Shown here: positions 1 to 64,000 of the stretch, in pieces
Layout of the letters: every line of letters starts with the position of its first letter
Numbering within the stretch: position 1 is the stretch's first letter
IMG/VR virus record: IMGVR_UViG_3300022921_000002
Location: 157,448 to 221,447 of that record
DNA: 64,000 bases
Direction: 5' to 3' (one strand)
Program-made: the position numbers and the translations under genes
Notes under the pieces: generated by a model
What the model saw: the letters and a program-made list of their open reading frames with translations, nothing else
Databases searched by the model: none
What the model was told of the DNA's origin: nothing

Positions 1-1
1 T

Positions 2-280
2 TATCTGTGGTTTCATGGTTTATTTAATAATGTATTAGAAGACCCTGCTTGTCAGACAATGTGGAACAAAACTAAACCATGGCTGGCTAATCATAAACCG
101 CTTCCTGAAACACCTGACAACCCACATTGGTTTACACCATATAATGCCAGCCGATGGACAAAAATAAGAAAACAAGGATTGCCATTAACAGGACCTTGTT
201 ATAAATTAGCACATGGAACATCTAGGAGAATGATCCAAGAACCTACTATTATGAGGATATTTAATTATGAAAGTAAATAA
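2..280 (+). CDS. Partial CDS (5' end outside window), C-terminus of a putative capsular-polysaccharide-synthesis-type glycosyltransferase
   Basis: Frame is open from base 2 (YLWFHGLF...PHWF...PCYKL), resembling the Caps_synth C-terminus; adjacent to a GT25 gene. Confidence 0.4.
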   Translation, partial: YLWFHGLFNNVLEDPACQTMWNKTKPWLANHKPLPETPDNPHWFTPYNASRWTKIRKQGLPLTGPCYKLAHGTSRRMIQEPTIMRIFNYESK

Positions 281-1028
281 GTATTATATAATTTATACTA
301 ATGATAACCTATCAAAACAATACGCAAATGATGCTGCCGAGCAATGTAAAAAGCTTGGAGTAAATTATGAGTTATACGAAGGATGGAAACCACAAGGTGG
401 TCCTGGTCAAATGTGGAGAAAGTTTACCGCTGAAACAGGAATTCCAATCAAATCATTTAAAAGAATGATGGTTGGTGCTCATGGTTGTATGGCTTCTCAT
501 TTACAATTATGGCAAAGGATTGTTCAGAATAAAGAATGTGCTGTTATATTAGAACACGATGGGATGATGCTTCATAAAGTAAAGTTGGATATTCCTGATA
601 ACAAAATCGTTGCGTTAGGATACAAATATAGAGAATGGGAAAACTATGACTATAAAACCGCAGGTCAACCCGAAAGAATTAAAGATGTGAAATTTCATCC
701 AGGTTCTCATGCGTATGCTATTACACACATTACCGCGCAGAAAATGATTGATGAAGTAACAAAGGTAGGTGTTACCGAGGCAATTGATAATCGTTGGTTT
801 ATGAGCAGTCGGAAAAATTTTACTAAAATACCAATGGCTATTTGTGATCCTATAGCAGCAATTGGGTGGTTAAGATTATCAACTATTCAGAAATATAGTG
901 CCACTCATAATAATCATGCCGAAATGTTAGAATCTTTTAAGAACAACTTTAAAGGTCAGCTAAAGGAATCAATCGTTATACCCAAAGGGTCTGTAAATAT
1001 TATAAATAGAAACAAAATCAGAGAATAG
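267..1028 (+). CDS. Glycosyltransferase family 25-like protein
   Basis: GCMASHLQLW...VILEHDG and GSHAYAI motifs typical of GT25. Confidence 0.7.
   Translation: MKVNKYYIIYTNDNLSKQYANDAAEQCKKLGVNYELYEGWKPQGGPGQMWRKFTAETGIPIKSFKRMMVGAHGCMASHLQLWQRIVQNKECAVILEHDGMMLHKVKLDIPDNKIVALGYKYREWENYDYKTAGQPERIKDVKFHPGSHAYAITHITAQKMIDEVTKVGVTEAIDNRWFMSSRKNFTKIPMAICDPIAAIGWLRLSTIQKYSATHNNHAEMLESFKNNFKGQLKESIVIPKGSVNIINRNKIRE
1001..1008 (+). promoter_or_regulatory. T4-type late promoter
   Basis: TATAAATA about 30 nt upstream of the ATG at 1038. Confidence 0.7.
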
Positions 1029-1037
1029 AGGTATCTT

Positions 1038-4000
1038 ATGGCAGACGAAAGCAATAAGGACAAAAAGAAAAAGGTTAAGGGATTTAAAGAATTTGATCCT
1101 GGAAACTATATTGATATTGAACCTACTATCAATGAAGCAAAAGTAGGCGAGGTTGTTATTTCTTGGGGACGTATGAACCCTATTACAACTGGGCACGAAA
1201 AACTTATCAATAGAGTTTTAAATGTAGCAAAATCAAAGAATGCTATTCCTGCTGTATTTTTAACACATTCTCAAGATAAAACAAAAAATCCATTGTCATA
1301 TAATGATAAGATCAAATATGCCGAGGTAGCATTTGGTAAAATCATTAAAAGATCAACTGCCAAGACAATCATTCAATTAATGCAGCAGTTACAAAAGAAA
1401 TTTAAAAAGGTAACTCTCGTTGTTGGTTCTGACCGATATAAAGAGATGGATACATTGCTTAACAAATACAATGGTAAAGAATATAAATTTGATGAAATAG
1501 AAGTTGTATCCGCAGGTGCTAGAGATCCTGACGCTGAAGGTGTTAAAGGAATGTCAGCATCAAAAATGCGTGAGTATGCTGTTTCAGATAATATCAAAAA
1601 GTTTACTACAGGATTACCTAGTAAGCTAAAAACAAGCGCGGCCGACATTATGGCCAGCATTAAAAAGGGAATGGGAATGTCGGAAGAATATAACGAAGAT
1701 AACTTTATCGAAGAAGATGAATTAGACGAAGCTTTGACTCGACAGCAGCGTATTAAACGCGGCCGTCAAATGCGAAGAATGCGTGTTAAAATGAAACGAG
1801 GTCGGGAAAAGGCAAAGCGGCGCCGTGCCAATATTGATGTTTTGAAAAGAAGATCAAGAAAAGCAGCACGTAATATAATTAAAAAGCGTCTTGCTGGTAA
1901 TAAACGATATGCTGATATGGAGCCTGCGGAAAAGGAACGTATTGATAAACGCATTGAAAAGATTTCAAAACAACGTATTGATAACCTGGCAATTAAATTG
2001 TTACCTTCTGTTAAAAAGAAAGAACGTGAGAGATTACAAGCACGTCATAATAAGAATGAGTCTGTTGATCTGAATGAGATGTGGGGTGCATATGTAACTA
2101 AGCGACCACATATGCTTATGGATAAAAACAACAAACCAAAGTTTGATAAACGGTTTAAGATGTTTAAACCTAAACAAGTTACAGAGATGAATGAGTTTGA
2201 TATTGAAGATATCGTTGAACTTATGGAATCAGTTGAAAAATTTACCGAAACAACAGGTAAATATTACACAGGTGTTGCTAAAAATAAGAAAGATGACCGT
2301 GAAGATCATTTTGAACGTAATGCTAAAAAGGCTGATGATGATCCTTCAGCATATAGGCCAGCACCAGGTGATAAAGAAGCAAAGACAAAAGAATCAAAGC
2401 ATACAAAAAAAGCACGAGCGATGGGTTACACTGAAGAATTTGATTTTTTAGGTGAAGATGCCGCAGGCAAATCATTAGCTGATAAAGCAAAGAAATCTGA
2501 CATGCCTGCAGGGATTTTACGTAAAGTATATAACCGTGGTGTTGCCGCATGGAAAACAGGTCACCGCCCAGGAACAACACCTGAACAATGGGGACATGCT
2601 CGAGTAAATTCATTTATTACTAAATCCTCTGGTACATGGGGTAAGGCTGATAAAGACCTTGCTGCAAAGGTTAATGAATCAGTAGAAACAGTTAATGAAG
2701 TTAGGAGAAACGCTATGGCTGCCAAGCCTAAGAACACTAAAGCAGAACGTGAGAGTAGACTAGCACAGAATATGAAAAAATTAAAGGATATGCGTAAATC
2801 TGATAAGTCTTGGGGTAAATCAAGCGCATTTGATTATCACGAGGAAGTAGAACTTGACGAATTAACAGCAGCTGAGAAAAAGCTAGTAAATCAAATGTAT
2901 GATAAAAAAGGCAACCTCACACCACATGGTAAAAAAGTAATGAACCACGGTAAGAAAAAAGGTGATAAAGGTTTTGTTGAATCGTTAGATGATAAGTTTG
3001 AAGCATTCATCTCACTTAATGAAGCCGCAACGCCTCAAATGAAAAAGGCAGCTGCAAGTATCGAAGCATATGCAAAGAAAAGCGGTGGCATTGATAAAGC
3101 AGACTTTATGAAAGCAGCAAAGATGCTATCATCTGGTAATGCTGGTATAAAATTCGTTAAATTTGTAGATGATCTTGATACAGAACCACGCGAATGGTTA
3201 ATCACTAATCTTGCTAAGACTATGGGTAAACAAACAGTTGAAAAAATGTTTAAAGTTAAAATCCGTGAAGAAGTAGAACTAGATGAAGCCGAAATGAGCC
3301 TATATGATAAAATAAAGGCAGCAAGAGCAAACCCATCACCAGACAAGCCTGCAAGAGGTCGTGGATCAAAAAATCGTAATCCAAAAACTTATGACCCACG
3401 CAAAGCACTAGACAAAGAAGATGATCGTCTTCAAGGTATGGTAAAGAAAAAATTGAAAAAAGAAGAGTTTGAACTTGATGAAGATCTTACACACCAGACA
3501 GTAAAGCCACCGAATCATACTAAAAAGTTTTCTGGGAAAGATTCTCGTGACACACAAGACACATCGGCGAATGAGTGGGATGCGCCAGGTAATAAGCGTC
3601 ATACTGTAACGAGTAGTCAAGCAGATGCTCATGATAAAACTGCTGCACATCACAATGAGGTTGCGGATGCTCATACAAAGGCAGGCGAAAAATCTTCTAG
3701 TCCAACTTTACAAAGATTGCATCACCAAGCCTCAGTCCATCATAAGAAGGCAGCAGAAGCACACTTTAATGCTTCTCATTCTAGTTCAGGTGCAGATAAA
3801 GATGGTTCTATTCAAAAAAAGGCAAAGGATCTGCATATGGCATACCATCTAACTATGCATGCTAACAAGATGTCTCAAGAAGTAAGAAATAAGGGTTCTA
3901 AAGCAAAGCGTATCCTTGAAGAAGTAGAAGAGCTTGATGAAGATGCTAAAATGAAAAAGCAATCTGATGATAACCTAAAAAGTTTACATAAGCAATTCAA

Positions 4001-4301
4001 AGGTCAAGATCAAAAAATGCCATCAACTCAGCATATGATGAAGCGTATCACTAAAGAAATGAAACGCCGTAATATGGGTGAGTCTGAAGAAGCAGCAAAG
4101 TTAGCATCTGTTGCTAACGGTGGTGTTCAGGATAAAGAAGATAAATTTAGAAATGCATTAAACCGTGTTCGTAATAAAAAATCAATGAAAGATGAAAGCT
4201 CTTGTGGATCATCAAAGAAAAGAAATGAAGAAGCTGGCGCAGGCGAAGAAGGTACAGCTAAATTAGTTAAAAGACTAAAGAAGGATACACCTAATGCATA
4301 G
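1038..4301 (+). CDS. Putative head-packaged polyprotein: N-terminal HxGH-type (cytidylyl/adenylyl)transferase domain plus about 10 basic modules separated by acidic [LIV]xE linkers
   Basis: WGRMNPITTGHEKL...VVGSDR...MSASKMRE nucleotidyltransferase motifs; repeated EEVELDE/EEFELDE/xLNE linkers; late promoter. Confidence 0.7.
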   Translation: MADESNKDKKKKVKGFKEFDPGNYIDIEPTINEAKVGEVVISWGRMNPITTGHEKLINRVLNVAKSKNAIPAVFLTHSQDKTKNPLSYNDKIKYAEVAFGKIIKRSTAKTIIQLMQQLQKKFKKVTLVVGSDRYKEMDTLLNKYNGKEYKFDEIEVVSAGARDPDAEGVKGMSASKMREYAVSDNIKKFTTGLPSKLKTSAADIMASIKKGMGMSEEYNEDNFIEEDELDEALTRQQRIKRGRQMRRMRVKMKRGREKAKRRRANIDVLKRRSRKAARNIIKKRLAGNKRYADMEPAEKERIDKRIEKISKQRIDNLAIKLLPSVKKKERERLQARHNKNESVDLNEMWGAYVTKRPHMLMDKNNKPKFDKRFKMFKPKQVTEMNEFDIEDIVELMESVEKFTETTGKYYTGVAKNKKDDREDHFERNAKKADDDPSAYRPAPGDKEAKTKESKHTKKARAMGYTEEFDFLGEDAAGKSLADKAKKSDMPAGILRKVYNRGVAAWKTGHRPGTTPEQWGHARVNSFITKSSGTWGKADKDLAAKVNESVETVNEVRRNAMAAKPKNTKAERESRLAQNMKKLKDMRKSDKSWGKSSAFDYHEEVELDELTAAEKKLVNQMYDKKGNLTPHGKKVMNHGKKKGDKGFVESLDDKFEAFISLNEAATPQMKKAAASIEAYAKKSGGIDKADFMKAAKMLSSGNAGIKFVKFVDDLDTEPREWLITNLAKTMGKQTVEKMFKVKIREEVELDEAEMSLYDKIKAARANPSPDKPARGRGSKNRNPKTYDPRKALDKEDDRLQGMVKKKLKKEEFELDEDLTHQTVKPPNHTKKFSGKDSRDTQDTSANEWDAPGNKRHTVTSSQADAHDKTAAHHNEVADAHTKAGEKSSSPTLQRLHHQASVHHKKAAEAHFNASHSSSGADKDGSIQKKAKDLHMAYHLTMHANKMSQEVRNKGSKAKRILEEVEELDEDAKMKKQSDDNLKSLHKQFKGQDQKMPSTQHMMKRITKEMKRRNMGESEEAAKLASVANGGVQDKEDKFRNALNRVRNKKSMKDESSCGSSKKRNEEAGAGEEGTAKLVKRLKKDTPNA

Positions 4302-4566
4302 CTTCAAGCAACATTTGGAAGCATGCTGGTCTGATTACAAACAGGTTGGCATGAAGAAAAAAGGTGACAAGATGGTACCTAATTGTGTACCAAAGAATGA
4401 AAGTATTCCACCTGAAGTTGTGGGTGCGGCAATTGCTGCTCCTATGGTTGCACAAGGTATTAAGCATACCGCAAAAGGTGTTGCCAAAGCAGTTAAAGGT
4501 GCTATTAAGGCACGTAGAGCTATTAAGAATGCAGGTCAACGAATTGCTGATAAGGTAGTAAAATGA
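4294..4566 (+). CDS. Small basic putative internal head protein
   Basis: N-terminus MHSFKQHLEA (CTS-like); CWxxYKQVGMKKKGDKMVPNCVP motif. Confidence 0.6.
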   Translation: MHSFKQHLEACWSDYKQVGMKKKGDKMVPNCVPKNESIPPEVVGAAIAAPMVAQGIKHTAKGVAKAVKGAIKARRAIKNAGQRIADKVVK

Positions 4567-4850
4567 AAACATTTAAACAATATATCTTTGCTGAGCATAC
4601 ACAATGTGGAACACCTGATTGTTGTGGTGAATGTGATACCGCCGTTACCGAAGGCTCAGAAACCTGGGAAGCTGGATATAAGCGCCGTGTTGTAAAAACA
4701 ACTGATCCTGACCATAAAGAGGCAGGACATAATTGGCGTATTAAAGGTAAAGATAAATCTCATCTTACTATTAAATTATATAAAGAAAAGCCTTCACAAC
4801 AAGAATTCAATAAACAAATGAAAAGAGTTGCAGGACACGAGTTCGGATGA
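4563..4850 (+). CDS. Small putative internal head protein with Cys cluster
   Basis: N-terminus MKTFKQYIFAE; HTQCGTPDCCGEC motif; overlaps both neighbours. Confidence 0.6.
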   Translation: MKTFKQYIFAEHTQCGTPDCCGECDTAVTEGSETWEAGYKRRVVKTTDPDHKEAGHNWRIKGKDKSHLTIKLYKEKPSQQEFNKQMKRVAGHEFG

Positions 4851-5140
4851 AAAGCTTTAAGCAATATATTTCTGAAGGTATCATGGTTAAACTGATTCGT
4901 GGTAAAGGCCAGGATACTTTAAAAATGAAAGACACTAAAGAAAAGAGTTGGGTTGAATTACGCGGCAAACCTAATTTTGAAACTAAATATGATAAAAGGG
5001 ATCCGTTACATAAAGCAATTACGGCGCTAGGTAAATCGGCAAGCATATCTGATTTTATGAATGGTGATGAAGTAAGTATAAATCCAAACCATCCTGACGG
5101 TAAGAAAGCGTTGGCAACTATAAAGAAGTTAATGAAATGA
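4847..5140 (+). CDS. Small basic putative internal head protein
   Basis: N-terminus MKSFKQYISE; ATGA coupling. Confidence 0.6.
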   Translation: MKSFKQYISEGIMVKLIRGKGQDTLKMKDTKEKSWVELRGKPNFETKYDKRDPLHKAITALGKSASISDFMNGDEVSINPNHPDGKKALATIKKLMK

Positions 5141-5403
5141 AAACATTTAAACAACATATGGAAGCAACATACCAAGGTAAAGAGGTTAAGTTAAACAAAC
5201 CTATGGCGGGTGATGTTGCTAAATCAAAAGTATTCGTTGATCCTGATGGCGACGGTGTTGCTAAAAAAGTTAATTTTGGTGACAAGAATATGACAATTAA
5301 AAAGCATATTCCAGGTCGACGTAAATCTTTTAGAGCAAGACATAATTGCGATAATCCTGGGCCAAAAGATAAGGCACGATATTGGTCTTGTAAAGCCTGG
5401 TAA
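5137..5403 (+). CDS. Small basic putative internal head protein
   Basis: N-terminus MKTFKQHMEA; KKVNFGD...RRKSFRARHNC...ARYWSCKAW domain. Confidence 0.6.
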   Translation: MKTFKQHMEATYQGKEVKLNKPMAGDVAKSKVFVDPDGDGVAKKVNFGDKNMTIKKHIPGRRKSFRARHNCDNPGPKDKARYWSCKAW

Positions 5404-5407
5404 ATAT

Positions 5408-5415
5408 TATAAATA
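5408..5415 (+). promoter_or_regulatory. T4-type late promoter
   Basis: TATAAATA upstream of ORF 5442. Confidence 0.65.
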
Positions 5416-5441
5416 AAACAAACAGCAAATAGAGAAGTAAT

Positions 5442-5786
5442 ATGTATAGTTTTTCAGAACATAGTCTTATTGAACACGTTGAGGCACATCTCATTGAGAA
5501 TGATCTTGTACTTGATAATATAGATGACGAACAACTTGACGAAATCATCGGTATGGCCGCAAAGGCTGTAGGGGCAGTTGCTAAGGTAGGTGCAAAAGGT
5601 GTTCGACGAGCATTAACAAATAAACAAGGTCAATTCCGTTTATCAACTGCTGGGCGTAATACGGCACGTGCTAATAAAGCAAAACGTATTAATGATAGAG
5701 CAAATGCTATCCGTGATAGAAAAACCACAAAGGCGAATATTGACAAGGCCAGAGAAAACTTACGCAAAGCAAGAGAGGGAAAATAA
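5442..5786 (+). CDS. Putative internal head protein (acidic propeptide plus basic domain)
   Basis: Acidic N-terminal part ending QLDE, then an Arg/Lys/Ala-rich domain. Confidence 0.55.
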   Translation: MYSFSEHSLIEHVEAHLIENDLVLDNIDDEQLDEIIGMAAKAVGAVAKVGAKGVRRALTNKQGQFRLSTAGRNTARANKAKRINDRANAIRDRKTTKANIDKARENLRKAREGK

Positions 5787-5787
5787 A

Positions 5788-6351
5788 ATGGACACGAATA
5801 CAGTTAGAGAAGCAATTATTGATGCCCTCGGTCGAGTAGGTGAACTCGACGAAAAGAAAATGGATCCAGTGGGGCAGGCTGACGCAGATATTGATAACGA
5901 TGGAGACGTTGATAATTCAGATGAATATCTTCACAAACGTCGCAAAGCTATCAAAAAGGCTATGAAAGAAGAGCAAGAAGCTCGCTTAAATGAAGCAACA
6001 GCTATGACTGCTGGGCCAAAAGGTAGCTTAGGCGGAATTGGTAAAAAACCATCTATGCCTGCTCCTGGAGATAGTAAAAGAACTATTAATGCTCCAAAAG
6101 GAACCGCACGTCATCATGCCGATATGGCAGCAAAACATCAGCAGTCAGCTGAGCATCACGGAAGAAGAGCATCTGAACATGAGGATGAAGGAAATGATGA
6201 TAAAGCAGATCATCATTATGATAAAATGCAACATCACGATAATGCGGCTGATGCGCATCAGCATGCACAAGATATGATTAAGAAACACGGTTCCGATCAT
6301 CCTGAAGCTCAAAAAGCATCTAAAGAAGCTAATAAGCATAAATTATCATAA
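5788..6351 (+). CDS. Putative internal head protein with EF-hand-like loop and His-rich C-terminus
   Basis: ATG 5788 after GAGG; ELDE and RLNE sites; DADIDNDGDVDNSDE loop; dense His repeats. Confidence 0.55.
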   Translation: MDTNTVREAIIDALGRVGELDEKKMDPVGQADADIDNDGDVDNSDEYLHKRRKAIKKAMKEEQEARLNEATAMTAGPKGSLGGIGKKPSMPAPGDSKRTINAPKGTARHHADMAAKHQQSAEHHGRRASEHEDEGNDDKADHHYDKMQHHDNAADAHQHAQDMIKKHGSDHPEAQKASKEANKHKLS

Positions 6352-6388
6352 GAATAAATAAGAAACCCAAATAAGGAGATAAAAACAA

Positions 6389-6691
6389 ATGGCACTTTGG
6401 GGAAAAACCGACACATTAGCAGATGTTCCAAAATGGTTGGAAGACGACGCTAATAATACAAACAAATCAAATGATCGCGACAACGCGGTGTTTGTTGACC
6501 TTACAGAAGCTGGAGTTGCAGCTAACAGAGCAAAAGGTTTGACAGGTCCGGGCTGGTGGTTGTACCACACATCAAATGGCCGTCATTATGCAGAATGCTT
6601 GGTACCAATGAAAGTATCCGCGGGAGATGCAGGTGACCTTGGTGTAACAGGTGATACTGCTGTTGAAGACTTAATCGTAGCTGATACTTAA
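6389..6691 (+). CDS. Hypothetical, probable virion protein
   Basis: AATAAATA and AAGGAG upstream; MALWGKTD N-terminus. Confidence 0.5.
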   Translation: MALWGKTDTLADVPKWLEDDANNTNKSNDRDNAVFVDLTEAGVAANRAKGLTGPGWWLYHTSNGRHYAECLVPMKVSAGDAGDLGVTGDTAVEDLIVADT

Positions 6692-6707
6692 GTAAAGAAA
6701 ATATAAT

Positions 6708-7082
6708 ATGAAATTAACAGAATCAACCTTTCTGTTATTTGCCGCAAAACATTATGATAATCCACAATGCTCCGACGTATCAGAGTTTGAAGAGGATTTA
6801 AAACGTTTTCATTATTTACGAAAACTATTTGGCAGATATAGGCAAGATAAAGATTTAAAAGAAAGGTTGATTCTGAATCACCTGATAATCATATATAACG
6901 TATTCGGTGAACAAGCAACGAGTATTTTGTTTATGAGACTTTATGAATACCATGATTATTTAAAACCGTTTGTTGAATACTTAAACTTCATGCCTACGGT
7001 TATTGAATATGATGGGATTATTATACACAAGGATAGTATTGTGTCTGATAAGTGTATTAAAGAAAAACTCGAAGGAATTTGA
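6708..7082 (+). CDS. Conserved hypothetical protein of marine T4-like phages
   Basis: FAAKHYDNPQC...ERLILNHLIIIYNVFG pattern recalled from marine T4-like phages. Confidence 0.55.
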   Translation: MKLTESTFLLFAAKHYDNPQCSDVSEFEEDLKRFHYLRKLFGRYRQDKDLKERLILNHLIIIYNVFGEQATSILFMRLYEYHDYLKPFVEYLNFMPTVIEYDGIIIHKDSIVSDKCIKEKLEGI

Positions 7083-7085
7083 CCC

Positions 7086-8222
7086 ATGGTCGTTGATCTA
7101 TTTTTAGTTTACCAATTCATCCGCCGTTTGGCTACACCATTTAATAAGTGGGAAGCATATAAGCAAGGTATTATTGATAAAGATGGTAAAGTATTAATCA
7201 AATCAAAAGATTTTACAAAAGGTTCTCAACGTAAAGCGTGGGGAATTTTTGATAGAATGATTGCTAACCTTAAAAAGTTGTTGGCAAAGGTACCTGGCGG
7301 TAGTTCTCAGTTTGCATCATATGCTGCCGCATTGTTTCTAATTAAAGAATACAAACATTTTACCGATGAATCATTACTAAATGAAGAATGGACTGATGAA
7401 CAATTAGATGAATCAATGCATTTATTTCATATTAGATATAATCATTATACCATACTCTCCGAAAATGTCAATGGTTATTTTGATGAACTTGATGAAAAAC
7501 TTAAAGCATCAGATGATATGGGTGTGTGGGTAAAAGATTTTCAGAAATCAGATGCACCACAATTCAAAGGCAAATCTCAAAAGAAAAGACAACAAATGGC
7601 CGTTGCTGCAAAGCTTGACGCAATGGATGAAGAATTACAAGAAGGCGCATTTAAAAGAATAGCACAAGTGCAATCAAATAAAGCAGATCGTATGGCTTCA
7701 AACGACAAAAAAGGTTTGGATACGTATAAGAAAAAACCAAAAACTGAAATTAAAGAAGCTGCTTCTCCACGTTGGAAAAAAGCTGGACCAAACGGCGAAA
7801 TACAAGCCACTATTGGTGGAAAGAAATATCAAATAGAAAAATCCTTAGATCACAATGAACGCCATAAAGGTGAGTGGAAAGTTATGGTTTGGGATAAGCG
7901 TAGAAACAGCTGGGAGTGGGAAACCACTGAGTACGGTAAAGCCAACGCTAAAGATTGGATTATGGATAGACTAAAAGAATCAGCTACTAATATGCGTAAT
8001 ATAAAACTTGTTAATAAAATCAAGAAGTCTGGTGTTGTAAAATCTGGTTCTATGTCACAGAATGATCCCAAAAAATCTGTTGATACAAAACCTGAAATTA
8101 CAGAAGAAATGCCAGCCAATGCAGTAAGTACCGGTGCAATTGCTAATATGGATGCGTCGGGAATTGATAACAAAAAGAAAAAGAAAAAGATTAAGGATAT
8201 GATGAGGAGAACCCTACAATGA
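7086..8222 (+). CDS. Conserved N-terminal domain plus modular basic segments; second putative processed head protein
   Basis: TPFNKWEAYKQGIIDKDG N-domain; QLDE, ELDE, ELQE, EIKE, RLKE and ITEE boundaries. Confidence 0.55.
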   Translation: MVVDLFLVYQFIRRLATPFNKWEAYKQGIIDKDGKVLIKSKDFTKGSQRKAWGIFDRMIANLKKLLAKVPGGSSQFASYAAALFLIKEYKHFTDESLLNEEWTDEQLDESMHLFHIRYNHYTILSENVNGYFDELDEKLKASDDMGVWVKDFQKSDAPQFKGKSQKKRQQMAVAAKLDAMDEELQEGAFKRIAQVQSNKADRMASNDKKGLDTYKKKPKTEIKEAASPRWKKAGPNGEIQATIGGKKYQIEKSLDHNERHKGEWKVMVWDKRRNSWEWETTEYGKANAKDWIMDRLKESATNMRNIKLVNKIKKSGVVKSGSMSQNDPKKSVDTKPEITEEMPANAVSTGAIANMDASGIDNKKKKKKIKDMMRRTLQ

Positions 8223-9076
8223 TTACTATAGAGCAATTTAGCGCTATGATCCCAACTAACAAAGATCCACAACCGTGGTTTGATGCGGCAGTGGAAAAGT
8301 TTGATGAATATAACATTAATACTCCAAATAGAATTGCAGGCTTTATGGCACAGTGTGCTCATGAGTCAGCAGACTTTACACGTTTAACTGAAAACCTTAA
8401 CTATTCGGAAAAAGCATTGAACTCGGTGTTTAGTCGCTATTTCGGAAAAGGAAAACGAAATGCTAAAGAATACGCTCGAAACCAGGAAAAGATTGCAAAC
8501 TATGTCTATCAAGACGAGTTTAGATCCAAGCGAGGAGCTTTGGGAAACACTGAACCCGGGGATGGCTGGCTATTTAGGGGTAGAGGTATCAAACAGCTTA
8601 CGGGCAGAAATAATTACGCGGCTTTTGGAAAGTCCGTTGGAATGTCAGCCGAGGAAGCTGCAGAATATGTAGCAACACCAAAAGGTGCTATTGAGTCAGC
8701 ATGCTGGTTCTGGGCATCTAATAAACTCGACAAATATGCCGATAATGGTGATAATGTGGGGTTGACAAAAAAGATTAATGGTGGTACAATTGGATTAGAT
8801 GACCGTAACCGTCGTTGGGAATCAGCCTTAGCCATCCTCGGTGGTGAAATGCCTGCACCTAAAAAAGCAGCACCTAAGAAAGCTGCAGGTGTGCGTACAC
8901 TACGCAAAGGTATGAAAGGTGATGACGTTGCTAAAATGCAAAAGGCAATTGGTGTAGGAGCTGATGGCGATTTTGGATTTGGAACTCTTACTGCTGTTAA
9001 AAAATGGCAAAAGATGAACGGATTGGTTGCAGATGGTATTGTAGGTCCTGCTACACAAGCAAAGATGTTTAAATAA
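8219..9076 (+). CDS. Endolysin, GH19 (chitinase-like) domain plus C-terminal peptidoglycan-binding domain
   Basis: AQCAHES, ENLNYS, FRGRGIKQLTGRNNY, INGGTIGLDDR; C-terminal LRKGMKGDDV...ADGIVGPAT. Confidence 0.9.
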   Translation: MITIEQFSAMIPTNKDPQPWFDAAVEKFDEYNINTPNRIAGFMAQCAHESADFTRLTENLNYSEKALNSVFSRYFGKGKRNAKEYARNQEKIANYVYQDEFRSKRGALGNTEPGDGWLFRGRGIKQLTGRNNYAAFGKSVGMSAEEAAEYVATPKGAIESACWFWASNKLDKYADNGDNVGLTKKINGGTIGLDDRNRRWESALAILGGEMPAPKKAAPKKAAGVRTLRKGMKGDDVAKMQKAIGVGADGDFGFGTLTAVKKWQKMNGLVADGIVGPATQAKMFK

Positions 9077-9113
9077 ATAAATAAATGACGGAATTAAACA
9101 AAGGAGACACAAA

Positions 9114-9326
9114 ATGTCACTAGAGAAAATTGTAGAAGCGGCAATGTCTGAAAAGCCATTGGATCTGAAAGAAGCATTTGAAGCTGAAGTTGAAGAGCGT
9201 ATTATGGCTGCATTGGCAGAGAAATACAAAAAAGCAATGGAAGCAAAAGATGAAGACGACGACGATGAAGATGATGACGATGAGGACGAAGATGATGATG
9301 ACGATGAGGACGAAGACGAAAAGTAA
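9114..9326 (+). CDS. Prohead core protein gp67-like
   Basis: 70 aa; helical N-terminus (LEKIVEAAMSEKPLDLKEAFEAEVEERI) and long Asp/Glu tail, same architecture as T4 gp67. Confidence 0.6.
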   Translation: MSLEKIVEAAMSEKPLDLKEAFEAEVEERIMAALAEKYKKAMEAKDEDDDDEDDDDEDEDDDDDEDEDEK

Positions 9327-9339
9327 GTCTTCTTAACAT

Positions 9340-9789
9340 ATGGCAAAACTATATCTGTTACTTATTGTCTGTGGTTTAATTGGTGGTGTAGGATATGGTG
9401 CTAAATCATATTATGAATGGTCGGAAGCAACCATTTCAACACTTCGTACTAATAACGTTCAATTAGCATCTGCGGCGGAAACTCTACAAAATACTGTAGA
9501 CACAATGGCCGCAGATGCAGAACGTAACGAAAAACTCAATCAAAACCTGACAGCGCAACTAAATGAATCACGAGAGTATTTAAATACTTTGCGTGCTAAA
9601 TTTGCGCGAATTGATTTAACTATGGAAGCGCTAACTGACGCGCAAAATTTGGAAGAAAGGGTAAACAATGCTGTTGAAAGACTTATCAGTGATATTGCCG
9701 ATGAAACTACTCCTCCTAGTGCTGTTGATGATACTCCTAACAGCATGCTCGGGGAGGACAGTGGAACCGACAGTAGTAACGTCGACTGA
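9340..9789 (+). CDS. Inner-membrane spanin (Rz-like)
   Basis: N-terminal TM helix followed by coiled coil; downstream of endolysin; overlaps a lipoprotein gene. Confidence 0.75.
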   Translation: MAKLYLLLIVCGLIGGVGYGAKSYYEWSEATISTLRTNNVQLASAAETLQNTVDTMAADAERNEKLNQNLTAQLNESREYLNTLRAKFARIDLTMEALTDAQNLEERVNNAVERLISDIADETTPPSAVDDTPNSMLGEDSGTDSSNVD

Positions 9790-10045
9790 ATACATCCAGC
9801 AAAACATTCCTATTCAAGGTAGGCCGGCTAAAGTAGATTTTCCGCCTGTAGATTGGTATGTTATCACCGAAGAAAATTTGGAAGAAAAGATTGATGAAAT
9901 TGAAGCTCAACAAGGATCTGTTGTTGTTTTTGCTGTAACATCAAAAGGATACGAAAATCTTGCATTAGGTATTGCTGAATTGCGTCGCTATATTAATGAA
10001 CAAAAAGCGATAATTGTGTACTACGAGGAAGCATTAAAAGAATAA
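9701..10045 (+). CDS. Outer-membrane spanin lipoprotein (Rz1-like)
   Basis: MKLLLLVLLMILLTAC signal with lipobox LTAC; overlaps the 3' end of the i-spanin in another frame. Confidence 0.75.
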   Translation: MKLLLLVLLMILLTACSGRTVEPTVVTSTEYIQQNIPIQGRPAKVDFPPVDWYVITEENLEEKIDEIEAQQGSVVVFAVTSKGYENLALGIAELRRYINEQKAIIVYYEEALKE

Positions 10046-10158
10046 ATATTGACAATACTATAGATTTGTGATACATTTAAGGGGAGCATAGTGTTTGTTT
10101 TCTTTTTTTATTTAATCACAGGTGATTTGCAGGCACCTAAAGTAAAAAGGCTAGAAAA

Positions 10159-10647
10159 TTGGCACAATCTAATTGGGAAACAGATATCGCCCTAATAAAA
10201 TCGGATATCAAGCAAATACAAAAATTCTTTAACAGAGTTGAAGATTCTATGGACATGATGGCAGAACTGTCTAAAAACGTTGCTGTTCAAAATGAAGTCC
10301 TAGATAACACTAAAGATAAGTTAGATGATGTTGAAAAGCTGTGCGAAGAAACAAAACGCACCGATGAACTACGCATGAATGTTTTAAGTGATAGACTTGA
10401 AGAGTATAGACGATCTTCAAGAGAGGATCATCAACGTTTAGCAGATCATAATGCAGATAAGCGAAATAACCACGTCAAAGAAATATTAGACAAAATTGAC
10501 AACATGGAAAAATCAGTACATCAAAGAATTAACGACCAACAAAAAAAGATCAATCATCTTGAGAACTGGCGTTATTATATGATGGGTATTGGAGCTGTTG
10601 TTTTAATTTTCATTGCGAGAGTAAATTGGCCAGAATTATTTGGTTGA
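10159..10647 (+). CDS. Coiled-coil protein with C-terminal TM helix (XhlA/holin-like candidate)
   Basis: TTG start; heptad pattern; LENWRYYMMGIGAVVLIFIA TM segment. Confidence 0.5.
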   Translation: MAQSNWETDIALIKSDIKQIQKFFNRVEDSMDMMAELSKNVAVQNEVLDNTKDKLDDVEKLCEETKRTDELRMNVLSDRLEEYRRSSREDHQRLADHNADKRNNHVKEILDKIDNMEKSVHQRINDQQKKINHLENWRYYMMGIGAVVLIFIARVNWPELFG

Positions 10648-10704
10648 CAAACCTTTAAATCTGTAATATTATAGATTTATACATTAACAATTGAGCTTTA
10701 TATT

Positions 10705-11721
10705 ATGGTTGACTTTACAGAGCTGAAGTATGCCCAGATGTTATCTGGCCGACTCGAAAACTTCAGAATACGCAACACCAATCCTTACAAAATCAACTTT
10801 CGTTGTCCCATATGTGGAGACAGTCAAAAGTCACGTTCAAAATCACGTGGGTGGTTACTCGAGTCAAAAAATACGTTTCACTTCTATTGTCATAACTGTG
10901 CTTCAAGCCAAAGCTTTTCATTCTTTTTGAAAGGTCAGGATCAAGTATTGTATAATGACTATATAGCTGAAAAGTTTGTTGCGAATACTCATTCAAAATC
11001 TACTAAGGATGATGATAATACCGAACAGTTTAAAACTAAGGCACCAACCTTTAATAAGACTAACCCGCTATCAAAGATTAAAAAGGTTAGTCAACTAAAG
11101 TTCGACCACCCAGTCAAAAAATATATACAGCAACGGCAAATACCACCTCACCAACATTATCGTTTGTATTATGCTCCTAAGTTTAAAACATGGATTAATA
11201 GTGTAATACCAAACAAGTTTGAAAATGTTGGTAAAGATGAGCCACGCCTAATCATACCTTTTCTTGATAAGAACGGTAAATGTTTTGGCGTATCAGCTCG
11301 TGGGTTTAGTGATTACGGAATGCGTTATATAACTATTATGTTTGAGGACAGACCTAAGATATTTGGCCTTGACAAAGTAGACTTCAATGATGTATATTAT
11401 ATTACAGAAGGTGCAATTGATTCTTTCTTTTTACAGAATGCTGTAGCAATGGCAGGCGCCGAAGGTAATACAAAAGGTGTTGATAATACTGATAATGCCG
11501 TATTTGTTTTTGATGCTGAACCACGTAATAAAGAAATACACAAGCGTATGGAAAAGGTAATTGAGGCAGGTCTTGGTATCTGTATTTGGCCAAGTAATTT
11601 GCCGGGCAAAGACATTAATGAAATGGTTCTTGAAGGTATAAATGCCGAAAAGGTAATCGAAGAAAACACATATAGAGGCTTAACTGCAAAATTAAAATTT
11701 GCTGATTGGCGTAAAACATAG
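10705..11721 (+). CDS. DNA primase (T4 gp61-like)
   Basis: Zn finger CPICGDS...CHNC; TOPRIM YITEGAIDS, FVFDAEPRN, KDINEM. Confidence 0.95.
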   Translation: MVDFTELKYAQMLSGRLENFRIRNTNPYKINFRCPICGDSQKSRSKSRGWLLESKNTFHFYCHNCASSQSFSFFLKGQDQVLYNDYIAEKFVANTHSKSTKDDDNTEQFKTKAPTFNKTNPLSKIKKVSQLKFDHPVKKYIQQRQIPPHQHYRLYYAPKFKTWINSVIPNKFENVGKDEPRLIIPFLDKNGKCFGVSARGFSDYGMRYITIMFEDRPKIFGLDKVDFNDVYYITEGAIDSFFLQNAVAMAGAEGNTKGVDNTDNAVFVFDAEPRNKEIHKRMEKVIEAGLGICIWPSNLPGKDINEMVLEGINAEKVIEENTYRGLTAKLKFADWRKT

Positions 11722-11731
11722 AGGAACTAAA

Positions 11732-12400
11732 ATGAAAACCAGACTTATTGGATATACTCAACCTGTAGAAGGTGAAATCATTGGACTTGATAATGTTCAA
11801 GATTTGATTGCATACTGTGCTCGAGTATCAAACCCGAGTAATCAATTGAACCAAGAAACGGCACCTAAGTTGCTATCCTATCTTGCAAAGCATGCTCATT
11901 GGTCACCATTTGAAATGGCAAATGCGACATTAGAAATTGAAACAACGCGGGATATTGCGCGTCAGATGTTACGTCACCGTTCGTTTGCCTTTCAAGAATT
12001 TAGTCAACGATACGCCGATCCGAGAGATATGGATAACACTTTTGTAATGCGTGAAGCACGTCTACAGGATCTCAAAAACCGTCAGAACAGCATTGACTCA
12101 GATGATGAACGGTTGCAAATGATGTGGGAATCAAAGCAAGGTGAAGTTATCCGTGCTGCAAAGGATGCATACAATTGGGCCATTGAAAACGGTATTGCAA
12201 AAGAACAGGCACGTGCTGTATTACCCGAAGGTAATACCATTTCTCGTTTGTATATGCAAGGTTCTATTCGTTCATGGATCCATTATATTGAACTGCGTTC
12301 AGCAAACGGAACTCAAAAAGAACATATGGAAATTGCCCGTGAAGTTGCTTGCGCTATATCCAAAATATTTCCAGTGATTGATACTTATGTCCAAAAATAA
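11732..12400 (+). CDS. thyX: Flavin-dependent thymidylate synthase
   Basis: HWSPFE and RQMLRHRSFAFQEFSQRY ThyX motif; GAGG RBS before ATG 11732. Confidence 0.95.
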   Translation: MKTRLIGYTQPVEGEIIGLDNVQDLIAYCARVSNPSNQLNQETAPKLLSYLAKHAHWSPFEMANATLEIETTRDIARQMLRHRSFAFQEFSQRYADPRDMDNTFVMREARLQDLKNRQNSIDSDDERLQMMWESKQGEVIRAAKDAYNWAIENGIAKEQARAVLPEGNTISRLYMQGSIRSWIHYIELRSANGTQKEHMEIAREVACAISKIFPVIDTYVQK

Positions 12401-12551
12401 ATATTTTTATATACCGGAAAATGGTTTCTGGAATGATAAATATGAGTACCATGGCAATCTATGGTAAGAATAATCCCTATTAGCACAAAATATGCCACAT
12501 CCTCAAGGTGCGGTTTTTCTGTCCTTAACACATACGAAAGAGGTTCACCGA

Positions 12552-13826
12552 ATGTTTGACTCCCGAGCACTACCTAAAGATATAGTAAATTACGTTATTA
12601 AACGTGACGGATCAACAAAGAGTTTTGATTCAAGTAAGATTGCATATGCGGTTAATAATGCTATGAAAGCAATTGGTATTCGAGCAAAATCCTTACCTGG
12701 TGAAATTGCATTTGAAGTTACAAAAAGTATTAACGAAGATGCTGAGGATGTTATTGTTGATGTTGATACAGTACACAAAACAGTTGAGAACGTGATGATG
12801 GATATGGGATTACACGACTTAGCTCGTGAGTATATCCTTTTTCGTTTTAACAACCAACCTGACATTTTCCGTAAACGTACAAACCTTAAACCATATGAGT
12901 ATCCGCAACTCGTTGAGTATACTGATGCTATCCGACATTCATATTGGGTACATACCGAGTTTAATTATTCGTCCGATATCCAGGATATGAAAGTGCGTAT
13001 GACTGAGTCTGAGGTTGATATTGTTAAAAAAGCAATGCTTGCTATCTCACAAATTGAGGTACAGGTAAAAACATTTTGGGCAAAGATTGGTGATAAATTT
13101 CCTAAGCCTGAAGTACAAGGTGTTGGTGTAACATTTGGTGAATCAGAAGTACGCCATGCCGATGCCTATTCTAATCTCATTGAAATTATGGGTCTCAATG
13201 ATGAATTTGAAAAGGTTGTAGAAATTCCTGCAATGAAAAAACGCATTGCCTATCTTGAGCAATCAATTGCAGCACCTGTTGATAATAAGGATTACTTCCA
13301 TAAGATTATCCTATTCTCAATGTTTGTTGAAAACGTATCACTGTTTTCACAATTTCTAATTATGATGGCGTTTAATAAACATAGAAATTTACTTAAAGGT
13401 ATTTCTAATGCTGTTGAGGCAACATCAAAAGAAGAAGATATCCATGCTCGTTTCGGATTTGAGCTTGTAAACATTATCCGTGAAGAAAATCCTGATTGGT
13501 TTGACAAAGATAGTATTGCTGAAGTCAACCGCCTGTGCCGTGATGCATTTAAAGCAGAGTCTGCAATTGTTGATTGGATCTATGGTGATGCCGATCTCGA
13601 TTTTCTACCTAAAGCGACTGTCAAAGAATTCCTAAAGCATCGTTTCAATCAATCATTAAAGGCAATTGATATGAAGCCTTTATATGATGTTGACGAGGAA
13701 GCCGTAAAGAGTACTGATTGGTTTGTTGAAGAAATTTTGAGTACAAAGAATATTGACTTCTTTGTTAAACGCTCAACTGCATATTCAAAGAAAACCAAGG
13801 CATTCACCGAAGATGATTTATTTTAA
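12552..13826 (+). CDS. nrdB: Ribonucleotide reductase beta subunit with N-terminal ATP-cone (NrdBi / class Id-type)
   Basis: VIKRDG...FDSSKI ATP-cone; QIEVQVKTFW, ESEVRHADAY, FVENVSLFSQF and KEEDIH metal ligands. Confidence 0.9.
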   Translation: MFDSRALPKDIVNYVIKRDGSTKSFDSSKIAYAVNNAMKAIGIRAKSLPGEIAFEVTKSINEDAEDVIVDVDTVHKTVENVMMDMGLHDLAREYILFRFNNQPDIFRKRTNLKPYEYPQLVEYTDAIRHSYWVHTEFNYSSDIQDMKVRMTESEVDIVKKAMLAISQIEVQVKTFWAKIGDKFPKPEVQGVGVTFGESEVRHADAYSNLIEIMGLNDEFEKVVEIPAMKKRIAYLEQSIAAPVDNKDYFHKIILFSMFVENVSLFSQFLIMMAFNKHRNLLKGISNAVEATSKEEDIHARFGFELVNIIREENPDWFDKDSIAEVNRLCRDAFKAESAIVDWIYGDADLDFLPKATVKEFLKHRFNQSLKAIDMKPLYDVDEEAVKSTDWFVEEILSTKNIDFFVKRSTAYSKKTKAFTEDDLF

Positions 13827-13838
13827 AAGGAAAACACT

Positions 13839-15494
13839 ATGAGAGATTTTTATTGGCTAAACGAAGACTCAAGGACATTTTTATCAAGAGGTTATTTGAG
13901 TAAAGGTGAAACAGCTAAGCAACGAATTAGAGATATTGCTGATAAAGCTGAAGAGTACTTGGATATCAAAGGATTTAGTGACAAGTTTTATGGGTATATG
14001 AGTAAAGGTTATTATTCATTAGCGTCACCTGTGTGGGCAAATTATGGTAAAGAACGTGGTTTGCCTGTATCTTGTTTTGGATCATATATTGATGATAGTA
14101 TGCAATCAATTTTATTTGGGCATGCTGAAAATGGAATGCTAATGAAAAACGGTGGTGGCACGTCAGGTTACTTTGGTGCTGTCCGTGGGCGAGGTGCTGA
14201 AATCACAGATCAAGGTGAGTCGTCAGGTTCAGTACATTTTATGCAGATGTATGATACATTGGCATCAGTTGTATCACAAGGTTCTGTCCGTCGTGGTTTC
14301 TTTGCAGCATATCAAGATATTGAACACCCCGATGCTGATGAGTTCCTTGACATTGCAACAGAAGGTAATCCTATTCAAGGGTTAACAACAGGCATTACTG
14401 TTTCCGATAAGTTCATTAAAGAAATGAAAGATGGTGATCCACAGAAACGCGCATTGTGGGCAAAAGTTTTACAGCGCCGTTCTGAAGTTGGTTTTCCATA
14501 TATTCTGTATTCTGATAATGTAAACAATGGCCGTCCTGATGTTTATAAAGATAAGGATATGAAAGTACACGCATCTAATATGTGTGCTGAAATCGCATTA
14601 CCGTCAAGCGCCGAAGAAACATTTACTTGTGTTCTATCATCACTAAATTTATTACATTGGGATGAGATTAAAGAAACCGATGCAATTGAAACTTTGGTTA
14701 TGTTCCTTGATACTGTATGTCAAGAATTCATTAATAAGACTGAAGGTCAAATTTATATGAAACGTGCTCGTGACTTTGCTATGAACCATCGGGCATTAGG
14801 TGCAGGTGTACTAGGTTGGCATTCCTATTTGCAATCAAAGATGATTGCTTTTGAATCAAAAGAAGCAGCACAGCTCAATGTTGAAATTGCTAAAACATTC
14901 CATGATAGATCATACGCGGCATCTGCTGAACTTGCGGACAAACTTGGTGAACCACCTTTGCTAAAAGGTTATGGCCGTCGTAATTCAACAACAATGGCAA
15001 TTGCTCCGACTAAATCATCAAGCTTTATTTTAGGCCAAGTATCACAATCAATTGAACCTGAGTTTAGTAACTGTTATGTTAAAGACTTGGCAAAAATGAA
15101 AGTGACAATTAAGAACCCGTATCTTTTGAAACTGTTAAAGAAAAAAGATCAGGATAAATCAGAGGTTTGGGAATCAATTCGTAATGCTGATGGATCAGTA
15201 CAACATTTGATCTTTTTGTCTGAGGAAGAAAAAGAAGTATTCAAAACATTCTCAGAAATCAATCCATACACAATTATTGACCAGGCTGCTATTCGTCAAC
15301 AGTATATTGACCAATCACAAAGTTTAAACTTGATGCTTGATCCTGACCTTTCAGTTAAAGAAATCAATGCGTTGTACCTATATGCTCATGAGATGGGTGT
15401 TAAAAGTTTGTATTATAGTTATTCTATGTCAGCAGCACAATCATTAACACGGAAACGAGTTTCATCAATGGAGTGCGCAGCCTGCGAAGCATAA
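13839..15494 (+). CDS. nrdA: Ribonucleotide reductase alpha subunit, short, no ATP-cone (NrdAi-type)
   Basis: PVSCF, SNMCAEI, TCVLSS, AIAPTKSSS, KSLYY and C-terminal CAACEA. Confidence 0.95.
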   Translation: MRDFYWLNEDSRTFLSRGYLSKGETAKQRIRDIADKAEEYLDIKGFSDKFYGYMSKGYYSLASPVWANYGKERGLPVSCFGSYIDDSMQSILFGHAENGMLMKNGGGTSGYFGAVRGRGAEITDQGESSGSVHFMQMYDTLASVVSQGSVRRGFFAAYQDIEHPDADEFLDIATEGNPIQGLTTGITVSDKFIKEMKDGDPQKRALWAKVLQRRSEVGFPYILYSDNVNNGRPDVYKDKDMKVHASNMCAEIALPSSAEETFTCVLSSLNLLHWDEIKETDAIETLVMFLDTVCQEFINKTEGQIYMKRARDFAMNHRALGAGVLGWHSYLQSKMIAFESKEAAQLNVEIAKTFHDRSYAASAELADKLGEPPLLKGYGRRNSTTMAIAPTKSSSFILGQVSQSIEPEFSNCYVKDLAKMKVTIKNPYLLKLLKKKDQDKSEVWESIRNADGSVQHLIFLSEEEKEVFKTFSEINPYTIIDQAAIRQQYIDQSQSLNLMLDPDLSVKEINALYLYAHEMGVKSLYYSYSMSAAQSLTRKRVSSMECAACEA

Positions 15495-15497
15495 ATT

Positions 15498-16694
15498 ATG
15501 GAATATATGAAATTTTTTAAAGACACGGTTGCATCATTTAGAAGCGACGGAAGATATCGAGTATTTAATGATATTATCCGTGAAAAGGGTCAGTTTCCTA
15601 GGGCTATTTGGTATGGGAAATATGCACCAAAGAATATTGTTAATTGGTGCTCAAATGATTATTTGGGTATGGGTCAAAACCAATATGTCATAGATGCTAT
15701 GCATACTGCATTAGATCAAACAGGTTCAGGTTCCGGCGGTACGAGAAATATCGGCGGAACCTCAGTTTTCCATGTAACACTTGAACGTGAAATTGCAACA
15801 CTACACCAACGTGAAAACGCATTACTGTTTAGTAGTGCATACGTTGCCAATGAGTGGGCTCTAATTGCTCTTTCACGCATCATCCCAAACATTTGCTTTA
15901 TATCTGATAATAAAAACCATGCCTCAATCATTATGGGAGTAAAGCACAGCCGTGCACCTAAAATGATTTTTAAGCATAATGATATGGCAGATCTCGAGAA
16001 ATGTTTAAAGGCAGCAAAAAAGAATAAGCAAATTCCTTGCGTATTGTTTGAGTCCGTATATTCAATGGACGGTGATGTTGCGCCTATTAAAGAAATCGTT
16101 GAGTTATCACATAAATATAACGCAATGACTTATATAGATGAAGTCCATGCGGTTGGTTTGTATGGTCCTACAGGTGCAGGTTATTGTGAACATTTAAATT
16201 TATATTCCGATGATATTGATATTATCAACGGCACGTTAGGAAAAGCATATGGGGTACAAGGCGGGTATATTTCAGGTAAGCAAGAAGTTATTGATGCGAT
16301 TAGATTGGTTGCATCAGGGTTCATATTCACCACCTCCATGTCACCTGTTATATGTGCTGGGGCACTCGCCAGTATAAAATATCTCAAAGACCATTCTTGT
16401 CTAAGAGATCAACAACAAGAACGAGTAAAAAAGCTCAGACAAATGTTAGAAGAAGCAGGATTGAATATACATCCTAATGCTTGTACTCACATTATCCCAG
16501 TAATGATTAATGATGCCTTTAAATGTAAAGAAGCATCGGATAGATTACTAAACGAATTCGGTATATACATTCAACCGATTAATTCACCAACAGTAGAGGC
16601 AGGTACCGAAAGGTTACGTATTGCTCCTACACCATACCATACCGATTTGATGATGGTGGAATTAGTCGAAGCGCTGAAAGAAGTATTGAAATGA
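15498..16694 (+). CDS. hemA: 5-aminolevulinate synthase (PLP-dependent, Shemin pathway)
   Basis: [52 protein letters not shown] (PLP Lys), [20 protein letters not shown]. Confidence 0.92.
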
Positions 16695-16735
16695 ATCAAT
16701 TAGAAAATGCCTTCTTCAGTAAAAAGGAAAAAACT

Positions 16736-17155
16736 ATGAGTAAAGTAAAAAAGGCATTTTGGTTTTGCCTAGGAATTATTTTGGTAGGTGTGGCATATCT
16801 TGGTGTATTACTACCCGGTCTACCTTGGTCAACACCAATTCTAGGTGCAACATTCTGTTTTGCCAAATCAAGTGACAGACTGCATAATTGGATTATGAAT
16901 CATCCACGGTTCGGTCCATTTGTTAAAAACTGGGGTACATACCGTGTATATCCAACAGCGGCTAAATGGTTGATGGTTGCCGTAATGAGTACATCCTTGG
17001 CATTTATGTGGTTTGGTACAGGAAACGAAAAAGCAACATTATATCTGTTTATTACTTTTGCCTTAATTGTTACGTGGGCGTGGCGTTATCCAGGATCACA
17101 AGAAATTGCCGAAAAAAGAATTGCCGAAGGTAAAAAGATTGGTTGGCTAAAGTAA
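16736..17155 (+). CDS. YbaN/DUF454 family inner membrane protein
   Basis: LGVLLPGLPWSTPILGATFCFAKSSDRLHNWIMNHPRFGPFVKNW matches the DUF454 pattern. Confidence 0.8.
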   Translation: MSKVKKAFWFCLGIILVGVAYLGVLLPGLPWSTPILGATFCFAKSSDRLHNWIMNHPRFGPFVKNWGTYRVYPTAAKWLMVAVMSTSLAFMWFGTGNEKATLYLFITFALIVTWAWRYPGSQEIAEKRIAEGKKIGWLK

Positions 17156-17165
17156 ATAAATAAGA

Positions 17166-17360
17166 ATGGATCGCTGCAAAAAACAACACATTTTATTTGA
17201 AAAAATTAGTAATGGATCTTACAAAGCGATAGATACATGGTGTGGCAATGTGTTAGAAGATGAAACAGTTTGGTATTGCAGTGATGAATGTATGGAAAAA
17301 GGTGAAGAAGGAAAGCCTTTAAAATACAAGAAAGATTATAATGAAATAAGCATTGACTGA
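17166..17360 (+). CDS. Hypothetical small Cys-containing protein
   Basis: ORF fills the gap; WCG...YCSDEC. Confidence 0.4.
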   Translation: MDRCKKQHILFEKISNGSYKAIDTWCGNVLEDETVWYCSDECMEKGEEGKPLKYKKDYNEISID

Positions 17361-17371
17361 GGAGTTATACT

Positions 17372-18394
17372 ATGAAGCGAATACTAATCACTGGTGGCGG
17401 TGGATTTATTGCTCACCATTTAATTAACCAGGTACTTATCCGAACAGACTGGGAAATTGTAACACTTGATCGGTTAGATTACAGTGGCAATCTCAATCGA
17501 CTCCATGATTTACTTCAGGACCGAACTCCTGCCGAACGTAAACGTGTACGGACAATCTTCCATGATTTAAAAGCAGAAATCAACCCAATGCTTGAAGCAG
17601 ACATTGGTAAGGTTGATATTATTGCTCACCTTGCCGCAGGTTCCCACGTTGACCGTTCAATCGAGCGTCCTATGGAATTTGTCATGGACAATGTAGTGGG
17701 TACAGCTAATCTTTTAGATTATGGCCGTAGGCAGGATAACCTTGAAAGGTTCTTATACTTTTCAACTGATGAAGTATTCGGCCCTGCACCTGATGGTATT
17801 AAGTATGACGAGTACGACCGTTATAATTGTACTAATCCTTACTCAGCATCTAAAGCTGGTGCTGAGGAATTGGCTGTTGCATACCAAAATACTTATAATA
17901 TGCCAATCTATATTACGCATACTATGAACGTATTTGGACAACGGCAACATCCTGAAAAGTTTATTCCAATGACTATTAGGAATGTTCGAGATGGCGGTAT
18001 GGTAACTATTCACAGTGATGAAACAAAAACAATTCCAGGATCACGCCATTACATCCATGCTGAAGATGTAGCTGATGCAACAATGTTCTTATTGGAACAC
18101 AACCGCACATTGGATATGACAAACAACACAGGAATTAAATGCCCTAAGTTTAATATCTGTGGTGCTACGGAATTAAACAATTTGGAACTTGCACAGCTTA
18201 TCGCTGATTCCCAAGGAAAGGAATTGAATTATCAATTTATGGATTTCCACAGTAGCCGTCCTGGTCACGATCTTCGATATGCACTCAGCGGTGATAGAAT
18301 GGCGAATATGGGATGGACACCTCAACCTGTTGAGAAAAGACTTGATGAAGTAGTACATTGGACATTAGAAAATAAAAGGTGGCTTGACATATGA
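17372..18394 (+). CDS. NDP-sugar 4,6-dehydratase (RmlB-like extended SDR)
   Basis: ITGGGGFIA, HLAAGSHVDRSI, STDEVFG, YSASKA, RPGHDLRY. Confidence 0.9.
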   Translation: MKRILITGGGGFIAHHLINQVLIRTDWEIVTLDRLDYSGNLNRLHDLLQDRTPAERKRVRTIFHDLKAEINPMLEADIGKVDIIAHLAAGSHVDRSIERPMEFVMDNVVGTANLLDYGRRQDNLERFLYFSTDEVFGPAPDGIKYDEYDRYNCTNPYSASKAGAEELAVAYQNTYNMPIYITHTMNVFGQRQHPEKFIPMTIRNVRDGGMVTIHSDETKTIPGSRHYIHAEDVADATMFLLEHNRTLDMTNNTGIKCPKFNICGATELNNLELAQLIADSQGKELNYQFMDFHSSRPGHDLRYALSGDRMANMGWTPQPVEKRLDEVVHWTLENKRWLDI

Positions 18395-18954
18395 ATTGGG
18401 AAACATTTATAGAACAGAACTATGAGCATGCTTGCAATACAAAAACTGATATTGATGAGCATCTGCCAATCCTAAGAGCATTAGGTGACCAATGCGACCA
18501 TATTACAGAAATGGGTGTTAGGTTTGGTGCAAGTTCAAAAGCATTCTTATGCTGTGACGTAACACTTATTTCATATGATATTGAATATAACGAACAAGTA
18601 AATAGATTATTTGAAATTGCAAAAGATGCTGGTAAATCGGTTGAGTACATTATTCAAGATGTTCTCAAAACAGAAATTGTACCAACTGACTTGTTGTTTA
18701 TTGATACATGGCACTCAAACGAGCAATTGAGACAAGAACTTGCATTGCACGGAAATCAAGCACAGAAATTTCTAGTGTTCCATGATACACAAACTTATGG
18801 TCTTCAAGATGAAAGTTGGAATAAGATTAAACCGAGTGAACCGGGGTGTGGTTTGTTACCTGCCATTATTGATTTTATAATTGAAAATCCGCATTGGCAA
18901 TTCCATACACACCGAACAAATTGTAATGGACTGACTGTATTAGAGAGAAGATAA
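18391..18954 (+). CDS. Class I SAM-dependent methyltransferase-like protein
   Basis: TEMGVRFGAS, DLLFIDTWH, LVFHDT. Confidence 0.65.
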   Translation: MNWETFIEQNYEHACNTKTDIDEHLPILRALGDQCDHITEMGVRFGASSKAFLCCDVTLISYDIEYNEQVNRLFEIAKDAGKSVEYIIQDVLKTEIVPTDLLFIDTWHSNEQLRQELALHGNQAQKFLVFHDTQTYGLQDESWNKIKPSEPGCGLLPAIIDFIIENPHWQFHTHRTNCNGLTVLERR

Positions 18955-20501
18955 TGATTGTAGATTGCTTTCCGTTTTTTGCACCGACAAATGAAGAAAT
19001 ACTATATTTAAGAGTTAACCTACTCAAAGATGTTGTTGATAAATTTATTATTGTTGAAAGTAACAAAACTCATAGTGGTGAACCTGTTGAGCGTCGGTTC
19101 CTTGAGATTGCTCGTAATCAAGGTTTGCCGATGGAAAAGATCATTTATATTGAGCATGATATTCCTGAAACTGAAGATTTAAAAACATTAGCAATTGATA
19201 GAGTAAACGCAGGTACTAATAAAAATAATATTGATTCATTATATGCAAGAGTACGTGAGCGTTTACAAAAAGATGCTTGTATCAATGCTTTTAATCAATT
19301 TAATGATGATGACGTTTTTATCTATGGTGATGCCGATGAGATTATCAATCCTCAGCATGTGGAATGGTTAGCAAACCTGTGCCGCGCCAATACATCCGTG
19401 ATTTTAAAAATACCTCTTGTTTATTTACAAGGTCGTGCAGATCTGCGTGTCCATCACCGCAATGGTCAACCGCTTATTTGGATGCGTGCTATGTTCTTTG
19501 CAACAAAGGGACAGATATGGAAAAATGGTGGTTTTAATAATATTCGTTGTGGTAATATGCAGGATGATGTTAGATTTCCTATTCAAGATGGTAAAGTCAT
19601 ACAGGATCTTGGGTGGCATTTGGCATGGATGGGAACAAACGACCAACGTAATAAAAAAGCACGTTCATTTGCTCATGCCTTTGATAAATTCCAATGGATG
19701 AAGAAACAAGATGATTTTGTGAACGGTGGATACGAAAAACATTTCAATAGCAATGATCCAGTTGAAGGTGGTATTGCACCTGATGGAAATCCTGGGCATA
19801 TATTGAAAAGATATCCTCTCGATAAATTACCAAAAATGCTACTTGATACTCCATACCTTAGTAAATTCTTTTTACCTGAAGTTGATATAATGAAAGAGTT
19901 TACGTTTAATCACTGTGTTTGTTATTGGTGCCAAAAATTGGATTGGCCTTTGATGTATGATCTTGACGGCGATGGTAAAAAGACATGGTTTGAAATACCA
20001 CGGAGTTGTTCTGTCACAGTAAAAGAAAGTCATCCTAACCGCAAGCAAGTTAGCCAGGATGATCCTGAGTACAAAAATGCAAAAAAACCACTCATTATAT
20101 TTACAGAACCCGTTGAAAGGTTTTTGTCTTGTATGAACGTATATCTTGTACCAGGTCAACGGTATTACGATTATGGTAAAGATATTTTTAAATCATTTGA
20201 TGTTAATCTTGAAGATTGTACCAAACAAGAAAAGATTGATTATTTCTTTACACATTTAAATAAGGTGTGTTCTTATCATCAAGTACACCATTTCCATCCG
20301 CAAGTTAGATTTATTGATTTTGAAACATTTGATGAGTTTACGGTTATCAACAAACACGAAACAAGTAATTATCTTGGAACTGACCGTGTAATGAATAAAA
20401 CAACAAAAGAAATAAATGAAAGCGATTTAACCAAAGATCAACTTGACTTCATACGTTGGGTTTATCGAGAAGATTACGAGTTCTTTAAAAATTATGGCTA
20501 A
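18954..20501 (+). CDS. GT17-like glycosyltransferase fused to a C-terminal sulfotransferase-like domain
   Basis: IVDCFPFF, IVESNKTHSG, RERLQKD, GDADEI, GWHLAWMG (GT17); FEIPRSCSVT, EPVERFLS, HFHPQ, VYREDYEFF (Sulfotransfer_2-like). Confidence 0.7.
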   Translation: MIVDCFPFFAPTNEEILYLRVNLLKDVVDKFIIVESNKTHSGEPVERRFLEIARNQGLPMEKIIYIEHDIPETEDLKTLAIDRVNAGTNKNNIDSLYARVRERLQKDACINAFNQFNDDDVFIYGDADEIINPQHVEWLANLCRANTSVILKIPLVYLQGRADLRVHHRNGQPLIWMRAMFFATKGQIWKNGGFNNIRCGNMQDDVRFPIQDGKVIQDLGWHLAWMGTNDQRNKKARSFAHAFDKFQWMKKQDDFVNGGYEKHFNSNDPVEGGIAPDGNPGHILKRYPLDKLPKMLLDTPYLSKFFLPEVDIMKEFTFNHCVCYWCQKLDWPLMYDLDGDGKKTWFEIPRSCSVTVKESHPNRKQVSQDDPEYKNAKKPLIIFTEPVERFLSCMNVYLVPGQRYYDYGKDIFKSFDVNLEDCTKQEKIDYFFTHLNKVCSYHQVHHFHPQVRFIDFETFDEFTVINKHETSNYLGTDRVMNKTTKEINESDLTKDQLDFIRWVYREDYEFFKNYG

Positions 20502-20727
20502 AAGAGATAACAGCGCAAAAGTAATTCAAAAATTACAATATGACATTGACCAGGAAAAAAAGCAAAAGGCAATATATCGTAAAGAGATTGATGAGCTTCG
20601 GCAACAAAAGATGATGTTATTTGAAACAATGGTTGCACTTGTGGATGACGATACATATTGGTCAGATGATGCTAAACAGTCTGGTATTATAAACCGTTTG
20701 AAAAAAGTGCTACAACAAACCAAATAA
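20494..20727 (+). CDS. Hypothetical coiled-coil protein
   Basis: ORF coupled to the upstream gene. Confidence 0.45.
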   Translation: MAKRDNSAKVIQKLQYDIDQEKKQKAIYRKEIDELRQQKMMLFETMVALVDDDTYWSDDAKQSGIINRLKKVLQQTK

Positions 20728-20770
20728 CTATTGACATTACTAATAGAATCAGTTTATATTAGAATCATAA
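20725..20770 (+). promoter_or_regulatory. Early sigma70-type promoter element
   Basis: TTGACA 20731, 18 nt, TATATT 20755; GAATC at 20746 and 20762. Confidence 0.75.
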
Positions 20771-20792
20771 TAAATATAAACTTGAGGTAGTA

Positions 20793-21329
20793 ATGTTAAA
20801 TTTTGTCAAAAATACACCGATCGCAGTAACACAATCTGTTATCCGAATAATCCTTGTTCTAGGACTTGTAGTTGCTGCTAGCACAAGCCAAGCAGAAGCA
20901 CAACGGATTGTTGGATTTAATCCATTAGAATTCCCTGAAGAGCACTGTCTTGCCTTAAATATTTACTACGAAGCACGAGGTAGTAACCTGGCAGATAAAG
21001 CAGCTGTTGCTGATGTTGTTATAAATCGTATGAATGATACACGTTACCCAAATACAATTTGTGGTGTAGTACAAGACGGTTATGTTAAAGGTCGCCGTGA
21101 TTGCCAGTTTAGCTGGTACTGTGACGGAAAATCTGATGTTCCCATAGATCTTGACCGTTGGTCAGAAGCACAGAATATTGCGTTTGCAATGACAAAATGG
21201 AGTGAGTTCCGTGGCATCAGTGAAGGTGCAACTCATTACCATGCCGATTATGTACGTCCTTATTGGGCTTCAAGTCTACAACTTGTTGGTACAATCGGCC
21301 GTCACGTTTTTTACCGGTGGAATAAATAA
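20793..21329 (+). CDS. Cell wall hydrolase (SleB / Hydrolase_2 family) with signal or TM segment
   Basis: CLALNIYYEARG, VINR, PNTICGVV, CQFSWYCDG, GATHYHADYVRPYW, IGRHVFY. Confidence 0.9.
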   Translation: MLNFVKNTPIAVTQSVIRIILVLGLVVAASTSQAEAQRIVGFNPLEFPEEHCLALNIYYEARGSNLADKAAVADVVINRMNDTRYPNTICGVVQDGYVKGRRDCQFSWYCDGKSDVPIDLDRWSEAQNIAFAMTKWSEFRGISEGATHYHADYVRPYWASSLQLVGTIGRHVFYRWNK

Positions 21330-21460
21330 ATGATTGAAATAGTCGGAATATTCCGTGAAGAAGTAATTAAGAAAACATTCAAATGCCCTTTAGATGCAGG
21401 TGAGTTTAAAGATTTTCTTGATGCACAATACCCAATTAAAGTAATATGGAGGAAGATATA

Positions 21461-21772
21461 ATGTCAGAAGAAAGATACGTTGTTGTTACATCAGTTTCTC
21501 AATTTAGAATACGGCATGCTATTCCAATGAGTAAATTACAAGAACTCAATCCTGATATGCCTGTTGATCCCAAATGGGCTGAAGATACTGTTGTAATGAA
21601 TGAAGTAAAAGAATTTTCACAAACTCATCTTGGTGATACTATTATGGATACGTTTGTTCTTGATGAAGAAAGAGTACTTCAACTGTTTGACCGTGATAAT
21701 GATTATCTATCAGAATGGGATACAGAAAAGAAATTAAACTGGATCCATGATTGGAAGGAAAAACCACTGTGA
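21461..21772 (+). CDS. Hypothetical protein
   Basis: GGAGG upstream; intact ORF. Confidence 0.55.
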   Translation: MSEERYVVVTSVSQFRIRHAIPMSKLQELNPDMPVDPKWAEDTVVMNEVKEFSQTHLGDTIMDTFVLDEERVLQLFDRDNDYLSEWDTEKKLNWIHDWKEKPL

Positions 21773-21966
21773 CCCATTCCGTCGAAGAACTATATGAAAA
21801 GATAAATGTATTATATAACAAAGGAATAGAATTACACCGTGAAAGGTACCGTGTAGCAGGCAGTTATGATGAAATACAATGTCAGTATATGGTTGACGAT
21901 ATAAAAGCATTGGCACGCGAGATTGAACATGGTCCTATTGATTTAAATAGAGATTTTAGTAAGTAA
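21769..21966 (+). CDS. Hypothetical protein
   Basis: GTGA overlap with the upstream stop. Confidence 0.45.
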   Translation: MTHSVEELYEKINVLYNKGIELHRERYRVAGSYDEIQCQYMVDDIKALAREIEHGPIDLNRDFSK

Positions 21967-21967
21967 A

Positions 21968-22285
21968 ATGGAACATAAAGAATTAACACCTGACTGTTGG
22001 GTGGTAATAAGATCAAATAATACAGAGCCTCCGCATTATAGATTGCTTGTAGGTTTTGAAGAAAAAGATGAATATAAAGTTAGCACAAAGATTGAATCCT
22101 GTGAAGCTGTACAGAAAGATTATGTGTTTACAACCGACAAGGTAAAATATTTTTGTAATGACAAGAACCGTGGTTTAAGACCAGTTATTAACCACGTATA
22201 TCTTTCAATGGTTGACTCAAGTCAGCATGACATAACATTAGTCAGAAACGATGAGTATTTCTCACTACTACATTATATGGAATAA
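21968..22285 (+). CDS. Hypothetical protein
   Basis: Tightly packed ORF; TPDCWVVI N-terminal motif. Confidence 0.5.
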   Translation: MEHKELTPDCWVVIRSNNTEPPHYRLLVGFEEKDEYKVSTKIESCEAVQKDYVFTTDKVKYFCNDKNRGLRPVINHVYLSMVDSSQHDITLVRNDEYFSLLHYME

Positions 22286-22288
22286 AAT

Positions 22289-23056
22289 ATGAAAATTTTG
22301 ATATGCGGCCATGGTTTCGTTGGTAAGGCTCACGGGTTATTTTTATCATCACACCATGATATTAAAGTGTATGATCCACAATTGGGTTATAAAGATACTA
22401 CAGTATTTAATGATGCTGACGCAGTTATTATTGCCGTTTCCACTCCCGAAGGTGAAGATGGTCAATGCGATATGTCAAATGTGTATGACACAATCGAGCG
22501 CATTATGCCAGGAACACCTGTTCTTATAAAATCAACGGTCAGTCTTGAAGGTTGGCGGTTGATTAACCGTGCCTATCCAAATGAATTTATTACCTTTTCT
22601 CCCGAATACCTCCGAGCAGATTATGCTATGGAAGATTTTAAAAATCAAAAAAGTATAGCTGTAGGTGGCGGTGATGTTAATTTATGGGTTGGTATATTAT
22701 CAGAATCATTAGAAATACGTGTTGATATTATGAACCCCGAGGTACTTATTTTAAACAAGTATTTTAGAAATGCGTTTTTGGCAATGAAAGTTGCCTTCTT
22801 TGAACAGATGTATGATATGGCGATTACGTCAGGTGTTGATCCGCACGAATTATTGGCAACTGTTTCAGATGATAAACGTATTGGTAAAAGTCATACATAT
22901 ATTAATACAAATGACCGAGGTTTCGGTGGTCATTGTTTCCCAAAAGATACATCAGCTTTATTGGCAACAGGCCATCAAATGGGTTACGACTTGTCCATCT
23001 TATCCGAGGCAATGCAATACAATGAAAGGTTGCGAAATGAGAAAAATAATATATGA
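22289..23056 (+). CDS. UDP-glucose/GDP-mannose dehydrogenase family protein (short form)
   Basis: GHGFVG, AVSTP, IKSTV, FSPEYLR, KYFRNAFLAMKV, GFGGHCFPKD. Confidence 0.85.
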   Translation: MKILICGHGFVGKAHGLFLSSHHDIKVYDPQLGYKDTTVFNDADAVIIAVSTPEGEDGQCDMSNVYDTIERIMPGTPVLIKSTVSLEGWRLINRAYPNEFITFSPEYLRADYAMEDFKNQKSIAVGGGDVNLWVGILSESLEIRVDIMNPEVLILNKYFRNAFLAMKVAFFEQMYDMAITSGVDPHELLATVSDDKRIGKSHTYINTNDRGFGGHCFPKDTSALLATGHQMGYDLSILSEAMQYNERLRNEKNNI

Positions 23057-23246
23057 CAATATCTGCGAAGTCGTAAGTACACGGACCGATGTTATAGTTG
23101 AAGCTGAAGCCGATAATATGAGACCAGGAGTTTCATTTGAAGCATATGTAGCAAACAATAAAATTAAAATGAAATGGAACGGCAAGATTTACGTTGGTAA
23201 TGTGTCAGGTATGGAATTTACATCAACAGGACCTAAAGAACTATGA
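23037..23246 (+). CDS. Hypothetical protein
   Basis: AAAGG upstream; ends in ATGA overlap with the next gene. Confidence 0.5.
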   Translation: MRKIIYDNICEVVSTRTDVIVEAEADNMRPGVSFEAYVANNKIKMKWNGKIYVGNVSGMEFTSTGPKEL

Positions 23247-23650
23247 AGGTGGGGTTTACTGCATCGGCATTTGATTTACTCCACGCAGGACACGTTCAAA
23301 TGTTAAGAGATGCAAGAGAACAATGTGACTTTTTGATATGCGGATTGCAAATTGATCCGACATTAGACCGAGCCGATAAGAATGCTCCTGTGCAAAATAT
23401 AGTTGAAAGATATACACAATTAAAAGCAATTAGTTACGTTGATGAGATCATTCCGTATTTGACAGAATCAGATCTTTGTGATATATTATCAATGTACCAC
23501 ATAGATGTTCGTATTCTAGGTGTTGAGTACAAAGAAAAAGATTTCACAGGTAAAGACATATGCCGCAAACGTGGCATTGATTTATATTTTAATAAACGAG
23601 ATCACCGTTTTAGTACAAGTGATTTAAGAAGGAGAGTTTGTAATGACTGA
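23243..23650 (+). CDS. Cytidylyltransferase (TagD / glycerol-3-phosphate cytidylyltransferase-like)
   Basis: SAFDLLHAGHV, YVDEIIPY, RDHRFSTSDLR. Confidence 0.85.
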   Translation: MKVGFTASAFDLLHAGHVQMLRDAREQCDFLICGLQIDPTLDRADKNAPVQNIVERYTQLKAISYVDEIIPYLTESDLCDILSMYHIDVRILGVEYKEKDFTGKDICRKRGIDLYFNKRDHRFSTSDLRRRVCND

Positions 23651-23822
23651 TGGACCATTTAAAGCGGCATTTGATGCAGATACTACCGGCGTAGTGCATC
23701 GTGAGATTATAACCTATCGTATGAAGAACGGTATGATGGTAAAAGAAACCGCATGCCGTGATTACTATAAATCTGGTGATTACCATGATAGCATATCAAC
23801 ACAACCGTTGGTGCAACGATGA
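23643..23822 (+). CDS. Hypothetical small protein (59 aa)
   Basis: Manually translated MTDGPFKAAFDAD...QPLVQR; AGGAG RBS; fills the gap. Confidence 0.5.
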   Translation: MTDGPFKAAFDADTTGVVHREIITYRMKNGMMVKETACRDYYKSGDYHDSISTQPLVQR

Positions 23823-24001
23823 GTGATGAGCAATGGCAAATAGATTCTGATATGCTGATTCAACTTCATAATACCGCAAGGATTATGGAACAATCCGATA
23901 ATACGGCAGGTAATGAACTCCGACAAATTGCCGACCGTTTTAGTACACTAATTAAAAATGCACATAGTCGAAGACATTGGTGCAATGGGAATGAGAAATA
24001 A
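23819..24001 (+). CDS. Hypothetical protein
   Basis: ATGA-coupled ORF. Confidence 0.45.
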   Translation: MSDEQWQIDSDMLIQLHNTARIMEQSDNTAGNELRQIADRFSTLIKNAHSRRHWCNGNEK

Positions 24002-24166
24002 TGTTTAAATTGTTTAAATCTAATACAGACGCAGAAATTGATTTTGGGCAAGATGTATCAATGGTACCACAGATTGAAATAGTACCTGAGCCATCATTAT
24101 CAGATATGCTCAAATTGGTTGAAGAACGTCTTGACCGTATTGAAAGTAAAATTGACAAACTACTCA

Positions 24167-25537
24167 ATGAGTAAGGTTTGGTTAGGTATAAGTGAAGGCT
24201 TCCATGATGCCGGTGTAAGTATGATTTGGAACGGGCAAATATTGTCGGCAACTCATGCTGAACGGTTTAGTCGTAAAAAGAATGACCGTTGGGTTCATCC
24301 TATGCAGTATCCGCAAGGTATTAATAACGGATATGATAAGATTGCTTTTTATGAAAAACCTTGGTTGAAAACAACGCGTCAGCTATGGGCAGGTCAAGGT
24401 TTAAAACCAAAACGTACTAAATACAACAAGTCATTCCATCACCATGAGTCTCATGCTGCCGCAGGGTTTTATACTTCAAAGTTTGATTCCTGTAATATTT
24501 TAGTTATTGATGCAATTGGTGAATGGGATACTGTTTCCGTTTGGAAAGCATGGACGAAGAACGGTATACCAAAAATGATTAAATTAAAATCATATAAGTA
24601 TCCGTTTTCAGTGGGTTTGTTTTATTCAGCAATTACTAAATCAATTAAATTGAAGCCACAGGAAGATGAATATATTACCATGGGTATGGCAGCATACGGC
24701 GAGCCAATTTATACCGATGAGCTCAAAGAAATAATGCTACACAAAAATTGCCATAAAGGAATAGCGCAATTTCAATATGCAAAAGATGAAGATATTGCGG
24801 CATCAGCACAAAAGGTTGTTGAAGATTTCATTATTGAAATGGTAAAAGATTATTGCCCACACGAAAACCTGATTATGATGGGTGGTGTGGCATTGAATTG
24901 TGTTGCGAATACAAAGGTTGCTGAACTTGGTAAAAACATTTGGATTATGCCAAATCCTGGTGATTGTGGATCTTCATTAGGTGCTGCGGCACTAGGTTAT
25001 GGAAAGAAATTGATATGGGAAGATCCATATCTTGGAACGGAGATTAAAAATGAAGTACAAATTAGTGGCGTTGTTCAGCATCTTATTGATAATTCCTATT
25101 GCGGTATTGCGAATGGCCGCGCTGAGTTTGGCCCTCGTGCCCTTGGCAATCGTAGCCTTATCGCTGACCCTCGACGAGATGTTAAAGATACCGTTAACGA
25201 AATTAAACGTAGACAAAAATTTCGACCCTTTGCACCTGCGATCCTGGAAGAATTTGCTAATGAATATTTCCAAGGACCAATGAATGAGTATATGCAATTT
25301 GTGGCGCAAGCCAAACACGACTATAAATCTGTAACCCACGTTGATGGTTCAGCACGTGTTCAAATTGTAAAACCAAACTGTAAATCTATATTACGCCCAA
25401 TACTTGAGGAATGGTATGAAAAGACAGGTTGTCCAATGTTATTGAATACGAGTTTAAATATTAAAGGTCAACCGATGGTTGATACTTGGGAACACGCATT
25501 AGAATTTGAAAAGAAATATAATGTTAAAGTCTTCTAA
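24167..25537 (+). CDS. O-carbamoyltransferase (NodU/CmcH/TobZ family)
   Basis: GFHDAG, ERFSRKKND, HHESHAAAG, IDAIGE, EYITMGMAAYG, GGVALNCVAN, EFGPRALGNRS, RPFAP, HVDGSARVQ, LLNTSLN. Confidence 0.92.
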   Translation: MSKVWLGISEGFHDAGVSMIWNGQILSATHAERFSRKKNDRWVHPMQYPQGINNGYDKIAFYEKPWLKTTRQLWAGQGLKPKRTKYNKSFHHHESHAAAGFYTSKFDSCNILVIDAIGEWDTVSVWKAWTKNGIPKMIKLKSYKYPFSVGLFYSAITKSIKLKPQEDEYITMGMAAYGEPIYTDELKEIMLHKNCHKGIAQFQYAKDEDIAASAQKVVEDFIIEMVKDYCPHENLIMMGGVALNCVANTKVAELGKNIWIMPNPGDCGSSLGAAALGYGKKLIWEDPYLGTEIKNEVQISGVVQHLIDNSYCGIANGRAEFGPRALGNRSLIADPRRDVKDTVNEIKRRQKFRPFAPAILEEFANEYFQGPMNEYMQFVAQAKHDYKSVTHVDGSARVQIVKPNCKSILRPILEEWYEKTGCPMLLNTSLNIKGQPMVDTWEHALEFEKKYNVKVF

Positions 25538-26372
25538 ATATATTCTTGCAACAGGCTGCAGTTATACGGATTTAGAATATCGTTCTCCTCATTATGACAT
25601 TAAACCATGGCCTATGTGGCCTGAACTTGTTGGTGACTATTTAAGTTTGCCTGTTAAAAATATTGCAAAGTGCGGTGCAGGAAATGATTTTATGTTGGAT
25701 CAACTTATTCCTATAATTGCAAAAGATCATATGAATATTGATTGCGTTATGATACAATGGTCGGCAATAGACCGATGGTCAGTTTATAGTGATGATATAT
25801 TTTTAAATAACCCAAAATCTGATATTCAAAATGAGAATACACAAGATCCTCATAAGTTGGTTAGTAAAGAACGGGCAGGATATTATGAGCGTTTAGAATA
25901 TTCAAAATATTTAATGAAAAGAATTAATGCTAAAGGAACTATAACACTTGTACAGTTATTCTTTCAGCAATGTTTGACTATTGAAAGATTATGCCGTGCG
26001 CTTGGGATCAAATGCGTACACCTACAAGCATGTGGTCATATAGGTTTAAGTTATGTAAACTCTGCATTAAAAATAATGGGTGAAAAATTTACTTCACACG
26101 AGCAACATATGGAATGGATGAAACAAGTAAGTTCATTACCTGAATACAAAGAATTGTATAATGAAAAAACTACAATGATTAACTTTCCCAAAACAAGTTC
26201 TATTCCTTTAGTAAAAGTATCGGATGATCCAATATATTGGTCAGTACAGCACTTGTTTAATTCAAACCGAGATAAATATCGCATCGGACCATTAGATAGT
26301 CATCCTTCTGAAGATGGTCAGAATTTGATGGCTGAAATGTTTTACTTGAAATATAATGAGGTTTATGGATAA
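25521..26372 (+). CDS. SGNH/GDSL hydrolase-like protein, paralogue 1
   Basis: LATGCSYT, WP, NIAKCGAGND, DSHP. Confidence 0.6.
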   Translation: MLKSSKYILATGCSYTDLEYRSPHYDIKPWPMWPELVGDYLSLPVKNIAKCGAGNDFMLDQLIPIIAKDHMNIDCVMIQWSAIDRWSVYSDDIFLNNPKSDIQNENTQDPHKLVSKERAGYYERLEYSKYLMKRINAKGTITLVQLFFQQCLTIERLCRALGIKCVHLQACGHIGLSYVNSALKIMGEKFTSHEQHMEWMKQVSSLPEYKELYNEKTTMINFPKTSSIPLVKVSDDPIYWSVQHLFNSNRDKYRIGPLDSHPSEDGQNLMAEMFYLKYNEVYG

Positions 26373-27193
26373 TGCTACTTGCTGCTGGTTGTAGTTATAC
26401 TGACGAAAATTTTACCTCGGTACTTCATCCTGAATATGATACTTCATATAAAAAATGGCCTGAGATAGTTGCTGATAAACTTGGTGTAATGCATAAGAAC
26501 CTAGGTGCCTGTGGTGCAGGTAATGATTATATCACAAAGCAACTGACAATGGAAATACTTAAAAATCATAAAAACATTACTGCCGTTATGGTTGGATGGA
26601 CTGAAATACATCGCTTTACTATCTTTGACTTTTATCGCTGTAATCCGTTCGCAACTGTTGCAAACCATAAAGTACCTTCTATGAAAACATATAAAAAATT
26701 TGAAACTTCTCAGGAAGAACGGGCATTGTTACCGTTCTATGATCTATTATATAGTTATGGTTTATTTGACAAACCAAGCAACGGTGGTAATACTCAAAAC
26801 CTTTTCGTTTATATGGTGAGGCAACTTTTAGATGGTATGTTTCAAATACAGGAATTATGCTCTACCTTTAATATACCTTACATCGGTGGACAGCTATGCG
26901 GATATACTGACCGTGAAAAGTGGCACACGTTGTCAAAAATATATGGCGACATTCCATTTTCAGAATCAGCATGGACAAGTATGTTTGGTGAATTAGAAGA
27001 ACTGTGGAGACTTAAACCAAACAGCCATATTGGATATCCGTTTATGAAAACACTAGGTGGTTATAGTATTAATAGTTTATTAACATACGACCAAGGACAT
27101 AAGGTTTCAGAGATAGACTCTCATCCAAATGAAAAAGGTCACCAATTTATAGCGGATTTATACTATGACAAATATAGAAAAACTTATTCTTAA
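26372..27193 (+). CDS. SGNH/GDSL hydrolase-like protein, paralogue 2
   Basis: LAAGCSYT, WP, NLGACGAGND, DSHP. Confidence 0.6.
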   Translation: MLLAAGCSYTDENFTSVLHPEYDTSYKKWPEIVADKLGVMHKNLGACGAGNDYITKQLTMEILKNHKNITAVMVGWTEIHRFTIFDFYRCNPFATVANHKVPSMKTYKKFETSQEERALLPFYDLLYSYGLFDKPSNGGNTQNLFVYMVRQLLDGMFQIQELCSTFNIPYIGGQLCGYTDREKWHTLSKIYGDIPFSESAWTSMFGELEELWRLKPNSHIGYPFMKTLGGYSINSLLTYDQGHKVSEIDSHPNEKGHQFIADLYYDKYRKTYS

Positions 27194-27293
27194 ATTAAAA
27201 TTTAAATGGTTGTATTTTAAACTACGATTTAAAAAAGATGTAATCAAAGATGAAGATGTAGACATTTACATATACGAGGCTGACGATGATTAG
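27165..27293 (+). CDS. Hypothetical 42-aa protein
   Basis: Manually translated MTNIEKLILKLKFKWLYFKLRFKK...IYIYEADDD; fills the gap. Confidence 0.35.
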   Translation: MTNIEKLILKLKFKWLYFKLRFKKDVIKDEDVDIYIYEADDD

Positions 27294-27993
27294 ATATATT
27301 TTTGACGTTGATGGTACACTAACACCGAGTCGTCAAAAGATGGACCGTAAGTTTAAAAAGTTCTTTTTGAAATTTATGGAAACTCATAAGGTGTGGATTG
27401 TAACAGGATCGGACTATGCCAAAACAAAGGAACAACTAGGTGCTGATATTACCGAAAATGTTGTTACTTGTTATAATTGTTCTGGCAACGAAACAAGGCA
27501 TAGAGGACAAATTGTAAACGCATCAACCTGGGAATTACCTGATGAAGTACGAGCATTTCTCAACCTTCAGTTGACTATTTCAGAATTTGTTTTGAGAACA
27601 GGTAATCACATTGAAGAACGGCGAGGTTGTGTTAACTTTAGTGTCGTTGGTAGAAATGCCACACTCGGTGAACGTAAACTCTATATTGAATATGATAAGA
27701 AAACAAATGAAAGACGCAATCTTGCCAATAACTTTAATTATGTTTTTGGATCAGAATCAATGGGTCTTCATGCCGTGATTGGCGGTGATACTGGATTAGA
27801 CATATATCCTATCGGTAAAGATAAATCACAAATACTTCAAGATTTTAATGCTGATGATGATATACAGTTCTTTGGTGATAAAATGGATATCGGAGGTAAT
27901 GATTATCCTTTAGCACGTGTTAATAAGGCAGGAACAAATCATCACGTTAAAGATTGGCGTGAAACTTGGGAGATACTAAAATGTTTACCATAG
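27286..27993 (+). CDS. HAD-IIB phosphomannomutase-like protein
   Basis: FDVDGTLTPSRQ, VTGSD, IEERRGCVNFSVVGRNA, FFGDKMDIGGNDY. Confidence 0.8.
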   Translation: MIRYIFDVDGTLTPSRQKMDRKFKKFFLKFMETHKVWIVTGSDYAKTKEQLGADITENVVTCYNCSGNETRHRGQIVNASTWELPDEVRAFLNLQLTISEFVLRTGNHIEERRGCVNFSVVGRNATLGERKLYIEYDKKTNERRNLANNFNYVFGSESMGLHAVIGGDTGLDIYPIGKDKSQILQDFNADDDIQFFGDKMDIGGNDYPLARVNKAGTNHHVKDWRETWEILKCLP

Positions 27994-28217
27994 AAATGGA
28001 CTGGGATGAAACTGCAGTTCAAGTATTAGATCAAAGTGGCCATTATGAAGATGTTGAATATATTATCTATGAGGATATTGTTTACATTAGGCAATGGGAT
28101 GAAGATCTTCAAAGATATAGTGTAATCGCTATGACTGCTGAAATGTTTAGGGATTTTGGTTTTGCCCTCGACTTACCTGAAGGTGCATACATAACAAAAA
28201 GGAAAGAAGATGATTGA
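27981..28217 (+). CDS. Hypothetical acidic protein
   Basis: GGAG RBS before ATG 27981. Confidence 0.5.
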   Translation: MFTIEMDWDETAVQVLDQSGHYEDVEYIIYEDIVYIRQWDEDLQRYSVIAMTAEMFRDFGFALDLPEGAYITKRKEDD

Positions 28218-28458
28218 AATTTACGGAACACCAACTTGCGGATATTGTTTGAGAGCAAAAAGACTTGCACAGTCTCACGATATTGTGACAGAATATAAAG
28301 ATATAACCTTTACAAATTTTAGAGAGGAATTGCTTGAACGCAAATCTGATTATACAACGGTTCCTCAAATTTGGTGGCACGGAAAATATATTGGCGGTTA
28401 TAATGAATTAGCTAATGAAATCGAGAACACGAGAAATTTTGGAGATGGTCCTTTTTAA
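28210..28458 (+). CDS. Glutaredoxin
   Basis: CGYC active site, TVPQI, IGGY. Confidence 0.9.
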   Translation: MIEIYGTPTCGYCLRAKRLAQSHDIVTEYKDITFTNFREELLERKSDYTTVPQIWWHGKYIGGYNELANEIENTRNFGDGPF

Positions 28459-28512
28459 CTATTGACATTCCTGTTCTAATAGTGTAGATTAGAATCATCA
28501 AATAAAGGAATC
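28455..28512 (+). promoter_or_regulatory. Early sigma70-type promoter element
   Basis: TTAACTATTGACA, 17 nt, TAGATT (TG just upstream), then AGAATCATCAAATAAAGGA shared with other copies. Confidence 0.8.
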
Positions 28513-28517
28513 ATATT

Positions 28518-28760
28518 ATGACATACACCGTTGAACTCGACATTTCATCCGAAGCTGACCACAAAGAAGTTGTACAATTCGCAGCTGAACATGGCTGCCG
28601 TGTAATTATGCGTGTTGAAGAAGGTCCTGCTGGAGGAAATCCTCTTTACACATTTGGTTCTGAAAATTTTGATATGATCCAAGAATTAACCGAACAAGTA
28701 CTCGGTGCAGGCCACGGATTTGATGAAGAAGAACTTAAAACTATGATCGTGGAGGTATAA
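28518..28760 (+). CDS. Hypothetical early protein
   Basis: Directly behind the promoter element; GPAGGNP motif. Confidence 0.55.
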   Translation: MTYTVELDISSEADHKEVVQFAAEHGCRVIMRVEEGPAGGNPLYTFGSENFDMIQELTEQVLGAGHGFDEEELKTMIVEV

Positions 28761-28762
28761 TA

Positions 28763-28930
28763 ATGTTAGATCAAATGGAATTCGCAAAACGTTTACGTGG
28801 CTTAGCTCGTCGCTCAGATAATTTTGGTAAAGACCGTGAAACTATTCTTGAAGAAATCATTATGATGGCTGAGCATTACGAAACTTGGGCTGAACGTATT
28901 GAAAAGCAAATGGAAATGGAGGCAGCTTAA
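28763..28930 (+). CDS. Hypothetical early protein (55 aa)
   Basis: GGAGG RBS; MLDQMEFAKRLRGL...MEAA. Confidence 0.5.
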   Translation: MLDQMEFAKRLRGLARRSDNFGKDRETILEEIIMMAEHYETWAERIEKQMEMEAA

Positions 28931-29259
28931 TGTCCATGCATATGGTTCGTGGTGTACAAGTCCACGGTAATTCAAAAAAGAAATTAACACCACGTGATAA
29001 AAAAGCGGCGGTCGAGCATGAGAAATGGTTGGCAAAGATGGGTGTTGGTAAAACAAAGGCACGTAATACTAATACTATTCCTGATTATGACACAGGACCA
29101 CGTATGACCTCTGATAAGGTTGCTGGTAACGGTGCTAAAAAAGAAGCAACACAATATACTGGTAATTATATTATCGGTATTGGTCAAATGCATAAATCTA
29201 ACGGTGTTCCTATCACTCGTAAAGAAGATGCGGTTGCAATCGCAAGTATGAGGCGCTAA
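28930..29259 (+). CDS. Hypothetical basic protein
   Basis: YTGNYIIGIGQMHKSNGVPI motif; GGAGG RBS. Confidence 0.55.
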   Translation: MSMHMVRGVQVHGNSKKKLTPRDKKAAVEHEKWLAKMGVGKTKARNTNTIPDYDTGPRMTSDKVAGNGAKKEATQYTGNYIIGIGQMHKSNGVPITRKEDAVAIASMRR

Positions 29260-29462
29260 TGAAACTTACAACTGATATGATTATTGATGATGAGTACATT
29301 ATGTTTGGTGACAAAGTTACTCGTTTTGAGGTTGTGGATAATAAAGGCCGCGCCTATGTAAAACACCGTGTACAAGAGCTAAAGTTTCAACTACAAGATG
29401 ATGGTAGAACACTTAAAGCATTTGTGCGATTTGAAGAAGAGGAGGAAATATCAAATGACTAA
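29259..29462 (+). CDS. Hypothetical protein
   Basis: Coupled ORF; VTRFEVVD motif. Confidence 0.5.
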   Translation: MKLTTDMIIDDEYIMFGDKVTRFEVVDNKGRAYVKHRVQELKFQLQDDGRTLKAFVRFEEEEEISND

Positions 29463-29586
29463 ACTTATTTATGGAACAGCAATAGCATTTGCTCTGGTAC
29501 TATCTAGTTGGTATCTGATCCACATTTGGTCGGATTGTCTTAATGAAAATTCAGTATTTACCTGTATGAGGATGTTAAGTAAATGA
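29455..29586 (+). CDS. Small membrane protein
   Basis: GAGG RBS; single hydrophobic helix. Confidence 0.45.
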   Translation: MTKLIYGTAIAFALVLSSWYLIHIWSDCLNENSVFTCMRMLSK

Positions 29587-30704
29587 AGATAATTATGAAT
29601 ACCGAATCAATCTATAAACGCGATTCAAAAGAAGCAATCCGTGTATGGTTTGGTGAAGTAGGAGTAGATGGTGATACCTATGGTTGGCGCAGTACAGCAG
29701 GTTTGTTGGACGGCAAAAAAGTCACGTCAGGTTGGAAAATAGTTGAGCAAAAAAATGTCGGTAAGGCAAATGAAACCTCACTTGAGGAACAGGCTGTATC
29801 TGAAATGAACTCAGACTATGATAAAAAACTTGAACGTGGCTATTTCAAAACCATTGCTGATATTGATAAATTCACTAAGATCAAACCAATGTTGGCTGCA
29901 AAGTATGAAGATGTTACAATTAACTTTGAAACTCAAAGATATTATACTCAACCAAAATTAGATGGTATTCGGTGTATTGCTCGAGCGGATGGATTGTGGT
30001 CTCGTGGGTTTAAAGAAATCATTAGTGTACCTCATATCCATGAAAGTTTAAAATGGTATTTTGATAAACATCCTGATGCTATTCTTGATGGTGAGTTATA
30101 CAACCATGACCTCCGTGAAAACTTTAATAAGATCACATCGTTGGTCCGCAAAACAAAACCAGAACCTTGGGACATTAAAGACTCAAAAAGATTGGTAGAA
30201 TATCACGTTTATGATCTAATCAGTTCAAATGAAGTATTTTCAAAACGAATTGATGAATTATGCCTATTGGAATTTGACCCGTGTATTCAAGTTGTTAAAA
30301 CAGAAGAAGTACATAGCTTTGAAGAAATTGACGCTAAATATGGTGGATACCTTGAAGCAGGTTACGAAGGACAAATGGTCCGTGCTGATAATGTTTACCA
30401 ACAAAACAAACGGTCAAAGTTTTTACTTAAACGTAAAGAGTTTCTAACTGATGAGTTTACAGTTATCGGTGTTGAAGAAGGTAAAGGTAATTGGTCAGGA
30501 CATATCAAACGGTTTATCCTTGAATTAAAAGATGGTACTCAATTTGGTGCAGGTGTACGTGGCAATCAAGCATTACTTAAAGAAATGTATAACAACAGTG
30601 ATAAACCTAATTGGTGTACTTTACGTTACTTTGCACCAACACCTGATGGCATTCCAAGGTTTCCTGTAGTAATTGATTGGGGAAACGGCGTTCGTGAGGA
30701 CTGA
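29583..30704 (+). CDS. ATP-dependent DNA ligase
   Basis: PMLA, QPKLDGIRC, LDGELY, YEGQMVR, LLKRK, GIPRFP. Confidence 0.92.
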   Translation: MKIIMNTESIYKRDSKEAIRVWFGEVGVDGDTYGWRSTAGLLDGKKVTSGWKIVEQKNVGKANETSLEEQAVSEMNSDYDKKLERGYFKTIADIDKFTKIKPMLAAKYEDVTINFETQRYYTQPKLDGIRCIARADGLWSRGFKEIISVPHIHESLKWYFDKHPDAILDGELYNHDLRENFNKITSLVRKTKPEPWDIKDSKRLVEYHVYDLISSNEVFSKRIDELCLLEFDPCIQVVKTEEVHSFEEIDAKYGGYLEAGYEGQMVRADNVYQQNKRSKFLLKRKEFLTDEFTVIGVEEGKGNWSGHIKRFILELKDGTQFGAGVRGNQALLKEMYNNSDKPNWCTLRYFAPTPDGIPRFPVVIDWGNGVRED

Positions 30705-30731
30705 CATAAATAACTCTATCAAAGGAGTTAT
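30705..30731 (+). promoter_or_regulatory. Late promoter overlapping an RBS-sequestering hairpin
   Basis: CATAAATA 30705-30712; stem ATAACTCT (30710-17) pairs with GGAGTTAT (30724-31), which contains the SD. Confidence 0.6.
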
Positions 30732-30734
30732 ATT

Positions 30735-31157
30735 ATGTGGTTTCATAAAGGTGAAGAATTTACCTCAGAAATGATTAAAGACTATATTGGATTTGTTTAC
30801 TGTATTACGGACAAATCCAATGATAAGAAATACATTGGCAAAAAATTGCTAATGTCAAAAAGGCGCCTACCACCTCTTAAAGGTAAAACCCGTCGACGTA
30901 TTAAAATCGTTGAGACTGATTGGCAAAAATATTATGGTTCATCTGAAGAAGTCAAACTGATGGTTGAAGAAAAAGGCGCCGACAATTTTCATAGAGAAAT
31001 ACTACACCTATGCCATAAGAAAGGTGAGCTCGGATATTTAGAACTCCGGGAGCAAATCTTACGTGATGTTTTATTGCGTGACGATTATTATAATGGAATT
31101 GTCCAAGCAAAAATTCACCGAAACCACATAAAGTCATTGACATATCTTATAGAATAG
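30735..31157 (+). CDS. GIY-YIG family endonuclease
   Basis: GFVYCITDKSNDKKYIGKK...YYGSS...YYN. Confidence 0.8.
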   Translation: MWFHKGEEFTSEMIKDYIGFVYCITDKSNDKKYIGKKLLMSKRRLPPLKGKTRRRIKIVETDWQKYYGSSEEVKLMVEEKGADNFHREILHLCHKKGELGYLELREQILRDVLLRDDYYNGIVQAKIHRNHIKSLTYLIE

Positions 31158-31180
31158 ATTATTATAGTCTAGAATCACAA
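31137..31180 (+). promoter_or_regulatory. Early sigma70-type promoter
   Basis: TTGACA 31137, 17 nt, TATTAT; AGAATCA at 31171. Confidence 0.6.
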
Positions 31181-31190
31181 GGAGATACCA

Positions 31191-31421
31191 ATGATTATCA
31201 AACGCAAATCAGCATACACCGGTCTTACTCGGTCAAAGGATATTCCTGTTGACCCACAAGGCTGGGCAATGTATCAGTCAGGTTACGGCAGTGTTGATGA
31301 ATGTCTTCCGTATCTTACTGATGAAGACCGTGACTTTATTTTGTCAGGTATGATGCCTGATGAATGGAACACTGCTATCAGTGCCGAACTAAAACTAATT
31401 GTGGAAGATACTTTTATATGA
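31191..31421 (+). CDS. Hypothetical protein
   Basis: AAGGAG RBS; PYLTDEDRDFILSG motif. Confidence 0.55.
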   Translation: MIIKRKSAYTGLTRSKDIPVDPQGWAMYQSGYGSVDECLPYLTDEDRDFILSGMMPDEWNTAISAELKLIVEDTFI

Positions 31422-32101
31422 TATTCCTATTTAACGGACCACCCAAATCAGGCAAAGATGCTGCCGCTGATTATTTTAAAGAAAAAGGTTATAAGCACCT
31501 TTCTTTTAAATATCAGTTATATAAAGAAACTTGTAATTACTTTGGATGTAATTATGATTGGTTCATGGAACGATATGACGACCGCTTAGTAAAAGAAGTA
31601 CCTCATATGGATATCGGACATATGTCTTGCCGTGAAGCAATGATCTATGTTTCTGAAATAGTTGTCAAACCAAGAAAAGGTTTGGATTACTTTGGTTTGC
31701 AGGTGGCAAATGAAATTGATTTATCAAAGGATTATGCTATCTCAGATGGCGGTTTTGTTGACGAATTAAAACCTGTTATAAATACTATTGGTTCCGATAA
31801 TTTTATCTTGGTCCAATTGACTCGCGATGGATGTGACTATTCAACCGATTCAAGACGGTATTTTAATGGTAAAGTTGTAGAAGAAATTGTTAACTCTTAT
31901 GCAACACCAATCCAGGCCAAATATGTTTTAGATTATAAGTTTGATGTTAAAACGTACAGGATACATAATAATGGCACGCTCGGAGCTTTTCATAGTGCAT
32001 TAGAAAATATTTATGAAAAGGAAGTAACATATAAAAATGTCAAAGAGCAAAAGTTCAAATGCGACCAAGAAGGAAAAATACTCGAGTCGGATATTCTATG
32101 A
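31418..32101 (+). CDS. Deoxynucleoside monophosphate kinase-like P-loop protein
   Basis: FNGPPKSGKD, HLSFK, ISDGGF. Confidence 0.7.
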   Translation: MIFLFNGPPKSGKDAAADYFKEKGYKHLSFKYQLYKETCNYFGCNYDWFMERYDDRLVKEVPHMDIGHMSCREAMIYVSEIVVKPRKGLDYFGLQVANEIDLSKDYAISDGGFVDELKPVINTIGSDNFILVQLTRDGCDYSTDSRRYFNGKVVEEIVNSYATPIQAKYVLDYKFDVKTYRIHNNGTLGAFHSALENIYEKEVTYKNVKEQKFKCDQEGKILESDIL

Positions 32102-32279
32102 AAATCCATATGACATTGAAACATTTTTCGAAGCTCTTGGTATCGCAGCCGACCACGGTAAAGAATTGCAATACGTAGATCAATTTATTGCACGTATGAA
32201 ATCTGAACCGACGAATGATACGGCAACCACCTGCTTTGAAATCTTAAGAGATTTTGAACTGATTAAATTTGAAGATTAA
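32037..32279 (+). CDS. Hypothetical protein
   Basis: Intact ORF overlapping the upstream gene end. Confidence 0.45.
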   Translation: MSKSKSSNATKKEKYSSRIFYENPYDIETFFEALGIAADHGKELQYVDQFIARMKSEPTNDTATTCFEILRDFELIKFED

Positions 32280-32305
32280 CTAAACTAAAATAGAAAGATT
32301 ATATT

Positions 32306-32557
32306 ATGGACAAGAATGAAATTATTAATGCACTTAAAGTCGGTGTATGCGAAATTACTTTCACAAAAAAGAATGGTGATGAGCGACTAATGTTTGCAAC
32401 ACTCAGTGAAGAGATGTTGCCACCTCAAAAAGATATTGAGGAACAAATCCAAAAGAAAAAACCTAACAGTGATGTTCTCGCGGTTTATGACGTGAAGGCA
32501 CCAGGATGGCGTTCTTTTCGTTGGGATTCATTAAAAGAATTTACAAAAGGAGTTTAA
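32306..32557 (+). CDS. SH3/WYL-like small protein (DUF2693-like)
   Basis: ITFTKKNGDERLMFATL...VYDV...GWRSFR. Confidence 0.65.
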   Translation: MDKNEIINALKVGVCEITFTKKNGDERLMFATLSEEMLPPQKDIEEQIQKKKPNSDVLAVYDVKAPGWRSFRWDSLKEFTKGV

Positions 32558-32560
32558 TAA

Positions 32561-33520
32561 ATGAGCTGTATCTATAAAGGTGTGGTTGAGGAGTCTGAAC
32601 TATCAGGTAAATCCAAAGGTGGTACTGAAATGATGAGAGCACGCCTTATGGACGGAGTAGATCCTGCACTGTTGCAGGAATATGCTATCCACTTGTCACG
32701 TCCGCGTGATATGAAAGGTGATGTTAAAAATATCCTATGGTGCCATGATCTTGCCGAGGATCCTGAAAACAAAATTCTAAAAGAAAAAGGTTGGAATAAT
32801 TTTGACCATATTGTTTTCGTTTCACAATGGCAACGAGATCAGTATATCACTTATTATGGTATACCGCACTCAATGTGCTCGGTAATTCCTAATGCTATTG
32901 AAAAGGATTACAAACCTTCGGAAGAAAAAGATTATGAAACTATTCGTTTTGTATATCATACAACTCCGCACCGTGGTTTGGAATTACTTATTCCTATCTT
33001 TGAACAATTAGCAAAAGAATTTGATAACATCCATCTTGATGTGTTTTCGTCATTTGGTATATATGGTTGGGGTCATAGAGATGAACCTTACCAACCGTTG
33101 TTTGATAAAATTGAAGCACATCCTAAGATGACTTATCATGGATCGGTAAATAACCGTCTTGTATTGGATACATTGGATAAATCTCATATTTTCCTATATC
33201 CAAATACATGGAAAGAAACATCTTGCATCTCGTTAATTGAGGCAATCAAATCAGGTTTGGTTTGTATTCACCCCAACCTTGGCGCACTTACTGAAACCGC
33301 AAGCGGTGCAACAATTTCTTATGATTTCCATGAGAATGCCACACAACATGCGAACGTAGCATATTCTGTCGCAAAAGGTGTACTTAATATGCAACAATCC
33401 GATCCTGACTTTATTCGCCGTTTCACAACAAGTGATAGGTTCAATTTAGCCAGAAATAATATAAATACTTTTACAACAACATGGACACAGCTCCTACGAG
33501 CATTGGCAGTAAATGACTGA
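32561..33520 (+). CDS. GT-B glycosyltransferase (GT4-like)
   Basis: GGTE, LWCHD, FVSQWQ, VIPNAI, PHRGL, ETSCISLIEA. Confidence 0.8.
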   Translation: MSCIYKGVVEESELSGKSKGGTEMMRARLMDGVDPALLQEYAIHLSRPRDMKGDVKNILWCHDLAEDPENKILKEKGWNNFDHIVFVSQWQRDQYITYYGIPHSMCSVIPNAIEKDYKPSEEKDYETIRFVYHTTPHRGLELLIPIFEQLAKEFDNIHLDVFSSFGIYGWGHRDEPYQPLFDKIEAHPKMTYHGSVNNRLVLDTLDKSHIFLYPNTWKETSCISLIEAIKSGLVCIHPNLGALTETASGATISYDFHENATQHANVAYSVAKGVLNMQQSDPDFIRRFTTSDRFNLARNNINTFTTTWTQLLRALAVND

Positions 33521-33872
33521 CAACATCATAGAATTCCCTAAAGTCAATACAAACGTCGAGTCTTTGACGAAAGAACAGTTGCGTTCAGTACTTGACGAGT
33601 ATAAAGAAGAAGTAGCTAATGAAATGTCGGAATTTTTGTTTCGGCACGTCATTGGTGAATTAACAAGGGTGGGGCATAGCTTTGATAAAAATATGGAATA
33701 TTTTATGCCTTCTATGATGATGGTCCTAGAATCAATAAGGTCGTTAGCTTTACAGGCACACGGAATTGAGCACGACTTTCAATCAATCGCAAAAGATATA
33801 CTTGAAATTGAAACAAAAGATATTAACAGTTTTAAAGAAAAAATGGTTGACATTGAGGAAGAGTTAGATTAA
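33513..33872 (+). CDS. Hypothetical protein
   Basis: DNIIEFP N-terminus; coupled ORF. Confidence 0.5.
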   Translation: MTDNIIEFPKVNTNVESLTKEQLRSVLDEYKEEVANEMSEFLFRHVIGELTRVGHSFDKNMEYFMPSMMMVLESIRSLALQAHGIEHDFQSIAKDILEIETKDINSFKEKMVDIEEELD

Positions 33873-33910
33873 TATAGTTTATATAAATCAAATTGAAATG
33901 AGAAAACACA

Positions 33911-34771
33911 ATGGCAATATTAGTAGATTACAACCAAGTTATCCTTGCCTCGCTATTTGCGAGCATCGGTAACCATACGAACATTGATGTAGATGAAAAT
34001 CTTATTCGGCATATGTTCTTAAATTCAATTCGTTCTAACCGTAAAAAGTTTACAAAAGAATACGGTGAGATCGTTATATGTGCTGACGGCAAAAATTCAT
34101 GGCGCCGTGAAGCATTTCCTTATTATAAGGCAAACCGTCGCAAATCACGAGATGAGTCTGAACTCGATTGGAATGTATTATTTGGTATTATGAATACCAT
34201 CCGAGATGAGTTGAAAGAATTCTTTCCATATAAAGTAATTCATATGGATCACTGTGAAGCTGATGATATTATTGGCACTATCTGCCATGACGAAGGTACT
34301 GATTTAAATATCGGTAATGAAAAATACCTTGTTCTATCAGGTGATAAAGATTATATCCAATTACAATCCTATGTGAACGTAGATCAGTATGATCCTGTTC
34401 GTAAACGTTGGATCCGTAATGATAATCCTACAAATTATCTCAATGAGCATATCCTTCGTGGTGATAAAGGTGACGGTGTACCAAATGTCCTGAGTCCTGA
34501 CAATTGCCTTGCAGTAGGCACACGTCAAAAGGCAATGACAAAACCGCGCCTTGAGAAATTACTCAAAGGTACGTCTGAAATGGATGAAGAAACATTGCGT
34601 TGCTTCCACCGTAATAAAATGATGATTGACCTAAGTCAAATCCCTGCTAATTACGTAGAACAAATTCGTTCTGAATGGAAACAACCAAAAGACATCGGAC
34701 GGCAATATCTATTTGATTATTTTGTCAAGCGTAAATTGAAAAACTTAATTACAGATATACAGGATTTTTAA
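33911..34771 (+). CDS. rnh: RNase H / 5'-3' exonuclease (T4 rnh-like)
   Basis: ILVDYNQ, WRREAFPYYKANR, EADDIIG, SGDKDYIQL, GDKGDGVPN. Confidence 0.92.
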   Translation: MAILVDYNQVILASLFASIGNHTNIDVDENLIRHMFLNSIRSNRKKFTKEYGEIVICADGKNSWRREAFPYYKANRRKSRDESELDWNVLFGIMNTIRDELKEFFPYKVIHMDHCEADDIIGTICHDEGTDLNIGNEKYLVLSGDKDYIQLQSYVNVDQYDPVRKRWIRNDNPTNYLNEHILRGDKGDGVPNVLSPDNCLAVGTRQKAMTKPRLEKLLKGTSEMDEETLRCFHRNKMMIDLSQIPANYVEQIRSEWKQPKDIGRQYLFDYFVKRKLKNLITDIQDF

Positions 34772-34775
34772 TAAG

Positions 34776-35204
34776 ATGGCAAAAAAATTAGCAATTTCAG
34801 AAATCATTTCTGAGCTCGGTAATATGGGTAAACCTGAAGAAAAGATTGAGTGGTTGCTGAAAAATGATTCGCAACCACTCCGTGAAATCTTACGGTTGAC
34901 TTATGACAAATCAGTTAAGTGGTTACTACCTGACACTGCTCCGCCTTGGAAAGAAAACGAATATGAAGATGAAGCACGTTTGATGCTTTACCGTGAAATG
35001 CGGCGTATGAAAATCTTTCTTGAAGGTGGCGGATATGACAATTTGAATCAAGTCAAAAGAGAAGGTTTATTCATAAGTTTGCTTGAAGATATATATAATG
35101 AAGATGCCAAACTTTTGGCCAACTATGTTATAGCACAAAAATCATTTAAAGGACTGCGTAAGTCAACCGTAGTCAAAGCATTTCCTGATCTAATAAAAGA
35201 GTAA
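34776..35204 (+). CDS. Conserved hypothetical protein
   Basis: KREGLFISLLE...AFPDLI pattern recalled from marine T4-like phages. Confidence 0.55.
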   Translation: MAKKLAISEIISELGNMGKPEEKIEWLLKNDSQPLREILRLTYDKSVKWLLPDTAPPWKENEYEDEARLMLYREMRRMKIFLEGGGYDNLNQVKREGLFISLLEDIYNEDAKLLANYVIAQKSFKGLRKSTVVKAFPDLIKE

Positions 35205-35209
35205 GAATA

Positions 35210-35386
35210 ATGGCAAAAACGTTTAAGAAATTCCGCGAAGATTATATGGATGATGAATGGGGTGATGAAGACGAAACAGTTACCAACAAGGAACGTCGTA
35301 TGAAGAACCGCCGTGATAGGAAAAAAACTAAACGCAATGAACGCAATGAAACATTTTTAGAAAAAAATGATTTAAAAAGAAATTAA
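35210..35386 (+). CDS. Small charged protein (58 aa)
   Basis: Manually translated MAKTFKKFREDYMDDEW...DLKRN. Confidence 0.5.
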   Translation: MAKTFKKFREDYMDDEWGDEDETVTNKERRMKNRRDRKKTKRNERNETFLEKNDLKRN

Positions 35387-35446
35387 CTATTGACATTTGA
35401 GTACAAATAGTGTAGATTGATTCTATAAGGTAAAACAAAAGGAATC
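35368..35446 (+). promoter_or_regulatory. Early promoter element with TTAA-N7-TTAAC site
   Basis: TTAA 35372, N7, TTAAC 35383; TTGACA 35390, 17 nt, TAGATT 35413; GANTC at 35419 and 35442. Confidence 0.75.
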
Positions 35447-35452
35447 AATCTT

Positions 35453-35839
35453 ATGGGTACTTCATCAATGATCGCAAACTACAACGAAGACGGTACAGTT
35501 ACAGCAACATATTGCCATTACGATGGTTATCTTGCTTATAACGGCCGTCTTCTTTTTGAATCATATAACACTCCTGAAAAAGCAAAAGCTGTTGCTAATG
35601 CAGGTTATATCTCAGCTTTAAAAGAAGACTTGCAAACATCTTTAGATGAGTCAGTACATTCAAACCAATCTCCTGTAACATACAATTCAGTTGAAGATTT
35701 TCTGGCAAATGGCCGTGAATACGCTTGTGCTGATTACCTTTACCTGTTTGATGGTGACGCATGGTTCTTTGTTTCAACTATGAATGAAGGTCCATGGTTG
35801 ATGGAAGAAGTTGAAATGAATTTAGCGGTGGAGGCATAA
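35453..35839 (+). CDS. Hypothetical early protein
   Basis: MGTSSMI...YCHYDGY...YLYLF motif; behind the promoter. Confidence 0.6.
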   Translation: MGTSSMIANYNEDGTVTATYCHYDGYLAYNGRLLFESYNTPEKAKAVANAGYISALKEDLQTSLDESVHSNQSPVTYNSVEDFLANGREYACADYLYLFDGDAWFFVSTMNEGPWLMEEVEMNLAVEA

Positions 35840-35915
35840 ATTTGAAATTAAATCAAATTAACCATTGACATTCTCCGTAGAATCAGTTATATTAGAATCA
35901 TCAAATAAAGGAAAA
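35839..35915 (+). repeat. 77-bp promoter/stem-loop repeat, copy 1
   Basis: 72/77 identical to 44950-45026; contains AATTTGA/TCAAATT stem, TTGACA-17-TATATT, two GAATC and the SD. Confidence 0.9.
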
Positions 35916-35920
35916 ACCAA

Positions 35921-36286
35921 ATGACTACACAATTTAAAAACTTTGATCGCAAAAACCTGAAATCACTTCGTCAAGAAATGAGTGCACTACTTGCATCTTA
36001 TGGTGTATCAAGCAACCTTGATATTGAAGTTGGCAATATGTCTTTCAGTGATGCTGAAGTAAATATCAAAGTTTCAGCAAAAGTTAAAGGTGCGGTTACT
36101 ATGACTGATCGCATTCTTCAAATGGAAGTTGACCGTTTGGGTCTTTCTATGAAAAACCGTGATGGTGATGAACTCATTGAGTACAAATCCCGCTCACCAA
36201 AATATGCCTTTGTTTTCCGTTGTGGTAAAACTGGCAAAATGTTTAAAACCGATGAGCGTTCTGCAATCCGGCGGTTCGCATCCTAA
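35921..36286 (+). CDS. Hypothetical early protein
   Basis: Directly behind the repeat promoter and RBS. Confidence 0.6.
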   Translation: MTTQFKNFDRKNLKSLRQEMSALLASYGVSSNLDIEVGNMSFSDAEVNIKVSAKVKGAVTMTDRILQMEVDRLGLSMKNRDGDELIEYKSRSPKYAFVFRCGKTGKMFKTDERSAIRRFAS

Positions 36287-36301
36287 GAAAGGAAATATAT
36301 T

Positions 36302-36883
36302 ATGAATAAACGTGAAAAATTAATTTTAGTCGACTGTGATGGTGTATTGCTTGATTGGCAATACTCCTTCTATCAATGGATGGAAGCTCGTGGTCATTAC
36401 GCAAAAGACATTGCTGAATATGATATGGGTCAAGTTTTTGATATGTCATATGACAAAGCAAAAGAAATGTGTGAGTACTTTAACTGCTCTGCTGCAATCG
36501 GTTGGTTATCACCATTCCGTGATGCAAAGAAATATGTTAAAAAACTCAATGAAGATCACGGGTACATCTTCCATTGTATCACTTCACTGTCGACTGACAA
36601 ATATGCTGGTAAGCTTCGGATGAAAAACCTTGAAGCAGTATTCGGTAAAAAAGTGTTTGAAGAACTTATCTGCCTACCATGTGGTGGTGATAAAGATAGT
36701 GCTCTTGAAGCATACCGTGACTCAGGTTGTTTTTGGGTTGAAGATAAACCTGAGAACGCCGTAACCGGTTCTAAATTTGGTCTTGAATCACTGTTGATTG
36801 AACATCCACACAATAAAGATTTTTCTCACACTGATGTGGTAAATGTTAAAAATTGGCGTGAAATCTATGATCTTATTGTATAA
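36302..36883 (+). CDS. HAD-superfamily 5'(3')-nucleotidase-like protein
   Basis: LVDCDGVLLDW, CITSLS, WVEDKPEN. Confidence 0.75.
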   Translation: MNKREKLILVDCDGVLLDWQYSFYQWMEARGHYAKDIAEYDMGQVFDMSYDKAKEMCEYFNCSAAIGWLSPFRDAKKYVKKLNEDHGYIFHCITSLSTDKYAGKLRMKNLEAVFGKKVFEELICLPCGGDKDSALEAYRDSGCFWVEDKPENAVTGSKFGLESLLIEHPHNKDFSHTDVVNVKNWREIYDLIV

Positions 36884-36886
36884 ATA
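36879..36886 (+). promoter_or_regulatory. T4-type late promoter
   Basis: TATAAATA upstream of the phoH-PAAR-fibre block. Confidence 0.65.
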
Positions 36887-36915
36887 ATGCTAACAGATGT
36901 TAGTTAGATTATGTG

Positions 36916-36942
36916 AAGGCAATCTGTTAAGGTTGCCTTTTT
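36916..36942 (+). terminator. Intrinsic terminator-like hairpin
   Basis: AAGGCAATC-TGTTAA-GGTTGCCTT followed by TTT. Confidence 0.55.
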
Positions 36943-36961
36943 CCATTTTAAAGGAGTATGA

Positions 36962-37222
36962 ATGCCTGTATATAGTTTTGAGAATAAAGAAACGAATGAA
37001 CAATTTGAATTGACAATGAGTATGGCTGAACGAGAGCCGTACCTAGAAGCAAACCCCAATATAAAACAGATATTTACGAAATTTCCGGGAATCGGTGACC
37101 CGGCACGTCTCGGCATTAAAAAAGTTGACGACGGTTTTAAAGATGTGCTTAAAAATGTAAAGAAGCATCATCCAGGTTCAATTAAAAAGGATGGTGCAAA
37201 AAATAAAATTAACACATGGTAA
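36962..37222 (+). CDS. FmdB-like small protein
   Basis: MPVYSFENKETNEQFE...YLEANP; AAGGAG RBS. Confidence 0.55.
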   Translation: MPVYSFENKETNEQFELTMSMAEREPYLEANPNIKQIFTKFPGIGDPARLGIKKVDDGFKDVLKNVKKHHPGSIKKDGAKNKINTW

Positions 37223-37241
37223 TACACCATTAGGAGGTTTC

Positions 37242-37991
37242 ATGGCTAAACAGCGAAGATTATCCCGCAAAGAAAAAAGAAGAGCAGAACGTGAACAGGA
37301 TTATATGATGGGCATTTTAAACACTAAGTTTTCAATGCGAAAGATTCAACCACTCACACCATCACAATCTGATCTATTTCAATCTTATAATAAAGGATAC
37401 AATATCGCAGCTATCGGAACAGCAGGTACAGGAAAAACAATGTGTGCTACATACTTGGCACTCAATGATGTACTACAGAAAGGAGAGTATGAAAAGATCA
37501 TCATTATTAGATCTGCAGTTCAGACACGCGAGCAGGGCTTTATGCCCGGATCACAAGCACAAAAAGAAGCGGTATTTGAATCACCATATACCGATATTGT
37601 GAATGACTTATTTGGAAGAAAGGATGCTTATCAAGTTCTAAAAACAAAAGGAATGATTGAGTTTAAAACTTCATCATTTGTCCGAGGATTAACTTTTGAC
37701 AATGCAATTATTATCGTGGACGAATGTCAATCAATGACATACCATGAACTTGACAGCATTATTACTCGTGTCGGAGAATCATCAAAGATTGTATTTTGTG
37801 GTGACACAAAACAAGATGATCTACAACAATCTAAAAACCGTGCCGATATTTCAGGATTAGTAAGCTTTGTTAAAGTACTAAATGCTATACCGTCCTGTGA
37901 TGTTGTAAAATTTGGAGTGGAAGATATTGTCCGCTCGGGATTGGTAAAAGAATATATAATTGCAAAAGAGAAACTATTAGAGGCCGCATAA
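37242..37991 (+). CDS. phoH: PhoH family ATPase
   Basis: GTAGTGKT, GFMPG, FVRGLTF, IVDECQ, FCGDTKQDD, DIVRSGLVK. Confidence 0.92.
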   Translation: MAKQRRLSRKEKRRAEREQDYMMGILNTKFSMRKIQPLTPSQSDLFQSYNKGYNIAAIGTAGTGKTMCATYLALNDVLQKGEYEKIIIIRSAVQTREQGFMPGSQAQKEAVFESPYTDIVNDLFGRKDAYQVLKTKGMIEFKTSSFVRGLTFDNAIIIVDECQSMTYHELDSIITRVGESSKIVFCGDTKQDDLQQSKNRADISGLVSFVKVLNAIPSCDVVKFGVEDIVRSGLVKEYIIAKEKLLEAA

Positions 37992-38290
37992 TGCCAGCAG
38001 TTATAAGAAAAGGGATAGATAGTCATATTGGACATTTCAGTACGACTCCTAACCCTTTTCATAAAACTAAATATGTTGTTGCAGGACAAGGTAAGGTTAC
38101 CGCTCAGGGTGGCCTTGCCGTAACAACAGGTGGATCAACAGCCTGCGGTGATGATGCCGTGGGCGGTTCATCAAAAGTAACTGCAGGTGGATACGCCGTC
38201 CATAGAACTGGTGATGCCACAAGTGGTCATGGTAGTTATGTTGCAAATGCCGCTTCGGCAGGTTCAGACAAGGTTACCGCCGGCGGATAA
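37991..38290 (+). CDS. PAAR-like spike tip protein (T4 gp5.4-like)
   Basis: 99 aa, Gly-rich; MPAVIRKG.DSHIGH, TACGD, VHRTGDATSGH, GSxKVTAGG repeats. Confidence 0.7.
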   Translation: MPAVIRKGIDSHIGHFSTTPNPFHKTKYVVAGQGKVTAQGGLAVTTGGSTACGDDAVGGSSKVTAGGYAVHRTGDATSGHGSYVANAASAGSDKVTAGG

Positions 38291-38297
38291 ATAACGC

Positions 38298-38528
38298 ATG
38301 GCAAATCCAAATTACGCATCCTTATTAGCACAAATTGCAGCGGAGACCGATCCCGTTGCTAAAGCAGCTTTGGAAGCACAACTTGTCATTGTCGCAGAAC
38401 TTACAGAAGAAGAAATAGAATTATTTGAGTATACCGCATTTGACTATATTGAATTTAACCCGGGTTATAATAACGAGTTCAAATCATATGTTGGCCAATA
38501 CTTTAATGACGACGGAGATTCAACCTAA
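38298..38528 (+). CDS. Hypothetical acidic virion-associated protein
   Basis: Between PAAR and fibre genes, coupled to the fibre. Confidence 0.5.
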   Translation: MANPNYASLLAQIAAETDPVAKAALEAQLVIVAELTEEEIELFEYTAFDYIEFNPGYNNEFKSYVGQYFNDDGDST

Positions 38529-41500
38529 TGGCTATTACCAAAAGAAGCACTAAAGGCACCTCATTAACATATAATGAGATGGACGATAACTTTGAAGCAA
38601 TCGCACCGAGAACATCCGCGGAAGGTTCACTGCAATTACCATCAGGTTCAACATCCCAACGAGATACAACACCGATTAATGGCTATATACGATATAACAG
38701 TACACTGAACCAATTTGAAGGTTATGTGAGTGGGCAATGGGAACGGGTTGAGTCAACAACACAAGTTGGTACAGCAAACCAAAATGCGTTTTCTGAATTT
38801 ATTATTGCAGGACAAACAAGTATTCTGGCGGATGCTGTCACTGATAGTATTACTTTTGCAAACAATGCTGGTATTTCTATTACGACCGATCCGTTAACCT
38901 CAACAATAACTTTTGAAAACACATCTATTCAAGATTTTGCTTTCTCAAGTTTAACAGGCGTACCAACAACAATTAGCGGTTATGGTATTACCGATGCATT
39001 TGACGGTGACTATACGAACTTAACAAATAAACCTACCATACCGACTAATAACAATGAGCTATTAAACGGTGCAGGATATATCAGTTCGTTTACAGAAACC
39101 GATCCTATATTCTCAGCATCCGCTGCTGCAAATATCATTTCGTCACAAGTTAGTAATTGGGATACTGCTTATGGTTGGGGTGACCATTCTATTCAAGGAT
39201 ATATCACTACCGAATCAAATGACTTAACTGTTGGTGTTACGTGGGTAACAGTTCCTGATCTTTATATTGCCAACACCGCGGTTGTTCAACACCAGGCTGA
39301 CTTATCAATTACTGAAAGTCAAATATCTGATCTTGGATCATATATTACTGAGGTACCTTCTGAATATTTAACCGAGACTGAAGGTGATGCTCGATATGTT
39401 ACTACCGAGACTGATCCTGTATTTAGTGCGCATACAACTTCAAATATTGTTGATGGCACAGGCTATCTTTATAATAACGGTAGCGGAACATGGATTTACG
39501 GTATACCAGGTGGTGGCGGTGGATCTGAGGTAAACGATTTAACAAGTGTAGTTACATGGACAACAGTTCCTGACGCATATATTTCAGAATCAAGTGTTAC
39601 ACAACACCAAGCCGCATTATCAATTACTGAAAGTCAAATATCTGATTTTGGTAGTTACCTTGCCGACGATTATACTTATACCGAAACTGATCCTATATTC
39701 TTGGCATCACCAGTTGGATCGGTAACAACAACACAAGTTAGTAATTGGGATACTGCTTATGGTTGGGGTGACCACTCAACACAAGGATATATTACAGGTG
39801 GATCAATTACTGAAACTGATCCTGTCTTTACCGCAGCGACAGTTAGTAGTATTACTGATGGCACAGGTTATCTTACAAACGATGGGTCAGGTAATTGGTC
39901 TTATGTTTCACCAAGTACTTTTATTACTCAAGGTAATGAAACAGTCACAACTTTAACTGCTGATTCAGTAAATCAAAAATTGGTATATACCGATGAAGAT
40001 GGTACACAAAATGATGTTGATTTATCTTGGACAATTGATGATACCAATCTTGCAAGACTTACATCGGGATCCGTTAATTCTAACACAAAGATTGCCACAT
40101 TTACTCGAGATGATGCCTCAACCTTTACAATAGATTTTAGTTCAATTGCCGCACCTTTAACAGGTTTGGTTGATGGTGACTTCACATCGGAAGGTTTGAT
40201 GAAAAGAGGTCAAAATGCTGGTGATTATGAAATCATAACCGATAATTCTAGTAATTGGAATACTGCTTATGGTTGGGGAGATCACAGTACAGCAGGTTAT
40301 AGCACTACATCTTATTCTGACTCCGATGTTGATACGCACTTAAATCAAGGTTCTGCATCCGCAGGTCAACTCCTGAGTTGGAACGGATCAGATTATCAAT
40401 TTACTGATCCACCTGCAAGTGGTATTGCACTTACTGATTTTAGTGTAATTCAAAATACTCCAGGTACACCTACTTTATCTTATAATAATTCAACAGGCGC
40501 ATTTACTTATACTCCACCAGATTTAAGTTCTTACCTAACAAGTGAAACGTCACACGCCGACGTTGTTGTTGATGGCGACTTTGCAACTACAGGATTGATG
40601 AAAAGAGGTGTAAGCGCAGGATCTTATACAACAATTACAGATAATTCTGGCAATTGGGATACTGCTTATGGTTGGGGTGACCACTCGCAAGCAGGTTATG
40701 CAACAGGTACTCTTTATACCGATAGTGATGTTGATAGCCATTTAAATAGTTCAACCGCAACTGTCAACCAAGTATTATCATGGACAGGCGCAGATTATGA
40801 TTGGATAACATTAGCAACATCAAGTTATGGTGATAATGATGTCAACCTGCACTTAAATCAAGCATCCGCTGGAACAAACAATGTTTTAATTTGGGATGGT
40901 TCTGACTATGCATGGACAACACAAGTATCAGGTGGCATCGCCTCGGTTAATGATGATACTTCTCCATCATTAGGCGGTAACTTAAATCTTAACGGCTATA
41001 ACATTACTGGTACACAAATTAACCTTAACGCATCAAGTTTTGTTGGTATTCCTCCAACAACTCTCGATGGCGGTAGGCTTGTGTTTAACCAAGGGCAAAC
41101 AGGTACGCCATCATCAAGCAACACCAATTGGTCTTATATTGAGGTTGAACGCGGTAACTCTACAAACGTATCTCTTCGTTGGCATGAAGGTCTGGACAGA
41201 TGGGAATTTACAAATAATGGTACCACCTGGGAAGAAATGGGATCAGCAACACCTGATTGGACAGATATTCAAAATACTCCTACAACCATTGCAGGATACG
41301 GAATTACCGACGCGTATGATGATTCCGCTGTTGATACACACTTAAACCGCAATACTGCTCAAATAAACGAAGTACTTACTTGGGATGGTTCTGACTATGC
41401 ATGGTCACAAGCAACAGGTGGTGCAGCTGCAACTGAAAATGTTAATTATGTTACCATATCAGGATCAACAACAATTCTTCTTGCTAACGAAGGTCATTTT

Positions 41501-43789
41501 AACTTAAGCATTACAAGTGCATCAAACGGAGCAACCATTTTCCTTTCAGGTACAGGATTTAATCCATCGGACGAGTTCCATGAATTTTATGTTTTATATG
41601 TTAGATCAACAAGTACAAGCCCTGTTATTACCTGGGACTCAAATATCTTTTGGGCATATCCAGGCGGTGCACCTGCCTTACCTGATTTTGGTAAAAGTAC
41701 TCTTTTAAGATTTGTTAGTTATAATGCAAATGCCACATCACCAGCTGTACCTTATTATACTGCTTTTATTGAAGTAGAAAACATATTACCCGACGGCCGC
41801 GGCGGACAAACTTTGGGATCATTTAATTATAGTGTCGCATACACTGGTGTTTTACCTTTGAAATTTGGTGGAGCGGTTTCACCTGAACCCGGTATACAGG
41901 ATGGTAATGTTTATGGGTCAGGAAACTTTGGTGATGGCGCGCATTGGTTTAATATTGATGGCGATACTCCTGGATATATTTGGGGCCATGCATCCGGCGC
42001 TTTATATTGTGTTGCTACACAACAATTTGGTGGTGGTGCTTATCAGCCTGGTACTGAGTCAATGTTTGAAAGTAGCCAACATAGAGACTTAACTTCTACT
42101 GCAGCAAATTCACCGTTTATGAGTCCAGACGGACTTAATTATTACAAAATTACTAACGATTACTCTCAATCTCCTGCCGGATATAAACTTCAACAGCATA
42201 CCGTAGGTACTGCATTTGATTTAAGTACGATAGCTACAAGTCCAACCAACACTATTACAGTTACCGATTCGGCAACAAACCAAAACTTCTATGATTCAAG
42301 TGGAAATTGGGGACGGCCTACTTTTATAAATTTTTCAAGTGATGGCACAAAGTTGTTTATTGGCGGAAGAATTGCAGTATTAGCAAGATATGATTTAAGC
42401 GTAGCTTGGGATATTTCCACCATAACTTTTTCATCAGGTACTATTGCTCAAGCAGATCAATCGGTACGGTTCCAATCCTCAAATTCGGCAACAAGTAGTG
42501 GAAGCTGGTTTATGACAGGAGATGGATCTCAGGTTTGGTTCCAAAACAACGGAACCGGCACCATTATGAGTGTTGATATTCCAACACCTTATGATTTATC
42601 TTCAGTAACAAACCCAACTACGGATCCGGTATCACAAGGTAACTATTCTAATGAATCAACAGCTTGGCCGTCAAATGGTTATCCTGCTGCTTTACTATGG
42701 AGTGAGGCAACCGCAACAGAAGCAGCAGGTAAATATTTCTTTATAATAAGAAATACCTCGGGGGCATGCCCAACGTGCCATCGTGGAACTTGTAGTACTC
42801 CATACGATTTATCTACAATTACCTGGGATGACATTTTACCTACAGGTAGTAATATAGGAGCGTTAAGGGATCAAAACGATAGTAATGAAATCTCTTTAAA
42901 CATTAGTATGGAAGATGGCATATATTTTAGAAACGAAAGTCAAGCAAGCACCAATGATAATTATGTTGTGGTTTTGGCATATGTGAACTCTAACAATGGG
43001 TTAGAGAGATGGGTACATTCAATAACTGACGGTAAGATTAATACAATAAATCCAACATTTTATGCTAAAGATAGTAATTATGATGGAACGGAATACCGAA
43101 CGTTTGGTTTAGACTTTACTCAAACTGAACAAATGGTATTTTTGGAAAGAAGAAGATATGGCAGTCCTTCTAATTATAATTGGTATATAAGTTATTGCAA
43201 TTTGCAAATTGGAAGTGGTTCATCTACGTTACCTGGAATTTCACGTAAAGATATTACAAGCGTGATAACCGAAGGTGGCTCATTGGCAACAAACCTTTCT
43301 ACAATATATGTAGTCGGTTTACAGTTAAGAAAAGATCAGCTTTGGGCAAGCAACGGCAACCCTGAAATGTATGTCTTGAAAATGGTTCAGTCAACAGAGG
43401 TTTATCTCCAAAGAATTGTTAATACGTCAGGTAGAACATCGGCAAATAACACTAATAGCGGTTGGTCAACTGCCACCCCTTACGTAGTATTAGATTTATA
43501 TAACTTAACGAACTATCCTCAAGATTCTAGGATTGCTGATTTTGTTATAACTCCTGACGGTACGAGACTTATTTGTGTATTTGAAGATGCATCTTTACAT
43601 CAGTGGTCAATGTCCACAGCTTGGGATATTACAAGTACAATTACTCACGACGGAACACAGTATATACCGATTAAACGAGGAACTGCTCATATGCCTACAC
43701 ATATCCGTTTTAATTCAGACGGTACATTAGTTTACATTGTGAATAGAGATAGCATGGTTTATCAATATTCAGTTCTATTAGATATTTAA
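38528..43789 (+). CDS. Long tail fibre / receptor-binding protein
   Basis: 1753 aa, Thr/Ser/Gly-rich; GYIRYNSTLNQFEGY; shaft repeats (NWDTAYGWGDHS, TETDPxF, DxHLN); C-terminal beta-propeller-like repeats (xxDGTxL, LSxAWDIST); followed by a chaperone gene. Confidence 0.8.
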   Translation: MAITKRSTKGTSLTYNEMDDNFEAIAPRTSAEGSLQLPSGSTSQRDTTPINGYIRYNSTLNQFEGYVSGQWERVESTTQVGTANQNAFSEFIIAGQTSILADAVTDSITFANNAGISITTDPLTSTITFENTSIQDFAFSSLTGVPTTISGYGITDAFDGDYTNLTNKPTIPTNNNELLNGAGYISSFTETDPIFSASAAANIISSQVSNWDTAYGWGDHSIQGYITTESNDLTVGVTWVTVPDLYIANTAVVQHQADLSITESQISDLGSYITEVPSEYLTETEGDARYVTTETDPVFSAHTTSNIVDGTGYLYNNGSGTWIYGIPGGGGGSEVNDLTSVVTWTTVPDAYISESSVTQHQAALSITESQISDFGSYLADDYTYTETDPIFLASPVGSVTTTQVSNWDTAYGWGDHSTQGYITGGSITETDPVFTAATVSSITDGTGYLTNDGSGNWSYVSPSTFITQGNETVTTLTADSVNQKLVYTDEDGTQNDVDLSWTIDDTNLARLTSGSVNSNTKIATFTRDDASTFTIDFSSIAAPLTGLVDGDFTSEGLMKRGQNAGDYEIITDNSSNWNTAYGWGDHSTAGYSTTSYSDSDVDTHLNQGSASAGQLLSWNGSDYQFTDPPASGIALTDFSVIQNTPGTPTLSYNNSTGAFTYTPPDLSSYLTSETSHADVVVDGDFATTGLMKRGVSAGSYTTITDNSGNWDTAYGWGDHSQAGYATGTLYTDSDVDSHLNSSTATVNQVLSWTGADYDWITLATSSYGDNDVNLHLNQASAGTNNVLIWDGSDYAWTTQVSGGIASVNDDTSPSLGGNLNLNGYNITGTQINLNASSFVGIPPTTLDGGRLVFNQGQTGTPSSSNTNWSYIEVERGNSTNVSLRWHEGLDRWEFTNNGTTWEEMGSATPDWTDIQNTPTTIAGYGITDAYDDSAVDTHLNRNTAQINEVLTWDGSDYAWSQATGGAAATENVNYVTISGSTTILLANEGHFNLSITSASNGATIFLSGTGFNPSDEFHEFYVLYVRSTSTSPVITWDSNIFWAYPGGAPALPDFGKSTLLRFVSYNANATSPAVPYYTAFIEVENILPDGRGGQTLGSFNYSVAYTGVLPLKFGGAVSPEPGIQDGNVYGSGNFGDGAHWFNIDGDTPGYIWGHASGALYCVATQQFGGGAYQPGTESMFESSQHRDLTSTAANSPFMSPDGLNYYKITNDYSQSPAGYKLQQHTVGTAFDLSTIATSPTNTITVTDSATNQNFYDSSGNWGRPTFINFSSDGTKLFIGGRIAVLARYDLSVAWDISTITFSSGTIAQADQSVRFQSSNSATSSGSWFMTGDGSQVWFQNNGTGTIMSVDIPTPYDLSSVTNPTTDPVSQGNYSNESTAWPSNGYPAALLWSEATATEAAGKYFFIIRNTSGACPTCHRGTCSTPYDLSTITWDDILPTGSNIGALRDQNDSNEISLNISMEDGIYFRNESQASTNDNYVVVLAYVNSNNGLERWVHSITDGKINTINPTFYAKDSNYDGTEYRTFGLDFTQTEQMVFLERRRYGSPSNYNWYISYCNLQIGSGSSTLPGISRKDITSVITEGGSLATNLSTIYVVGLQLRKDQLWASNGNPEMYVLKMVQSTEVYLQRIVNTSGRTSANNTNSGWSTATPYVVLDLYNLTNYPQDSRIADFVITPDGTRLICVFEDASLHQWSMSTAWDITSTITHDGTQYIPIKRGTAHMPTHIRFNSDGTLVYIVNRDSMVYQYSVLLDI
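39144..39774 (+). repeat. Intragenic direct repeats in the fibre gene
   Basis: 43-bp exact repeat at 39144-39186 and 39732-39774; 30-bp repeat at 39302-39331 and 39617-39646. Confidence 0.85.
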
Positions 43790-43801
43790 GGAAAGAGAAT
43801 A

Positions 43802-44233
43802 ATGCTTATACGAGTTAATGAAGATGGTACAATAATATATCCAGTAGAAGGTAAGGACATTCAAAAGTACGTTGAATTAGAAGGACTTGAGATTGAAGAT
43901 TTTACTGATTTGGATCTCTCAACAATTAGGATATATCCAGTTGACATACAAAATCCTGTAGGTACTGAAACGCAATCTGCCGTGCAGCATACCGAACCGA
44001 CATTGGTTGATGGCAATTGGGTTTTAGGATTTGATTTAGTATACCATTCTAATGAGGAATTAATTCAAAGCGCAAGTATTAAAAGGTGGAGACTATTATC
44101 TGAAACCGATTGGATGGCATGCTCGGATGTAACCATGAGCGATAATTGGAAAACCTATCGACAAGCACTACGTGATATTACTGAACAGGATGGATATCCT
44201 CAAACTATCAATTGGCCAACAAAACCTATTTGA
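43802..44233 (+). CDS. Tail fibre assembly chaperone
   Basis: RWRLLSETDW...WKTYRQALRDITEQDGYP..INWPTKP. Confidence 0.85.
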   Translation: MLIRVNEDGTIIYPVEGKDIQKYVELEGLEIEDFTDLDLSTIRIYPVDIQNPVGTETQSAVQHTEPTLVDGNWVLGFDLVYHSNEELIQSASIKRWRLLSETDWMACSDVTMSDNWKTYRQALRDITEQDGYPQTINWPTKPI

Positions 44234-44270
44234 CAAGTTCCTACTTCTATGATATTATACAATAGAATCA
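44230..44270 (+). promoter_or_regulatory. Early sigma70-type promoter
   Basis: TTGACA 44230, 17 nt, TATTAT; GAATC at 44265. Confidence 0.6.
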
Positions 44271-44285
44271 GATAAAGGATATATT

Positions 44286-44951
44286 ATGTTTAACCATGTT
44301 GACCACGGTGTTGTTTTACCTAAAATTACACGAGGTGCAGTAAACGGTCACCGCAAGTACTACACACCTGAAGGTAATGCTTACCCATCAATCACAACAG
44401 TTTTATCCATACTTTCAAAAGAAGGAATTATGGAATGGCGTAAACGTGTTGGTGAAGAGGAAGCAAATAAGATTTCTCGTCAAGCAGCAACTCGTGGTAC
44501 AGCAGTACACAAACTTGCTGAAGATTACCTTAACAATGATCCAAATTGGCAAGGTAAACAAATGCCCGCTAATTTAAATTCATTTAATGATTTGAGAAAG
44601 ATTATCGACGGTCGTTTAGATAACGTGTGGATGCAAGAAGAGTTTCTTTATAGTGATAAACTTAAGACTGCAGGTCAGGTTGATTGTATTGCCGAATATG
44701 ATGGTGAACTATCAGTAATTGATTTTAAAACAAGTCGTAAACCAAAAAAGGCAGAATGGATTGAAGGTTACTTTATTCAAGCATCATTTTATGCCGCGGC
44801 ATTCCTTGAAAGAACAGGTATACCAATCAAACAAGCAGTAATCCTTATTACAGTTGATGGCCATGAGGCACAAGTATTTAAGATCAGAACATTTGATTAT
44901 CTTGAACACTTCCTTGCAGTCCGTAAAAAATATGCTGAAATAAATGAATAA
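44286..44951 (+). CDS. PD-(D/E)xK exonuclease
   Basis: YPSITTVL, RGTAVH, AGQVDCIAEY, IDFKTS, YFIQ. Confidence 0.85.
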   Translation: MFNHVDHGVVLPKITRGAVNGHRKYYTPEGNAYPSITTVLSILSKEGIMEWRKRVGEEEANKISRQAATRGTAVHKLAEDYLNNDPNWQGKQMPANLNSFNDLRKIIDGRLDNVWMQEEFLYSDKLKTAGQVDCIAEYDGELSVIDFKTSRKPKKAEWIEGYFIQASFYAAAFLERTGIPIKQAVILITVDGHEAQVFKIRTFDYLEHFLAVRKKYAEINE

Positions 44952-45026
44952 TTTGAAATTAAATCAAATTAACCATTGACATTTGGAATAGAATCAGTTA
45001 TATTAGAATCATCAAATAAAGGAAAA
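44950..45026 (+). repeat. 77-bp promoter/stem-loop repeat, copy 2
   Basis: 72/77 identical to 35839-35915. Confidence 0.9.
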
Positions 45027-45031
45027 CTACT

Positions 45032-45376
45032 ATGACAAAATTCGACAAAACAAAATTTAGCTTTCACGGCGGTTACTTGACATACACAGGTGATTATGAA
45101 GGTCGTCCTGTCTATAAAGAAGGTAAAAATGTTCATCCTTCAAATGTAGGTCGTGGCATTGATTTGTTTATTGCTCGTTTCAAGTACAGTGGTACACCAA
45201 TCACAAAAGCAAAATTTCTTAAAGAACTGATTAGAAATTTTACTGTTGAAGAATATGTTGCAGCTCGTAACGGTCACGAAGTTTCGCCATTAGGAGTTCT
45301 TGATAACAAAAACCCAGGTTGGTCCGATAAGATTGTAGTAGCTTGGCGTGAAAAGCGAGGTATGAAAACTCTATGA
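45032..45376 (+). CDS. Hypothetical early protein
   Basis: Behind the repeat promoter; FIARFKY motif. Confidence 0.6.
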   Translation: MTKFDKTKFSFHGGYLTYTGDYEGRPVYKEGKNVHPSNVGRGIDLFIARFKYSGTPITKAKFLKELIRNFTVEEYVAARNGHEVSPLGVLDNKNPGWSDKIVVAWREKRGMKTL

Positions 45377-45942
45377 ATATATTTGTCCTTGATGAAAACC
45401 CCAAAATCGCGGCACAGATGGTCTGTGATAAGCATTGCTCGAAGATGATTATTGAGTCAGGGCAAATGCTTTCTACGGCCCATAGAATGCTTGACGGCTA
45501 TATAGAACCGCGACCTTCTAAATCAGGAAAACGTATCGTAAAATATTACGTTCATCCTGACACTGAAATGGAGAATGTTCTATACAAAGCGGTACATCAT
45601 TATCATCCTTGCACCGTTTGGTCGACGTTATCAAAAGCTAATTATATATGGCATTATGAGCACTTTCTAGGGCTCATAGAAGAATTCTCAGTGCGGTACA
45701 AAAAGTATCATATGACTGCGAGTAAGCTTAAAGATATCCTTGCTAGTCCTCCGCAGAATATACCGGATATTGGTATAACAGAATTTCCGCAAGCAATGAA
45801 TAATTTTCCTTTATGTAAGGTTGAAGGTAATCCTGTTAGTGCATATCGTAAGTATTATAGTATGACTAAACATTTTGCAAAATGGGAAAAAGGTCGTGAA
45901 GCGCCATCGTGGTGGCAAGGATTTATAGGATACCCAGCGTGA
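45373..45942 (+). CDS. Pyrimidine dimer DNA glycosylase / endonuclease V-like protein
   Basis: MNIFVLD...CDKHCSKMIIESGQMLSTAH...HPCTVW...AYRKYY. Confidence 0.75.
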   Translation: MNIFVLDENPKIAAQMVCDKHCSKMIIESGQMLSTAHRMLDGYIEPRPSKSGKRIVKYYVHPDTEMENVLYKAVHHYHPCTVWSTLSKANYIWHYEHFLGLIEEFSVRYKKYHMTASKLKDILASPPQNIPDIGITEFPQAMNNFPLCKVEGNPVSAYRKYYSMTKHFAKWEKGREAPSWWQGFIGYPA

Positions 45943-46265
45943 GATATATTCTGTTAGATCAAGATGCTGGTATTTTTTTAGGTACACACCGTGTTCCTTT
46001 AGGTAACAATGAGTACGAAGGTTTTGTTATATTTTCATTAAACAATCCGTTTGGAATAACAAAGGCATATTCGTTTGATAATATAAAAGATGCTGAACTC
46101 TATATGCGGGCTTTTTTAATTAACGAATTTCCTGATATCCGTGTACTTGAAATTGAATGTCAAAACAAATACGTTGATGTTGTTGACCTACTCAAAAACG
46201 GTCTTGATGAGTTTACCTTTGATATGATTGATAATATTCCAATGATAAATGATACAGTTCATTAA
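45939..46265 (+). CDS. Hypothetical protein
   Basis: GTGA coupling; intact ORF. Confidence 0.5.
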   Translation: MRYILLDQDAGIFLGTHRVPLGNNEYEGFVIFSLNNPFGITKAYSFDNIKDAELYMRAFLINEFPDIRVLEIECQNKYVDVVDLLKNGLDEFTFDMIDNIPMINDTVH

Positions 46266-46344
46266 TTTCTTTTTAAATCAAATTAACTATTGACATTTGG
46301 TTTAGAATCAGTTATATTATTAATATAACAAATGAAAAGGAATC
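46262..46344 (+). promoter_or_regulatory. Early promoter element with stem-loop and TTAA-N7-TTAA
   Basis: TTAA 46262, N7, TTAA 46273; TTGACA 46290, 17 nt, TATATT 46313; GAATC at 46305 and 46340. Confidence 0.8.
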
Positions 46345-46348
46345 AGTT

Positions 46349-46678
46349 ATGACAACTCAAACTCAAAAATTTTGGAAAGAAACACCACTTGCAAACGTAG
46401 CTTCATTAGTCGCAACTTTTCGTGGTTACGCTGCCCAGGAGGCTGATCTTGCTGATCTGTATAATTCAGACGCAGATGATTTTCATAAAGCAATTGTTCT
46501 TTTTCGTCAGTCGGACTCTGAAGGTCTTTCACAATACGTTTCAGAAATGGATACTTCTGCTCGTGAAGACTTGGTTGAAGCTTTTTGGTTTGACTGTGGT
46601 AACGATTTCGTTGAAAATGTTCTTGGTTTTTCAATGAGTAAATCTTGGATTAGAGAGAATACTCAGCAAGCTGCATAA
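46349..46678 (+). CDS. Hypothetical early protein, similar to a module of the 1038-4301 polyprotein
   Basis: YA...DxxDFxKA...VxxxDTxxRExL shared pattern. Confidence 0.6.
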   Translation: MTTQTQKFWKETPLANVASLVATFRGYAAQEADLADLYNSDADDFHKAIVLFRQSDSEGLSQYVSEMDTSAREDLVEAFWFDCGNDFVENVLGFSMSKSWIRENTQQAA

Positions 46679-46713
46679 TAACTATTGACAAATGCTTTAG
46701 AATCAGATATATT
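46678..46713 (+). promoter_or_regulatory. Early sigma70-type promoter
   Basis: TTGACA 46685, 17 nt, TATATT 46708; GAATC at 46700. Confidence 0.8.
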
Positions 46714-46749
46714 AAATATATCGTAACAAACAAACTTAGGAAAAATATC

Positions 46750-47703
46750 ATGGCACACGAACTTGAAATGGTAAACGGCGAAGCACAAATGGCATATCGC
46801 AAAAGTCAAGGATTACCTTGGCACGGTCTAGGCACACCAGTTGATGATAATATGTCACCACAGGAAATGATGCAAGCCGCAGGACTTGATTGGTCAGTTG
46901 AAGAAGTAGAATGTTTTGCCCCTTGGAAAGGTGAGAATATTGCCACAGGAACAAAGGCACTTATCCGTTCAACTGATGGTAAAGTACTAACGCAAGTCGG
47001 TAAGAATTGGAACCCAGTTCAGAATTCCGACGCATTTGATTTCTTTACTGAATTTGTATCAAACGGTGATATGCAGATGGATACTGCAGGATCACTTAAA
47101 GATGGCCAACTTGTATGGGCAATGGCAGACGTGAATGACGGTTTCTCATTGTTTAACGGTGATGAGGTAAACGGTTACTTGTTGTTTTCAAACCCACATA
47201 TGTATGGTAAAGCAATTGATATTAAATTCGTAATGGAACGTGTTGTATGTAACAATACATTGGCAGTGGCGTTAAATGAAAAAGGTCAGCCATCCGTTCG
47301 CATGAACCACCGTTCAGTTTTTGATCCTGTAAAGGTTAAAGAAATTCTTGGTCTTGGTCATAACAAGGTTCAGCAATTCAAAGAAGCAGCAAACTTCTTA
47401 GGTACTCGTCGCTATACTGATGAGAAGCTTACAGAATTCTTTGGTGTTGTATTTGGCAAATCAACAAAGGAAAAAGAAATCCTTGCACGTACAGCAAAAG
47501 AAGCAATGGCATTGGTTGAAGATCAACCAGGTGCAGATTTTGCGCCAGGCACATGGTGGAATGCTTACAATGCCGTTACTTATATGACTGACCACAAACT
47601 AGGTCGTTCTACCGACTCACGCATGGCATCAGCATGGTTTGGTGGCAATGCAAAACGTAAAGTTGATGCACTTGATACAGCATTGGAAATGGCAAATGCT
47701 TGA
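46750..47703 (+). CDS. DUF932 family protein
   Basis: MAHELE, PWHGLG, AGLDW, TAGSL, RVVCNNTL, GTWWNAYNAVT. Confidence 0.85.
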   Translation: MAHELEMVNGEAQMAYRKSQGLPWHGLGTPVDDNMSPQEMMQAAGLDWSVEEVECFAPWKGENIATGTKALIRSTDGKVLTQVGKNWNPVQNSDAFDFFTEFVSNGDMQMDTAGSLKDGQLVWAMADVNDGFSLFNGDEVNGYLLFSNPHMYGKAIDIKFVMERVVCNNTLAVALNEKGQPSVRMNHRSVFDPVKVKEILGLGHNKVQQFKEAANFLGTRRYTDEKLTEFFGVVFGKSTKEKEILARTAKEAMALVEDQPGADFAPGTWWNAYNAVTYMTDHKLGRSTDSRMASAWFGGNAKRKVDALDTALEMANA

Positions 47704-47723
47704 TATTAAATCAGTTATAATTT

Positions 47724-47752
47724 GGGGAGTAGCTTGCGGGCTACTCCTTATT
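47724..47752 (+). terminator. Hairpin, probable terminator
   Basis: GGAGTAGC-TTGCGG-GCTACTCC then TTATT. Confidence 0.55.
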
Positions 47753-47797
47753 CTCGCTGATCCATTAATGATTATCCGACCACTATAGGAGCACTAA

Positions 47798-48166
47798 ATG
47801 AATTACTCATTATTATTTTCAGTTTGCCATCTTGTAAGTATTTCAATGTATTCTTATTTGCAAGATGAACGTTATTTAATTATCGCAGGCGCAATGCTTG
47901 TTTGGTCACTTTTTAATTTTATCAAAGTTGGTGCGTTAGTTCTATCACCACAATTTGAAATATCTCTCGATTTGAATGAAGATATTCCTTTATCTTATAA
48001 GTATTTGCTAATCTGTGCATCAGCATTATCAGCATACGCAATATGGTCTATAGGCTATAGTTTTTTCGCAGGGTTTTCTGCCGTTTATATTATAACTGTA
48101 TTTGTATCTTTAACTATCCAACTATTTGATATTGATATGACAACTACAGATGAGGATGAAGAATGA
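47798..48166 (+). CDS. Hypothetical membrane protein
   Basis: About four hydrophobic segments; AGGAG RBS. Confidence 0.6.
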   Translation: MNYSLLFSVCHLVSISMYSYLQDERYLIIAGAMLVWSLFNFIKVGALVLSPQFEISLDLNEDIPLSYKYLLICASALSAYAIWSIGYSFFAGFSAVYIITVFVSLTIQLFDIDMTTTDEDEE

Positions 48167-48588
48167 AGATTTTAATATTTGGCTTGCCGGGTTCAGGTAA
48201 AACCTGGCTTGCCGAACGACTACAAAAGCGTTTGAATTGCGCTTGGTTCAATGCCGATAAAATCCGTGAAATGGCAAACGACTGGGAATTCAGTGAAGCT
48301 GCTCGTTTACGCCAAGCTTATCGCATGAAAGGTATTGCTGATTACGAAAAAGAAATGAGACGAATGGTTATCTGTGATTTCGTTTGTCCACTTGAAGAAA
48401 CAAGAGAAATCTTTGATGCCGATTATACCGTATGGATGGATACTATCCAAGAAGGTCGATTTGGTGATACTAATAAAATGTTTCAAAAACCTTCAGAGGT
48501 TAATTACCATGTAGAAAAATGGTTTGATAACACAGATGAAGGTTTAGCAGATGCTATTGAAAGACATATAAGGATTAATAATGTTTGA
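48163..48588 (+). CDS. Adenylyl-sulfate (APS) kinase-like P-loop kinase
   Basis: GLPGSGKT, FNADKIR, FSEAARLRQ, ICDFVCP, FQKP. Confidence 0.65.
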   Translation: MKILIFGLPGSGKTWLAERLQKRLNCAWFNADKIREMANDWEFSEAARLRQAYRMKGIADYEKEMRRMVICDFVCPLEETREIFDADYTVWMDTIQEGRFGDTNKMFQKPSEVNYHVEKWFDNTDEGLADAIERHIRINNV

Positions 48589-48988
48589 TTACAAGAAACC
48601 AACAGTACAGATGCTAGGTCGATGGCAACCTTGGCATGATGGTCACACCGAACTATTTAAACGTGCTCATTCAATCACAGGTCAAGTTGTTATTATGGTC
48701 CGTGACGTATTTAACTTTGACGGTGATGCAGGTGCAGGTCGTACCGCAACACAAGATGATAATCCTTTTGGTATTATTGACGTTATTAATAATATTGAAG
48801 CAGGTCTTAGACTACACGGATTTGAAAATGGTTATGAGTATTTGATTTTAGAAGTACCTAACATTGTTGATATTAGTTACGGTCGTGGTGTTGGATATAC
48901 ATTTACCGAACACGATTTGGGTAAAGACATCCATGACATATCAGCAACAAAAATTCGTCAACAAATGCGAAAAGAAGGAAAACTCTAA
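48581..48988 (+). CDS. HxGH nucleotidyltransferase (cytidylyltransferase-like)
   Basis: LGRWQPWHDGH, DNPF, ISATKIR. Confidence 0.7.
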   Translation: MFDYKKPTVQMLGRWQPWHDGHTELFKRAHSITGQVVIMVRDVFNFDGDAGAGRTATQDDNPFGIIDVINNIEAGLRLHGFENGYEYLILEVPNIVDISYGRGVGYTFTEHDLGKDIHDISATKIRQQMRKEGKL

Positions 48989-49332
48989 TGGAAGCCCCAG
49001 TTTTTGAAAAGGGATACCCAAGCTATGACGCGGTCAACCGTGATAGAATGGGTGATATGAAATTTACAACAGCAGGAGATATTATGGCAGCACAAGACAC
49101 ATATCAAGTAACAGCAGATGAAATTCGTTCTTTTATTGAACGGTTTGAGCGTCTGCAAACAGAAAAGCAAGACATTCAAGATGCTCAAAAAGAAGTGATG
49201 GTTGAGGCAAAAGGACGAGGTTATGATACTAAGGTTCTACGTAAAGTCATTGCAATTCGTAAACGTAACCGTGACGATGTAGATAATGAGAATGCTGTAA
49301 CTCAAATGTATATGGAAGCATTGGGAATGTAA
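48988..49332 (+). CDS. GapR / DUF2312 DNA-binding protein
   Basis: ADEIRSFIERFERLQTEK...EAKGRGYDTKVLRKVIAIRK...YMEALGM; true start may be further downstream (e.g. 49048). Confidence 0.85.
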   Translation: MEAPVFEKGYPSYDAVNRDRMGDMKFTTAGDIMAAQDTYQVTADEIRSFIERFERLQTEKQDIQDAQKEVMVEAKGRGYDTKVLRKVIAIRKRNRDDVDNENAVTQMYMEALGM

Positions 49333-49355
49333 TTTACAAGTTACAATCTGGCATT

Positions 49356-49382
49356 AAAAAAGGAGGGGAAAATCCCCTCCTT
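49356..49382 (-). terminator. Intrinsic terminator downstream of the major capsid gene
   Basis: AAGGAGGGGA/TCCCCTCCTT stem with a U-tract on the minus strand; sits at the convergence of the two transcription directions. Confidence 0.8.
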
Positions 49383-49419
49383 AGTAGTATCGTTAACCGA
49401 TATCTTATTATTATTGTTC

Positions 49420-50745
49420 TTAGAACAAGTTAGATACCAATACACGGCGGTAGTACAAGTTGGTGTTTGCTGTAAGAGCACCAAGACCTTGTGAGTCGTG
49501 GTCACCTTCAGCATATGGGTTAGCAACCATACCGTAGCGAGTCTTAAACCCGATTTTTGGTTGGAAGCTGTTTTCACCAACGGCACGAACCATTTGCAAC
49601 GGTACGTATGGGCAATAGAACAAGCCAGCATCAAATGCACTTGAACCTTTATAACCGACAACCAAATAGTTGCTGCCTGCATATGGGTCAATATACACTC
49701 TGTAACGACCGTTAAGAACACCGGCGAATGTGTTGCCTGTATCATCAACTGCCAAGTTGTTACCGTTAAGTGCTGGTGTGTAGTCGAGTACACCGGCCAT
49801 TTGCAATGCTGATGCAACATCAGAAGAACAGATAACCATGTTACCTTTACCACGACGTGTACCTTTTGCGATTGCGTTTGCTTCTTGTTCAATTTGGAAC
49901 ATCAAGCCCTTGAACTTCTCAACAGACCAACGTCCGTTTGCATCAACGTCAAGATCGAATGTACCAGGAGTAGCTGTAGCTGTTGCACCTGCTTTAGCAG
50001 TTGTGTAAATTGTACGAACTAATTCACGGTTGATTTCGACCAAGATTTCTGATTGCAGAATGTTTGCCAGCTCTGTTTCAGCATCCAAACCGTGTACGGC
50101 TTTAAGATCCTGAGCAAGTTCTGTTGTGTATTCTGCTTTCAATGCGCGTGATTTTGCAGTTACGGCAACTTTCTCGATTGAGAATGCCATTTCAGCAAAT
50201 CCTGCACCTACACCGTCGCCCAATGCTTCAGCTGCTGCTGTTGTCATACCTGTACCAGTATTAGCAGTTGCAGCGGAACCAACAGTACCCGCAGATGCGC
50301 CAGCACCTGAGAAGCCTGTTGCTGCTTCGTTGTAGAATGCTTCGTCACCAGCTTGGCTGGTGTAATGCGAACGCATTGCGAAGATCAAGCCTGTTGGGCC
50401 TGTCATAGGTTGAACACCAGCAATGTCATATGCCATCAAGTTTGGCATAGCACGGCGTACCAATGAAATCAGGATAGGATCGTAACCTGCAACAGGACCT
50501 GCTGCAGTTGCGCCTGAACTGAAACCTGCTGGTGCGGAACCTGCAGCATTGGTTGGTGCGGCTTCTGACAACAAGGAGCTCATGCCCACTTGTGTGTCGC
50601 CTGACTCCATAAGAGCCTTTTCTGTGTTTTCAAGAATTGTAGCGGTTACGCTTTTCTTGTGCTGATCGGCGATTGGTGAAAAAGAATCGTGCTCAAGAAT
50701 TGGGCCCCACTTCTCCACAAGCGCTTGATAGTTTGACTGAGTCAT
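49420..50745 (-). CDS. Major capsid protein (T4 gp23-like)
   Basis: LVRRAMPNL, GVQPMTGPTGLIFAMR, AKSRALKAEYT, FYCPYVPLQ, FQPKIGFKTRYG. Confidence 0.98.
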   Translation of the reverse strand: MTQSNYQALVEKWGPILEHDSFSPIADQHKKSVTATILENTEKALMESGDTQVGMSSLLSEAAPTNAAGSAPAGFSSGATAAGPVAGYDPILISLVRRAMPNLMAYDIAGVQPMTGPTGLIFAMRSHYTSQAGDEAFYNEAATGFSGAGASAGTVGSAATANTGTGMTTAAAEALGDGVGAGFAEMAFSIEKVAVTAKSRALKAEYTTELAQDLKAVHGLDAETELANILQSEILVEINRELVRTIYTTAKAGATATATPGTFDLDVDANGRWSVEKFKGLMFQIEQEANAIAKGTRRGKGNMVICSSDVASALQMAGVLDYTPALNGNNLAVDDTGNTFAGVLNGRYRVYIDPYAGSNYLVVGYKGSSAFDAGLFYCPYVPLQMVRAVGENSFQPKIGFKTRYGMVANPYAEGDHDSQGLGALTANTNLYYRRVLVSNLF

Positions 50746-50782
50746 ATCTGTCTATCTCCTTGTTTTGGTTTTCTTCTGGATA

Positions 50783-50790
50783 TATTTATA
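50783..50790 (-). promoter_or_regulatory. T4-type late promoter for the gp23-like gene
   Basis: TATAAATA on the minus strand; further copies at 51800, 52539, 57829 and 63757. Confidence 0.75.
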
Positions 50791-50797
50791 AAAGTTA

Positions 50798-51763
50798 TTA
50801 TTTCAAATGTGTTTTAGCATTAAGAGCCTCGACGAGAGCATTAACTGTATAATAATCCGATGCAGGTTTAGCTACAACGGTATCTTCTACAATGATTTCG
50901 TCTTCCTCAACATTAGCATCTTCCGTTACGGCTTTTGCTTCTGCAAAGAATGATTCCTTAAGAGTATTAAGGTTTGCGGTGTACTCTTCGATATTATTAA
51001 AATCGAGCTTTTCAGCAAGAACCTTCATTCTTTCCTGTTGGGTCAGAGTAAGATCCTCAGTGACTTCTGCGAACACTTTTCCGGCTTGCAAAGAAGTGAT
51101 CTCTTTTTGCAATGCAATGTTCTCGTCAATACGAGTATTTGCATCAGTTTTCAATCCTTCAACTTCTTCTTCAAGCTCAGCAACAACATCAATGGTATCT
51201 TCATTGATTGCAATGTTGTGCTCTTCAAAAAGTCCTTTCAGACCGTCCATCAACGATTCTGCCATTTCAACCTTAATGCCGGCTTCGATAGCAACTTCGT
51301 TTTCTGTCATCCACTCTTCTACAACATAGTCGAGATAGGAATCTAGGTTTTCAACAAGGCCATTGACAGTTGAGTCAATTGAAGATTTCATTTCTTCATC
51401 AAGCTGTGTTGAATATTCTTCATTCATTTTGGCAGCTTTTGCCGCAGCACTTTCATTTACTGCTGCTTCAAATACCAAAGTTACTTTTGATTTAAACTCT
51501 TCTGAAAGATCCATGCCTTCAAACATTGCTGAGATTGATTCGTCAAGTTCAACGACTTCTTCTACAACAACTTCTGCATCAGCAGATTCTGCATCTTCTT
51601 TCATTCCAGGTGTTACTGCTGCAATTTTTTCAGGTGTTGGATCAACCTTCTTTGCTACATCAGCCTTGTGTTTTTTTGCCGTACCGCCTTTTGGTGTAAC
51701 AGGATCTTCAACTGAAGAAACACCATCGTCGGCTACAAACTTTTCTTGTAGTTCATCTGACAT
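50798..51763 (-). CDS. Prohead core scaffold protein (gp22-like)
   Basis: Acidic coiled coil; LSEEFKSK, FEAAV, YLDYVVEEWM; synteny. Confidence 0.92.
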   Translation of the reverse strand: MSDELQEKFVADDGVSSVEDPVTPKGGTAKKHKADVAKKVDPTPEKIAAVTPGMKEDAESADAEVVVEEVVELDESISAMFEGMDLSEEFKSKVTLVFEAAVNESAAAKAAKMNEEYSTQLDEEMKSSIDSTVNGLVENLDSYLDYVVEEWMTENEVAIEAGIKVEMAESLMDGLKGLFEEHNIAINEDTIDVVAELEEEVEGLKTDANTRIDENIALQKEITSLQAGKVFAEVTEDLTLTQQERMKVLAEKLDFNNIEEYTANLNTLKESFFAEAKAVTEDANVEEDEIIVEDTVVAKPASDYYTVNALVEALNAKTHLK

Positions 51764-51811
51764 GCTTACTACTCCTTTTGTTATATTCTTTATACCTAAT
51801 ATTTATAATTT

Positions 51812-52513
51812 TCATTTTCTGAGTGATTCGATAAATTTATTCAACATAGCAGCTGCTTGTGCTTCATCAATCCGCTTGACAACTGTTTTGTATTGTGTTT
51901 CAACTTCTTGTTGAATTTCTTCAATCACTTCAGCAACCTGTTCTTGAACCTGCGCAGGCAACCAAGAAGATGAAGCAATGTCATAAAAGTATTCAACATT
52001 TTCCATAATACCATTTACGAAACAATTAGGGCCAGACGGATCGGTTACAACATCAACAGTAGCTAAATGGAAATCTGATTGAACTTCCATGATACCATCT
52101 TTTGTTGGTTTAACTGAACCAAGTCCACGTGTTGATACACCGACCTGAACTCCTTCGTCAATGAATGTCTTAACAATTTCACCCATTGGAGTACCAAGCA
52201 ATTTTGCTTTACCCATAAAGTTTGAACCATCTCTCCTCATTTCAGTAATCAAATGAGATACACGGTCGCCGTTTACGGTTGGTCCATCAGGGTGACCAAG
52301 TTCCCCAAGAGCTCGTTTGGTTTCAACAAAATCTTTATTGTATCGAACCATTTCTTTCTCAAGGATTTCGGATGGGTAACATCTACCGTTGCGATTGTTA
52401 ATGTCACCTTGCATAAAGATACCTTCAATGAAGTAGGACTTTTTGCCAGTTTCTTCATTTAATTCTGTGCTCGTTGAGGCACTTTCGTTAAAAATTTCTG
52501 TAATAAGTTTCAT
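51812..52513 (-). CDS. Prohead protease (gp21-like)
   Basis: MKLITE, IEGIFMQ, NRNGRCY, ALGELGHP, GVSTRGLGS, DVVTDPS. Confidence 0.96.
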   Translation of the reverse strand: MKLITEIFNESASTSTELNEETGKKSYFIEGIFMQGDINNRNGRCYPSEILEKEMVRYNKDFVETKRALGELGHPDGPTVNGDRVSHLITEMRRDGSNFMGKAKLLGTPMGEIVKTFIDEGVQVGVSTRGLGSVKPTKDGIMEVQSDFHLATVDVVTDPSGPNCFVNGIMENVEYFYDIASSSWLPAQVQEQVAEVIEEIQQEVETQYKTVVKRIDEAQAAAMLNKFIESLRK

Positions 52514-52567
52514 ATCATTAGGTCCTTTATTTGTAATATATTTATAATATTATTACCTTTTAATCCT

Positions 52568-53776
52568 TTATTGAAGTGCTTCTCTTGCAAATCCTACAAT
52601 TTCGTCAAAACCTGCTTGATCTTTTTTCATAACGGATTCCATTTGTTTACGGTTTTTTGTATTCAAACCTTTAAACATTGAATTAAGCAATTTTGCATCT
52701 TGAGGTGAAATCCTAGTTGATTTACCGTTGTCAAATTTAAAATTACCAGATTTTACTGCTTCGTCAATCGTAGCTGCTTCATTTTTCTCCCAAGGGGCTT
52801 TTTTCAATGTGACTGCTTTTTTACCCTCTTTGGATGGCGCTGTTGCCTTATCCAATTCTTTTGCAAGTGCAGCACTTTGGCTTTCTTTAACACCACCGCC
52901 AAGAGCCTTTTTGATTAACTCATTTGCTTTAACTTTTTTGACTTCCGACATTTTATCCATGCCATGGTCATCTGTTTGTTTTGCTCTTGTTGTTCTCATA
53001 ACTGTGCGAGTTTTGCCATCAGGACCAGTCATAGTTACTGGTTTTTTTGTAGCAGCTTGAGTTGTTTCCTCAAGTTCTTCGCCCATTGACATTACTTCGG
53101 CTGTTGCATAACTGTAAAGTGTTTGCATTTCTTTTGCCACACCTGCCAATTTGTTTTGAAACCATTCTTCAGGATCTGATGTTTTTGACACATATGCCGC
53201 AATACCTTGCATTGCGTGTGACATTGAACGCAAAGCATTCATCATCATTGGCTTTTCTTCCATTGGGTTTTCAGCAAGATCAACATCTTCTTTCATAGAA
53301 TTTTTATATAGATCCAATGCTTTTGCATATTTTGGATTTTTCATCATACGTTTTGATTCACCGTGATCTGGATTATCGTGTGCCATACGGACCGTAGGCT
53401 CATCCAAGGAATGCTTTTTCATATGTTTCTTATATGCATCAAACTTCTTAGGATCGACGGTCTTGCCAAAGGATTTACTCATTGGTTTCATTGAACGTGA
53501 GATCTCATCAATTTGTTTTGCTTCTTCGCCTAACTTACGACCGCCACCTGCATCTGAACCAGTTTTCTTGATATATGCTGAGTCATATTTTGCATCGGTG
53601 CCATCATCGGCAGGGCGCTTTTTCATAGTTTTACCTTTGATTTCACCAGTAAAAACTGCGTCAGGTGCAACCGGGTGTTTAACTGTTTCAGCATCGTGCA
53701 TATCTTTAAAGCGATTATTTTCATCGGAGCGGTTATGCTTCGATACTTCAGCTAGTTTTTGTTTAAAAGACTTCAT
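52568..53776 (-). CDS. Modular prohead core / internal protein at the gp67-gp68 position
   Basis: Between portal and protease; MKSFKQKLAE N-terminus; QIDE, DLAE, ELEE and TIDE boundaries. Confidence 0.65.
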   Translation of the reverse strand: MKSFKQKLAEVSKHNRSDENNRFKDMHDAETVKHPVAPDAVFTGEIKGKTMKKRPADDGTDAKYDSAYIKKTGSDAGGGRKLGEEAKQIDEISRSMKPMSKSFGKTVDPKKFDAYKKHMKKHSLDEPTVRMAHDNPDHGESKRMMKNPKYAKALDLYKNSMKEDVDLAENPMEEKPMMMNALRSMSHAMQGIAAYVSKTSDPEEWFQNKLAGVAKEMQTLYSYATAEVMSMGEELEETTQAATKKPVTMTGPDGKTRTVMRTTRAKQTDDHGMDKMSEVKKVKANELIKKALGGGVKESQSAALAKELDKATAPSKEGKKAVTLKKAPWEKNEAATIDEAVKSGNFKFDNGKSTRISPQDAKLLNSMFKGLNTKNRKQMESVMKKDQAGFDEIVGFAREALQ

Positions 53777-53814
53777 AACGCCTCTCCTAAATTGATTTAA
53801 TTCTATTTATCATT

Positions 53815-55332
53815 TTATTCTTCTGCAGGCTCATCAGGGTATTCAGCTTTTTCAGCTTCAATCTGTTCCTTCATATCTTTCATTTCATCATCTGACATCT
53901 GAAGGACGTTACGGATAACCCATTCTCTTGAATAATAAACACCAACATGGTCTTCAACATCACGTAGTGTTTGCATACGTTCACGGATAATTTCTGCTTC
54001 TTTTAATTCTTCAAAGTAATTATCATTAATAAAATCGTAACGAATAGCATTTTTGATCTGTGCAAATTCTTCAGGTGTCATAATGCCTTTAAGGATCATT
54101 TGTCTTTCGAGCATAATAGTAAACAATCCAGCAAACCGTGATCTAACACGGCGAATCATTTTAGTAAACTTCAATTCGTCACGAGTAATCTCTGTACTTC
54201 TACCAAAAGTATTCATTGTTTCAGGCTCAAGACGTGTTAACGGTACACGTAATGATTTAAACAACTTGTTCTTAAAGTATTGCATATTTTCATCAGTACT
54301 TAGTGCCTGAGATGAACCTCCTGCAAGTGTATCAACTTCTGTTGACCTTTCACCGCCTCTACGAGGGAACCAAAAGTCTTCAGTCATTGTCATCATTTTG
54401 CGGGCATCACTAATTTCACCAGTACTTGAATTATATTGTAACTTATTCTTATGGCGAACCATCATATCACGTAGATATTGTTCAGCCTTTGATTTCGGCA
54501 AGTTACCAACATCAATATAGAAAATACGGCGTTCAGGTGCTCTCGTTAATGTATAGATAACGGTTGCATCTTCCAACATTCTCAACTGATTGAGTGGTTT
54601 AATTGCGGGATGTAGATATGACAAAACAAGGGAATTAGTTTCATTCATAAGACCTGAAGTAACTCGAGCAACCGAGTCCTTAGCAATTTTGTAGCCTTGT
54701 GTACCTTGAGTTGCTGATGATGATCTATCGGCACCAAATCCATTTTCAGAATACATATAATATTCTGCTTTTACTTTTTTAACTGGGATACCGCTATGTG
54801 TATCCTTTTGACGTTTATCAACCTCACGAATAAGTTTAAGTTTCCGTGGATCAACATATCTTACCTCAACAATACCTTGCTTAAGGTCTTCATTATCAAT
54901 CATCATATGATAATTTAATCTTCCGTCTACATAGAACTTGGAAAATATTTCATATGCGGTATTTTGAAAATCCAATAACGTCAGGACATTTTCAAATTCT
55001 TCAGTAACTTTATTCTTAACTTTGTCGGGAAGATCGGTATCATCTAATACGATCTCGACAATTTTATCATCTGATGAGATACTAATTGCTTCATTAATAA
55101 CTTCATCAATGCCCTGAGTAATTTCAGGTTGCATTGCCATAACTCTATATTTTGTAACAAGCTCGGATTCTGTTTTGGCATTCCCTTCCATATCGAGGAA
55201 TGTACCATAAAAGCCACCCATAGCATTGCCGACGGTAATAGCACCGTCATCATTTTGCGGTTCAGCAAAGGAGACTGGAACATTGTCCGCCTCCTCTACC
55301 TCACGCTTGATTTCAAAACCAAAAATTCTCAT
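53815..55332 (-). CDS. Portal vertex protein (gp20-like)
   Basis: NQLRMLEDA, RAPERRIFYIDVGNLPK, EDFWFPRRGG, EITRDELKF. Confidence 0.97.
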   Translation of the reverse strand: MRIFGFEIKREVEEADNVPVSFAEPQNDDGAITVGNAMGGFYGTFLDMEGNAKTESELVTKYRVMAMQPEITQGIDEVINEAISISSDDKIVEIVLDDTDLPDKVKNKVTEEFENVLTLLDFQNTAYEIFSKFYVDGRLNYHMMIDNEDLKQGIVEVRYVDPRKLKLIREVDKRQKDTHSGIPVKKVKAEYYMYSENGFGADRSSSATQGTQGYKIAKDSVARVTSGLMNETNSLVLSYLHPAIKPLNQLRMLEDATVIYTLTRAPERRIFYIDVGNLPKSKAEQYLRDMMVRHKNKLQYNSSTGEISDARKMMTMTEDFWFPRRGGERSTEVDTLAGGSSQALSTDENMQYFKNKLFKSLRVPLTRLEPETMNTFGRSTEITRDELKFTKMIRRVRSRFAGLFTIMLERQMILKGIMTPEEFAQIKNAIRYDFINDNYFEELKEAEIIRERMQTLRDVEDHVGVYYSREWVIRNVLQMSDDEMKDMKEQIEAEKAEYPDEPAEE

Positions 55333-55355
55333 TTATTTCACCTTGTCATATTATA

Positions 55356-55889
55356 TTAAGTGGTTGGGATACCGGTATTGCCTTCAACTCTCCATAAATC
55401 ATATTGGAAGGTAACACCGAATTCTTCGATGGTATCCTGCTGTTGCCAATCCATTTGAATTCCTTCAATTGCAGTTGGGAACATTCCTTCAAAAACATAT
55501 GTTCTGAGAACTGAACCATTTTTACTGAATTGAGTAATCAACCCATTTGACTTGTAATCCTGTGGCAACCCACGGACATTCGAGTCGTGTGAGTTGATTG
55601 AATTTGACCAAGCTTCCATAGCATTACGGATAGCAAAATCTTCATCGTTGATAATTGTGACCGACCAATCTGCGAATACTCTATCACCTGCGTACTTTAC
55701 TTCTCTTCCAAAGTATGGTACAACATACTGACCTACTGTCGATTCTGGAATTCCCGCAGAACGGACCATGAATGGCACTTTAAAGTCAGCACCCGGAGCG
55801 ACCGGGTTAGTGATTTGAACTTCGAATAGCGTAGGACGAGCACCACCACCAACTAGCTCCGATTTGAACTGATTGATATTAAATGCCAT
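55356..55889 (-). CDS. Tail tube protein (gp19-like)
   Basis: GGARPTLFEV, GREVKYAGDRVF, INDEDFAIR, IEEFGVTFQYD. Confidence 0.95.
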   Translation of the reverse strand: MAFNINQFKSELVGGGARPTLFEVQITNPVAPGADFKVPFMVRSAGIPESTVGQYVVPYFGREVKYAGDRVFADWSVTIINDEDFAIRNAMEAWSNSINSHDSNVRGLPQDYKSNGLITQFSKNGSVLRTYVFEGMFPTAIEGIQMDWQQQDTIEEFGVTFQYDLWRVEGNTGIPTT

Positions 55890-55918
55890 TTTCTATTCTC
55901 CTTTTATTAATCTATTTA

Positions 55919-57778
55919 TTAAGTTAGCTGACCAACAATTTCGTCAAACTCAATACCTGTTCTTGTTGCGATAAATGTCAATTCAATAACATTAATAGAA
56001 CGAGCAGGCTTGATAAAGATGCTTGCACGGAATTTGTTTTGATCTACAATTTCAGGAGTGTTCACAGTAGAGTCAGAAATTACTCTATAGTCAATAATAC
56101 CACGTCTTCCTTGAATGTCACGTAGGAACGGATCAACAATATTTTTAAATTGTGTTTGAGTAAACTCGTCGTTTAGCTCGAATAAGAACCCTTCCGCCGC
56201 GGTAGCAATTGCTTTCTCAACTGCAATAAACAGCCTACGAACATTGATGCGGTCAAATGCCGATGCGAATGTCTGAGATGTTTTATCACCGAACAACAAT
56301 ACTCCTTGTCCGATTTGAGACATTACTGGGTTAATTCCTTGACTATATAGCTGATCTCGTTGTGCTTTACTTGGATTAAATGCAAGCTTAACAACATTCT
56401 TAATCAAACCTTTTCTAAATCCTGCAGGTGATTCCCATACTTCAACTCTTGATGCAAGACCTGCCATGTCACCGTTTAATGGTACCCAGCGATATTGGTC
56501 GTTATATTTATCATAGCGATACTTATATCCGCTATCCATAAACATATATGAGTTCAATGGGCTAATTTTATTTTTGTGTGCAATAATTTTAGTCATTTTG
56601 GCATTTGGTTTATTTTCATCAACTGCGGCTAGTTTTGATGGTGAAACATACATTACGCAATCTTTACGTACGTCAACAATATTTGACATAATGTAGCTTG
56701 CGTGTGTACCAGCATCATCACTTTTACCAACAAGGATACTTGAAATATCAATTTCGTTTGTATTTACGAATTTGTCATATGCGCCGCCAATTGCTGCAAG
56801 TGTTGTATTTGCTTCATCAGTTGCATTTGATCCACCGTTCATTGTTTCGTAAACAGTAATGTTTGTATTAGCGGTTCCGATAGTTGCGGTATTTGCAACA
56901 TTAATCCAAGATGAATTGTTTTCAATTACAGTATCGTAATATTTTAATGTACCGTCTGCTCTTGTTGCGCCTACTGTAGTTGATAAGTTTTCAAATGTTT
57001 CCAGGATAGTATTTGCTTTTCCTGAAATATTTCCTGAATTATCAATAACTGCAACGTGAATATGAAACGCGTCGGGTGCACCATTGAACAAGCTATTATA
57101 TGCCCACTTAGTTTCCATTGAGATGGTAGGTAGTGCGGTTGCAGCCAATGTGTATGCATTACCAAACCCCATGGTATACGCATAACCTGTTACTGTATTT
57201 GCTTCGATAATTTCTGATTCTGCAACGGAAGCAACACTAAGGTTTTGATAACCTACGCTATCGTTACCTACGGTAAGTATATCACCCGCAGTTACAGTTG
57301 TAATTCTGTCAGCAGGTACAACTTCAAAAATAACGCTTGTGGCGCCAAACTCAATAGTTTGCTGAACTGCTGGGTTTGAAATTTTATTTGTTGGAATATC
57401 GCCTGCAACAATTTCAACATTACCAAATCCTTCTGAGGAACAATAAGCAACACTCAATGAGTCGCCTAGAACACCCGGATATTTTGCTGTGAAATTTGTG
57501 TTTGCAGCGGTGTTTGAACTGTCGTCGGCACGTACTACCCACAATGCATTTGAATATGCAAGGAAGTCAGCAGCAGTAAACCATGTTTCGTAGTTTTCAT
57601 CACCTGGTTTACCAAAACGGTCTGCCAATTGCGTTTCTGCTGAGATTAAGATCGGCTCGTTAATTGGACCCCAATTAAAAATGCCAGCTATCGCAGCAGG
57701 TGGTGTACTGATGGCCGGGACAACCGCCGATGCGTCGATTTCTCGAACGATGACCGAAGGACTTACGGAAAAAGCCAT
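55919..57778 (-). CDS. Tail sheath protein (gp18-like)
   Basis: SPSVIVREID, DSGYKYRYDKYND, SPAG, FDRINVRRLF, IKPARSIN. Confidence 0.96.
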   Translation of the reverse strand: MAFSVSPSVIVREIDASAVVPAISTPPAAIAGIFNWGPINEPILISAETQLADRFGKPGDENYETWFTAADFLAYSNALWVVRADDSSNTAANTNFTAKYPGVLGDSLSVAYCSSEGFGNVEIVAGDIPTNKISNPAVQQTIEFGATSVIFEVVPADRITTVTAGDILTVGNDSVGYQNLSVASVAESEIIEANTVTGYAYTMGFGNAYTLAATALPTISMETKWAYNSLFNGAPDAFHIHVAVIDNSGNISGKANTILETFENLSTTVGATRADGTLKYYDTVIENNSSWINVANTATIGTANTNITVYETMNGGSNATDEANTTLAAIGGAYDKFVNTNEIDISSILVGKSDDAGTHASYIMSNIVDVRKDCVMYVSPSKLAAVDENKPNAKMTKIIAHKNKISPLNSYMFMDSGYKYRYDKYNDQYRWVPLNGDMAGLASRVEVWESPAGFRKGLIKNVVKLAFNPSKAQRDQLYSQGINPVMSQIGQGVLLFGDKTSQTFASAFDRINVRRLFIAVEKAIATAAEGFLFELNDEFTQTQFKNIVDPFLRDIQGRRGIIDYRVISDSTVNTPEIVDQNKFRASIFIKPARSINVIELTFIATRTGIEFDEIVGQLT

Positions 57779-57847
57779 ATTTTTCTCCTTTATGTATTAG
57801 AAACTTGTTTTTGTTTTATCACTGTTTCTATTTATAAATGTTCCGAT

Positions 57848-59443
57848 TTACAGCACCAACCCATTATCATCGTCAGCCCAATCTCCGCCTGTATCAATAA
57901 ACCCAAATGGAAGCATTTCCTCATCTATTTGTTCTTCGGTTTTTTCTCTAAGCTTTGCTAACGTGTGTATATCAGATAATTCTCTAAAATAGTCTTGGCT
58001 AGTAAACCAAGCAAATATTACCAAGTTCATTACCAGGTCATCGTGTGCACCTGGCTCTGCCTCATATGAATTTCCTTTCCGTGAAAACCGAGACAGTTCT
58101 TGTATTGTGTCATAATCCCGTAGTAATACTTGATCTTGCTCTACTAAAAGTTTTAGCATTTGGCAACCAGTACCCTTTACGAGTTTTGTTGTTCTTATTC
58201 CATTGTCTAATCTTTTACCACCAAATCCTGACGAGACACGTTTACCTTTGGCGCCTGCGTTTTCGGTGTATAATAAGTTTTCATAACCCAGATCCATTAA
58301 AAGAACATCACTCACTTGTTCTCCAATGTCATTAATTTCTATTAAAACGCTTGCTTCATTATAAAGATTACCTATTCTATATATAATAGATGCAAAATCT
58401 ACAGGTGTAACAAAGTTATCTCTATACACGCAAACCTGCTCATACGGCATAGTTGTAGCATCAAGTACTGTAAATGTTGAGTAATCTAATCCTTTACCTC
58501 GAGATACGTCAACTGTCATTACATATGAGTGTTCAGCAATTGGTTTTGCATATTGAGAAATACCTTCAGCCTGATGTAAAGGTTGGTCATATGCTAAGGT
58601 TTTAAGTTTTGCACCACTAATAAGTGTACCTGAACTGCCTAGAAACTGGCAACAGTATTCTTGGTTGAACTTTTCTTCATCATAATCAAGTGCCTCGAGT
58701 GTTTCCTGTTTCCATTTCTCATCACGTCCTGGAACATCATCCCACATAACTTCAGTATACTCATAACCGTTTGTACCTTCTTTTGCACCTTTACAAGTTT
58801 TCCAAAAATGGTTTAACCCATTAGGTGTAGAAGTCATCAGAAGTTTTGTTGACTCGCCAGACGAAATAGTAGGATAAACAGATGCGAAAAATTCGTCGTA
58901 TCCTTCAATAAATGCAACCTCATCAAGGTATAGAAAATTAACAGACTTACCACGAATTGCGCTCGAAGACGTAGTACCTGCCACCACTTGGCAACCATTT
59001 TCAAGTGCAATGTTTCCTTTGTTCCATTCTTCAATTCCTTGTTGAAGCCATTTAGGTAATGCTTCATATGCTAACTTGACTCGAGCCATAACTTCCCTTG
59101 AAGCATCACCTTTGTTTGCCAAAATAGCAACTGTTTTAAATTCATTAAACAAAATATAGTGTAAAATGATAGCAACCGCAGTTGTTGTTTTACCTGACTG
59201 ACGCGCTGTTAATACCGCGACGCGGCGATTATTTGTAATCTTTTCAACAATTTCTTCTTGATAGTTATACATATCAAACGGTACAAGACCACGGTCAACA
59301 TGGACGATTTTAATATATTCCTTTGCGAAATAAATTGGATCATCCGCACATTTGGTGTACTCCTGAATAAGTTCGGCATTCCATTCAATACCTTCACCAA
59401 CACGTTTAAGATGTGAGTTACCTAAGTACCCTTTATCCATCAT
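57848..59443 (-). CDS. Terminase large subunit (gp17-like)
   Basis: ARQSGKTT, YLDEVAF, STPNGLNHF, DVSRGKGLDYS, HDDLVM; start taken at ATG 59443 (ORF track starts 59452). Confidence 0.97.
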   Translation of the reverse strand: MMDKGYLGNSHLKRVGEGIEWNAELIQEYTKCADDPIYFAKEYIKIVHVDRGLVPFDMYNYQEEIVEKITNNRRVAVLTARQSGKTTTAVAIILHYILFNEFKTVAILANKGDASREVMARVKLAYEALPKWLQQGIEEWNKGNIALENGCQVVAGTTSSSAIRGKSVNFLYLDEVAFIEGYDEFFASVYPTISSGESTKLLMTSTPNGLNHFWKTCKGAKEGTNGYEYTEVMWDDVPGRDEKWKQETLEALDYDEEKFNQEYCCQFLGSSGTLISGAKLKTLAYDQPLHQAEGISQYAKPIAEHSYVMTVDVSRGKGLDYSTFTVLDATTMPYEQVCVYRDNFVTPVDFASIIYRIGNLYNEASVLIEINDIGEQVSDVLLMDLGYENLLYTENAGAKGKRVSSGFGGKRLDNGIRTTKLVKGTGCQMLKLLVEQDQVLLRDYDTIQELSRFSRKGNSYEAEPGAHDDLVMNLVIFAWFTSQDYFRELSDIHTLAKLREKTEEQIDEEMLPFGFIDTGGDWADDDNGLVL

Positions 59444-59873
59444 CTTTGTCACCTTTAAGCATTTTCAATAAATCAGCGGTGGACAAAATTAAATTATTAT
59501 TAGTTACGTTTTGCTGGTCAGGTTTACCGCCATTCTTTTCTTCTTGTGCGTATTTCTTTTTAGTGGAAATATCAACATAATCTTTATTGGCATCAAGCAA
59601 GGTTTTCATTAATGTTGAAACAACCTCAAATGCCCGTGGTGACTCAGATTGCTTTGCAATTTCAACCATTTCTTTAACAGCATCATCACCCATTTCAATT
59701 ATGTTCTTGACATTCTTTCTTGCCAATTCCATATCAGAAACATTCTCATCATCAGATGCAATAGCAGGAACCGATGGTTCTTCAATTGGTGCTGGGACAA
59801 TTTCATTAACTTCATCTTGTATTTCACTCAAAGGTCGAATACCTAATGCCTTTGAAATATGGTCATCATTCAT
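59433..59873 (-). CDS. Terminase small subunit (gp16-like)
   Basis: SESPRAFEV, NNNLILSTADL; synteny. Confidence 0.9.
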   Translation of the reverse strand: MNDDHISKALGIRPLSEIQDEVNEIVPAPIEEPSVPAIASDDENVSDMELARKNVKNIIEMGDDAVKEMVEIAKQSESPRAFEVVSTLMKTLLDANKDYVDISTKKKYAQEEKNGGKPDQQNVTNNNLILSTADLLKMLKGDKDDG

Positions 59874-60688
59874 TATGTATCTTCCTCATCTATAATTGTT
59901 ATGATTCCCCAATCATCTTCAAAGTCAATTTCGGTATATGGAACCGTTTGGGCAATATCCGTTGTTGCAACATTAGCAGCGGTCATACCTGGCTGAAGTG
60001 TTACTTTTTCCAATAAAGGACTTGTTATATCAGAGTCCGGGGCAAACTTTGCATCAATAAATTTAATAACTTTCTTAGTTCTTTCAGGGCCGTAATACCA
60101 ACCTTTAAGTGTAAAACTCAATGTATATAGAATAGCACGCCGTTCGGTATATTCACCTTCATATAAATCTTCTGTTATAACACTCTGTAAAACAACAGGA
60201 ACATCAATAGGTGGCAAATCAGGAATTAGCCTAGCACTTACAGTCCAATCAGGTTGAAAGAATGGTAGAATTTGTTCTAATATTTTTGTTGCGTCTTCTT
60301 GATACTTTGTCATAATATATAATGAAAAGTCAAGGTTATAAGGTGCACCGCTATAAACATAACTTTTTGAGTCGTTAGTATCACCTACTGCTTTTGATTT
60401 CATAACTCGTTGGGTTGTACCAATTTTGCGCTCACCGTCATAAGACATACTTGTCATTTCAAATGACATTCGTGGTAATGTGATTGCTGACCTGCGGTTT
60501 AAACCAGGATCTTGTTCAACTCTTGATAATATTTTTTGCATTGGTGCATATGAAATAGGAACAATCATAGATTGCTTCGTTACACCTGCGTTGTCGCTTC
60601 TTTCAATTGTTAACTGATTAAACAAGGTACCAAATATTGCTACATATTTTCTTGTAAGACCGTTGTAAAAATGATTTGCTATTGCCAT
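59873..60688 (-). CDS. Tail sheath stabiliser / completion protein (gp15-like)
   Basis: FGTLFN, VPISYAP, LPRMSFE, EQILPFFQP. Confidence 0.92.
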   Translation of the reverse strand: MAIANHFYNGLTRKYVAIFGTLFNQLTIERSDNAGVTKQSMIVPISYAPMQKILSRVEQDPGLNRRSAITLPRMSFEMTSMSYDGERKIGTTQRVMKSKAVGDTNDSKSYVYSGAPYNLDFSLYIMTKYQEDATKILEQILPFFQPDWTVSARLIPDLPPIDVPVVLQSVITEDLYEGEYTERRAILYTLSFTLKGWYYGPERTKKVIKFIDAKFAPDSDITSPLLEKVTLQPGMTAANVATTDIAQTVPYTEIDFEDDWGIITIIDEEDT

Positions 60689-60689
60689 G

Positions 60690-61361
60690 TTAATCGCCTA
60701 TGCTTATGTTTTCACTAAACGGATCAATCTCTGAGAAGTCAAGGATACCGTCACCTTCAGTTTCAAAGAATGTATTCTGTGCAATTGGATCGGTGTTTGC
60801 CAATGCCGTAAGTGTTGTTGGTGTAGTAGGATCAATAGCATCAAAGAACGTATCAATGTTTTCAACACCTGTCTCAAATCTTTCACCGCTGTATTCCATC
60901 AATTCGCATCTAAGGTCATATACCTGTAACGCACCGGTTTGATAAAATACACTTTCGTGCTCGACGTGCATAATTTTGAATATCTTTTCATTCAATGGGA
61001 AGTAAATACAGTCACCTTCAAGCGGCCTTGTCTTTACTGGGTTTTCACGAGTTGCAAATCTTTCAAATGTTCGGAATGCTACTGTGAATGTAATTGAGTC
61101 TCTGATCTGTAAACCAAATCTTGACAGGAAGTCACCTTCACCTTCAAATCCATCTACGTTTTTAACATACATTTCCATCTGATAGGTTTCGTTAAAGATT
61201 GACAAATCATCTTCGTTGAGTATTTCATCTTTTGCTTGAAATGCCCTTGAGATATAGATAGTGTCAAGACCGTAGATTTGAATTGATTCAATAACTAGGT
61301 CATCTACGAGATTTTGCTCATATGTGTTATCGTAATTTTGAAAATAAAGATTTGTCGCCAT
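60690..61361 (-). CDS. Neck protein (gp14-like)
   Basis: EQNLVDDLVIESIQIYG, FLSRFG, RPLEGDCIYFP. Confidence 0.92.
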   Translation of the reverse strand: MATNLYFQNYDNTYEQNLVDDLVIESIQIYGLDTIYISRAFQAKDEILNEDDLSIFNETYQMEMYVKNVDGFEGEGDFLSRFGLQIRDSITFTVAFRTFERFATRENPVKTRPLEGDCIYFPLNEKIFKIMHVEHESVFYQTGALQVYDLRCELMEYSGERFETGVENIDTFFDAIDPTTPTTLTALANTDPIAQNTFFETEGDGILDFSEIDPFSENISIGD

Positions 61362-61363
61362 GG

Positions 61364-62107
61364 TTACCCAATGAAGTTATAAGTAAGTGGTTGAAGACTT
61401 TGTATAGCATCCTCTTCCATTCTTAACTTATCTTCTCTCGCCTCCGCTAAAATTTGCTCACCGTTAAAAGACACACCGCCAACAAGCTGCATATTATTAA
61501 ACTTGGTGAGGTTTAAACCCCATTGTTCTCTTACTAAAACTGCAGCATAATTTTGCAGCCAACGGTCCGACCAAACATCTTCATAAAAATCTTCATCTAC
61601 AATGTCATATGCTTCAACGATAATATATGTACCTACAACCCATCTCGATGGATCATTATCAATATAAAGTTTATTAACGTGTTTGTTATAGCGGATGAGA
61701 GGTTTACCGACAAGGATCTCTTGCATAAATTCAATATGCTGCATAGTCATAAAATAATTCTGTACAGAGTAACTTGTTAGTTCGGTGATATTATTTAAAA
61801 CGAATTGATATTGGACATTAAACATACCAGACCCAGTGGCAATACTTGTATCAAAATCAAATACTTTTGAAATACCGAGTAATTTTTGCGGCAATTGAAT
61901 ATAACCGTTATCTTTATCAGCTTGTGTAATTTGATGTTTTAGATATATAAGTTGACTGCCGTTGTAATGGTAATCTCTCCAAAATGAAATTGCTTCATCA
62001 ACGCGGTCATCTACTTGTTCGTCCGACACGTTAATCTGAATAACTGGCGCGCCAATCTTTCTTAAAATATGTTCTTTAAATTCATCTCTTGTTGTTGGCT
62101 GTGCCAT
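61364..62107 (-). CDS. Neck protein (gp13-like)
   Basis: ILRKIGAPVIQINV, QWGLNLTKF, GGVSFNG. Confidence 0.92.
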   Translation of the reverse strand: MAQPTTRDEFKEHILRKIGAPVIQINVSDEQVDDRVDEAISFWRDYHYNGSQLIYLKHQITQADKDNGYIQLPQKLLGISKVFDFDTSIATGSGMFNVQYQFVLNNITELTSYSVQNYFMTMQHIEFMQEILVGKPLIRYNKHVNKLYIDNDPSRWVVGTYIIVEAYDIVDEDFYEDVWSDRWLQNYAAVLVREQWGLNLTKFNNMQLVGGVSFNGEQILAEAREDKLRMEEDAIQSLQPLTYNFIG

Positions 62108-62117
62108 GGTTGTCCCC

Positions 62118-62450
62118 TTATGCCAGCTCTGATCTTACAATGATCTTAATGTAGCCAGTGTTTGGAAATGTTTCTGATGTTCCGTTTGTATAATCAATTT
62201 GGAATTCTGCCGAGTGAATACCTGTGTTTGCAGTATCACCTGGTTGCCAATCATATTTGACTATTCCTTTTGATGCATTAACAACTGCACCGGTTCCGTC
62301 TGTGACAATAGATGTTCCACCTTCGGAAGTCATATGAAATTTTATAGCAGATGCATTTGTCATGGATCGTGCTCTTCCAGTTGCGTCGGTTAAAACGGCC
62401 TCAATAGAAGGAGCTGTATCGTTTTGTTTAATGTAAAAACTAGCCGCCAT
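62118..62450 (-). CDS. Virion structural protein (BppU N-terminal-like)
   Basis: FYIKQNDTAP...YDWQPGDT...AEFQI...ETFPN. Confidence 0.6.
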   Translation of the reverse strand: MAASFYIKQNDTAPSIEAVLTDATGRARSMTNASAIKFHMTSEGGTSIVTDGTGAVVNASKGIVKYDWQPGDTANTGIHSAEFQIDYTNGTSETFPNTGYIKIIVRSELA

Positions 62451-62492
62451 TGTACTTTCTCCAAGTCTTTTGTTTTTATTTATTCAATGTCT

Positions 62493-63290
62493 TTAGTAGC
62501 TTTTTACTAAACGACCTTGTGATGGTCTTACGAGTGTTTCGTTTCTATAATCACGGCTGATAATTTTAACTCCTGTTCTTAAATCAATATAGTTATTATC
62601 ATCAATTCTTACACCGTTTTCACCGCTTTTTGTTGTTCGTAATCCATTCAAACTATTTAATATGTTTAACTCATTCTGTCCATCATTTCCATTACGAAAT
62701 GCAAGACCATTTAATCCTGTCCTGCTATATTCTCTTGTTGAATCATTGATTGCAACTGATGAGAGTAAAAATGGTACAACAGTATCACCTTCAAATTCTG
62801 ATACTTGCGCCATTCTTGATGAAAGGCCAATTTCAAATACCTTATCAAAAATACCTTTGACGGGTACTTCACCTGTGCCTGTTGTAGTAAATGATGTTTT
62901 AGGTTTACCCCGGGCCGATACTAATACACCTGTTTGGAAATCCGTTATGAAATCAAGTGTAGTGTTTACAGTACCACGGTTTGGTACATCAACTTCAGTA
63001 TCTGTTGTAAATGTAACTGTCTGGTCCAATGCACCTTTGATTGGTGCTATTCCTGTTGCATCTAAAATAAATGGTACGAGCACATCACCATCAAAGGCGC
63101 CTGTTGCTACGGAAGATGATGTTGATACCCCAAATGAGATACCGACATCAGCACTACCAACAATTGGATTAAATGCTGTTGATGAAAAGGTAAAAGGTAA
63201 AGTAAATGCTAGATTACCAGATGCTGGTACTCTTACACCGTATGAAACAACGGAAAAATCTAGTGTATTACTTGAGGTCCCTGTTGCCAT
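62493..63290 (-). CDS. Putative virion structural protein, beta-rich
   Basis: Thr/Gly/Phe-rich quasi-repeats; structural operon context. Confidence 0.55.
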   Translation of the reverse strand: MATGTSSNTLDFSVVSYGVRVPASGNLAFTLPFTFSSTAFNPIVGSADVGISFGVSTSSSVATGAFDGDVLVPFILDATGIAPIKGALDQTVTFTTDTEVDVPNRGTVNTTLDFITDFQTGVLVSARGKPKTSFTTTGTGEVPVKGIFDKVFEIGLSSRMAQVSEFEGDTVVPFLLSSVAINDSTREYSRTGLNGLAFRNGNDGQNELNILNSLNGLRTTKSGENGVRIDDNNYIDLRTGVKIISRDYRNETLVRPSQGRLVKSY

Positions 63291-63308
63291 GGAACGTCAC
63301 CTCCAGGC

Positions 63309-63716
63309 TTATGCACCGCCCGCAGTGATTGTGAATGAAGTAATAGAAATTTGCTGTCCAACAGCAATACTTGTGTTATCGAGTTCCATATCACCGCCGC
63401 CTGAGGTTACTGTGATTGATCCTTGCATATGGCATGATGTGCCACCAGAATTGTGTATTCGGAAATAACCTGCAACACCTGTTGAGTCAGCAGATAAATC
63501 TTGCCATGAACCTAATAGGTTTACAACACCACTCGAAGGTGTACCTAAAAAGTCAGAAGGTAATGTCATGGTTGCAAGAACGGTACCTGTGTTTGCTGAA
63601 GCACAATTAGTAGGTGGTGATCCTGTTGAAATTGTGAGTATTGGACTAACGCCTGTTGTTGTTTCTATTGCGGCAAGTGTCGCATTTCTAACGTCGTCGG
63701 ATAATTGAAACGCCAT
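63309..63716 (-). CDS. Putative virion structural protein
   Basis: Late promoter at 63757 and AAGGAG RBS; Ser/Thr/Gly-rich. Confidence 0.55.
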   Translation of the reverse strand: MAFQLSDDVRNATLAAIETTTGVSPILTISTGSPPTNCASANTGTVLATMTLPSDFLGTPSSGVVNLLGSWQDLSADSTGVAGYFRIHNSGGTSCHMQGSITVTSGGGDMELDNTSIAVGQQISITSFTITAGGA

Positions 63717-63765
63717 TTCTTTCTCCTTTTAAATAAGAATTGTACTGTGTTCCAACTATTTATAA

Positions 63766-63999
63766 TTAGTTACGCCTTTCAATATCATCTTCTGATAATG
63801 TATCGCCCATCCATACTTCAATCACCTTTACAGGTGTTTTACCGACGTTTTTAGCCAAATGCCATGTCTTTACAGGAATGTCGATACTGTCACCGGTTGA
63901 GTAAACCTTAGATGTTTTGTATCCATTTGGAAACTCAAGATTCATTTCAAGTTTACCATCAACAATATGCCAGTGTTCTGAGCGAACAAAATGTCTTTG
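63766..63999 (-). CDS. Partial CDS: mannose-6-phosphate isomerase type II cupin C-terminus
   Basis: Manually translated QRHFVRSEHWHIVDG...WH...IEVWMGDTLSEDDIERRN*. Confidence 0.75.
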   Translation of the reverse strand, partial: QRHFVRSEHWHIVDGKLEMNLEFPNGYKTSKVYSTGDSIDIPVKTWHLAKNVGKTPVKVIEVWMGDTLSEDDIERRN

Positions 64000-64000
64000 G

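What the first reader, a model, noticed from the sequence alone, without database searches (positions are those of the whole stretch)
4294..6351. Tandem array of small proteins with T4-like capsid-targeting N-termini
Seen: four overlapping ORFs start MHSFKQHLEA, MKTFKQYIFAE, MKSFKQYISE and MKTFKQHMEA and are otherwise unrelated. ORF 52568-53776 starts MKSFKQKLAE, the polyprotein has KGFKEF near its start, and two more ORFs have acidic leaders ending in LDE. Known: T4 internal proteins use a roughly 10-aa capsid targeting sequence (MKTYQEFIAE type) removed by gp21, and IPI inhibits the GmrSD restriction enzyme. Inference: this is an expanded, diversified injected-protein locus and a likely source of new anti-defence proteins.
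Basis: partly seen in the sequence, partly recalled or inferred. Interest (0 to 1): 0.75.

Follow-up and report, generated by a model that had tools for sequence, protein, structure and literature searches.

The report
T4-type capsid-address tags on cargo genes
An uncultured marine T4-like phage carries a row of small, unrelated genes that all begin with the same 10-residue tag T4 uses to load proteins into its head. The same tag marks a hypervariable cargo locus in hundreds of related viral contigs, so the packaged (probably injected) proteins of these phages may be predictable from sequence alone.

Summary
M[KH][ST]FKQ occurs 5 times in the six-frame translation of the 221-kb genome (0.011 expected). 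All five open an ORF. Four are the overlapping ORFs at 4294-5403. The fifth lies between portal and prohead protease.

About 80 related IMG/VR loci hold a variable array of 1-8 ORFs at the same place. I counted 143 unique tagged ORFs in roughly 45 cargo families. They share only M-K-x-F-K-x-[FYH]-[ILV]-x-E. Positions 4, 7, 8 and 10 are the ones mutagenesis showed to matter in the T4 capsid targeting sequence.

A profile trained only on marine leaders ranks gp61.1, IPI, IPIII and IPII as the top four of 1,580 T4 Met starts. Homologues of ORF 5137-5403 in non-T4 phages start exactly at the predicted cleavage point. In 115 of 115 homologous clusters that domain is preceded by Glu.

The phage has a Peptidase_S77 protease and a T4-type scaffold. 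T4 late-promoter boxes sit before the locus.

Most likely these are tag-addressed, protease-trimmed head-internal proteins. Packaging, injection and anti-defence roles are inferred, not shown. This is a new variant of a known system.

The parts
1001..1008 (+). TATAAATA box (T4 late-promoter consensus), 30 nt before the start of the 1087-aa ORF
   Evidence: The same box lies 35-55 nt before the homologous ORF in 12 of 16 related loci checked.
1038..4301 (+). 1087-aa multi-module protein. It has a K-rich N-terminus with KGFKEF and I-N-E|A, a cytidylyltransferase-like domain, DUF5824, and further modules separated by five [EQ]LDE sites. It is probably a polyprotein cut by the prohead protease.
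   Evidence: phrog_3041, PF01467 and PF19141. It holds 5 of the genome's 12 [EQ]LDE motifs. Residues 396-545 are 78% identical to a stand-alone leader-tagged ORF of a relative, with an internal relic of the leader, MESVEKFTE.
4294..4566 (+). Leader ORF 1 (90 aa): MHSFKQHLE|A, then a CW..YKQVG..VPNCVP module, then a basic amphipathic tail. Mature pI is 10.2.
   Evidence: Each of the two modules occurs separately behind its own leader in relatives.
4563..4850 (+). Leader ORF 2 (95 aa): MKTFKQYIFAE|H, then a Cys-rich insert, then the invariant GSETWEAGYKRR...HEFG domain.
   Evidence: Alignment A1. The core domain is invariant. The segment between leader and core is absent, Cys-rich or a CW module in different relatives.
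4847..5140 (+). Leader ORF 3 (97 aa): MKSFKQYISE|G. This is the best-conserved cargo, with an alpha/beta fold and no known relative.
   Evidence: Top profile score in the genome. Alignment A2. AF2 pLDDT 65.5 with the leader disordered, and no fold match.
5137..5403 (+). Leader ORF 4 (88 aa): MKTFKQHME|ATYQGK..., with a phrog_7595 domain.
   Evidence: Homologues in non-T4 phages (Kolga gp56, CRP-902 gp67) start M-A-[KT]-Y-[QK]-G, which is exactly the predicted +1 residue. Glu precedes the domain in 115 of 115 homologous clusters.
5408..5415 (+). Second TATAAATA box, 26 nt before ORF 5442
5442..5786 (+). Leader ORF 5 (114 aa): degenerate leader MYSFSEH, an acidic 34-aa pro-part ending QLDE|, and a very basic mature part (pI 12).
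5788..6351 (+). 187-aa ORF with no FK leader. It has a pro-part ending ELDE|, then a DxDxDGDxD (EF-hand-like) motif and a His-rich tail. It is the last gene of the array.
   Evidence: Relatives carry the same domain behind MKRFSTF or MKSFRAF leaders.
6389..6691 (+). Conserved 'MALWGKTD' head protein (phrog_613). It marks the downstream border of the variable array.
6708..7082 (+). Conserved DUF7207 / phrog_407 gene, used as the anchor to collect related loci
7086..8222 (+). 378-aa protein: a conserved N-domain (phrog_2086/18642), then FDELDE|, then a KLKASDDMG module, then ITEE| and a tail
   Evidence: In relatives the KLKASDDMG module is a separate gene behind the leader M[LQ]GFK[RK]HLEE|. 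T4 gp61.1 matches the C-terminal part of phrog_2086.
10705..11721 (+). DNA primase (gp61 homologue). With the gp41 helicase upstream of the window, it places the locus in the 41-61 interval.
   Evidence: helicase-like ORF at G000 149999-151417, assigned from its N-terminal sequence and from synteny with S-CAM4 and HTVC008M, not by a family search
52568..53776 (-). 402-aa basic protein between portal and protease, the position of T4 gp67/gp68. It has the leader MKSFKQKLAE|V.
   Evidence: The leader is kept in homologues down to about 31% identity.
51812..52513 (-). Prohead protease (gp21 homologue)
   Evidence: phrog_207; PF03420 Peptidase_S77, E = 2e-36.
50798..51763 (-). Head scaffold (gp22 homologue) with EEVVELDE|S and QLDE sites
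   Evidence: phrog_237; PF25623; two [EQ]LDE motifs.
49420..50745 (-). Major capsid protein (gp23 homologue) with a candidate maturation site L-L-S-E|A at residues 58-62
   Evidence: phrog_138; sequence. The T4 gp23 N-terminus has FLTE|A at the same place.

Best explanation
The four ORFs, with ORF 5442-5786, ORF 52568-53776 and two ORFs just upstream of the window, carry a homologue of the T4 capsid targeting sequence. The leader is about 10 residues, M-K-x-F-K-x-[FYH]-[ILV]-x-E. The proposed mechanism has five steps. (1) The locus is transcribed late from TATAAATA promoters together with the head genes. (2) The leader binds the assembling scaffold core and carries the cargo into the prohead. 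(3) The gp21-type serine protease cuts after the Glu at position 9-10, and after internal [LIV]-x-E sites such as ELDE in the 1087-aa polyprotein and in ORFs 5442, 5788 and 7086. (4) The mostly basic mature proteins stay with the packaged DNA. (5) They enter the host with the DNA. The array is a plastic cassette site in the 41-61 interval. Cargo modules are gained, lost, fused and split at the leader or cleavage-site boundaries. What is shown: the motif, its specificity, its conservation on unrelated cargo, the coincidence of module borders with x-E sites, and the presence of protease, scaffold and promoter boxes. What is inferred: binding, cleavage, packaging, injection, and any function of the mature proteins.
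For: Specificity. The motif is observed 5 times against 0.011 expected, always at ORF starts. A profile trained on 116 leaders from relatives, window excluded, puts the window ORFs at the top of 2,489 Met starts in the genome.

Match to T4. The T4 record gives IPI as MKTFKEF... and IPII/III as MKTYQEFIAE. Mutagenesis put targeting at CTS residues 4 and 7 and processing at residues 8 and 10 (PMC9026906). Those are the conserved positions here. The marine profile ranks gp61.1, IPI, IPIII and IPII as the top 4 of 1,580 Met starts in T4.

Independent check. An exact DNA pattern for residues 1-8 found at least 119 IMG/VR loci. Of 124 matches, 120 open an ORF and 105 are the first ATG. Residue 10, which was not in the pattern, is Glu in 74 of 85 unique leaders.

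Portability. I found 143 unique leader ORFs in about 45 cargo families at one syntenic site. ORF 5137-5403 equals the leader plus a protein that begins at the predicted +1 residue in non-T4 phages. Glu precedes this domain in 115 of 115 clusters, mostly as [LIVF]-x-E.

Fusion and fission at the sites. The same modules lie behind a leader in one genome and behind ELDE or LNE inside a longer protein in another (alignment A1).

Link to the protease. Of 12 [EQ]LDE motifs in the genome, 11 lie in the scaffold or in this locus. Peptidase_S77 and T4_CASP are present. The capsid protein has LLSE|A.

Expression. TATAAATA lies before the polyprotein, ORF 5442, the capsid, scaffold, protease and sheath genes, and is conserved in relatives.

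Selection on the peptide. Synonymous codons vary at positions 4-8 as they do in gene bodies. Mature parts are basic, pI 8.4-12, like T4 internal proteins.
Against: There is no proteomic or other experimental evidence for any of these proteins. The complex prediction of scaffold, protease and ORF 4847 gave no answer. Two of the four leaders (HLE|A and HME|A) have Glu at position 9 and His at P3, not a hydrophobic P3, so the exact cut site is uncertain. T4 Alt, gp67 and gp68 propeptides do not fit the profile, so the tag is not the only route into a T4 head. Presence in metatranscriptome libraries does not prove transcription. TATAAATA is not enriched overall in the window (10 found, 7.5 expected); only its positions are telling.
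Confidence: 0.75

Rival explanations
1. The leader does address the proteins to the prohead, but they are scaffold or core accessories like T4 gp67, gp68 and gp22. They would be chopped up and expelled during maturation, so they would not be injected effectors or anti-defence proteins.
For: The same leader sits on the gene in the gp67/gp68 position. Many cargo proteins contain several internal [LIV]-x-E sites and low-complexity K/E-rich stretches. ELDE sites are shared with the scaffold.
Against: Several cargo families are compact conserved domains or enzymes: the invariant GSETW...HEFG domain, the phrog_7595 domain, a MESH1-type hydrolase and a P-loop kinase. Enzymes are hard to reconcile with a disposable scaffold role. 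The extreme turnover between close relatives is typical of host-interaction genes, not assembly parts.
Confidence: 0.15
2. The conserved start is a nucleic-acid or translation feature, such as an A-rich initiation region, translational coupling or a recombination site for cassette exchange. It would not be a peptide signal.
For: Codons 2-3 are biased. AAA makes up 95% of Lys-2 codons. Position 3 is nearly always a codon beginning with A (AGY, AGR, ACN or AAY). ORFs overlap by ATGA. Short imperfect DNA repeats lie at leaders and at ELDE junctions. Assembly break points fall on module borders.
Against: Positions 4-10 are conserved as amino acids with synonymous variation close to that of gene bodies. 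Glu-10 is coupled to residues 1-8 in 87% of independent hits. The same peptide occurs in T4, where it is a proven protein-level signal. A DNA role in cassette shuffling may well coexist with the peptide role.
Confidence: 0.05
3. The leader is an address or maturation tag for another destination, such as tail, baseplate or membrane, or a degron. It would be unrelated to the head.
For: No direct localisation data exist. T4 gp61.1, the best T4 match, has no known location.
Against: The leader is hydrophilic, so it is not a secretion signal. It matches the head-specific T4 CTS at the functionally mapped positions. It marks the gene between portal and head protease. The locus is flanked by a head protein gene. 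The shared ELDE sites occur in the head scaffold.
Confidence: 0.05

Closest known systems
T4 internal proteins IPI, IPII and IPIII and their capsid targeting sequence (Mullaney and Black 1996; reviewed in PMC9026906 and PMC3012670)
   Same: An N-terminal tag of about 10 residues with the same key positions: M1, K2, S/T3, aromatic 4, aromatic 7, I/L 8 and E 10. IPI starts MKTFKEF, almost identical to MKTFKQY/H here. The cargo is small, basic and mutually unrelated. A gp21-type protease and gp22-type scaffold are present. The cargo set varies between relatives while only the tag is conserved.
   Different: The host phage is a distant marine T4-like virus whose capsid protein is at most 68% identical to any isolate's. 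Tagged genes form a tight overlapping array of up to 7-8 genes at one site (the 41-61 interval), not scattered single genes. The array is translationally coupled to a polyprotein of up to 1087 aa with internal sites. The cargo includes enzymes. None of it is verified experimentally.
Polymorphic IP loci of T-even phages (Repoila et al. 1994, as cited in PMC3012670)
   Same: A hypervariable locus in which only the targeting sequence is conserved. It is interpreted as an arms race with host restriction systems.
   Different: The known case covers close relatives of T4 that infect enterobacteria. Here it is seen across uncultured marine myoviruses, with about 45 cargo families in about 80 loci and with module fusion and fission at protease sites. 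I could not read the original paper.
T4 Alt (a packaged ADP-ribosyltransferase) and the prohead core proteins gp67 and gp68
   Same: An enzyme cargo with a propeptide removed by gp21. A core gene lies between portal and protease. A near relative carries a leader-tagged ORF with a weak ADP-ribosyltransferase match.
   Different: The Alt, gp67 and gp68 propeptides do not fit the leader profile. The 402-aa protein here is unrelated in sequence to gp67 or gp68. The ADP-ribosyltransferase match is below Pfam's cut-off and has no solved-structure hit.
Ejection proteins of giant phages (phiKZ, SPN3US) with long propeptides (PMC5694885)
   Same: Many head-internal proteins are processed by a T4-like prohead protease at x-x-E sites. 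N-terminal propeptides are thought to target the proteins to the prohead.
   Different: Those propeptides are 80-130 residues long and not a shared 10-mer. They are not arranged as a cassette array.

Membership tests
T4-type CTS-addressed internal head proteins | An N-terminal tag of about 10 residues resembling MKT[YF][QK]EF[IT]xE, with aromatic residues at 4 and 7 (targeting) and I/L at 8 plus E at 10 (processing) | tested here: met
   Leader profile from 143 ORFs. T4 sequences read from the T4 record. Functional positions from PMC9026906. The marine profile recovers IPI, IPII and IPIII among the top 4 of 1,580 T4 starts. In two of the four window ORFs, Glu is at position 9 instead of 10.
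T4-type CTS-addressed internal head proteins | The phage encodes a gp21-type prohead protease and a gp22-type scaffolding core | tested here: met
   PF03420 Peptidase_S77 (E = 2e-36) and PF25623 T4_CASP (E = 5e-64), next to the portal and capsid genes.
T4-type CTS-addressed internal head proteins | Only the tag is conserved; the cargo is unrelated and varies between related phages | tested here: met
   No pairwise similarity among mature parts. About 45 cargo families at one syntenic site, with gene content differing even between loci whose anchor gene is 99% identical.
T4-type CTS-addressed internal head proteins | The tag is removed by the prohead protease after Glu ([LI]-x-E|) | not testable with these tools
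   Only indirect support. Non-T4 homologues start at the predicted +1 residue. Glu precedes the phrog_7595 domain in 115 of 115 clusters. Module borders coincide with x-E sites.
T4-type CTS-addressed internal head proteins | The protein is present inside the mature capsid and is delivered to the host with the DNA | not testable with these tools
   No proteome exists for this uncultured phage. The complex prediction gave no answer.
T4-type CTS-addressed internal head proteins | The tag alone is sufficient to package a foreign protein | not testable with these tools
   This needs a reporter fusion. The nearest evidence is natural: the same domains occur with and without the tag.
IPI* family of GmrSD inhibitors (PF11634) | Sequence or profile similarity of the mature protein to IPI* | tested here: not met
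   BLASTP gave weak hits of IPI* to phrog_7595-type cargo, E 0.06-0.85. hhalign gave 43% probability with the leader included, but 1.5% and 2.7% without it. The PHROG scan of IPI finds only its own family. No window protein is a member.
Small alarmone hydrolases (MESH1/SpoT HD_4), as cargo of relatives and not of the window | An HD_4 domain similar to solved (p)ppGpp or (p)ppApp hydrolases | tested here: met
   L107:1985-2551 matches PF13328 at 4e-16 and MESH1/HDDC3, RelA and SpoT hydrolase domains at 2e-15 and weaker. This gene is absent from the window's array.

The most novel reading that the evidence does not exclude
The T4 capsid targeting sequence would be an ancient, superfamily-wide, portable address code and not a peculiarity of T-even coliphages. 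In marine T4-like myoviruses it would define a late-transcribed, hypervariable cargo array in the 41-61 interval. Modules would be exchanged at protease sites between stand-alone tagged genes and a polyprotein. The array would load alarmone hydrolases, kinases and many unknown small basic proteins into the head for injection. If so, the 'injectome' of thousands of uncultured phages could be read from sequence, and T4 gp61.1 would be an overlooked internal protein.
Probability: 0.45. Interest if true: 0.8.

Novelty: new variant of a known kind. Interest (0 to 1): 0.66.

Why it matters
Proteins that travel inside the phage head act before any phage gene is expressed, so they are prime candidates for counter-defence and host take-over. 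In T4 they are the classic example (IPI* against GmrSD, and Alt), but finding them normally needs virion proteomics of a cultured phage.

If a 10-residue tag conserved from T4 to marine myoviruses marks such cargo, two things follow. A simple profile scan would list candidate injected proteins in metagenomic phage genomes. The variable array next to the 'cytidyltransferase' gene of pelagiphages, cyanophages and their relatives would become a defined hunting ground. I found no paper in the held library that describes this.

It also suggests how new cargo is recruited. The tag is placed in front of an existing gene, or a module is fused behind an [LIV]-x-E linker.

Tried and rejected
1. Complex prediction of scaffold, protease and ORF 4847-5140 scored 0.21 against a mark of 0.34. 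The tool returned 'no answer', so it is not used as evidence either way.

2. The AF2 model of ORF 4563-4850 was too poor to use (pLDDT 44). The model of ORF 4847-5140 was moderate (65.5), with no significant match in PDB or BFVD.

3. Atlas look-alikes of ORFs 4847 and 5137 were only unnamed viral clusters.

4. NCBIfam gave nothing for any array protein. Pfam gave nothing for the four ORFs.

5. I tested whether ORF 5137-5403 (phrog_7595) is a distant IPI* homologue. Suggestive hits came from the shared leader and vanished without it. Rejected as unsupported, not disproved.

6. Direct BLASTP of T4 gp61.1 and gp61.2 against ORF 7086-8222 gave nothing. The link rests only on both matching different parts of phrog_2086.

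7. The ADP-ribosyltransferase call for L107:1069-1968 is below Pfam's threshold and has no solved-structure relative. It stays a weak lead.

8. The first pattern search in relatives used a mistyped codon and found nothing. It was corrected.

9. A check for Peptidase_S77 on five long contigs that carry the leader was positive only on the one complete genome. The other four are fragments, so the result is inconclusive.

10. Laying metatranscriptome contigs shows the stretch is present in RNA libraries, but the tool warns that DNA carry-over cannot be excluded.


Full report
**Context**

The window is the last 64 kb of a 221,447-bp IMG/VR virus record. CheckV rates it 100% complete, and it has no psbA. 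The same sequence is held by salt-marsh and seawater metagenomes and by salt-marsh metatranscriptomes.

It is a T4-like myovirus. Terminase, sheath, tube, portal, prohead protease, scaffold and major capsid protein lie at 49420-59452 on the minus strand. The protease is Peptidase_S77 and the scaffold is T4_CASP. The nearest isolates share at most about 68% capsid-protein identity. They include Sinorhizobium phiM12-like phages, Melnitz and cyanomyoviruses.

- Four ORFs at 4294-5403 overlap by ATGA and start MHSFKQHLEA, MKTFKQYIFAE, MKSFKQYISE and MKTFKQHMEA.
- M[KH][ST]FKQ occurs five times in the six-frame translation of the whole genome. The expectation is 0.011, and none occurred in 200 shuffles.
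- All five hits open an ORF. The fifth is the 402-aa ORF between portal and protease.
- After the leaders the proteins are unrelated to each other.

**The leader is a conserved tag on changing cargo**

Homologues of the 402-aa protein keep MK[ST]F[KR]x[MLI][VMLI][AS]E|V down to about 31% identity.

Four related complete genomes show the same gene order:
1. glycosyltransferase-like genes
2. a 756-1087-aa 'cytidyltransferase' protein
3. a variable run of ORFs that nearly all start M-K-x-F-K-x-[FYH]-[ILV]-x-E
4. a conserved head protein (MALWGKTD, phrog_613)
5. DUF7207

I anchored on DUF7207 and collected 80 IMG/VR loci. Together with the window and the four syntenic genomes they gave 143 unique leader ORFs. 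By similarity of their N-terminal parts these fall into about 45 cargo families. Content differs even between loci whose anchor gene is 99% identical. For example, L107 has two extra genes inside the window's array.

**The leader matches the T4 signal where it matters**

The T4 record reads MKTFKEF... for IPI and MKTYQEFIAE for IPII and IPIII. A review of Mullaney and Black's mutagenesis places targeting at residues 4 and 7 and processing at residues 8 and 10 (PMC9026906). In the marine leaders those are the conserved positions:

| Position | Residue in 143 leaders |
|---|---|
| 4 | F/Y (selection required F or Y) |
| 7 | F/Y/H in 96% (selection restricted to F, Y, H, W, K, L, M, C) |
| 8 | I/L/V/M in 77% |
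| 9 or 10 | first Glu falls here in 80% |

Positions 4, 5 and 7 were restricted by the regular expression used to select the leaders. Positions 2, 3, 6 and 8-10 were not.

A profile trained only on leaders from relatives was used in two scans:
- **Window genome.** It ranks the window ORFs top among 2,489 Met starts. It also finds two more tagged ORFs just upstream of the window, at G000 151640 and 152350. The second is a KxDG ligase-like protein.
- **T4.** Its top four of 1,580 Met starts are gp61.1 (MKTFKEFIKE), IPI, IPIII and IPII.

As an independent check, an exact DNA pattern for residues 1-8 hit at least 119 IMG/VR loci. Of 124 matches, 120 open an ORF. Residue 10, which was outside the pattern, is Glu in 74 of 85 unique leaders.

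**The tag is a discrete add-on and its end is a module border**

ORF 5137-5403 reads MKTFKQHME|ATYQGKEVKLNKP. Its homologues in a Pelagibacter phage (Kolga) and a Roseobacter phage (CRP-902), which are not T4-like, start MAKYQGR and MATYKGK. That is the residue after the predicted cut.

Among the 120 best homologous clusters, the domain start was located in 115. It is preceded by Glu in all 115, mostly as LDE, IDE, VDE or LEE.

The same modules occur behind a leader in one genome and behind an internal site in another:
- MQGFKKHLEE|KLKASDDMG in L114, against FDELDE|KLKASDDMG inside window ORF 7086-8222.
- MKRFIQFTE|NASYYKG in L137, against MESVEKFTE|TTGKYYTG at residue 396 of the window polyprotein, at 78% identity.
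- GSETWEAGYKRR follows FCE|, AVTE| or ELDE| in different relatives.

[EQ]LDE occurs 12 times in all ORFs of 80 aa or more in the genome. Eleven are in the scaffold (2) or in this locus (9). The capsid protein has LLSE|A where T4 gp23 has FLTE|A.

All this fits cleavage by the prohead protease at [LIV]-x-E. It also fits a polyprotein reading of the 1087-aa ORF.

**Expression and position**

TATAAATA, the T4 late-promoter consensus, is not enriched overall in the window (10 found, 7.5 expected). But it sits 25-40 nt before the polyprotein, ORF 5442, the capsid, scaffold, protease and sheath genes. It is found before the polyprotein in 12 of 16 related loci checked.

The locus lies between the gp41-like helicase (assigned from its N-terminal sequence and synteny with HTVC008M and S-CAM4, not by a family search) and the gp61 primase. 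HTVC008M and S-CAM4 have the same arrangement. T4 gp61.1 lies in this interval.

**Peptide or nucleotide signal**

Codons 2-3 are A-rich, which is typical of initiation regions. Positions 4-8 show synonymous variation like gene bodies. Short imperfect DNA repeats do lie at leaders and at ELDE junctions. Contig break points in public assemblies fall at LNE|AATPQ, at EEVEL|DE and just before ORF 6389. These homologies may also serve cassette exchange. That last point is weak evidence.

**Cargo function**

The four window proteins have no recognisable function. Their predicted mature forms are basic, pI 8.4-10.2. The mature form of ORF 5442 has pI 12.

Tagged cargo in relatives includes:
- a MESH1/SpoT-type alarmone hydrolase
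- an AAA_33/zeta-toxin-like kinase
- a weak ADP-ribosyltransferase match
- stand-alone DUF5824

A resemblance of the phrog_7595 domain to IPI* was not significant once the leader was removed.

**Verdict**

Its central interpretation, T4-type capsid-targeting leaders on a diversified locus, is well supported by comparative evidence. Packaging, cleavage and injection are inferred, and anti-defence activity is untested.

Relative to the T4 and T-even internal-protein system this is a new variant. It has the same address code in distant marine phages, organised as an overlapping late-transcribed array coupled to a polyprotein, with modules exchanged at protease sites. I found no description of this in the held literature. 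That library is incomplete.

Noticed in passing
T4 record NC_000866, 18966-19130 (-) = L313:667-831: T4 gp61.1 is a 54-aa hypothetical protein that starts MKTFKEFIKE. It scores higher on the marine leader profile than IPI itself. It lies next to primase gene 61, in the same 41-61 interval as the array here. It matches the C-terminal part of phrog_2086, whose N-terminal part matches window ORF 7086-8222. It may be an unrecognised T4 internal protein. No relevant paper was found.
   Followed up: partly
G000 151640-152350 and 152350-153579 (+), about 5 kb upstream of the window (L184:641-1351 and 1351-2580): Two more leader-bearing ORFs follow the gp41-like helicase gene: MLRFKTFINE (236 aa, phrog_13937) and MKKFSTLLNE (409 aa, KxDG ligase-like, phrog_455). 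phrog_455 members fuse this domain to the cytidylyltransferase domain of the polyprotein.
   Followed up: partly
L103 (Synechococcus phage S-CAM4, NC_031900), record 149014 and 149797: The 86-aa CDS annotated 'ribonucleotide reductase alpha subunit' (gp096) starts MKDFKKLREE. The ORF of gp094 really opens 114 nt upstream of its annotated start, with MKTFKQLRED. These are likely mis-annotations that hide tagged cargo in a cultured cyanophage.
   Followed up: partly
L102 (Pelagibacter phage HTVC008M), gp131, gp139 and gp143: gp139 starts MKSFKDF and gp143 starts MKTFTDF. gp131 has an internal MVKSFKEVEE that is probably the true start. This is a cultured phage in which the tag could be tested by proteomics.
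   Followed up: partly
window 3019-3048, 3245-3280, 6363-6402: Contigs of four public salt-marsh runs break at these three places. They are the module borders ..LNE|AATPQ and EEVEL|DE, and the junction before ORF 6389. One low-depth DNA contig (depth 3.4 against 184) replaces 3281-6380 with 360 other bases. This hints at co-existing strains with a different array, but only 30 bases fit on the shorter side.
   Followed up: partly
window 5886-5956 (in ORF 5788-6351): A DxDxDGDxDxSDEY motif, which is EF-hand-like and possibly binds calcium, is conserved at the DNA level in HTVC008M, cyanophages and an Antarctic Paraglaciecola virus. It recurs in many PHROGs.
   Followed up: no
window 8219-9076 (+): An endolysin-like gene (a weak Glyco_hydro_19 match just below Pfam's cut-off, 23.4 vs 25.5 bits, plus a peptidoglycan-binding domain; phrog_181 endolysin E=4e-73) lies two genes after the array. 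In T4, ipII and ipIII lie next to lysozyme gene e. This may be coincidence.
   Followed up: no
window 267-1028 (+) and G000 155706-157727: A run of glycosyltransferase-like genes (a GT25 match, E = 6e-12) and other transferase-like genes lies directly upstream of the polyprotein, and it is conserved in relatives. Whether they modify DNA, the virion or the host surface is unknown.
   Followed up: no
L095:9999-10307, L175:1428-2072 and window 5137-5403: The phrog_7595 cargo domain also gives weak matches (E = 2e-4 to 7e-4) to the C-terminal region of phrog_220, 'minor head protein and DNA pilot'. The family has at least 8,000 clusters at 90% identity in public data, all unnamed.
   Followed up: partly
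leaders of the array, codons 2-3: Position 3 of the leader is S, R, T, N or K. It is almost always encoded by a codon starting with A; Ser is AGY in 78% of cases against 24% in gene bodies. Lys-2 is AAA in 95%. This nucleotide-level bias lies on top of the peptide signal.
   Followed up: yes

What the first reader, a model, noticed from the sequence alone, without database searches (positions are those of the whole stretch)
15498..17155. hemA-ybaN tetrapyrrole/iron module directly behind the RNR genes
Seen: an intact ALA synthase starts 3 nt after nrdA and is followed by a DUF454/YbaN membrane protein. Known: ALAS makes the committed precursor of haem, cobalamin and bacteriochlorophyll, and among bacteria is largely alphaproteobacterial; YbaN-family genes often lie near iron/haem uptake genes. 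Inference: an auxiliary metabolic module that boosts tetrapyrrole flux during infection, and a functional clue for YbaN.
Basis: partly seen in the sequence, partly recalled or inferred. Interest (0 to 1): 0.6.

Follow-up and report, generated by a model that had tools for sequence, protein, structure and literature searches.

The report
Phage ALA synthase with DUF454 partner
A large T4-like marine phage carries a 5-aminolevulinate synthase gene, a kind of phage helper gene first published in 2024, and it is almost always paired with a small membrane protein of unknown function (DUF454/YbaN), a pairing I found nowhere in the literature I could search and the strongest gene-neighbourhood clue found here to what that family does.

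Summary
Window 15498-16694 is an intact 398-aa ORF that starts 3 nt after the nrdA stop. A DUF454 ORF at 16691-17155 overlaps its stop codon (ATGA).

The enzyme is an ALA synthase, not Kbl, BioF or SPT. It scores 559 bits on TIGR01821 (cut-off 338.55). All other oxoamine-synthase models fall below their cut-offs, and every catalytic residue of Rhodobacter ALAS is kept.

The window is the last 64 kb of a 221-kb T4-like phage genome. That genome also encodes hemO and a pcyX-like bilin reductase 28 kb upstream.

Phage ALAS ('valaS') was described and shown to be active by Wegner et al. 2024 (PMC11480375), so that part is known. Their text and supplements never mention DUF454.

The pairing is conserved:
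- 38 of 55 ALAS-centred and 67 of 80 DUF454-centred IMG/VR loci carry both genes.
- There are 65 distinct pairs, 38 overlapping or no more than 25 nt apart.
- The pairing survives an RNR-class swap, insertions, an inversion and a relocation as DUF454-valaS-pcyX.
- None of 80 alphaproteobacterial ALAS loci carries DUF454.

Best reading: a feedback-insensitive vAlaS plus a four-helix inner-membrane partner acting in the same tetrapyrrole/iron process. The partner's biochemical role is inferred, not shown.

The parts
12492..13826 (+). nrdB, the class I RNR small subunit, with an N-terminal ATP-cone. It is the first gene of the tightly packed run nrdB-nrdA-valaS-DUF454.
   Evidence: Pfam Ribonuc_red_sm at 1.3e-56 plus ATP-cone at 3.3e-14.
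13839..15494 (+). nrdA, the class I RNR large subunit without an ATP-cone. Its stop lies 3 nt before the valaS start.
   Evidence: TIGR02510 at 782.6 bits against a cut-off of 602; sequence at the junction.
15498..16694 (+). valaS, the phage 5-aminolevulinate synthase (398 aa, P0001).
   Evidence: TIGR01821 at 559 bits against a cut-off of 338.55, with Kbl, BioF and SPT models all below their cut-offs. The best solved structures are ALAS 7x98 and 2bwn, at 432 and 404 bits, against 217 bits for Kbl. Catalytic residues are kept and the haem-feedback residues are absent. It groups with phage ALAS.
16691..17155 (+). DUF454/YbaN-family inner-membrane protein (154 aa, P0002; alternative start at 16736 gives 139 aa). 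It is the conserved partner of valaS.
   Evidence: PF04304 at 94.3 bits against a cut-off of 35.1. The AlphaFold2 model has pLDDT 92.7, with four long hydrophobic helices and two amphipathic helices. Linkage to ALAS is shown. Purifying selection: median dN/dS 0.21.
17166..17360 (+). Small Cys-containing ORF (64 aa) marking the variable downstream boundary of the pair. It is present in L001 and absent in L002 and L003.
   Evidence: No family match. Presence and absence among near-identical contigs. Assembly breaks at 17129-17163 in three runs.
17372..18394 (+). Nucleotide-sugar epimerase, the first gene of a sugar-modification block. It is the conserved right-hand flank and not part of the tetrapyrrole pair.
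   Evidence: phrog_540 at 7e-98. Further sugar genes lie downstream.

Best explanation
The window belongs to a 221-kb T4-like phage from salt-marsh and seawater samples. ORF 15498-16694 encodes a phage 5-aminolevulinate synthase (vAlaS). It condenses glycine and succinyl-CoA into ALA, the committed tetrapyrrole precursor, and it lacks the two residues that mediate haem feedback in Rhodobacter ALAS, so it should run unregulated in the infected cell. It lies in one tight gene run with the RNR genes; co-transcription is inferred. The overlapping downstream gene encodes a DUF454/YbaN-family protein. By the positive-inside rule it is an N-in/C-in four-helix inner-membrane protein whose conserved residues (Trp67, His71, Gly75, Trp81, Lys92) lie in amphipathic helices at the cytoplasmic face. 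It also has a conserved basic C-terminal tail not covered by the Pfam DUF454 domain model. This protein is a selected partner of vAlaS in this phage lineage. The most likely role, which is inferred, is in the same tetrapyrrole/iron process at the inner membrane, where the last haem-synthesis steps and iron insertion occur. It might bind or hand over haem, porphyrin or iron so that extra ALA becomes usable haem instead of toxic free porphyrin. The same genome also encodes haem oxygenase and a bilin reductase, so the phage supplies the entry step and two exit steps of haem metabolism and leaves the middle steps to the host. Shown here: gene identities, phage origin and conserved linkage. Shown elsewhere for a homologue: ALAS activity. 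Inferred: unregulated activity, co-transcription and any DUF454 biochemistry.
For: Phage origin:
- Major head, scaffold, portal, sheath and terminase genes are present.
- G000 is a 221,447-bp virus record that CheckV rates 100% complete.

ALAS identity:
- TIGR01821 scores 559 bits against a cut-off of 338.55, and the rival families fall below theirs.
- ALAS structures are the top matches.
- R. capsulatus K248, H142, D214, H217, R21, N54, T83, S189, T365 and R374 are all conserved. H342 is replaced by Lys and the C-terminal Cys400 is missing.
- A phage homologue complements an E. coli ALA auxotroph, and its K250A mutant does not (PMC11480375).

Linkage:
- DUF454 is present in 38 of 55 ALAS-centred viral loci; 10 of the 17 without it have less than 2.4 kb of downstream flank.
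- ALAS lies within 6 kb in 67 of 80 DUF454-centred loci, or 50 of 61 distinct genes.
- There are 65 distinct pairs, 38 overlapping or no more than 25 nt apart. Divergence of the two proteins is correlated (Spearman 0.86).
- The pair persists where the upstream RNR is a different class, where 0.9-2.3 kb of other cargo is inserted, where DUF454 is inverted next to a ferritin gene, and where the order is DUF454-valaS-pcyX with 4-nt overlaps beside tail genes.
- In one complete 201-kb genome the two genes are unlinked but both present.
- None of 80 alphaproteobacterial ALAS loci has DUF454 within 5 kb.
- Phage ALAS forms one branch with SH-aLRT 100.

DUF454 protein:
- Median dN/dS is 0.21.
- The structure model has pLDDT 92.7, and conserved positions are listed.

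Iron/haem context:
- hemO and pcyX are in the same genome.
- E. coli ybaN is in a Fur iModulon and has a predicted Fur site cluster.
- DUF454 is induced by iron starvation in Avibacterium.
- It co-occurs with T11SS/haem-oxygenase loci in 118 of 1111 cases.
- A DUF454-TonB_C fusion cluster exists.
Against: - No biochemical datum exists for any DUF454 protein.
- The viral loci are relatives with conserved synteny, so the raw counts overstate independence. The argument rests on about six kinds of rearrangement event, not on 65 independent events.
- 11 of 61 distinct phage DUF454 genes have no ALAS within 6 kb. Seven ALAS loci with at least 2.5 kb downstream lack DUF454, although all these records are fragments.
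- Neighbours of the 30 best-scoring DUF454 genes, from a sample of 301 Pseudomonadota genomes, are housekeeping genes, not haem or iron genes.
- The complex prediction gave no answer.
- There is no solved-structure match.
- Presence in RNA-labelled runs does not prove transcription.
Confidence: 0.6

Rival explanations
1. DUF454 is functionally unrelated to ALAS, for example a general membrane-remodelling, exclusion or transport protein. The adjacency would only reflect shared ancestry of a syntenic block (primase, thymidylate synthase, RNR, ALAS, DUF454, epimerase) in one phage lineage.
For: Most paired loci share the same flanking genes. 11 of 61 distinct DUF454 genes lack a nearby ALAS. The DUF454 C-terminal tail is equally conserved in copies with and without adjacent ALAS. 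Bacterial DUF454 neighbours are housekeeping genes.
Against: The pair survives events that broke other linkages: a swap of RNR class, insertion of varied cargo, inversion, an allele swap (ALAS 98% but DUF454 80% identical in L004 and L005), and relocation with reversed order next to pcyX and tail genes. 38 of 65 pairs overlap or lie within 25 nt. In a complete genome where the two genes are unlinked, both are still present.
Confidence: 0.25
2. DUF454 physically docks vAlaS to the inner membrane through its conserved cytoplasmic tail or amphipathic helices. ALA synthesis would then be placed beside the membrane-associated late haem enzymes.
For: The stop and start codons overlap, which fits stoichiometric co-production. 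The conserved surface is predicted to face the cytoplasm. The phage clade has a conserved tail beyond the Pfam domain.
Against: There is no positive evidence of contact. The tail is just as conserved in DUF454 copies that are not next to ALAS. ALA is a soluble intermediate, and the next enzymes are cytosolic (general knowledge of the pathway).
Confidence: 0.12
3. The enzyme is another alpha-oxoamine synthase (Kbl, BioF, SPT or CqsA-like) and does not make ALA.
For: It shares the fold and PLP chemistry with these families, which give secondary hits of 200-320 bits.
Against: Only TIGR01821 exceeds its curated cut-off; Kbl scores 320 against 460, BioF 319 against 426, and SPT 242 or less against 500 or more. 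ALAS structures score about twice as high as Kbl. ALAS-specific substrate residues are conserved. It sits in a clade one of whose members was shown to make ALA.
Confidence: 0.02

Closest known systems
Viral ALA synthase (valaS/vAlaS) of aquatic phages, Wegner et al. 2024, Nat Commun (PMC11480375)
   Same: It is a phage-encoded Shemin-pathway ALAS from T4-like aquatic phages that groups apart from bacterial ALAS. Its catalytic residues are kept and the haem-feedback residues His342 and Cys400 are missing. hemO and a bilin reductase are in the same genome.
   Different: Here valaS lies directly behind the RNR genes, 28 kb from hemO-pcyX, and not in the three-gene cassette. It is paired with a DUF454 gene that the paper's text and 11 supplements never mention. 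The activity of this particular enzyme has not been tested.
Rhodobacter capsulatus ALAS (PDB 2bwn) and alphaproteobacterial HemA/HemT
   Same: It has the same family, length, PLP lysine and substrate-binding residues, and is 51-56% identical to diverse alphaproteobacterial ALAS.
   Different: There is no haem-sensing His342 or Cys400. It is encoded by a phage. Bacterial ALAS loci show no DUF454 neighbour in 80 loci examined.
E. coli YbaN (DUF454, PF04304)
   Same: It has the same Pfam domain and a small multi-helix inner-membrane architecture. The family has regulatory links to iron through Fur.
   Different: It scores only 63.8 bits on the YbaN equivalog model, whose cut-off is 163, so it is a family member and not an orthologue. 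The phage clade adds a conserved basic C-terminal tail. The gene context is ALAS rather than priC-apt-dnaX.
Cyanophage haem-catabolic AMGs (ho1/hemO with pebS, pcyA or pcyX)
   Same: The same genome carries hemO and a Fe_bilin_red gene. In three related contigs pcyX directly follows valaS.
   Different: Those genes act after haem. The pair in the finding acts at, or is linked to, the first committed step.
TspO, the tryptophan-rich tetrapyrrole-binding membrane protein (analogy only, from general knowledge)
   Same: It is a small helical membrane protein with conserved Trp residues that is functionally tied to porphyrin handling.
   Different: No sequence or fold relationship was found. Porphyrin binding by DUF454 is untested.

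Membership tests
5-aminolevulinate synthase (EC 2.3.1.37; NCBIfam TIGR01821) | Scores above the curated equivalog cut-off while sister oxoamine-synthase models do not | tested here: met
   559.3 bits against 338.55. Kbl, BioF, SPT and CqsA models are all below their cut-offs.
5-aminolevulinate synthase (EC 2.3.1.37; NCBIfam TIGR01821) | PLP Schiff-base lysine and PLP-binding His, Asp and His (R. capsulatus K248, H142, D214, H217) | tested here: met
   These correspond to K249, H141, D214 and H217 in P0001, by alignment to 2bwn. All are invariant in 10 phage ALAS.
5-aminolevulinate synthase (EC 2.3.1.37; NCBIfam TIGR01821) | Glycine and succinyl-CoA binding residues (R21, N54, T83, S189, T365, R374) | tested here: met
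   All are conserved in the alignment to 2bwn.
5-aminolevulinate synthase (EC 2.3.1.37; NCBIfam TIGR01821) | [quoted passage not shown] | not testable with these tools
   This was shown for the CB_2 phage homologue by complementation and lysate assay (PMC11480375), not for this protein.
Viral AlaS clade (Wegner et al. 2024) | Groups with phage ALAS, separate from bacterial ALAS | tested here: met
   74 phage sequences against 80 alphaproteobacterial sequences form one split with SH-aLRT 100. The tree is unrooted and the bacterial sample is the 80 sequences most similar to the phage ones.
Viral AlaS clade (Wegner et al. 2024) | Loss of the haem-feedback residues His342 and Cys400 | tested here: met
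   Position 342 is Lys. The protein ends at residue 398 with no C-terminal Cys.
hemO-pcyA/X-valaS three-gene cassette | The three genes are adjacent | tested here: not met
   hemO and pcyX lie at G000 143997-145454 and valaS at about 172945, 28 kb apart. No hemO or pcyX lies within 6 kb of ALAS in the 55 ALAS-centred loci.
DUF454 / YbaN family (Pfam PF04304) | Domain match above the gathering threshold over the full model | tested here: met
   94.3 bits against 35.1, model positions 1-114 of 115.
DUF454 / YbaN family (Pfam PF04304) | Orthologue of E. coli YbaN (NCBIfam NF007818 equivalog) | tested here: not met
   63.8 bits against a cut-off of 163.
DUF454 / YbaN family (Pfam PF04304) | Small polytopic inner-membrane protein | tested here: inconclusive
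   The AlphaFold2 model (pLDDT 92.7) has hydrophobic helices at 18-40, 47-60, 89-109 and 113-131. The topology comes from the positive-inside rule only, with no experimental or dedicated predictor result.

The most novel reading that the evidence does not exclude
DUF454/YbaN is a dedicated inner-membrane component of tetrapyrrole/iron metabolism, for example a haem-, porphyrin- or iron-handling protein acting at the cytoplasmic face. It occurs in about a third of the sampled Pseudomonadota genomes and has no known function. Phages co-opted it as the obligatory partner of an unregulated ALA synthase, so that extra ALA ends up as haem or bilin and not as phototoxic porphyrin. The phage pairing would then be the first handle on the function of this widespread orphan family.
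Probability: 0.35. Interest if true: 0.7.

Novelty: new variant of a known kind. Interest (0 to 1): 0.45.

Why it matters
Phage ALAS itself is already published, so this copy only adds a new genomic setting: behind the RNR genes in a complete 221-kb genome that also has hemO and pcyX.

The added value is the partner. DUF454/YbaN occurs in 107 of 301 sampled Pseudomonadota genomes and is Fur-regulated in E. coli, yet it has no assigned function. A gene pairing that phages preserve through several rearrangements points to a concrete and cheap experiment: co-express vAlaS with and without DUF454 and measure porphyrin and haem.

If DUF454 proves to handle tetrapyrroles or iron, that would assign a function to an orphan family. 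It would also refine the model of how marine phages rewire host haem metabolism, supplying the entry step, a membrane factor and the exit steps.

Tried and rejected
- Complex prediction of vAlaS with DUF454 returned no answer, with score 0.00 and controls not run. It is not evidence either way.
- Foldseek against the PDB gave nothing at E <= 0.001. The top rows were oestrogen-receptor helices at TM about 0.2, which is noise.
- PHROGs had no family for either protein.
- GenBank phages (INPHARED) had no ALAS, only Kbl and BioF hits below 38% identity, mostly in contaminated or transducing records. Their only DUF454 hits were in bacterial-like records.
- Contexts of three distant DUF454 representatives were contigs too short to be informative.
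- Promoter and terminator scans around the genes did not exceed the shuffle expectation, with 27 promoter-like sites against 26.9 expected, and no terminator separates nrdA, valaS and DUF454.
- The hypothesis that the pair was inherited as a bacterial operon was rejected: none of 80 alphaproteobacterial ALAS loci has DUF454, and in the four genomes among five checked with the Pfam model that carry DUF454, the gene lies outside the ALAS locus.
- The hypothesis that bacterial DUF454 generally sits by haem or iron genes was not borne out in 30 sampled loci.
- Searching five DUF454-less valaS records for a distant DUF454 found none, but all are only 3-28% complete.
- One call failed on a size limit and was corrected.
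Full report
**Observation.** The ORF table and translations show four close-packed genes on the + strand:
- an NrdB with an N-terminal ATP-cone, 12492-13826;
- a cone-less NrdA, 13839-15494;
- a 398-aa ORF, 15498-16694;
- a 154-aa ORF, 16691-17155.

The nrdA TAA stop ends at 15494 and the next ATG is at 15498. The fourth ORF's ATG overlaps the third's TGA as ATGA. Pfam gives Aminotran_1_2 at 4.9e-65 for the 398-aa protein and DUF454 at 6.4e-27, 94.3 bits against 35.1, for the 154-aa protein. The one caveat is that the DUF454 start could be the internal ATG at 16736, which has an AAGGAA 8 nt upstream and is the start used by the more distant homologues.

**What the window is.** PHROG scans find a T4-type major head protein, scaffold, portal, tail sheath and large terminase on the minus strand at 49-59 kb. 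On the plus strand they find a 1753-aa tail fibre, primase, thymidylate synthase, DNA ligase and endolysin. The window is the last 64 kb of a 221,447-bp IMG/VR virus record that CheckV rates 100% complete. The nearest cultured relatives by capsid protein are only 62-68% identical. They are Sinorhizobium phiM12/phiN3-like phages, cyanomyoviruses and the OM43 phage Melnitz, so the host is unknown. Near-identical DNA occurs in salt-marsh and seawater metagenomes.

**The enzyme.**
- NCBIfam TIGR01821 (5-aminolevulinate synthase) scores 559.3 bits against a curated cut-off of 338.55. Every sister model falls below its cut-off: Kbl 320 against 460, BioF 319 against 426, SPT 242 or less against 500 or more, CqsA 152 against 428.
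- Against solved structures, the top matches are bacterial ALAS 7x98 (432 bits) and R. capsulatus ALAS 2bwn (404 bits), then human and yeast ALAS. Kbl follows at 217 bits.
- In the 2bwn alignment the Schiff-base lysine (K248; K249 here), H142, D214, H217, R21, N54, T83, S189, T365 and R374 are all conserved. The haem-feedback residue H342 is Lys, and the protein ends at residue 398 without the C-terminal Cys400.

**Prior knowledge.** Wegner et al. 2024 (Nat Commun, PMC11480375) already reported 'valaS' in marine and freshwater T4-like phage contigs.
- They found it alone or with hemO and pcyA/X.
- They showed that phage ALAS groups apart from bacterial ALAS and noted loss of His342 and Cys400.
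- They showed that a freshwater phage enzyme complements an E. coli ALA auxotroph and makes ALA in lysate.

My tree agrees: 74 phage ALAS separate from 80 alphaproteobacterial ALAS on one branch with SH-aLRT 100. The best bacterial identities are 51-56% and spread over many alphaproteobacterial orders, so no donor can be named. The same genome carries a haem oxygenase (G000 143997-144536) and a Fe_bilin_red/pcyX gene (144771-145454), 28 kb upstream of valaS and outside the window. It has no ferrochelatase or ferritin and only one DUF454. The ALAS half of the finding is therefore a new member of a published kind.

**The partner.** Neither the main text nor the 11 held supplements of that paper mention DUF454 or YbaN. 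Only nine papers in the library mention DUF454 at all.

The protein scores 63.8 bits on the E. coli YbaN equivalog model, whose cut-off is 163, so it is a family member and not an orthologue. An AlphaFold2 model built on 127 sequences has pLDDT 92.7, with these helices:
- 18-40, 47-60, 89-109 and 113-131, which are hydrophobic;
- 62-70 and 74-84, which are amphipathic;
- 137-145, a short tail helix.

Across the wider family the best-conserved positions are G28, G38, P42, P45, A53, F57, S61, W67, H71 (87%), G75, W81 and K92. By the positive-inside rule (my inference), both termini and the 59-92 segment carrying most conserved polar and aromatic residues face the cytoplasm. The phage clade adds a conserved basic C-terminal tail beyond the Pfam domain. 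The fold has no match among solved structures. In the ESM Atlas it matches viral DUF454 clusters and a bacterial cluster in which DUF454 is fused to TonB C-terminal domains. Median pairwise dN/dS among 79 distinct phage copies is 0.21, with dS near saturation, so the gene is under purifying selection.

**Linkage.**
- From the ALAS side, 55 IMG/VR loci carry ALAS at 62-100% identity, and 38 of them have DUF454 in the fetched flank. Of the 17 without it, 10 have less than 2.4 kb of downstream sequence.
- From the DUF454 side, at least 572 IMG/VR stretches encode a relative. Of the best 80, 67 have ALAS within 6 kb, or 50 of 61 distinct genes.
- Together there are 65 distinct pairs. In 35 the order is ALAS then DUF454, overlapping or no more than 25 nt apart. 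In 25 the genes are on the same strand but further apart. Two are on opposite strands. Three have the order DUF454 then ALAS, overlapping.
- The identities of the two proteins to the window copies are correlated (Spearman 0.86).

These loci are relatives, so the counts are not independent. The argument rests on what the pair survives:
- (i) The upstream RNR is replaced by a different class (NrdA only 20-23% or 33-37% identical) while ALAS-DUF454 stays.
- (ii) Insertions of 0.9-2.3 kb between the two genes carry different cargo: a 2OG-Fe(II) oxygenase, or an alternative oxidase with a ClpP-like protease.
- (iii) DUF454 is inverted and sits beside a ferritin-like gene and a radical-SAM gene.
- (iv) An allele swap leaves ALAS 98% but DUF454 only 80% identical to the window (L004 and L005).
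- (v) The pair is relocated and reversed in order, as DUF454-valaS-pcyX with 4-nt overlaps, between sugar genes and a gp15-type tail gene (L189, L190, L214).
- (vi) In a complete 201-kb genome with terminal repeats the two genes lie about 35 kb apart, but both are present, along with hemO.

The pairing was not inherited from a bacterial operon. None of 80 alphaproteobacterial ALAS loci has DUF454 within 5 kb. In the four genomes among five checked with the Pfam model that carry DUF454, the gene lies outside the fetched ALAS locus; in the one genome where both positions are on the same chromosome they are about 3 Mb apart.

**What bacteria say about DUF454.** The family is common, present in 107 of 301 sampled Pseudomonadota genomes. 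The immediate neighbours of the 30 best-scoring copies are dnaX, apt, priC and assorted housekeeping genes, with no haem or iron family among the 25 most frequent. The iron link is regulatory and partial:
- E. coli ybaN is listed in a Fur iModulon (PMC10164565).
- It has a predicted Fur-site cluster in the priC-ybaN intergenic region (PMC2189734).
- A DUF454 gene is induced by iron starvation in Avibacterium (PMC7970244).
- DUF454 co-occurs with 118 of 1111 cluster-1 T11SS loci, alongside TonB and haem oxygenase (bioRxiv 2024.09.26.615229).
- A DUF454-TonB_C fusion cluster exists.

The phage context is a much sharper clue than any of these.

**Mechanism.** What is shown is an ALAS with an intact active site and no haem-feedback site, encoded immediately behind the RNR genes, with no detectable terminator between them, and coupled by an overlapping stop and start to DUF454.

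What is inferred is the rest. In the infected cell vAlaS would make ALA regardless of haem level. Host enzymes would carry ALA to protoporphyrin and haem. The phage HemO and PcyX would act on haem. DUF454, sitting in the inner membrane with its conserved face towards the cytoplasm, would act where protoporphyrinogen oxidase and ferrochelatase work and where iron arrives. The role I think most likely is binding or hand-over of haem, porphyrin or iron, so that unregulated ALA supply does not end as free phototoxic porphyrin, especially under iron scarcity.

My probabilities:
- about 0.9 that the enzyme is an active ALAS;
- about 0.6 that DUF454 is functionally coupled to it;
- about 0.25 for the specific ligand-handling role.

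Direct docking of vAlaS by DUF454 is a weaker alternative.

**Expression.** Six runs labelled as salt-marsh metatranscriptomes hold the stretch. In one, a single 4.9-kb contig spans 12400-17158, from nrdB through DUF454. In others a contig spans 15704-17158 or 15704-17163. Contigs cannot show strand or transcript ends, and DNA carry-over is not excluded, so this is only compatible with expression. The recurrent assembly break at 17129-17163 coincides with a strain-level presence/absence of the 64-aa ORF downstream.

**Verdict.** The phage context and the AMG reading are supported by the literature. The DUF454 pairing is real, conserved and, as far as the searchable literature shows, undescribed. 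It is best filed as a new variant, a two-gene valaS-DUF454 unit, of the known phage tetrapyrrole gene set.

Noticed in passing
window 12492-15494: The RNR has its ATP-cone on the small subunit (NrdB, cone at residues 34-118), and the large subunit is a short, cone-less TIGR02510 type. From memory, this resembles the NrdB-cone RNRs described in Flavobacteriia. The annotated NrdB ORF may really start at an internal Met (residue 21). In related phages the same slot holds an RNR of another class (NrdA 20-37% identical).
   Followed up: partly
G000 143997-145454 (outside the window, about 28 kb upstream of valaS); L056/L057: The same phage genome has a haem oxygenase (179 aa) and a Fe_bilin_red/pcyX-like reductase (227 aa), separated by a 55-aa ORF and followed by an unannotated 219-aa ORF and a T4-type late-transcription coactivator.
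   Followed up: partly
window 1038-4301 and 17372-28000: There is a large sugar-nucleotide/glycan block: a 1087-aa cytidylyltransferase-domain protein, a nucleotide-sugar epimerase, a GT17-like 515-aa protein, a UDP-glucose/GDP-mannose dehydrogenase, a NodU/Nol-like carbamoyltransferase and a phosphomannomutase. It suggests modification of a surface glycan or of DNA.
   Followed up: no
window 17166-17360: A 64-aa Cys-containing ORF with no family match is present in the window and in L001 but absent from the 98-99% identical contigs L002 and L003. Assembly contigs in three RNA-labelled runs break exactly here (17129-17163).
   Followed up: partly
L004/L005 7193-8688: These contigs are 98-99% identical to the window in nrdB, nrdA, ALAS and downstream genes, but their DUF454 is only 80% identical and about 1 kb is inserted after it. 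This looks like a local recombination hotspot where DUF454 was swapped and not lost.
   Followed up: partly
L055 7183-8895; L037 7172-9466; L030 7188-8614: The cargo found between or beside ALAS and DUF454 in other phages is largely iron-protein related: ferritin-like plus radical SAM (L055), alternative oxidase plus ClpP-like protease (L037), and 2OG-Fe(II) oxygenase (L030).
   Followed up: partly
ESM Atlas cluster, not in the window: A bacterial (Pseudomonadota) cluster of 367-aa proteins fuses DUF454 to TonB C-terminal domains. This is a domain-fusion hint that DUF454 can serve in TonB-type energy transduction or uptake systems.
   Followed up: no
window 38528-43789: A 1753-aa tail-fibre-like ORF has three stretches matching phrog_9729.
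   Followed up: no
window 20793-21329 and 8219-9076: There are two separate cell-wall hydrolase genes: a Hydrolase_2 (SleB-like) domain protein and a phrog_181 endolysin with a C-terminal binding domain.
   Followed up: no

What the first reader, a model, noticed from the sequence alone, without database searches (positions are those of the whole stretch)
18954..20501. GT17-sulfotransferase fusion plus a candidate PAPS supply: phage-made sulfated glycan
Seen: a GT17-like domain joined through a HCVCYWC linker to a sulfotransferase-like domain. At 48163-48988 an APS-kinase-like gene overlaps an HxGH nucleotidyltransferase ending ISATKIR, reminiscent of ATP sulfurylase/NMNAT C-termini. The window also has RmlB-, UGD-, TagD-, PMM- and PMI-like enzymes, a methyltransferase, GT25 and GT4. 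Inference: the phage may build a sulfated, decorated glycan on its virion, its DNA or the host surface. The PAPS-binding loop is divergent (IPRSCS), so activity is uncertain.
Basis: partly seen in the sequence, partly recalled or inferred. Interest (0 to 1): 0.6.

Follow-up and report, generated by a model that had tools for sequence, protein, structure and literature searches.

The report
Phage glycosyltransferase-sulfotransferase fusion gene
A marine T4-like phage joins a sugar-adding enzyme to a divergent sulfate-adding enzyme in one gene, and also carries three ordinary sulfotransferase genes and an APS-kinase-like gene, so it probably sulfates a sugar-bearing molecule during infection, which has not been shown for any phage.

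Summary
ORF 18954-20501 (515 aa) is a real, conserved fusion: about 78 full-length relatives and 72 IMG/VR loci. Its N-terminal part passes Pfam's GT17 cut-off.

Its C-terminal 200 aa match no family directly. They fold with pLDDT 92 into a sulfotransferase fold: the 15 best PDB matches are all PAPS sulfotransferases (Z up to 7.0). A profile search ties the domain to a viral family in which 54 of 86 members hit Pfam Sulfotransfer_2.

"HCVCYWC" is not a linker. It is that family's own N-terminal CxCxxC motif.

Two canonical PAPS-contact residues are replaced in this clade, and the replacements are invariant there: the 5'-PSB Lys is Arg and the 3'-PB Arg is Thr. Activity and donor therefore remain open.

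The genome also has three canonical Sulfotransfer_2 genes beside GT genes.

The 48-kb kinase belongs to the APS-kinase family (hhalign with E. coli CysC 97.7%) but lacks the lid. In phiRSL1-type jumbo phages its homologue sits 1-5 kb from a sulfotransferase.

The partner nucleotidyltransferase is NMNAT-like by sequence. Its fold is equally close to NMNAT and ATP sulfurylase, so APS synthesis is unproven. No canonical ATP sulfurylase is encoded.

Verdict: partly supported; a new variant of known kinds.

The parts
17372..18394 (+). RmlB-like NDP-sugar 4,6-dehydratase (SDR). It is the first gene of the coupled trio: its stop overlaps the next start as ATGA.
   Evidence: Pfam Epimerase 159 bits and GDP_Man_Dehyd 158 bits. 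NCBIfam dTDP-glucose 4,6-dehydratase 239 bits, below the equivalog cut-off of 365. Junction sequence. Present in 61 of 72 related loci.
18391..18954 (+). Probable class I SAM methyltransferase (CmcI / rhamnosyl O-methyltransferase-like). Weak assignment.
   Evidence: Pfam RMNT_CmcI E 0.017 and Methyltransf_24 E 0.056, both below cut-off. ESM-Atlas neighbours at 0.97 carry PF04989 or PF13578. Present in 59 of 72 loci. TAATG overlap with the next gene.
18954..19880 (+). GT17-like glycosyltransferase domain of the fusion (residues 1 to about 309), with a DxD motif in YGDADEII (residues 124-131, nt 19323-19346).
   Evidence: Pfam PF04724 33.2 bits against a cut-off of 26. Homologues carry PF04724. 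D126, D128 and E129 are invariant in 42 sequences.
19911..19931 (+). HCVCYWC, the CxCxxC motif at the N-terminus of the sulfotransferase-like domain. It is not a linker.
   Evidence: C321, C323 and C326 are invariant in the fusion clade. Each Cys is present in 58-59 of 74 canonical stand-alone family members (table).
19899..20498 (+). Divergent Sulfotransfer_2-like domain (residues about 316-515).
   Evidence: AF2 pLDDT 92.2. VIA-align: the top 15 are all PAPS sulfotransferases; HS2ST 3f5f Z 7.0, rmsd 3.7, 151 aligned. Foldseek's top rows are almost all sulfotransferases but weak. A profile search finds 112 cluster representatives, and 54 of the 86 members scanned hit PF03567.
19986..20027 (+). 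5'-PSB-like strand-loop-helix WFEIPRSCSVTVKE. Arg350 sits where the family has Lys.
   Evidence: Model: strand 35-38, loop, helix 44-50. The family consensus is IPKNGS, with K required at this position in the 74 canonical members. R350 is invariant in the clade.
20100..20144 (+). 3'-PB-like strand-turn-helix FTEPVERFLSCMNVY. Thr384 sits where the family has the RDP Arg. Arg389 and Ser392 are kept.
   Evidence: The family consensus is RDPxxRFxS, with R required at this position in the 74 canonical members. The clade has T, S or A there. Model: strand 71-74 and helix 77-89.
20277..20303 (+). HQVHHFHPQ, the family-wide HHFxPQ motif and candidate catalytic His.
   Evidence: H445, H446, P449 and Q450 are invariant. 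Among canonical members the His equivalent to H446 is in 73 of 74 and the Gln equivalent to Q450 in 73 of 74. The catalytic role is inferred.
48163..48588 (+). APS-kinase-family P-loop kinase (141 aa) that lacks the lid segment.
   Evidence: Pfam APS_kinase 30.9 bits against a cut-off of 21.1. The family profile against PDB puts about 22 APS kinases on top (2yvu E 3.9e-13); apart from two giant multi-kinase-domain proteins (AK9, CFAP276), other kinase types appear only from about E 3e-5. hhalign with E. coli CysC: 97.7%, E 2e-12, 115 columns, lid deleted. With NadR only the P-loop aligns.
48581..48988 (+). HxGH (HIGH-type) nucleotidyltransferase, 135 aa, with motifs GRWQPWHDGH, YGRGVGY and ISATKIR. 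It is translationally coupled to the kinase.
   Evidence: Profile against PDB: archaeal NMNAT and NadM only (1f9a E 9.5e-6), no ATP sulfurylase. Model pLDDT 69.9. VIA Z: NadM 6.4, T. thermophilus ATP sulfurylase 6.2, PAPSS1 sulfurylase domain 5.8, PPAT 5.9, which are tied. The kinase is directly upstream in 83 of 85 loci. The two are fused in Xylella phage Sano and Stenotrophomonas phage DLP_6.
2..1028 (+). End of a Caps_synth (GT32-like) gene plus a GT25 gene. Both lie downstream of two canonical Sulfotransfer_2 genes just outside the window (genome 155673-157027).
   Evidence: Pfam PF03567 54.7 and 33.0 bits (cut-off 22), Caps_synth 135 bits, GT25 46 bits.
22289..27993 (+). Further sugar-nucleotide genes of the conserved block: truncated UGD-like ORF, cytidylyl/adenylyltransferase, carbamoyltransferase and PMM.
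   Evidence: Pfam and NCBIfam. Synteny in 54-57 of 72 loci; carbamoyltransferase in 20.
32561..33520 (+). GT4/GT1-type glycosyltransferase.
   Evidence: Pfam Glycos_transf_1 39 bits and Glyco_transf_4 31 bits.

Best explanation
The 515-aa protein is a cytoplasmic two-domain enzyme of a marine T4-like phage.

Shown:
- An N-terminal GT17-family glycosyltransferase domain with an intact DxD motif is fused to a C-terminal domain with the PAPS-sulfotransferase fold.
- That C-terminal domain descends from a viral Sulfotransfer_2 family of roughly 200-aa proteins that carry CxCxxC ... IPKNGS ... RDPxxRFxS ... HHFxPQ.
- The gene is translationally coupled to an RmlB-like dehydratase and a probable methyltransferase, in a gene block conserved across this phage clade.
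- The same genome has three canonical Sulfotransfer_2 genes and an APS-kinase-family kinase.

Inferred:
- The GT17 domain transfers a sugar onto an intracellular acceptor: a lipid-linked or nucleotide-linked glycan precursor, or a phage protein.
- The fused domain then sulfates that sugar or its neighbour. The fusion channels the product from one domain to the other.
- The sulfate donor PAPS is topped up by the phage kinase, which phosphorylates host-made APS. This would matter in hosts that reduce APS directly and keep little PAPS.
- The clade-specific Lys-to-Arg and Arg-to-Thr changes retune nucleotide binding rather than abolish it.
For: - Architecture and conservation.
- Fold: pLDDT 92.2. 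The 15 best of 48,161 PDB cluster representatives are all PAPS sulfotransferases, and P-loop kinases follow only at Z of 4 or less.
- Homology through intermediates: 112 representatives, and 54 of the 86 scanned hit PF03567, best E 1e-14.
- The PSB-like and 3'PB-like motifs sit on strand-loop-helix elements in the right order.
- Purifying selection: R350, S353, K357, R389, S392, H445, H446 and Q450 are invariant in 42 sequences at 54-70% identity.
- Lys and Arg interchange at the PSB position in four family members that keep the RDP Arg.
- The sulfotransferase-like gene stays in the same slot even where GT17, the methyltransferase and RmlB are missing (L054, L068, L069).
- There are three canonical Sulfotransfer_2 genes in the genome, two of them next to GT32-like and GT25 genes.
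- The kinase is APS-kinase family along almost its whole length, with the P-loop and, in the hhalign alignment with CysC, D32, R35, F43, R48, Q51, FVCP and R81 at conserved CysC positions.
- In phiRSL1 and two relatives at 59-61% identity, the kinase homologue lies 1.1-5.3 kb upstream of a sulfotransferase on the same strand, among glycosyltransferases.
- Stenotrophomonas phage DLP_6 and a complete 194.6-kb relative have both genes.
Against: - No direct Pfam, PHROG, NCBIfam or PDB-sequence match for the C-domain.
- Z 7.0 lies in the range the tool warns can be a common arrangement.
- The Arg that canonical sulfotransferases use for the 3'-phosphate of PAPS is Thr here, and the PSB Lys is Arg.
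- The kinase lacks the APS-kinase lid and scores far below the NCBIfam equivalog cut-offs: 22-26 bits against 127-163.
- The kinase family is far more widespread (4,786 hits) than the fusion (184 hits).
- The kinase also occurs in Xylella phage Sano and Ralstonia phage RsoM2USA, which have no Sulfotransfer_1, _2 or _3 match.
- Sulfotransferase-bearing Synechococcus phage ACG-2014f gave no kinase hit.
- Co-occurrence within the T4-like clade reflects shared ancestry.
- No acceptor, product or activity is known.
Confidence: 0.5

Rival explanations
1. The fused C-terminal domain keeps the sulfotransferase fold but no longer works as a PAPS-dependent sulfotransferase. It could use a donor without a 3'-phosphate (APS or another adenylate), catalyse another group transfer, or serve only as a nucleotide- or glycan-binding module for the GT17 domain.
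For: Both hallmark PAPS contacts are replaced, and the replacements are fixed in the clade: K to R at the PSB and R to T, S or A at the RDP position. The loss of the Arg is limited to this clade and its nearest stand-alone relatives (P0136, P0137, P0139, P0142, P0146). The genome already has three canonical sulfotransferases, so the fused copy is free to diverge. There is no direct family hit.
Against: The rest of the family's invariant set is kept (P349, S353, K357, P386, R389, F390, S392, H445/H446, Q450, N481, Y504, D507), which is unexpected for a mere binding module. From my own knowledge and not tested here, an Arg in the PSB loop is the natural state of tyrosylprotein sulfotransferases (PRSGTT). 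Lys and Arg interchange elsewhere in this family.
Confidence: 0.25
2. The 48-kb kinase and nucleotidyltransferase pair is not a PAPS supply. It is a two-step nucleotide-cofactor pathway, for example NAD+ rebuilding in the manner of NadR/NARP3, or synthesis of another 3'-phospho-adenylyl compound as in CoA synthesis. It is unrelated to the fusion 29 kb away.
For: By sequence, the nucleotidyltransferase's only solved relatives are NMNATs (NCBIfam best hit NMNAT). A phage kinase-plus-NMNAT enzyme that rebuilds NAD+ has been demonstrated (NARP3, PMC13464706). The pair is fused in Sano-type phages that lack any sulfotransferase. It sits beside the capsid genes, not beside glycan genes. It is far more widespread than the fusion.
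Against: The kinase aligns with CysC over 115 columns at 97.7% but with the NadR kinase domain only at the P-loop (44.6%, 40 columns). No NAMPT is encoded. There is no PnuC-like transporter: the upstream 122-aa membrane ORF has no Pfam match and is detectable in only 24 of 85 loci. The domain order, kinase then nucleotidyltransferase, is that of animal PAPS synthase and the reverse of NadR (own knowledge). In phiRSL1-type phages the kinase neighbours a sulfotransferase.
Confidence: 0.35
3. The glycosyl- and sulfo-transferases act on the phage's own DNA, as hypermodification of hydroxymethyl-pyrimidine, rather than on a glycan or protein.
For: Besides ThyX, the genome has a 232-aa ThyA-family ORF (PF00303, 49 bits). 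It carries Asp where thymidylate synthases have the base-reading Asn, as in T4 dCMP hydroxymethylase (the residue reading is my own knowledge). It lies about 3 kb from the third sulfotransferase. In phiRSL1 the sulfotransferase, glycosyltransferases annotated as HMC-glucosyltransferases, and the kinase lie next to a thymidylate-synthase homologue.
Against: GT17, GT25, GT32-like, RmlB, PMM, UGD and carbamoyltransferase genes are typical of polysaccharide and LPS pathways. No DNA-binding feature was seen in the fusion. The fusion's neighbours are not DNA-modification genes. The phiRSL1 annotations are untested.
Confidence: 0.08

Closest known systems
Sulfotransfer_2 (PF03567) carbohydrate sulfotransferases, e.g. 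heparan sulfate 2-O-sulfotransferase (3f5f), and NDST1
   Same: Same fold (Z 7.0, 151-154 residues aligned). Same order of elements: PSB loop, RDPxxRxxS-type helix, His motif. Relatives of the domain hit PF03567.
   Different: About 200 aa instead of about 250-300. It has an extra N-terminal CxCxxC. The PSB Lys is Arg and the first 3'PB Arg is Thr. There is no direct Pfam hit. It is cytoplasmic and phage-encoded.
Tyrosylprotein sulfotransferases (TPST1/2)
   Same: The PSB loop has Arg instead of Lys (PRSGTT against PRSCSV; own knowledge). The shared fold is weak (3ap3 Z 3.6).
   Different: TPSTs keep the 3'PB Arg, belong to Sulfotransfer_3-like sequences and act on protein tyrosines. No sequence relationship was detected here.
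GT17 / MGAT3 (GnT-III), beta-1,4-mannosyl-glycoprotein GlcNAc-transferase
   Same: The Pfam family is met above the cut-off. JGI names some homologues this way.
   Different: Only profile positions 86-197 of 348 match. It is a phage cytoplasmic protein without a membrane anchor. Donor and acceptor are unknown. The same GT17 module is elsewhere fused to DUF6445 (PF20043), or to PF01050, PF01467 or PF07883 domains.
Bifunctional glycan-modifying sulfotransferases such as NDST (N-deacetylase/N-sulfotransferase)
   Same: Two sequential sugar-modifying activities are joined in one chain, with the sulfotransferase at the C-terminus.
   Different: The partner domain here is a glycosyltransferase, not a deacetylase. 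I know of no described GT17-sulfotransferase fusion, and two literature searches found none.
APS kinase CysC and the APS-kinase domain of PAPS synthase
   Same: hhalign 97.7% over 115 columns with E. coli CysC. APS kinases fill the top of the PDB profile search. The P-loop and conserved CysC positions are kept.
   Different: 141 aa. The lid (RDPKGLYKKARAGELRN in CysC) is deleted. The first Asp of DGD is Asn. Scores are far below the equivalog cut-offs. It is paired or fused with an NMNAT-like nucleotidyltransferase instead of a Sat- or CysDN-type sulfurylase.
NadR / phage NARP3 enzyme Bas30_86 (PMC13464706)
   Same: A phage-encoded kinase together with an HxGH adenylyltransferase.
   Different: The kinase domain is not RNK-like. 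The domain order is reversed. There is no PnuC-like partner and no NAMPT.
Ralstonia phage phiRSL1 cluster ORF232-ORF238
   Same: A homologous kinase (42% identity) lies with a Sulfotransfer_2-like gene and glycosyltransferases. This is conserved in two relatives.
   Different: The phiRSL1 kinase has an unrelated C-terminal extension instead of the nucleotidyltransferase. Its sulfotransferase is stand-alone. The cluster is uncharacterised.

Membership tests
PAPS-dependent sulfotransferase superfamily / Pfam Sulfotransfer_2 (PF03567) | Sulfotransferase alpha/beta fold with a strand-loop-helix PSB element | tested here: met
   AF2 pLDDT 92.2. The top 15 VIA matches are all sulfotransferases, with Z 7.0-4.5. 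Foldseek's list is dominated by sulfotransferases, with E from 0.03 upwards.
PAPS-dependent sulfotransferase superfamily / Pfam Sulfotransfer_2 (PF03567) | Direct match to the family model above its cut-off | tested here: not met
   No Pfam hit for residues 251-515 or 301-515 at E up to 10. However, 54 of 86 profile-search relatives hit PF03567.
PAPS-dependent sulfotransferase superfamily / Pfam Sulfotransfer_2 (PF03567) | Lys in the 5'-phosphosulfate-binding loop | tested here: not met
   Arg350, invariant in the clade. The 74 members taken as canonical have Lys at this position.
PAPS-dependent sulfotransferase superfamily / Pfam Sulfotransfer_2 (PF03567) | 3'-phosphate-binding Arg ... Ser pair (RDPxxRxxS) | tested here: not met
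   The first Arg is Thr384. Arg389 and Ser392 are present.
PAPS-dependent sulfotransferase superfamily / Pfam Sulfotransfer_2 (PF03567) | Catalytic base (His or Glu) near the acceptor | tested here: inconclusive
   The HHFxPQ motif is conserved family-wide. Its role is inferred, and no residue-level superposition was available.
PAPS-dependent sulfotransferase superfamily / Pfam Sulfotransfer_2 (PF03567) | Sulfate transfer from PAPS | not testable with these tools
   Needs a biochemical assay.
Glycosyltransferase family 17 (PF04724) | Match to the family model above its cut-off | tested here: met
   33.2 bits against 26, residues 15-144.
Glycosyltransferase family 17 (PF04724) | Acidic metal-binding motif (DxD) | tested here: met
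   In GDADE, D126, D128 and E129 are invariant. The assignment as the catalytic DxD is inferred.
APS kinase (CysC; PF01583, TIGR00455) | Family-model match | tested here: inconclusive
   Pfam 30.9 bits against 21.1: met. NCBIfam models 22-26 bits against 127-163: not met. hhalign with CysC 97.7%.
APS kinase (CysC; PF01583, TIGR00455) | P-loop plus APS-site residues (DGDxxR, FS...R..N, ISP) | tested here: met
   GLPGSGKT, NADKIR, WEFSEAARLRQ and FVCP align with the CysC motifs. Differences are D to N at the first Asp and N to Q.
APS kinase (CysC; PF01583, TIGR00455) | Mobile lid over the active site | tested here: not met
   About 16-20 residues are deleted relative to CysC.
ATP sulfurylase (Sat, PF01747; or CysD, PF01507) | Sequence membership | tested here: not met
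   No PF01747 or PF01507 match in the whole genome. No sulfurylase in the nucleotidyltransferase profile search against PDB at E up to 10.
ATP sulfurylase (Sat, PF01747; or CysD, PF01507) | Catalytic-domain fold | tested here: inconclusive
   1v47 Z 6.2, PAPSS1 residues 406-571 Z 5.8, tied with NMNAT at 6.4 and PPAT at 5.9. The model pLDDT is only 69.9.
Archaeal/NadM-type NMNAT | GRxQPxHxGH and ISxTxIR motifs, and a family-model match | tested here: inconclusive
   Both motifs are present. PDB profile hits are NMNATs only, at E 9.5e-6. NCBIfam gives 22.9 bits against a cut-off of 127. The protein is 135 aa against 168-181 aa.
NadR-like / NARP3 | RNK-type kinase domain and PnuC-like transporter partner | tested here: not met
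   hhalign with E. coli NadR aligns only the P-loop. No transporter family was found upstream.

The most novel reading that the evidence does not exclude
The 135-aa NMNAT-like nucleotidyltransferase is a previously unrecognised minimal ATP sulfurylase. Together with the lid-less APS kinase, to which it is translationally coupled here and fused in Sano- and DLP_6-type phages in the kinase-then-transferase order of animal PAPS synthase, it would form a roughly 270-aa miniature PAPS synthase. Such an enzyme would be widespread in marine T4-like phages. It would feed a set of phage sulfotransferases, including a GT17-fused one with a rebuilt nucleotide pocket.
Probability: 0.2. Interest if true: 0.8.

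Novelty: new variant of a known kind. Interest (0 to 1): 0.55.

Why it matters
Sulfotransferase genes are repeatedly annotated in phage genomes, yet a 2023 study states that their biological function in phages "remains unclear" (PMC10580990). This locus makes the question testable in four ways:
- It defines a conserved viral sulfotransferase family, with 112 clusters at 50% identity.
- It shows one clade of that family welded to a glycosyltransferase inside a three-gene operon.
- It shows a single phage carrying four sulfotransferase-type domains plus an APS-kinase homologue.
- It points to an independent jumbo-phage lineage where the kinase and a sulfotransferase are neighbours.

If the enzymes work as proposed, phages would make sulfated glycoconjugates. 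Candidate roles are receptor masking, virion decoration, or modified precursors. Phages would also draw on host sulfur assimilation for PAPS. Both would bear on marine sulfur and carbon cycling and on phage-host recognition. The fixed Lys-to-Arg and Arg-to-Thr changes would also be a natural experiment in sulfotransferase cofactor binding.

Tried and rejected
- Direct family scans of the C-domain found nothing useful: Pfam at E up to 10, PHROGs and NCBIfam.
- A full-length profile against PDB sequences gave only noise.
- Megablast of the region against 50,697 phage records gave no match. tblastn found only the GT17 part, at 23% identity, in two records.
- Foldseek alone was weak for the sulfotransferase model (best E 0.03, TM about 0.24). 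The exhaustive VIA search was needed.
- I tried to decide between NMNAT and ATP sulfurylase for the small nucleotidyltransferase by folding it. The model was mediocre (pLDDT 69.9) and the matches were tied, so this did not settle the question.
- I considered a NARP3-like reading with the upstream 122-aa membrane ORF as transporter. It has no family match and is poorly conserved.
- Co-occurrence of the kinase with the fusion on long contigs (3 of 5) was rejected as evidence of linkage, because those phages share ancestry and synteny.
- phiRSL1 ORF238 was tested as a kinase-nucleotidyltransferase fusion. Its C-terminal part is unrelated to the nucleotidyltransferase.
- A PMI-like gene was looked for and not found among the scanned ORFs.
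- Complex prediction, read laying and the look-up of sequencing runs were not used. No alternative genetic code was needed.
- The large representative search was used once, because the word search and the family scans left the C-domain open.


Full report
**Setting.** The window is the last 64 kb of a 221,447-bp IMG/VR virus record that CheckV rates as complete. The major capsid protein is 64-67% identical to those of T4-like phages of Sinorhizobium, Stenotrophomonas, Synechococcus and OM43. This is therefore a marine T4-like myovirus with 37% G+C. Megablast finds no near relative among 50,697 phage records.

**The observation.** ORF 18954-20501 (+) encodes 515 aa. Residues 15-144 match Pfam Glyco_transf_17 at 33.2 bits against a cut-off of 26. 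The word search found 184 homologues. About 78 of them are full-length (510-535 aa, 53-98% identical), come from marine metagenomes, and sit on contigs of up to several hundred kb. In a 42-sequence alignment both halves are conserved, including a GDADE motif (D126, D128, E129) in the GT17 half. The fusion is therefore a real and selected architecture.

The GT17 module also occurs in other forms:
- alone, at about 318 aa;
- fused to DUF6445 (PF20043);
- fused to PF01050, PF01467 or PF07883 domains.

The C-terminal module also occurs alone, at 182-238 aa.

**The C-terminal domain.** It has no direct match in Pfam (E up to 10), PHROGs, NCBIfam or PDB sequences. With the homologues as alignment, AlphaFold2 gives a confident model: pLDDT 92.2, pTM 0.88.

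- Foldseek's list is almost entirely PAPS sulfotransferases, but with weak scores (best E 0.03).
- The exhaustive VIA-align search of 48,161 PDB cluster representatives puts 15 sulfotransferases in the first 15 places. The best are HS 2-O-sulfotransferase (Z 7.0, rmsd 3.7, 151 residues), NDST1 (Z 7.0), a bacterial sulfotransferase (6.8) and 3-OST-5 (6.7).
- P-loop kinases, the fold's parent class, start only at Z 4.0.
- Z 7 on its own falls in the range the tool calls "middling". The purity of the list is what carries weight.

Independent sequence evidence came from the one large profile search, which I used because everything cheaper had left the domain open.
- A profile of the window's domain plus 14 stand-alone relatives found 112 cluster representatives, mostly proteins of about 200 aa.
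- Of the 86 members scanned one by one, 54 match Pfam Sulfotransfer_2, with best E 1e-14.
- ESM-Atlas features point the same way: a viral 216-aa cluster in which 20% of members carry PF03567.

The domain is thus a divergent member of a viral Sulfotransfer_2 family.

**Anatomy of that family.** The motifs, in order, are:
- CxCxxC;
- W-x-E-I-P-K-N-G-S on strand-loop-helix, which is the 5'-phosphosulfate-binding element;
- R-D-P-x-x-R-F-x-S on strand-turn-helix, which is the 3'-phosphate-binding element;
- H-H-F-x-P-Q;
- N-x-S/T;
- Y-x-x-D-Y.

Two points follow.

Each Cys is present in 58-59 of the 74 canonical stand-alone members. It may form a metal or disulfide site, but that was not tested.

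Second, the window's clade differs at exactly the two textbook PAPS contacts. The loop Lys is Arg350, and the first Arg of RDP is Thr384 (Ser or Ala in relatives). The rest of the invariant set is kept. Both replacements are fixed across 42 sequences at 54-70% identity.

Lys-to-Arg exchange occurs in four other family members that keep RDP, and it is the normal state in tyrosylprotein sulfotransferases (own knowledge). The loss of the Arg is confined to this clade and its nearest relatives. The domain is under selection and probably active, but the nucleotide it binds, and how, is not settled.

**Genomic context.** The fusion is the third gene of a translationally coupled trio:
1. RmlB-like 4,6-dehydratase (ATGA overlap with the next gene);
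2. a probable CmcI-like methyltransferase (TAATG overlap);
3. the GT17::sulfotransferase fusion.

In 72 IMG/VR loci the surrounding order is conserved:
- ThyX, RNR, 5-aminolevulinate synthase and DUF454;
- RmlB, methyltransferase and the fusion;
- a small ORF and a SleB-like hydrolase;
- a UGD-like ORF, a cytidylyl/adenylyltransferase and, in some loci, a carbamoyltransferase;
- PMM and, further on, GT4.

In three loci the sulfotransferase-like gene stands alone in the same slot, without GT17. One of these also lacks RmlB and the methyltransferase (L054, L068, L069). The sulfotransferase-like module is therefore the most persistent element of the slot.

The protein has no evident signal peptide or membrane segment (read by eye, not tested), so its acceptor would be intracellular.

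**More sulfotransferases in the same phage.** A search of the whole genome with the family profile found three further genes. All pass Pfam's Sulfotransfer_2 cut-off of 22 bits, at 54.7, 33.0 and 24.6 bits, and all have canonical PK..G and R[DN]P..R..S motifs.
- Two lie immediately upstream of the window. They are followed by a Caps_synth/GT32-like gene, whose end is window 2-280, then GT25 (267-1028), then a 1087-aa protein with a cytidylyltransferase-like domain.
- The third lies at genome 90.4 kb, beside a GNAT and an Asp/Asn-hydroxylase-like gene.

A phage with four sulfotransferase-type domains next to glycosyltransferases makes sulfation of sugar-bearing molecules the most economical reading.

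**The 48-kb pair: the kinase.** The 141-aa kinase (48163-48588) passes Pfam APS_kinase, but on its own it matches several P-loop families about equally.

A 21-sequence family profile resolves this.
- Against PDB sequences, about 22 APS kinases and PAPS-synthase kinase domains fill the top of the list. The best is 2yvu at E 3.9e-13, and they run down to about 1e-6.
- Two giant multi-kinase-domain proteins (AK9, CFAP276) are interleaved among them.
- Other kinase types begin around E 3e-5.

hhalign against E. coli CysC gives 97.7% and E 2e-12 over 115 columns. The aligned motifs are the P-loop, NADKIR against DGDNVR, WEFS..AR..Q against LGFS..DR..N, FVCP against FISP, and the C-terminal F-x-x-x-x-x-x-F/Y-x-x-P. 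The CysC lid segment is deleted. Against E. coli NadR only the P-loop aligns, at 44.6% over 40 columns.

The kinase is therefore an APS-kinase-family enzyme without a lid, and not a NadR-type ribosylnicotinamide kinase. It scores far below the NCBIfam equivalog cut-offs.

**The 48-kb pair: the nucleotidyltransferase.** The 135-aa protein (48581-48988) overlaps the kinase gene by 8 nt. The kinase is directly upstream in 83 of 85 loci. The two are fused in Xylella phage Sano gp35 and in Stenotrophomonas phage DLP_6 (PHROG 10255).

- By sequence, its profile finds only archaeal NMNAT and NadM (1f9a E 9.5e-6) and no ATP sulfurylase.
- By fold, on a mediocre model (pLDDT 69.9), the matches are tied: NadM Z 6.4, T. 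thermophilus ATP sulfurylase Z 6.2, the PAPSS1 sulfurylase domain 5.8, PPAT 5.9 and cytidylyltransferases 5.5-5.9.
- The genome has no Sat-type or CysD-type sulfurylase and no NAMPT.

Its substrate therefore cannot be decided here.

**Is the kinase linked to sulfation?**

For a link:
- In Ralstonia jumbo phage phiRSL1, the homologous kinase (ORF238, annotated APS kinase) heads a same-strand cluster. The cluster holds three glycosyltransferases, two nucleotidyltransferases and ORF232, annotated Gal-3-O-sulfotransferase, which matches my family profile at E 3.7e-5.
- In two IMG/VR relatives whose kinases are only 59-61% identical, a sulfotransferase-like ORF again lies 1.1 and 5.3 kb downstream.
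- Phage DLP_6 and a complete 194.6-kb relative carry both genes.

Against a link:
- Sano and RsoM2USA have the kinase but no Sulfotransfer_1, _2 or _3 match.
- Synechococcus phage ACG-2014f has a sulfotransferase but gave no kinase hit.
- The kinase family (4,786 hits) and the nucleotidyltransferase (at least 600 IMG/VR stretches) are far commoner than the fusion.
- Co-occurrence inside the T4-like clade is confounded by ancestry.

A demonstrated phage pathway with a kinase plus an NMNAT enzyme exists: NARP3, a NadR-like enzyme with a PnuC-like transporter (PMC13464706). It is the main rival for the pair, but the kinase type, the domain order and the missing transporter do not fit it.

**Most likely mechanism.**

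Shown:
- a GT17 domain fused to a sulfotransferase-fold domain of Sulfotransfer_2 descent;
- operon coupling to a 4,6-dehydratase and a probable methyltransferase;
- three canonical sulfotransferases in the same genome;
- an APS-kinase-family kinase.

Inferred:
- The GT17 domain adds a sugar to an intracellular acceptor and the fused domain sulfates it.
- PAPS comes from host APS through the phage kinase.
- The target is a glycan precursor, a host envelope polysaccharide or a virion protein.

I give this about 0.5 overall. I give somewhat less, about 0.4, to the PAPS-supply part alone.

Less likely readings:
- The fused domain has changed its donor or its chemistry (0.25).
- The pair serves NAD+ or another cofactor pathway (0.35 for that part).
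- The target is hydroxymethylated DNA (0.08). This last idea is prompted by a dCMP-hydroxymethylase-like ThyA homologue about 3 kb from the third sulfotransferase, and by the thymidylate-synthase homologue in the phiRSL1 cluster.

**Novelty.** GT17 enzymes, Sulfotransfer_2 enzymes and APS kinases are known kinds, and phage sulfotransferase genes have been noted before with unknown function (PMC10580990). The following appear to be new:
- the fusion of the two activities;
- the definition of a CxCxxC-bearing viral sulfotransferase family;
- the fixed replacement of both PAPS-contact residues in the fused clade;
- the lid-less APS-kinase and NMNAT-like module.

I rate it a new variant of known kinds, with interest 0.55. 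The most novel reading not excluded is that the small nucleotidyltransferase is a new minimal ATP sulfurylase, which would make the pair a miniature PAPS synthase (probability about 0.2).

Noticed in passing
window 15498-16694 (+): A phage-encoded 5-aminolevulinate synthase. NCBIfam TIGR01821 scores 559 bits against a cut-off of 338.55. It is followed by a DUF454 membrane protein and is conserved in 50 of 72 related loci. This is a C4-pathway haem-precursor gene typical of Alphaproteobacteria, so it is a possible host clue and an auxiliary metabolic gene.
   Followed up: partly
genome G000:C1:155673-157727 (L083:1453-3507), running into window 2-280; also window 267-4301: A second sulfation/glycan cluster: two canonical Sulfotransfer_2 genes (224 and 226 aa), a Caps_synth/GT32-like gene, GT25, and a 1087-aa protein with CTP_transf_like and DUF5824 domains.
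   Followed up: partly
genome G000:C1:86819-87517 (-) (L168:1495-2193) and 90372-90986 (-) (L084:1339-1953): A 232-aa ThyA-family ORF (PF00303, 49 bits) has Asp at the position of the base-reading Asn, as in T4 dCMP hydroxymethylase. It occurs in a genome that also has ThyX. About 3 kb away lie a third sulfotransferase, a GNAT and an Asp/Asn-hydroxylase-like gene. This hints at modified cytosine in the DNA.
   Followed up: partly
Ralstonia phage phiRSL1 NC_010811.2 163104-171498 (L085); relatives L173, L174: A same-strand cluster: APS-kinase-like ORF238, three glycosyltransferases, two nucleotidyltransferases, a sulfotransferase (ORF232) and a thymidylate-synthase homologue (ORF230). The kinase-sulfotransferase proximity is kept in two diverged relatives.
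   Followed up: partly
homologues of the GT17 half (P0082, P0086-87, P0092-96, P0097, P0102, P0117): The same GT17 module is fused in other proteins to DUF6445 (PF20043), or to mannose-6-P-isomerase/cupin and cytidylyltransferase domains. This looks like a domain-swapping series around one glycosyltransferase.
   Followed up: no
window 22289-23056 (+) and 22791-23246 (+): The UGD-like ORF is only 255 aa. It matches profile positions 73-177 of the NAD-binding domain and the central domain, and it lacks the start of the Rossmann fold and the C-terminal domain. An overlapping 151-aa ORF in another frame has no family match. It may be a degenerate or remodelled dehydrogenase.
   Followed up: partly
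window 24119-25537 (+): A NodU/CmcH-type carbamoyltransferase (Carbam_trans_C 162 bits) is followed by two paralogous ORFs without family matches (25506-26372 and 26372-27193). It is present in about 20 of 72 related loci and suggests O-carbamoylated sugars.
   Followed up: no
window 47798-48166 (+): A 122-aa ORF, hydrophobic by eye and probably multi-pass membrane, is coupled by an ATGA overlap to the kinase. It has no Pfam match and is detectable in only 24 of 85 related loci, at 25-43% identity.
   Followed up: partly
window 29583-31157 (+): An ATP-dependent DNA ligase is followed by a SegE-like GIY-YIG homing endonuclease (131.6 bits).
   Followed up: no
window 38528-43789 (+): A 1753-aa ORF that I did not examine.
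   Followed up: no
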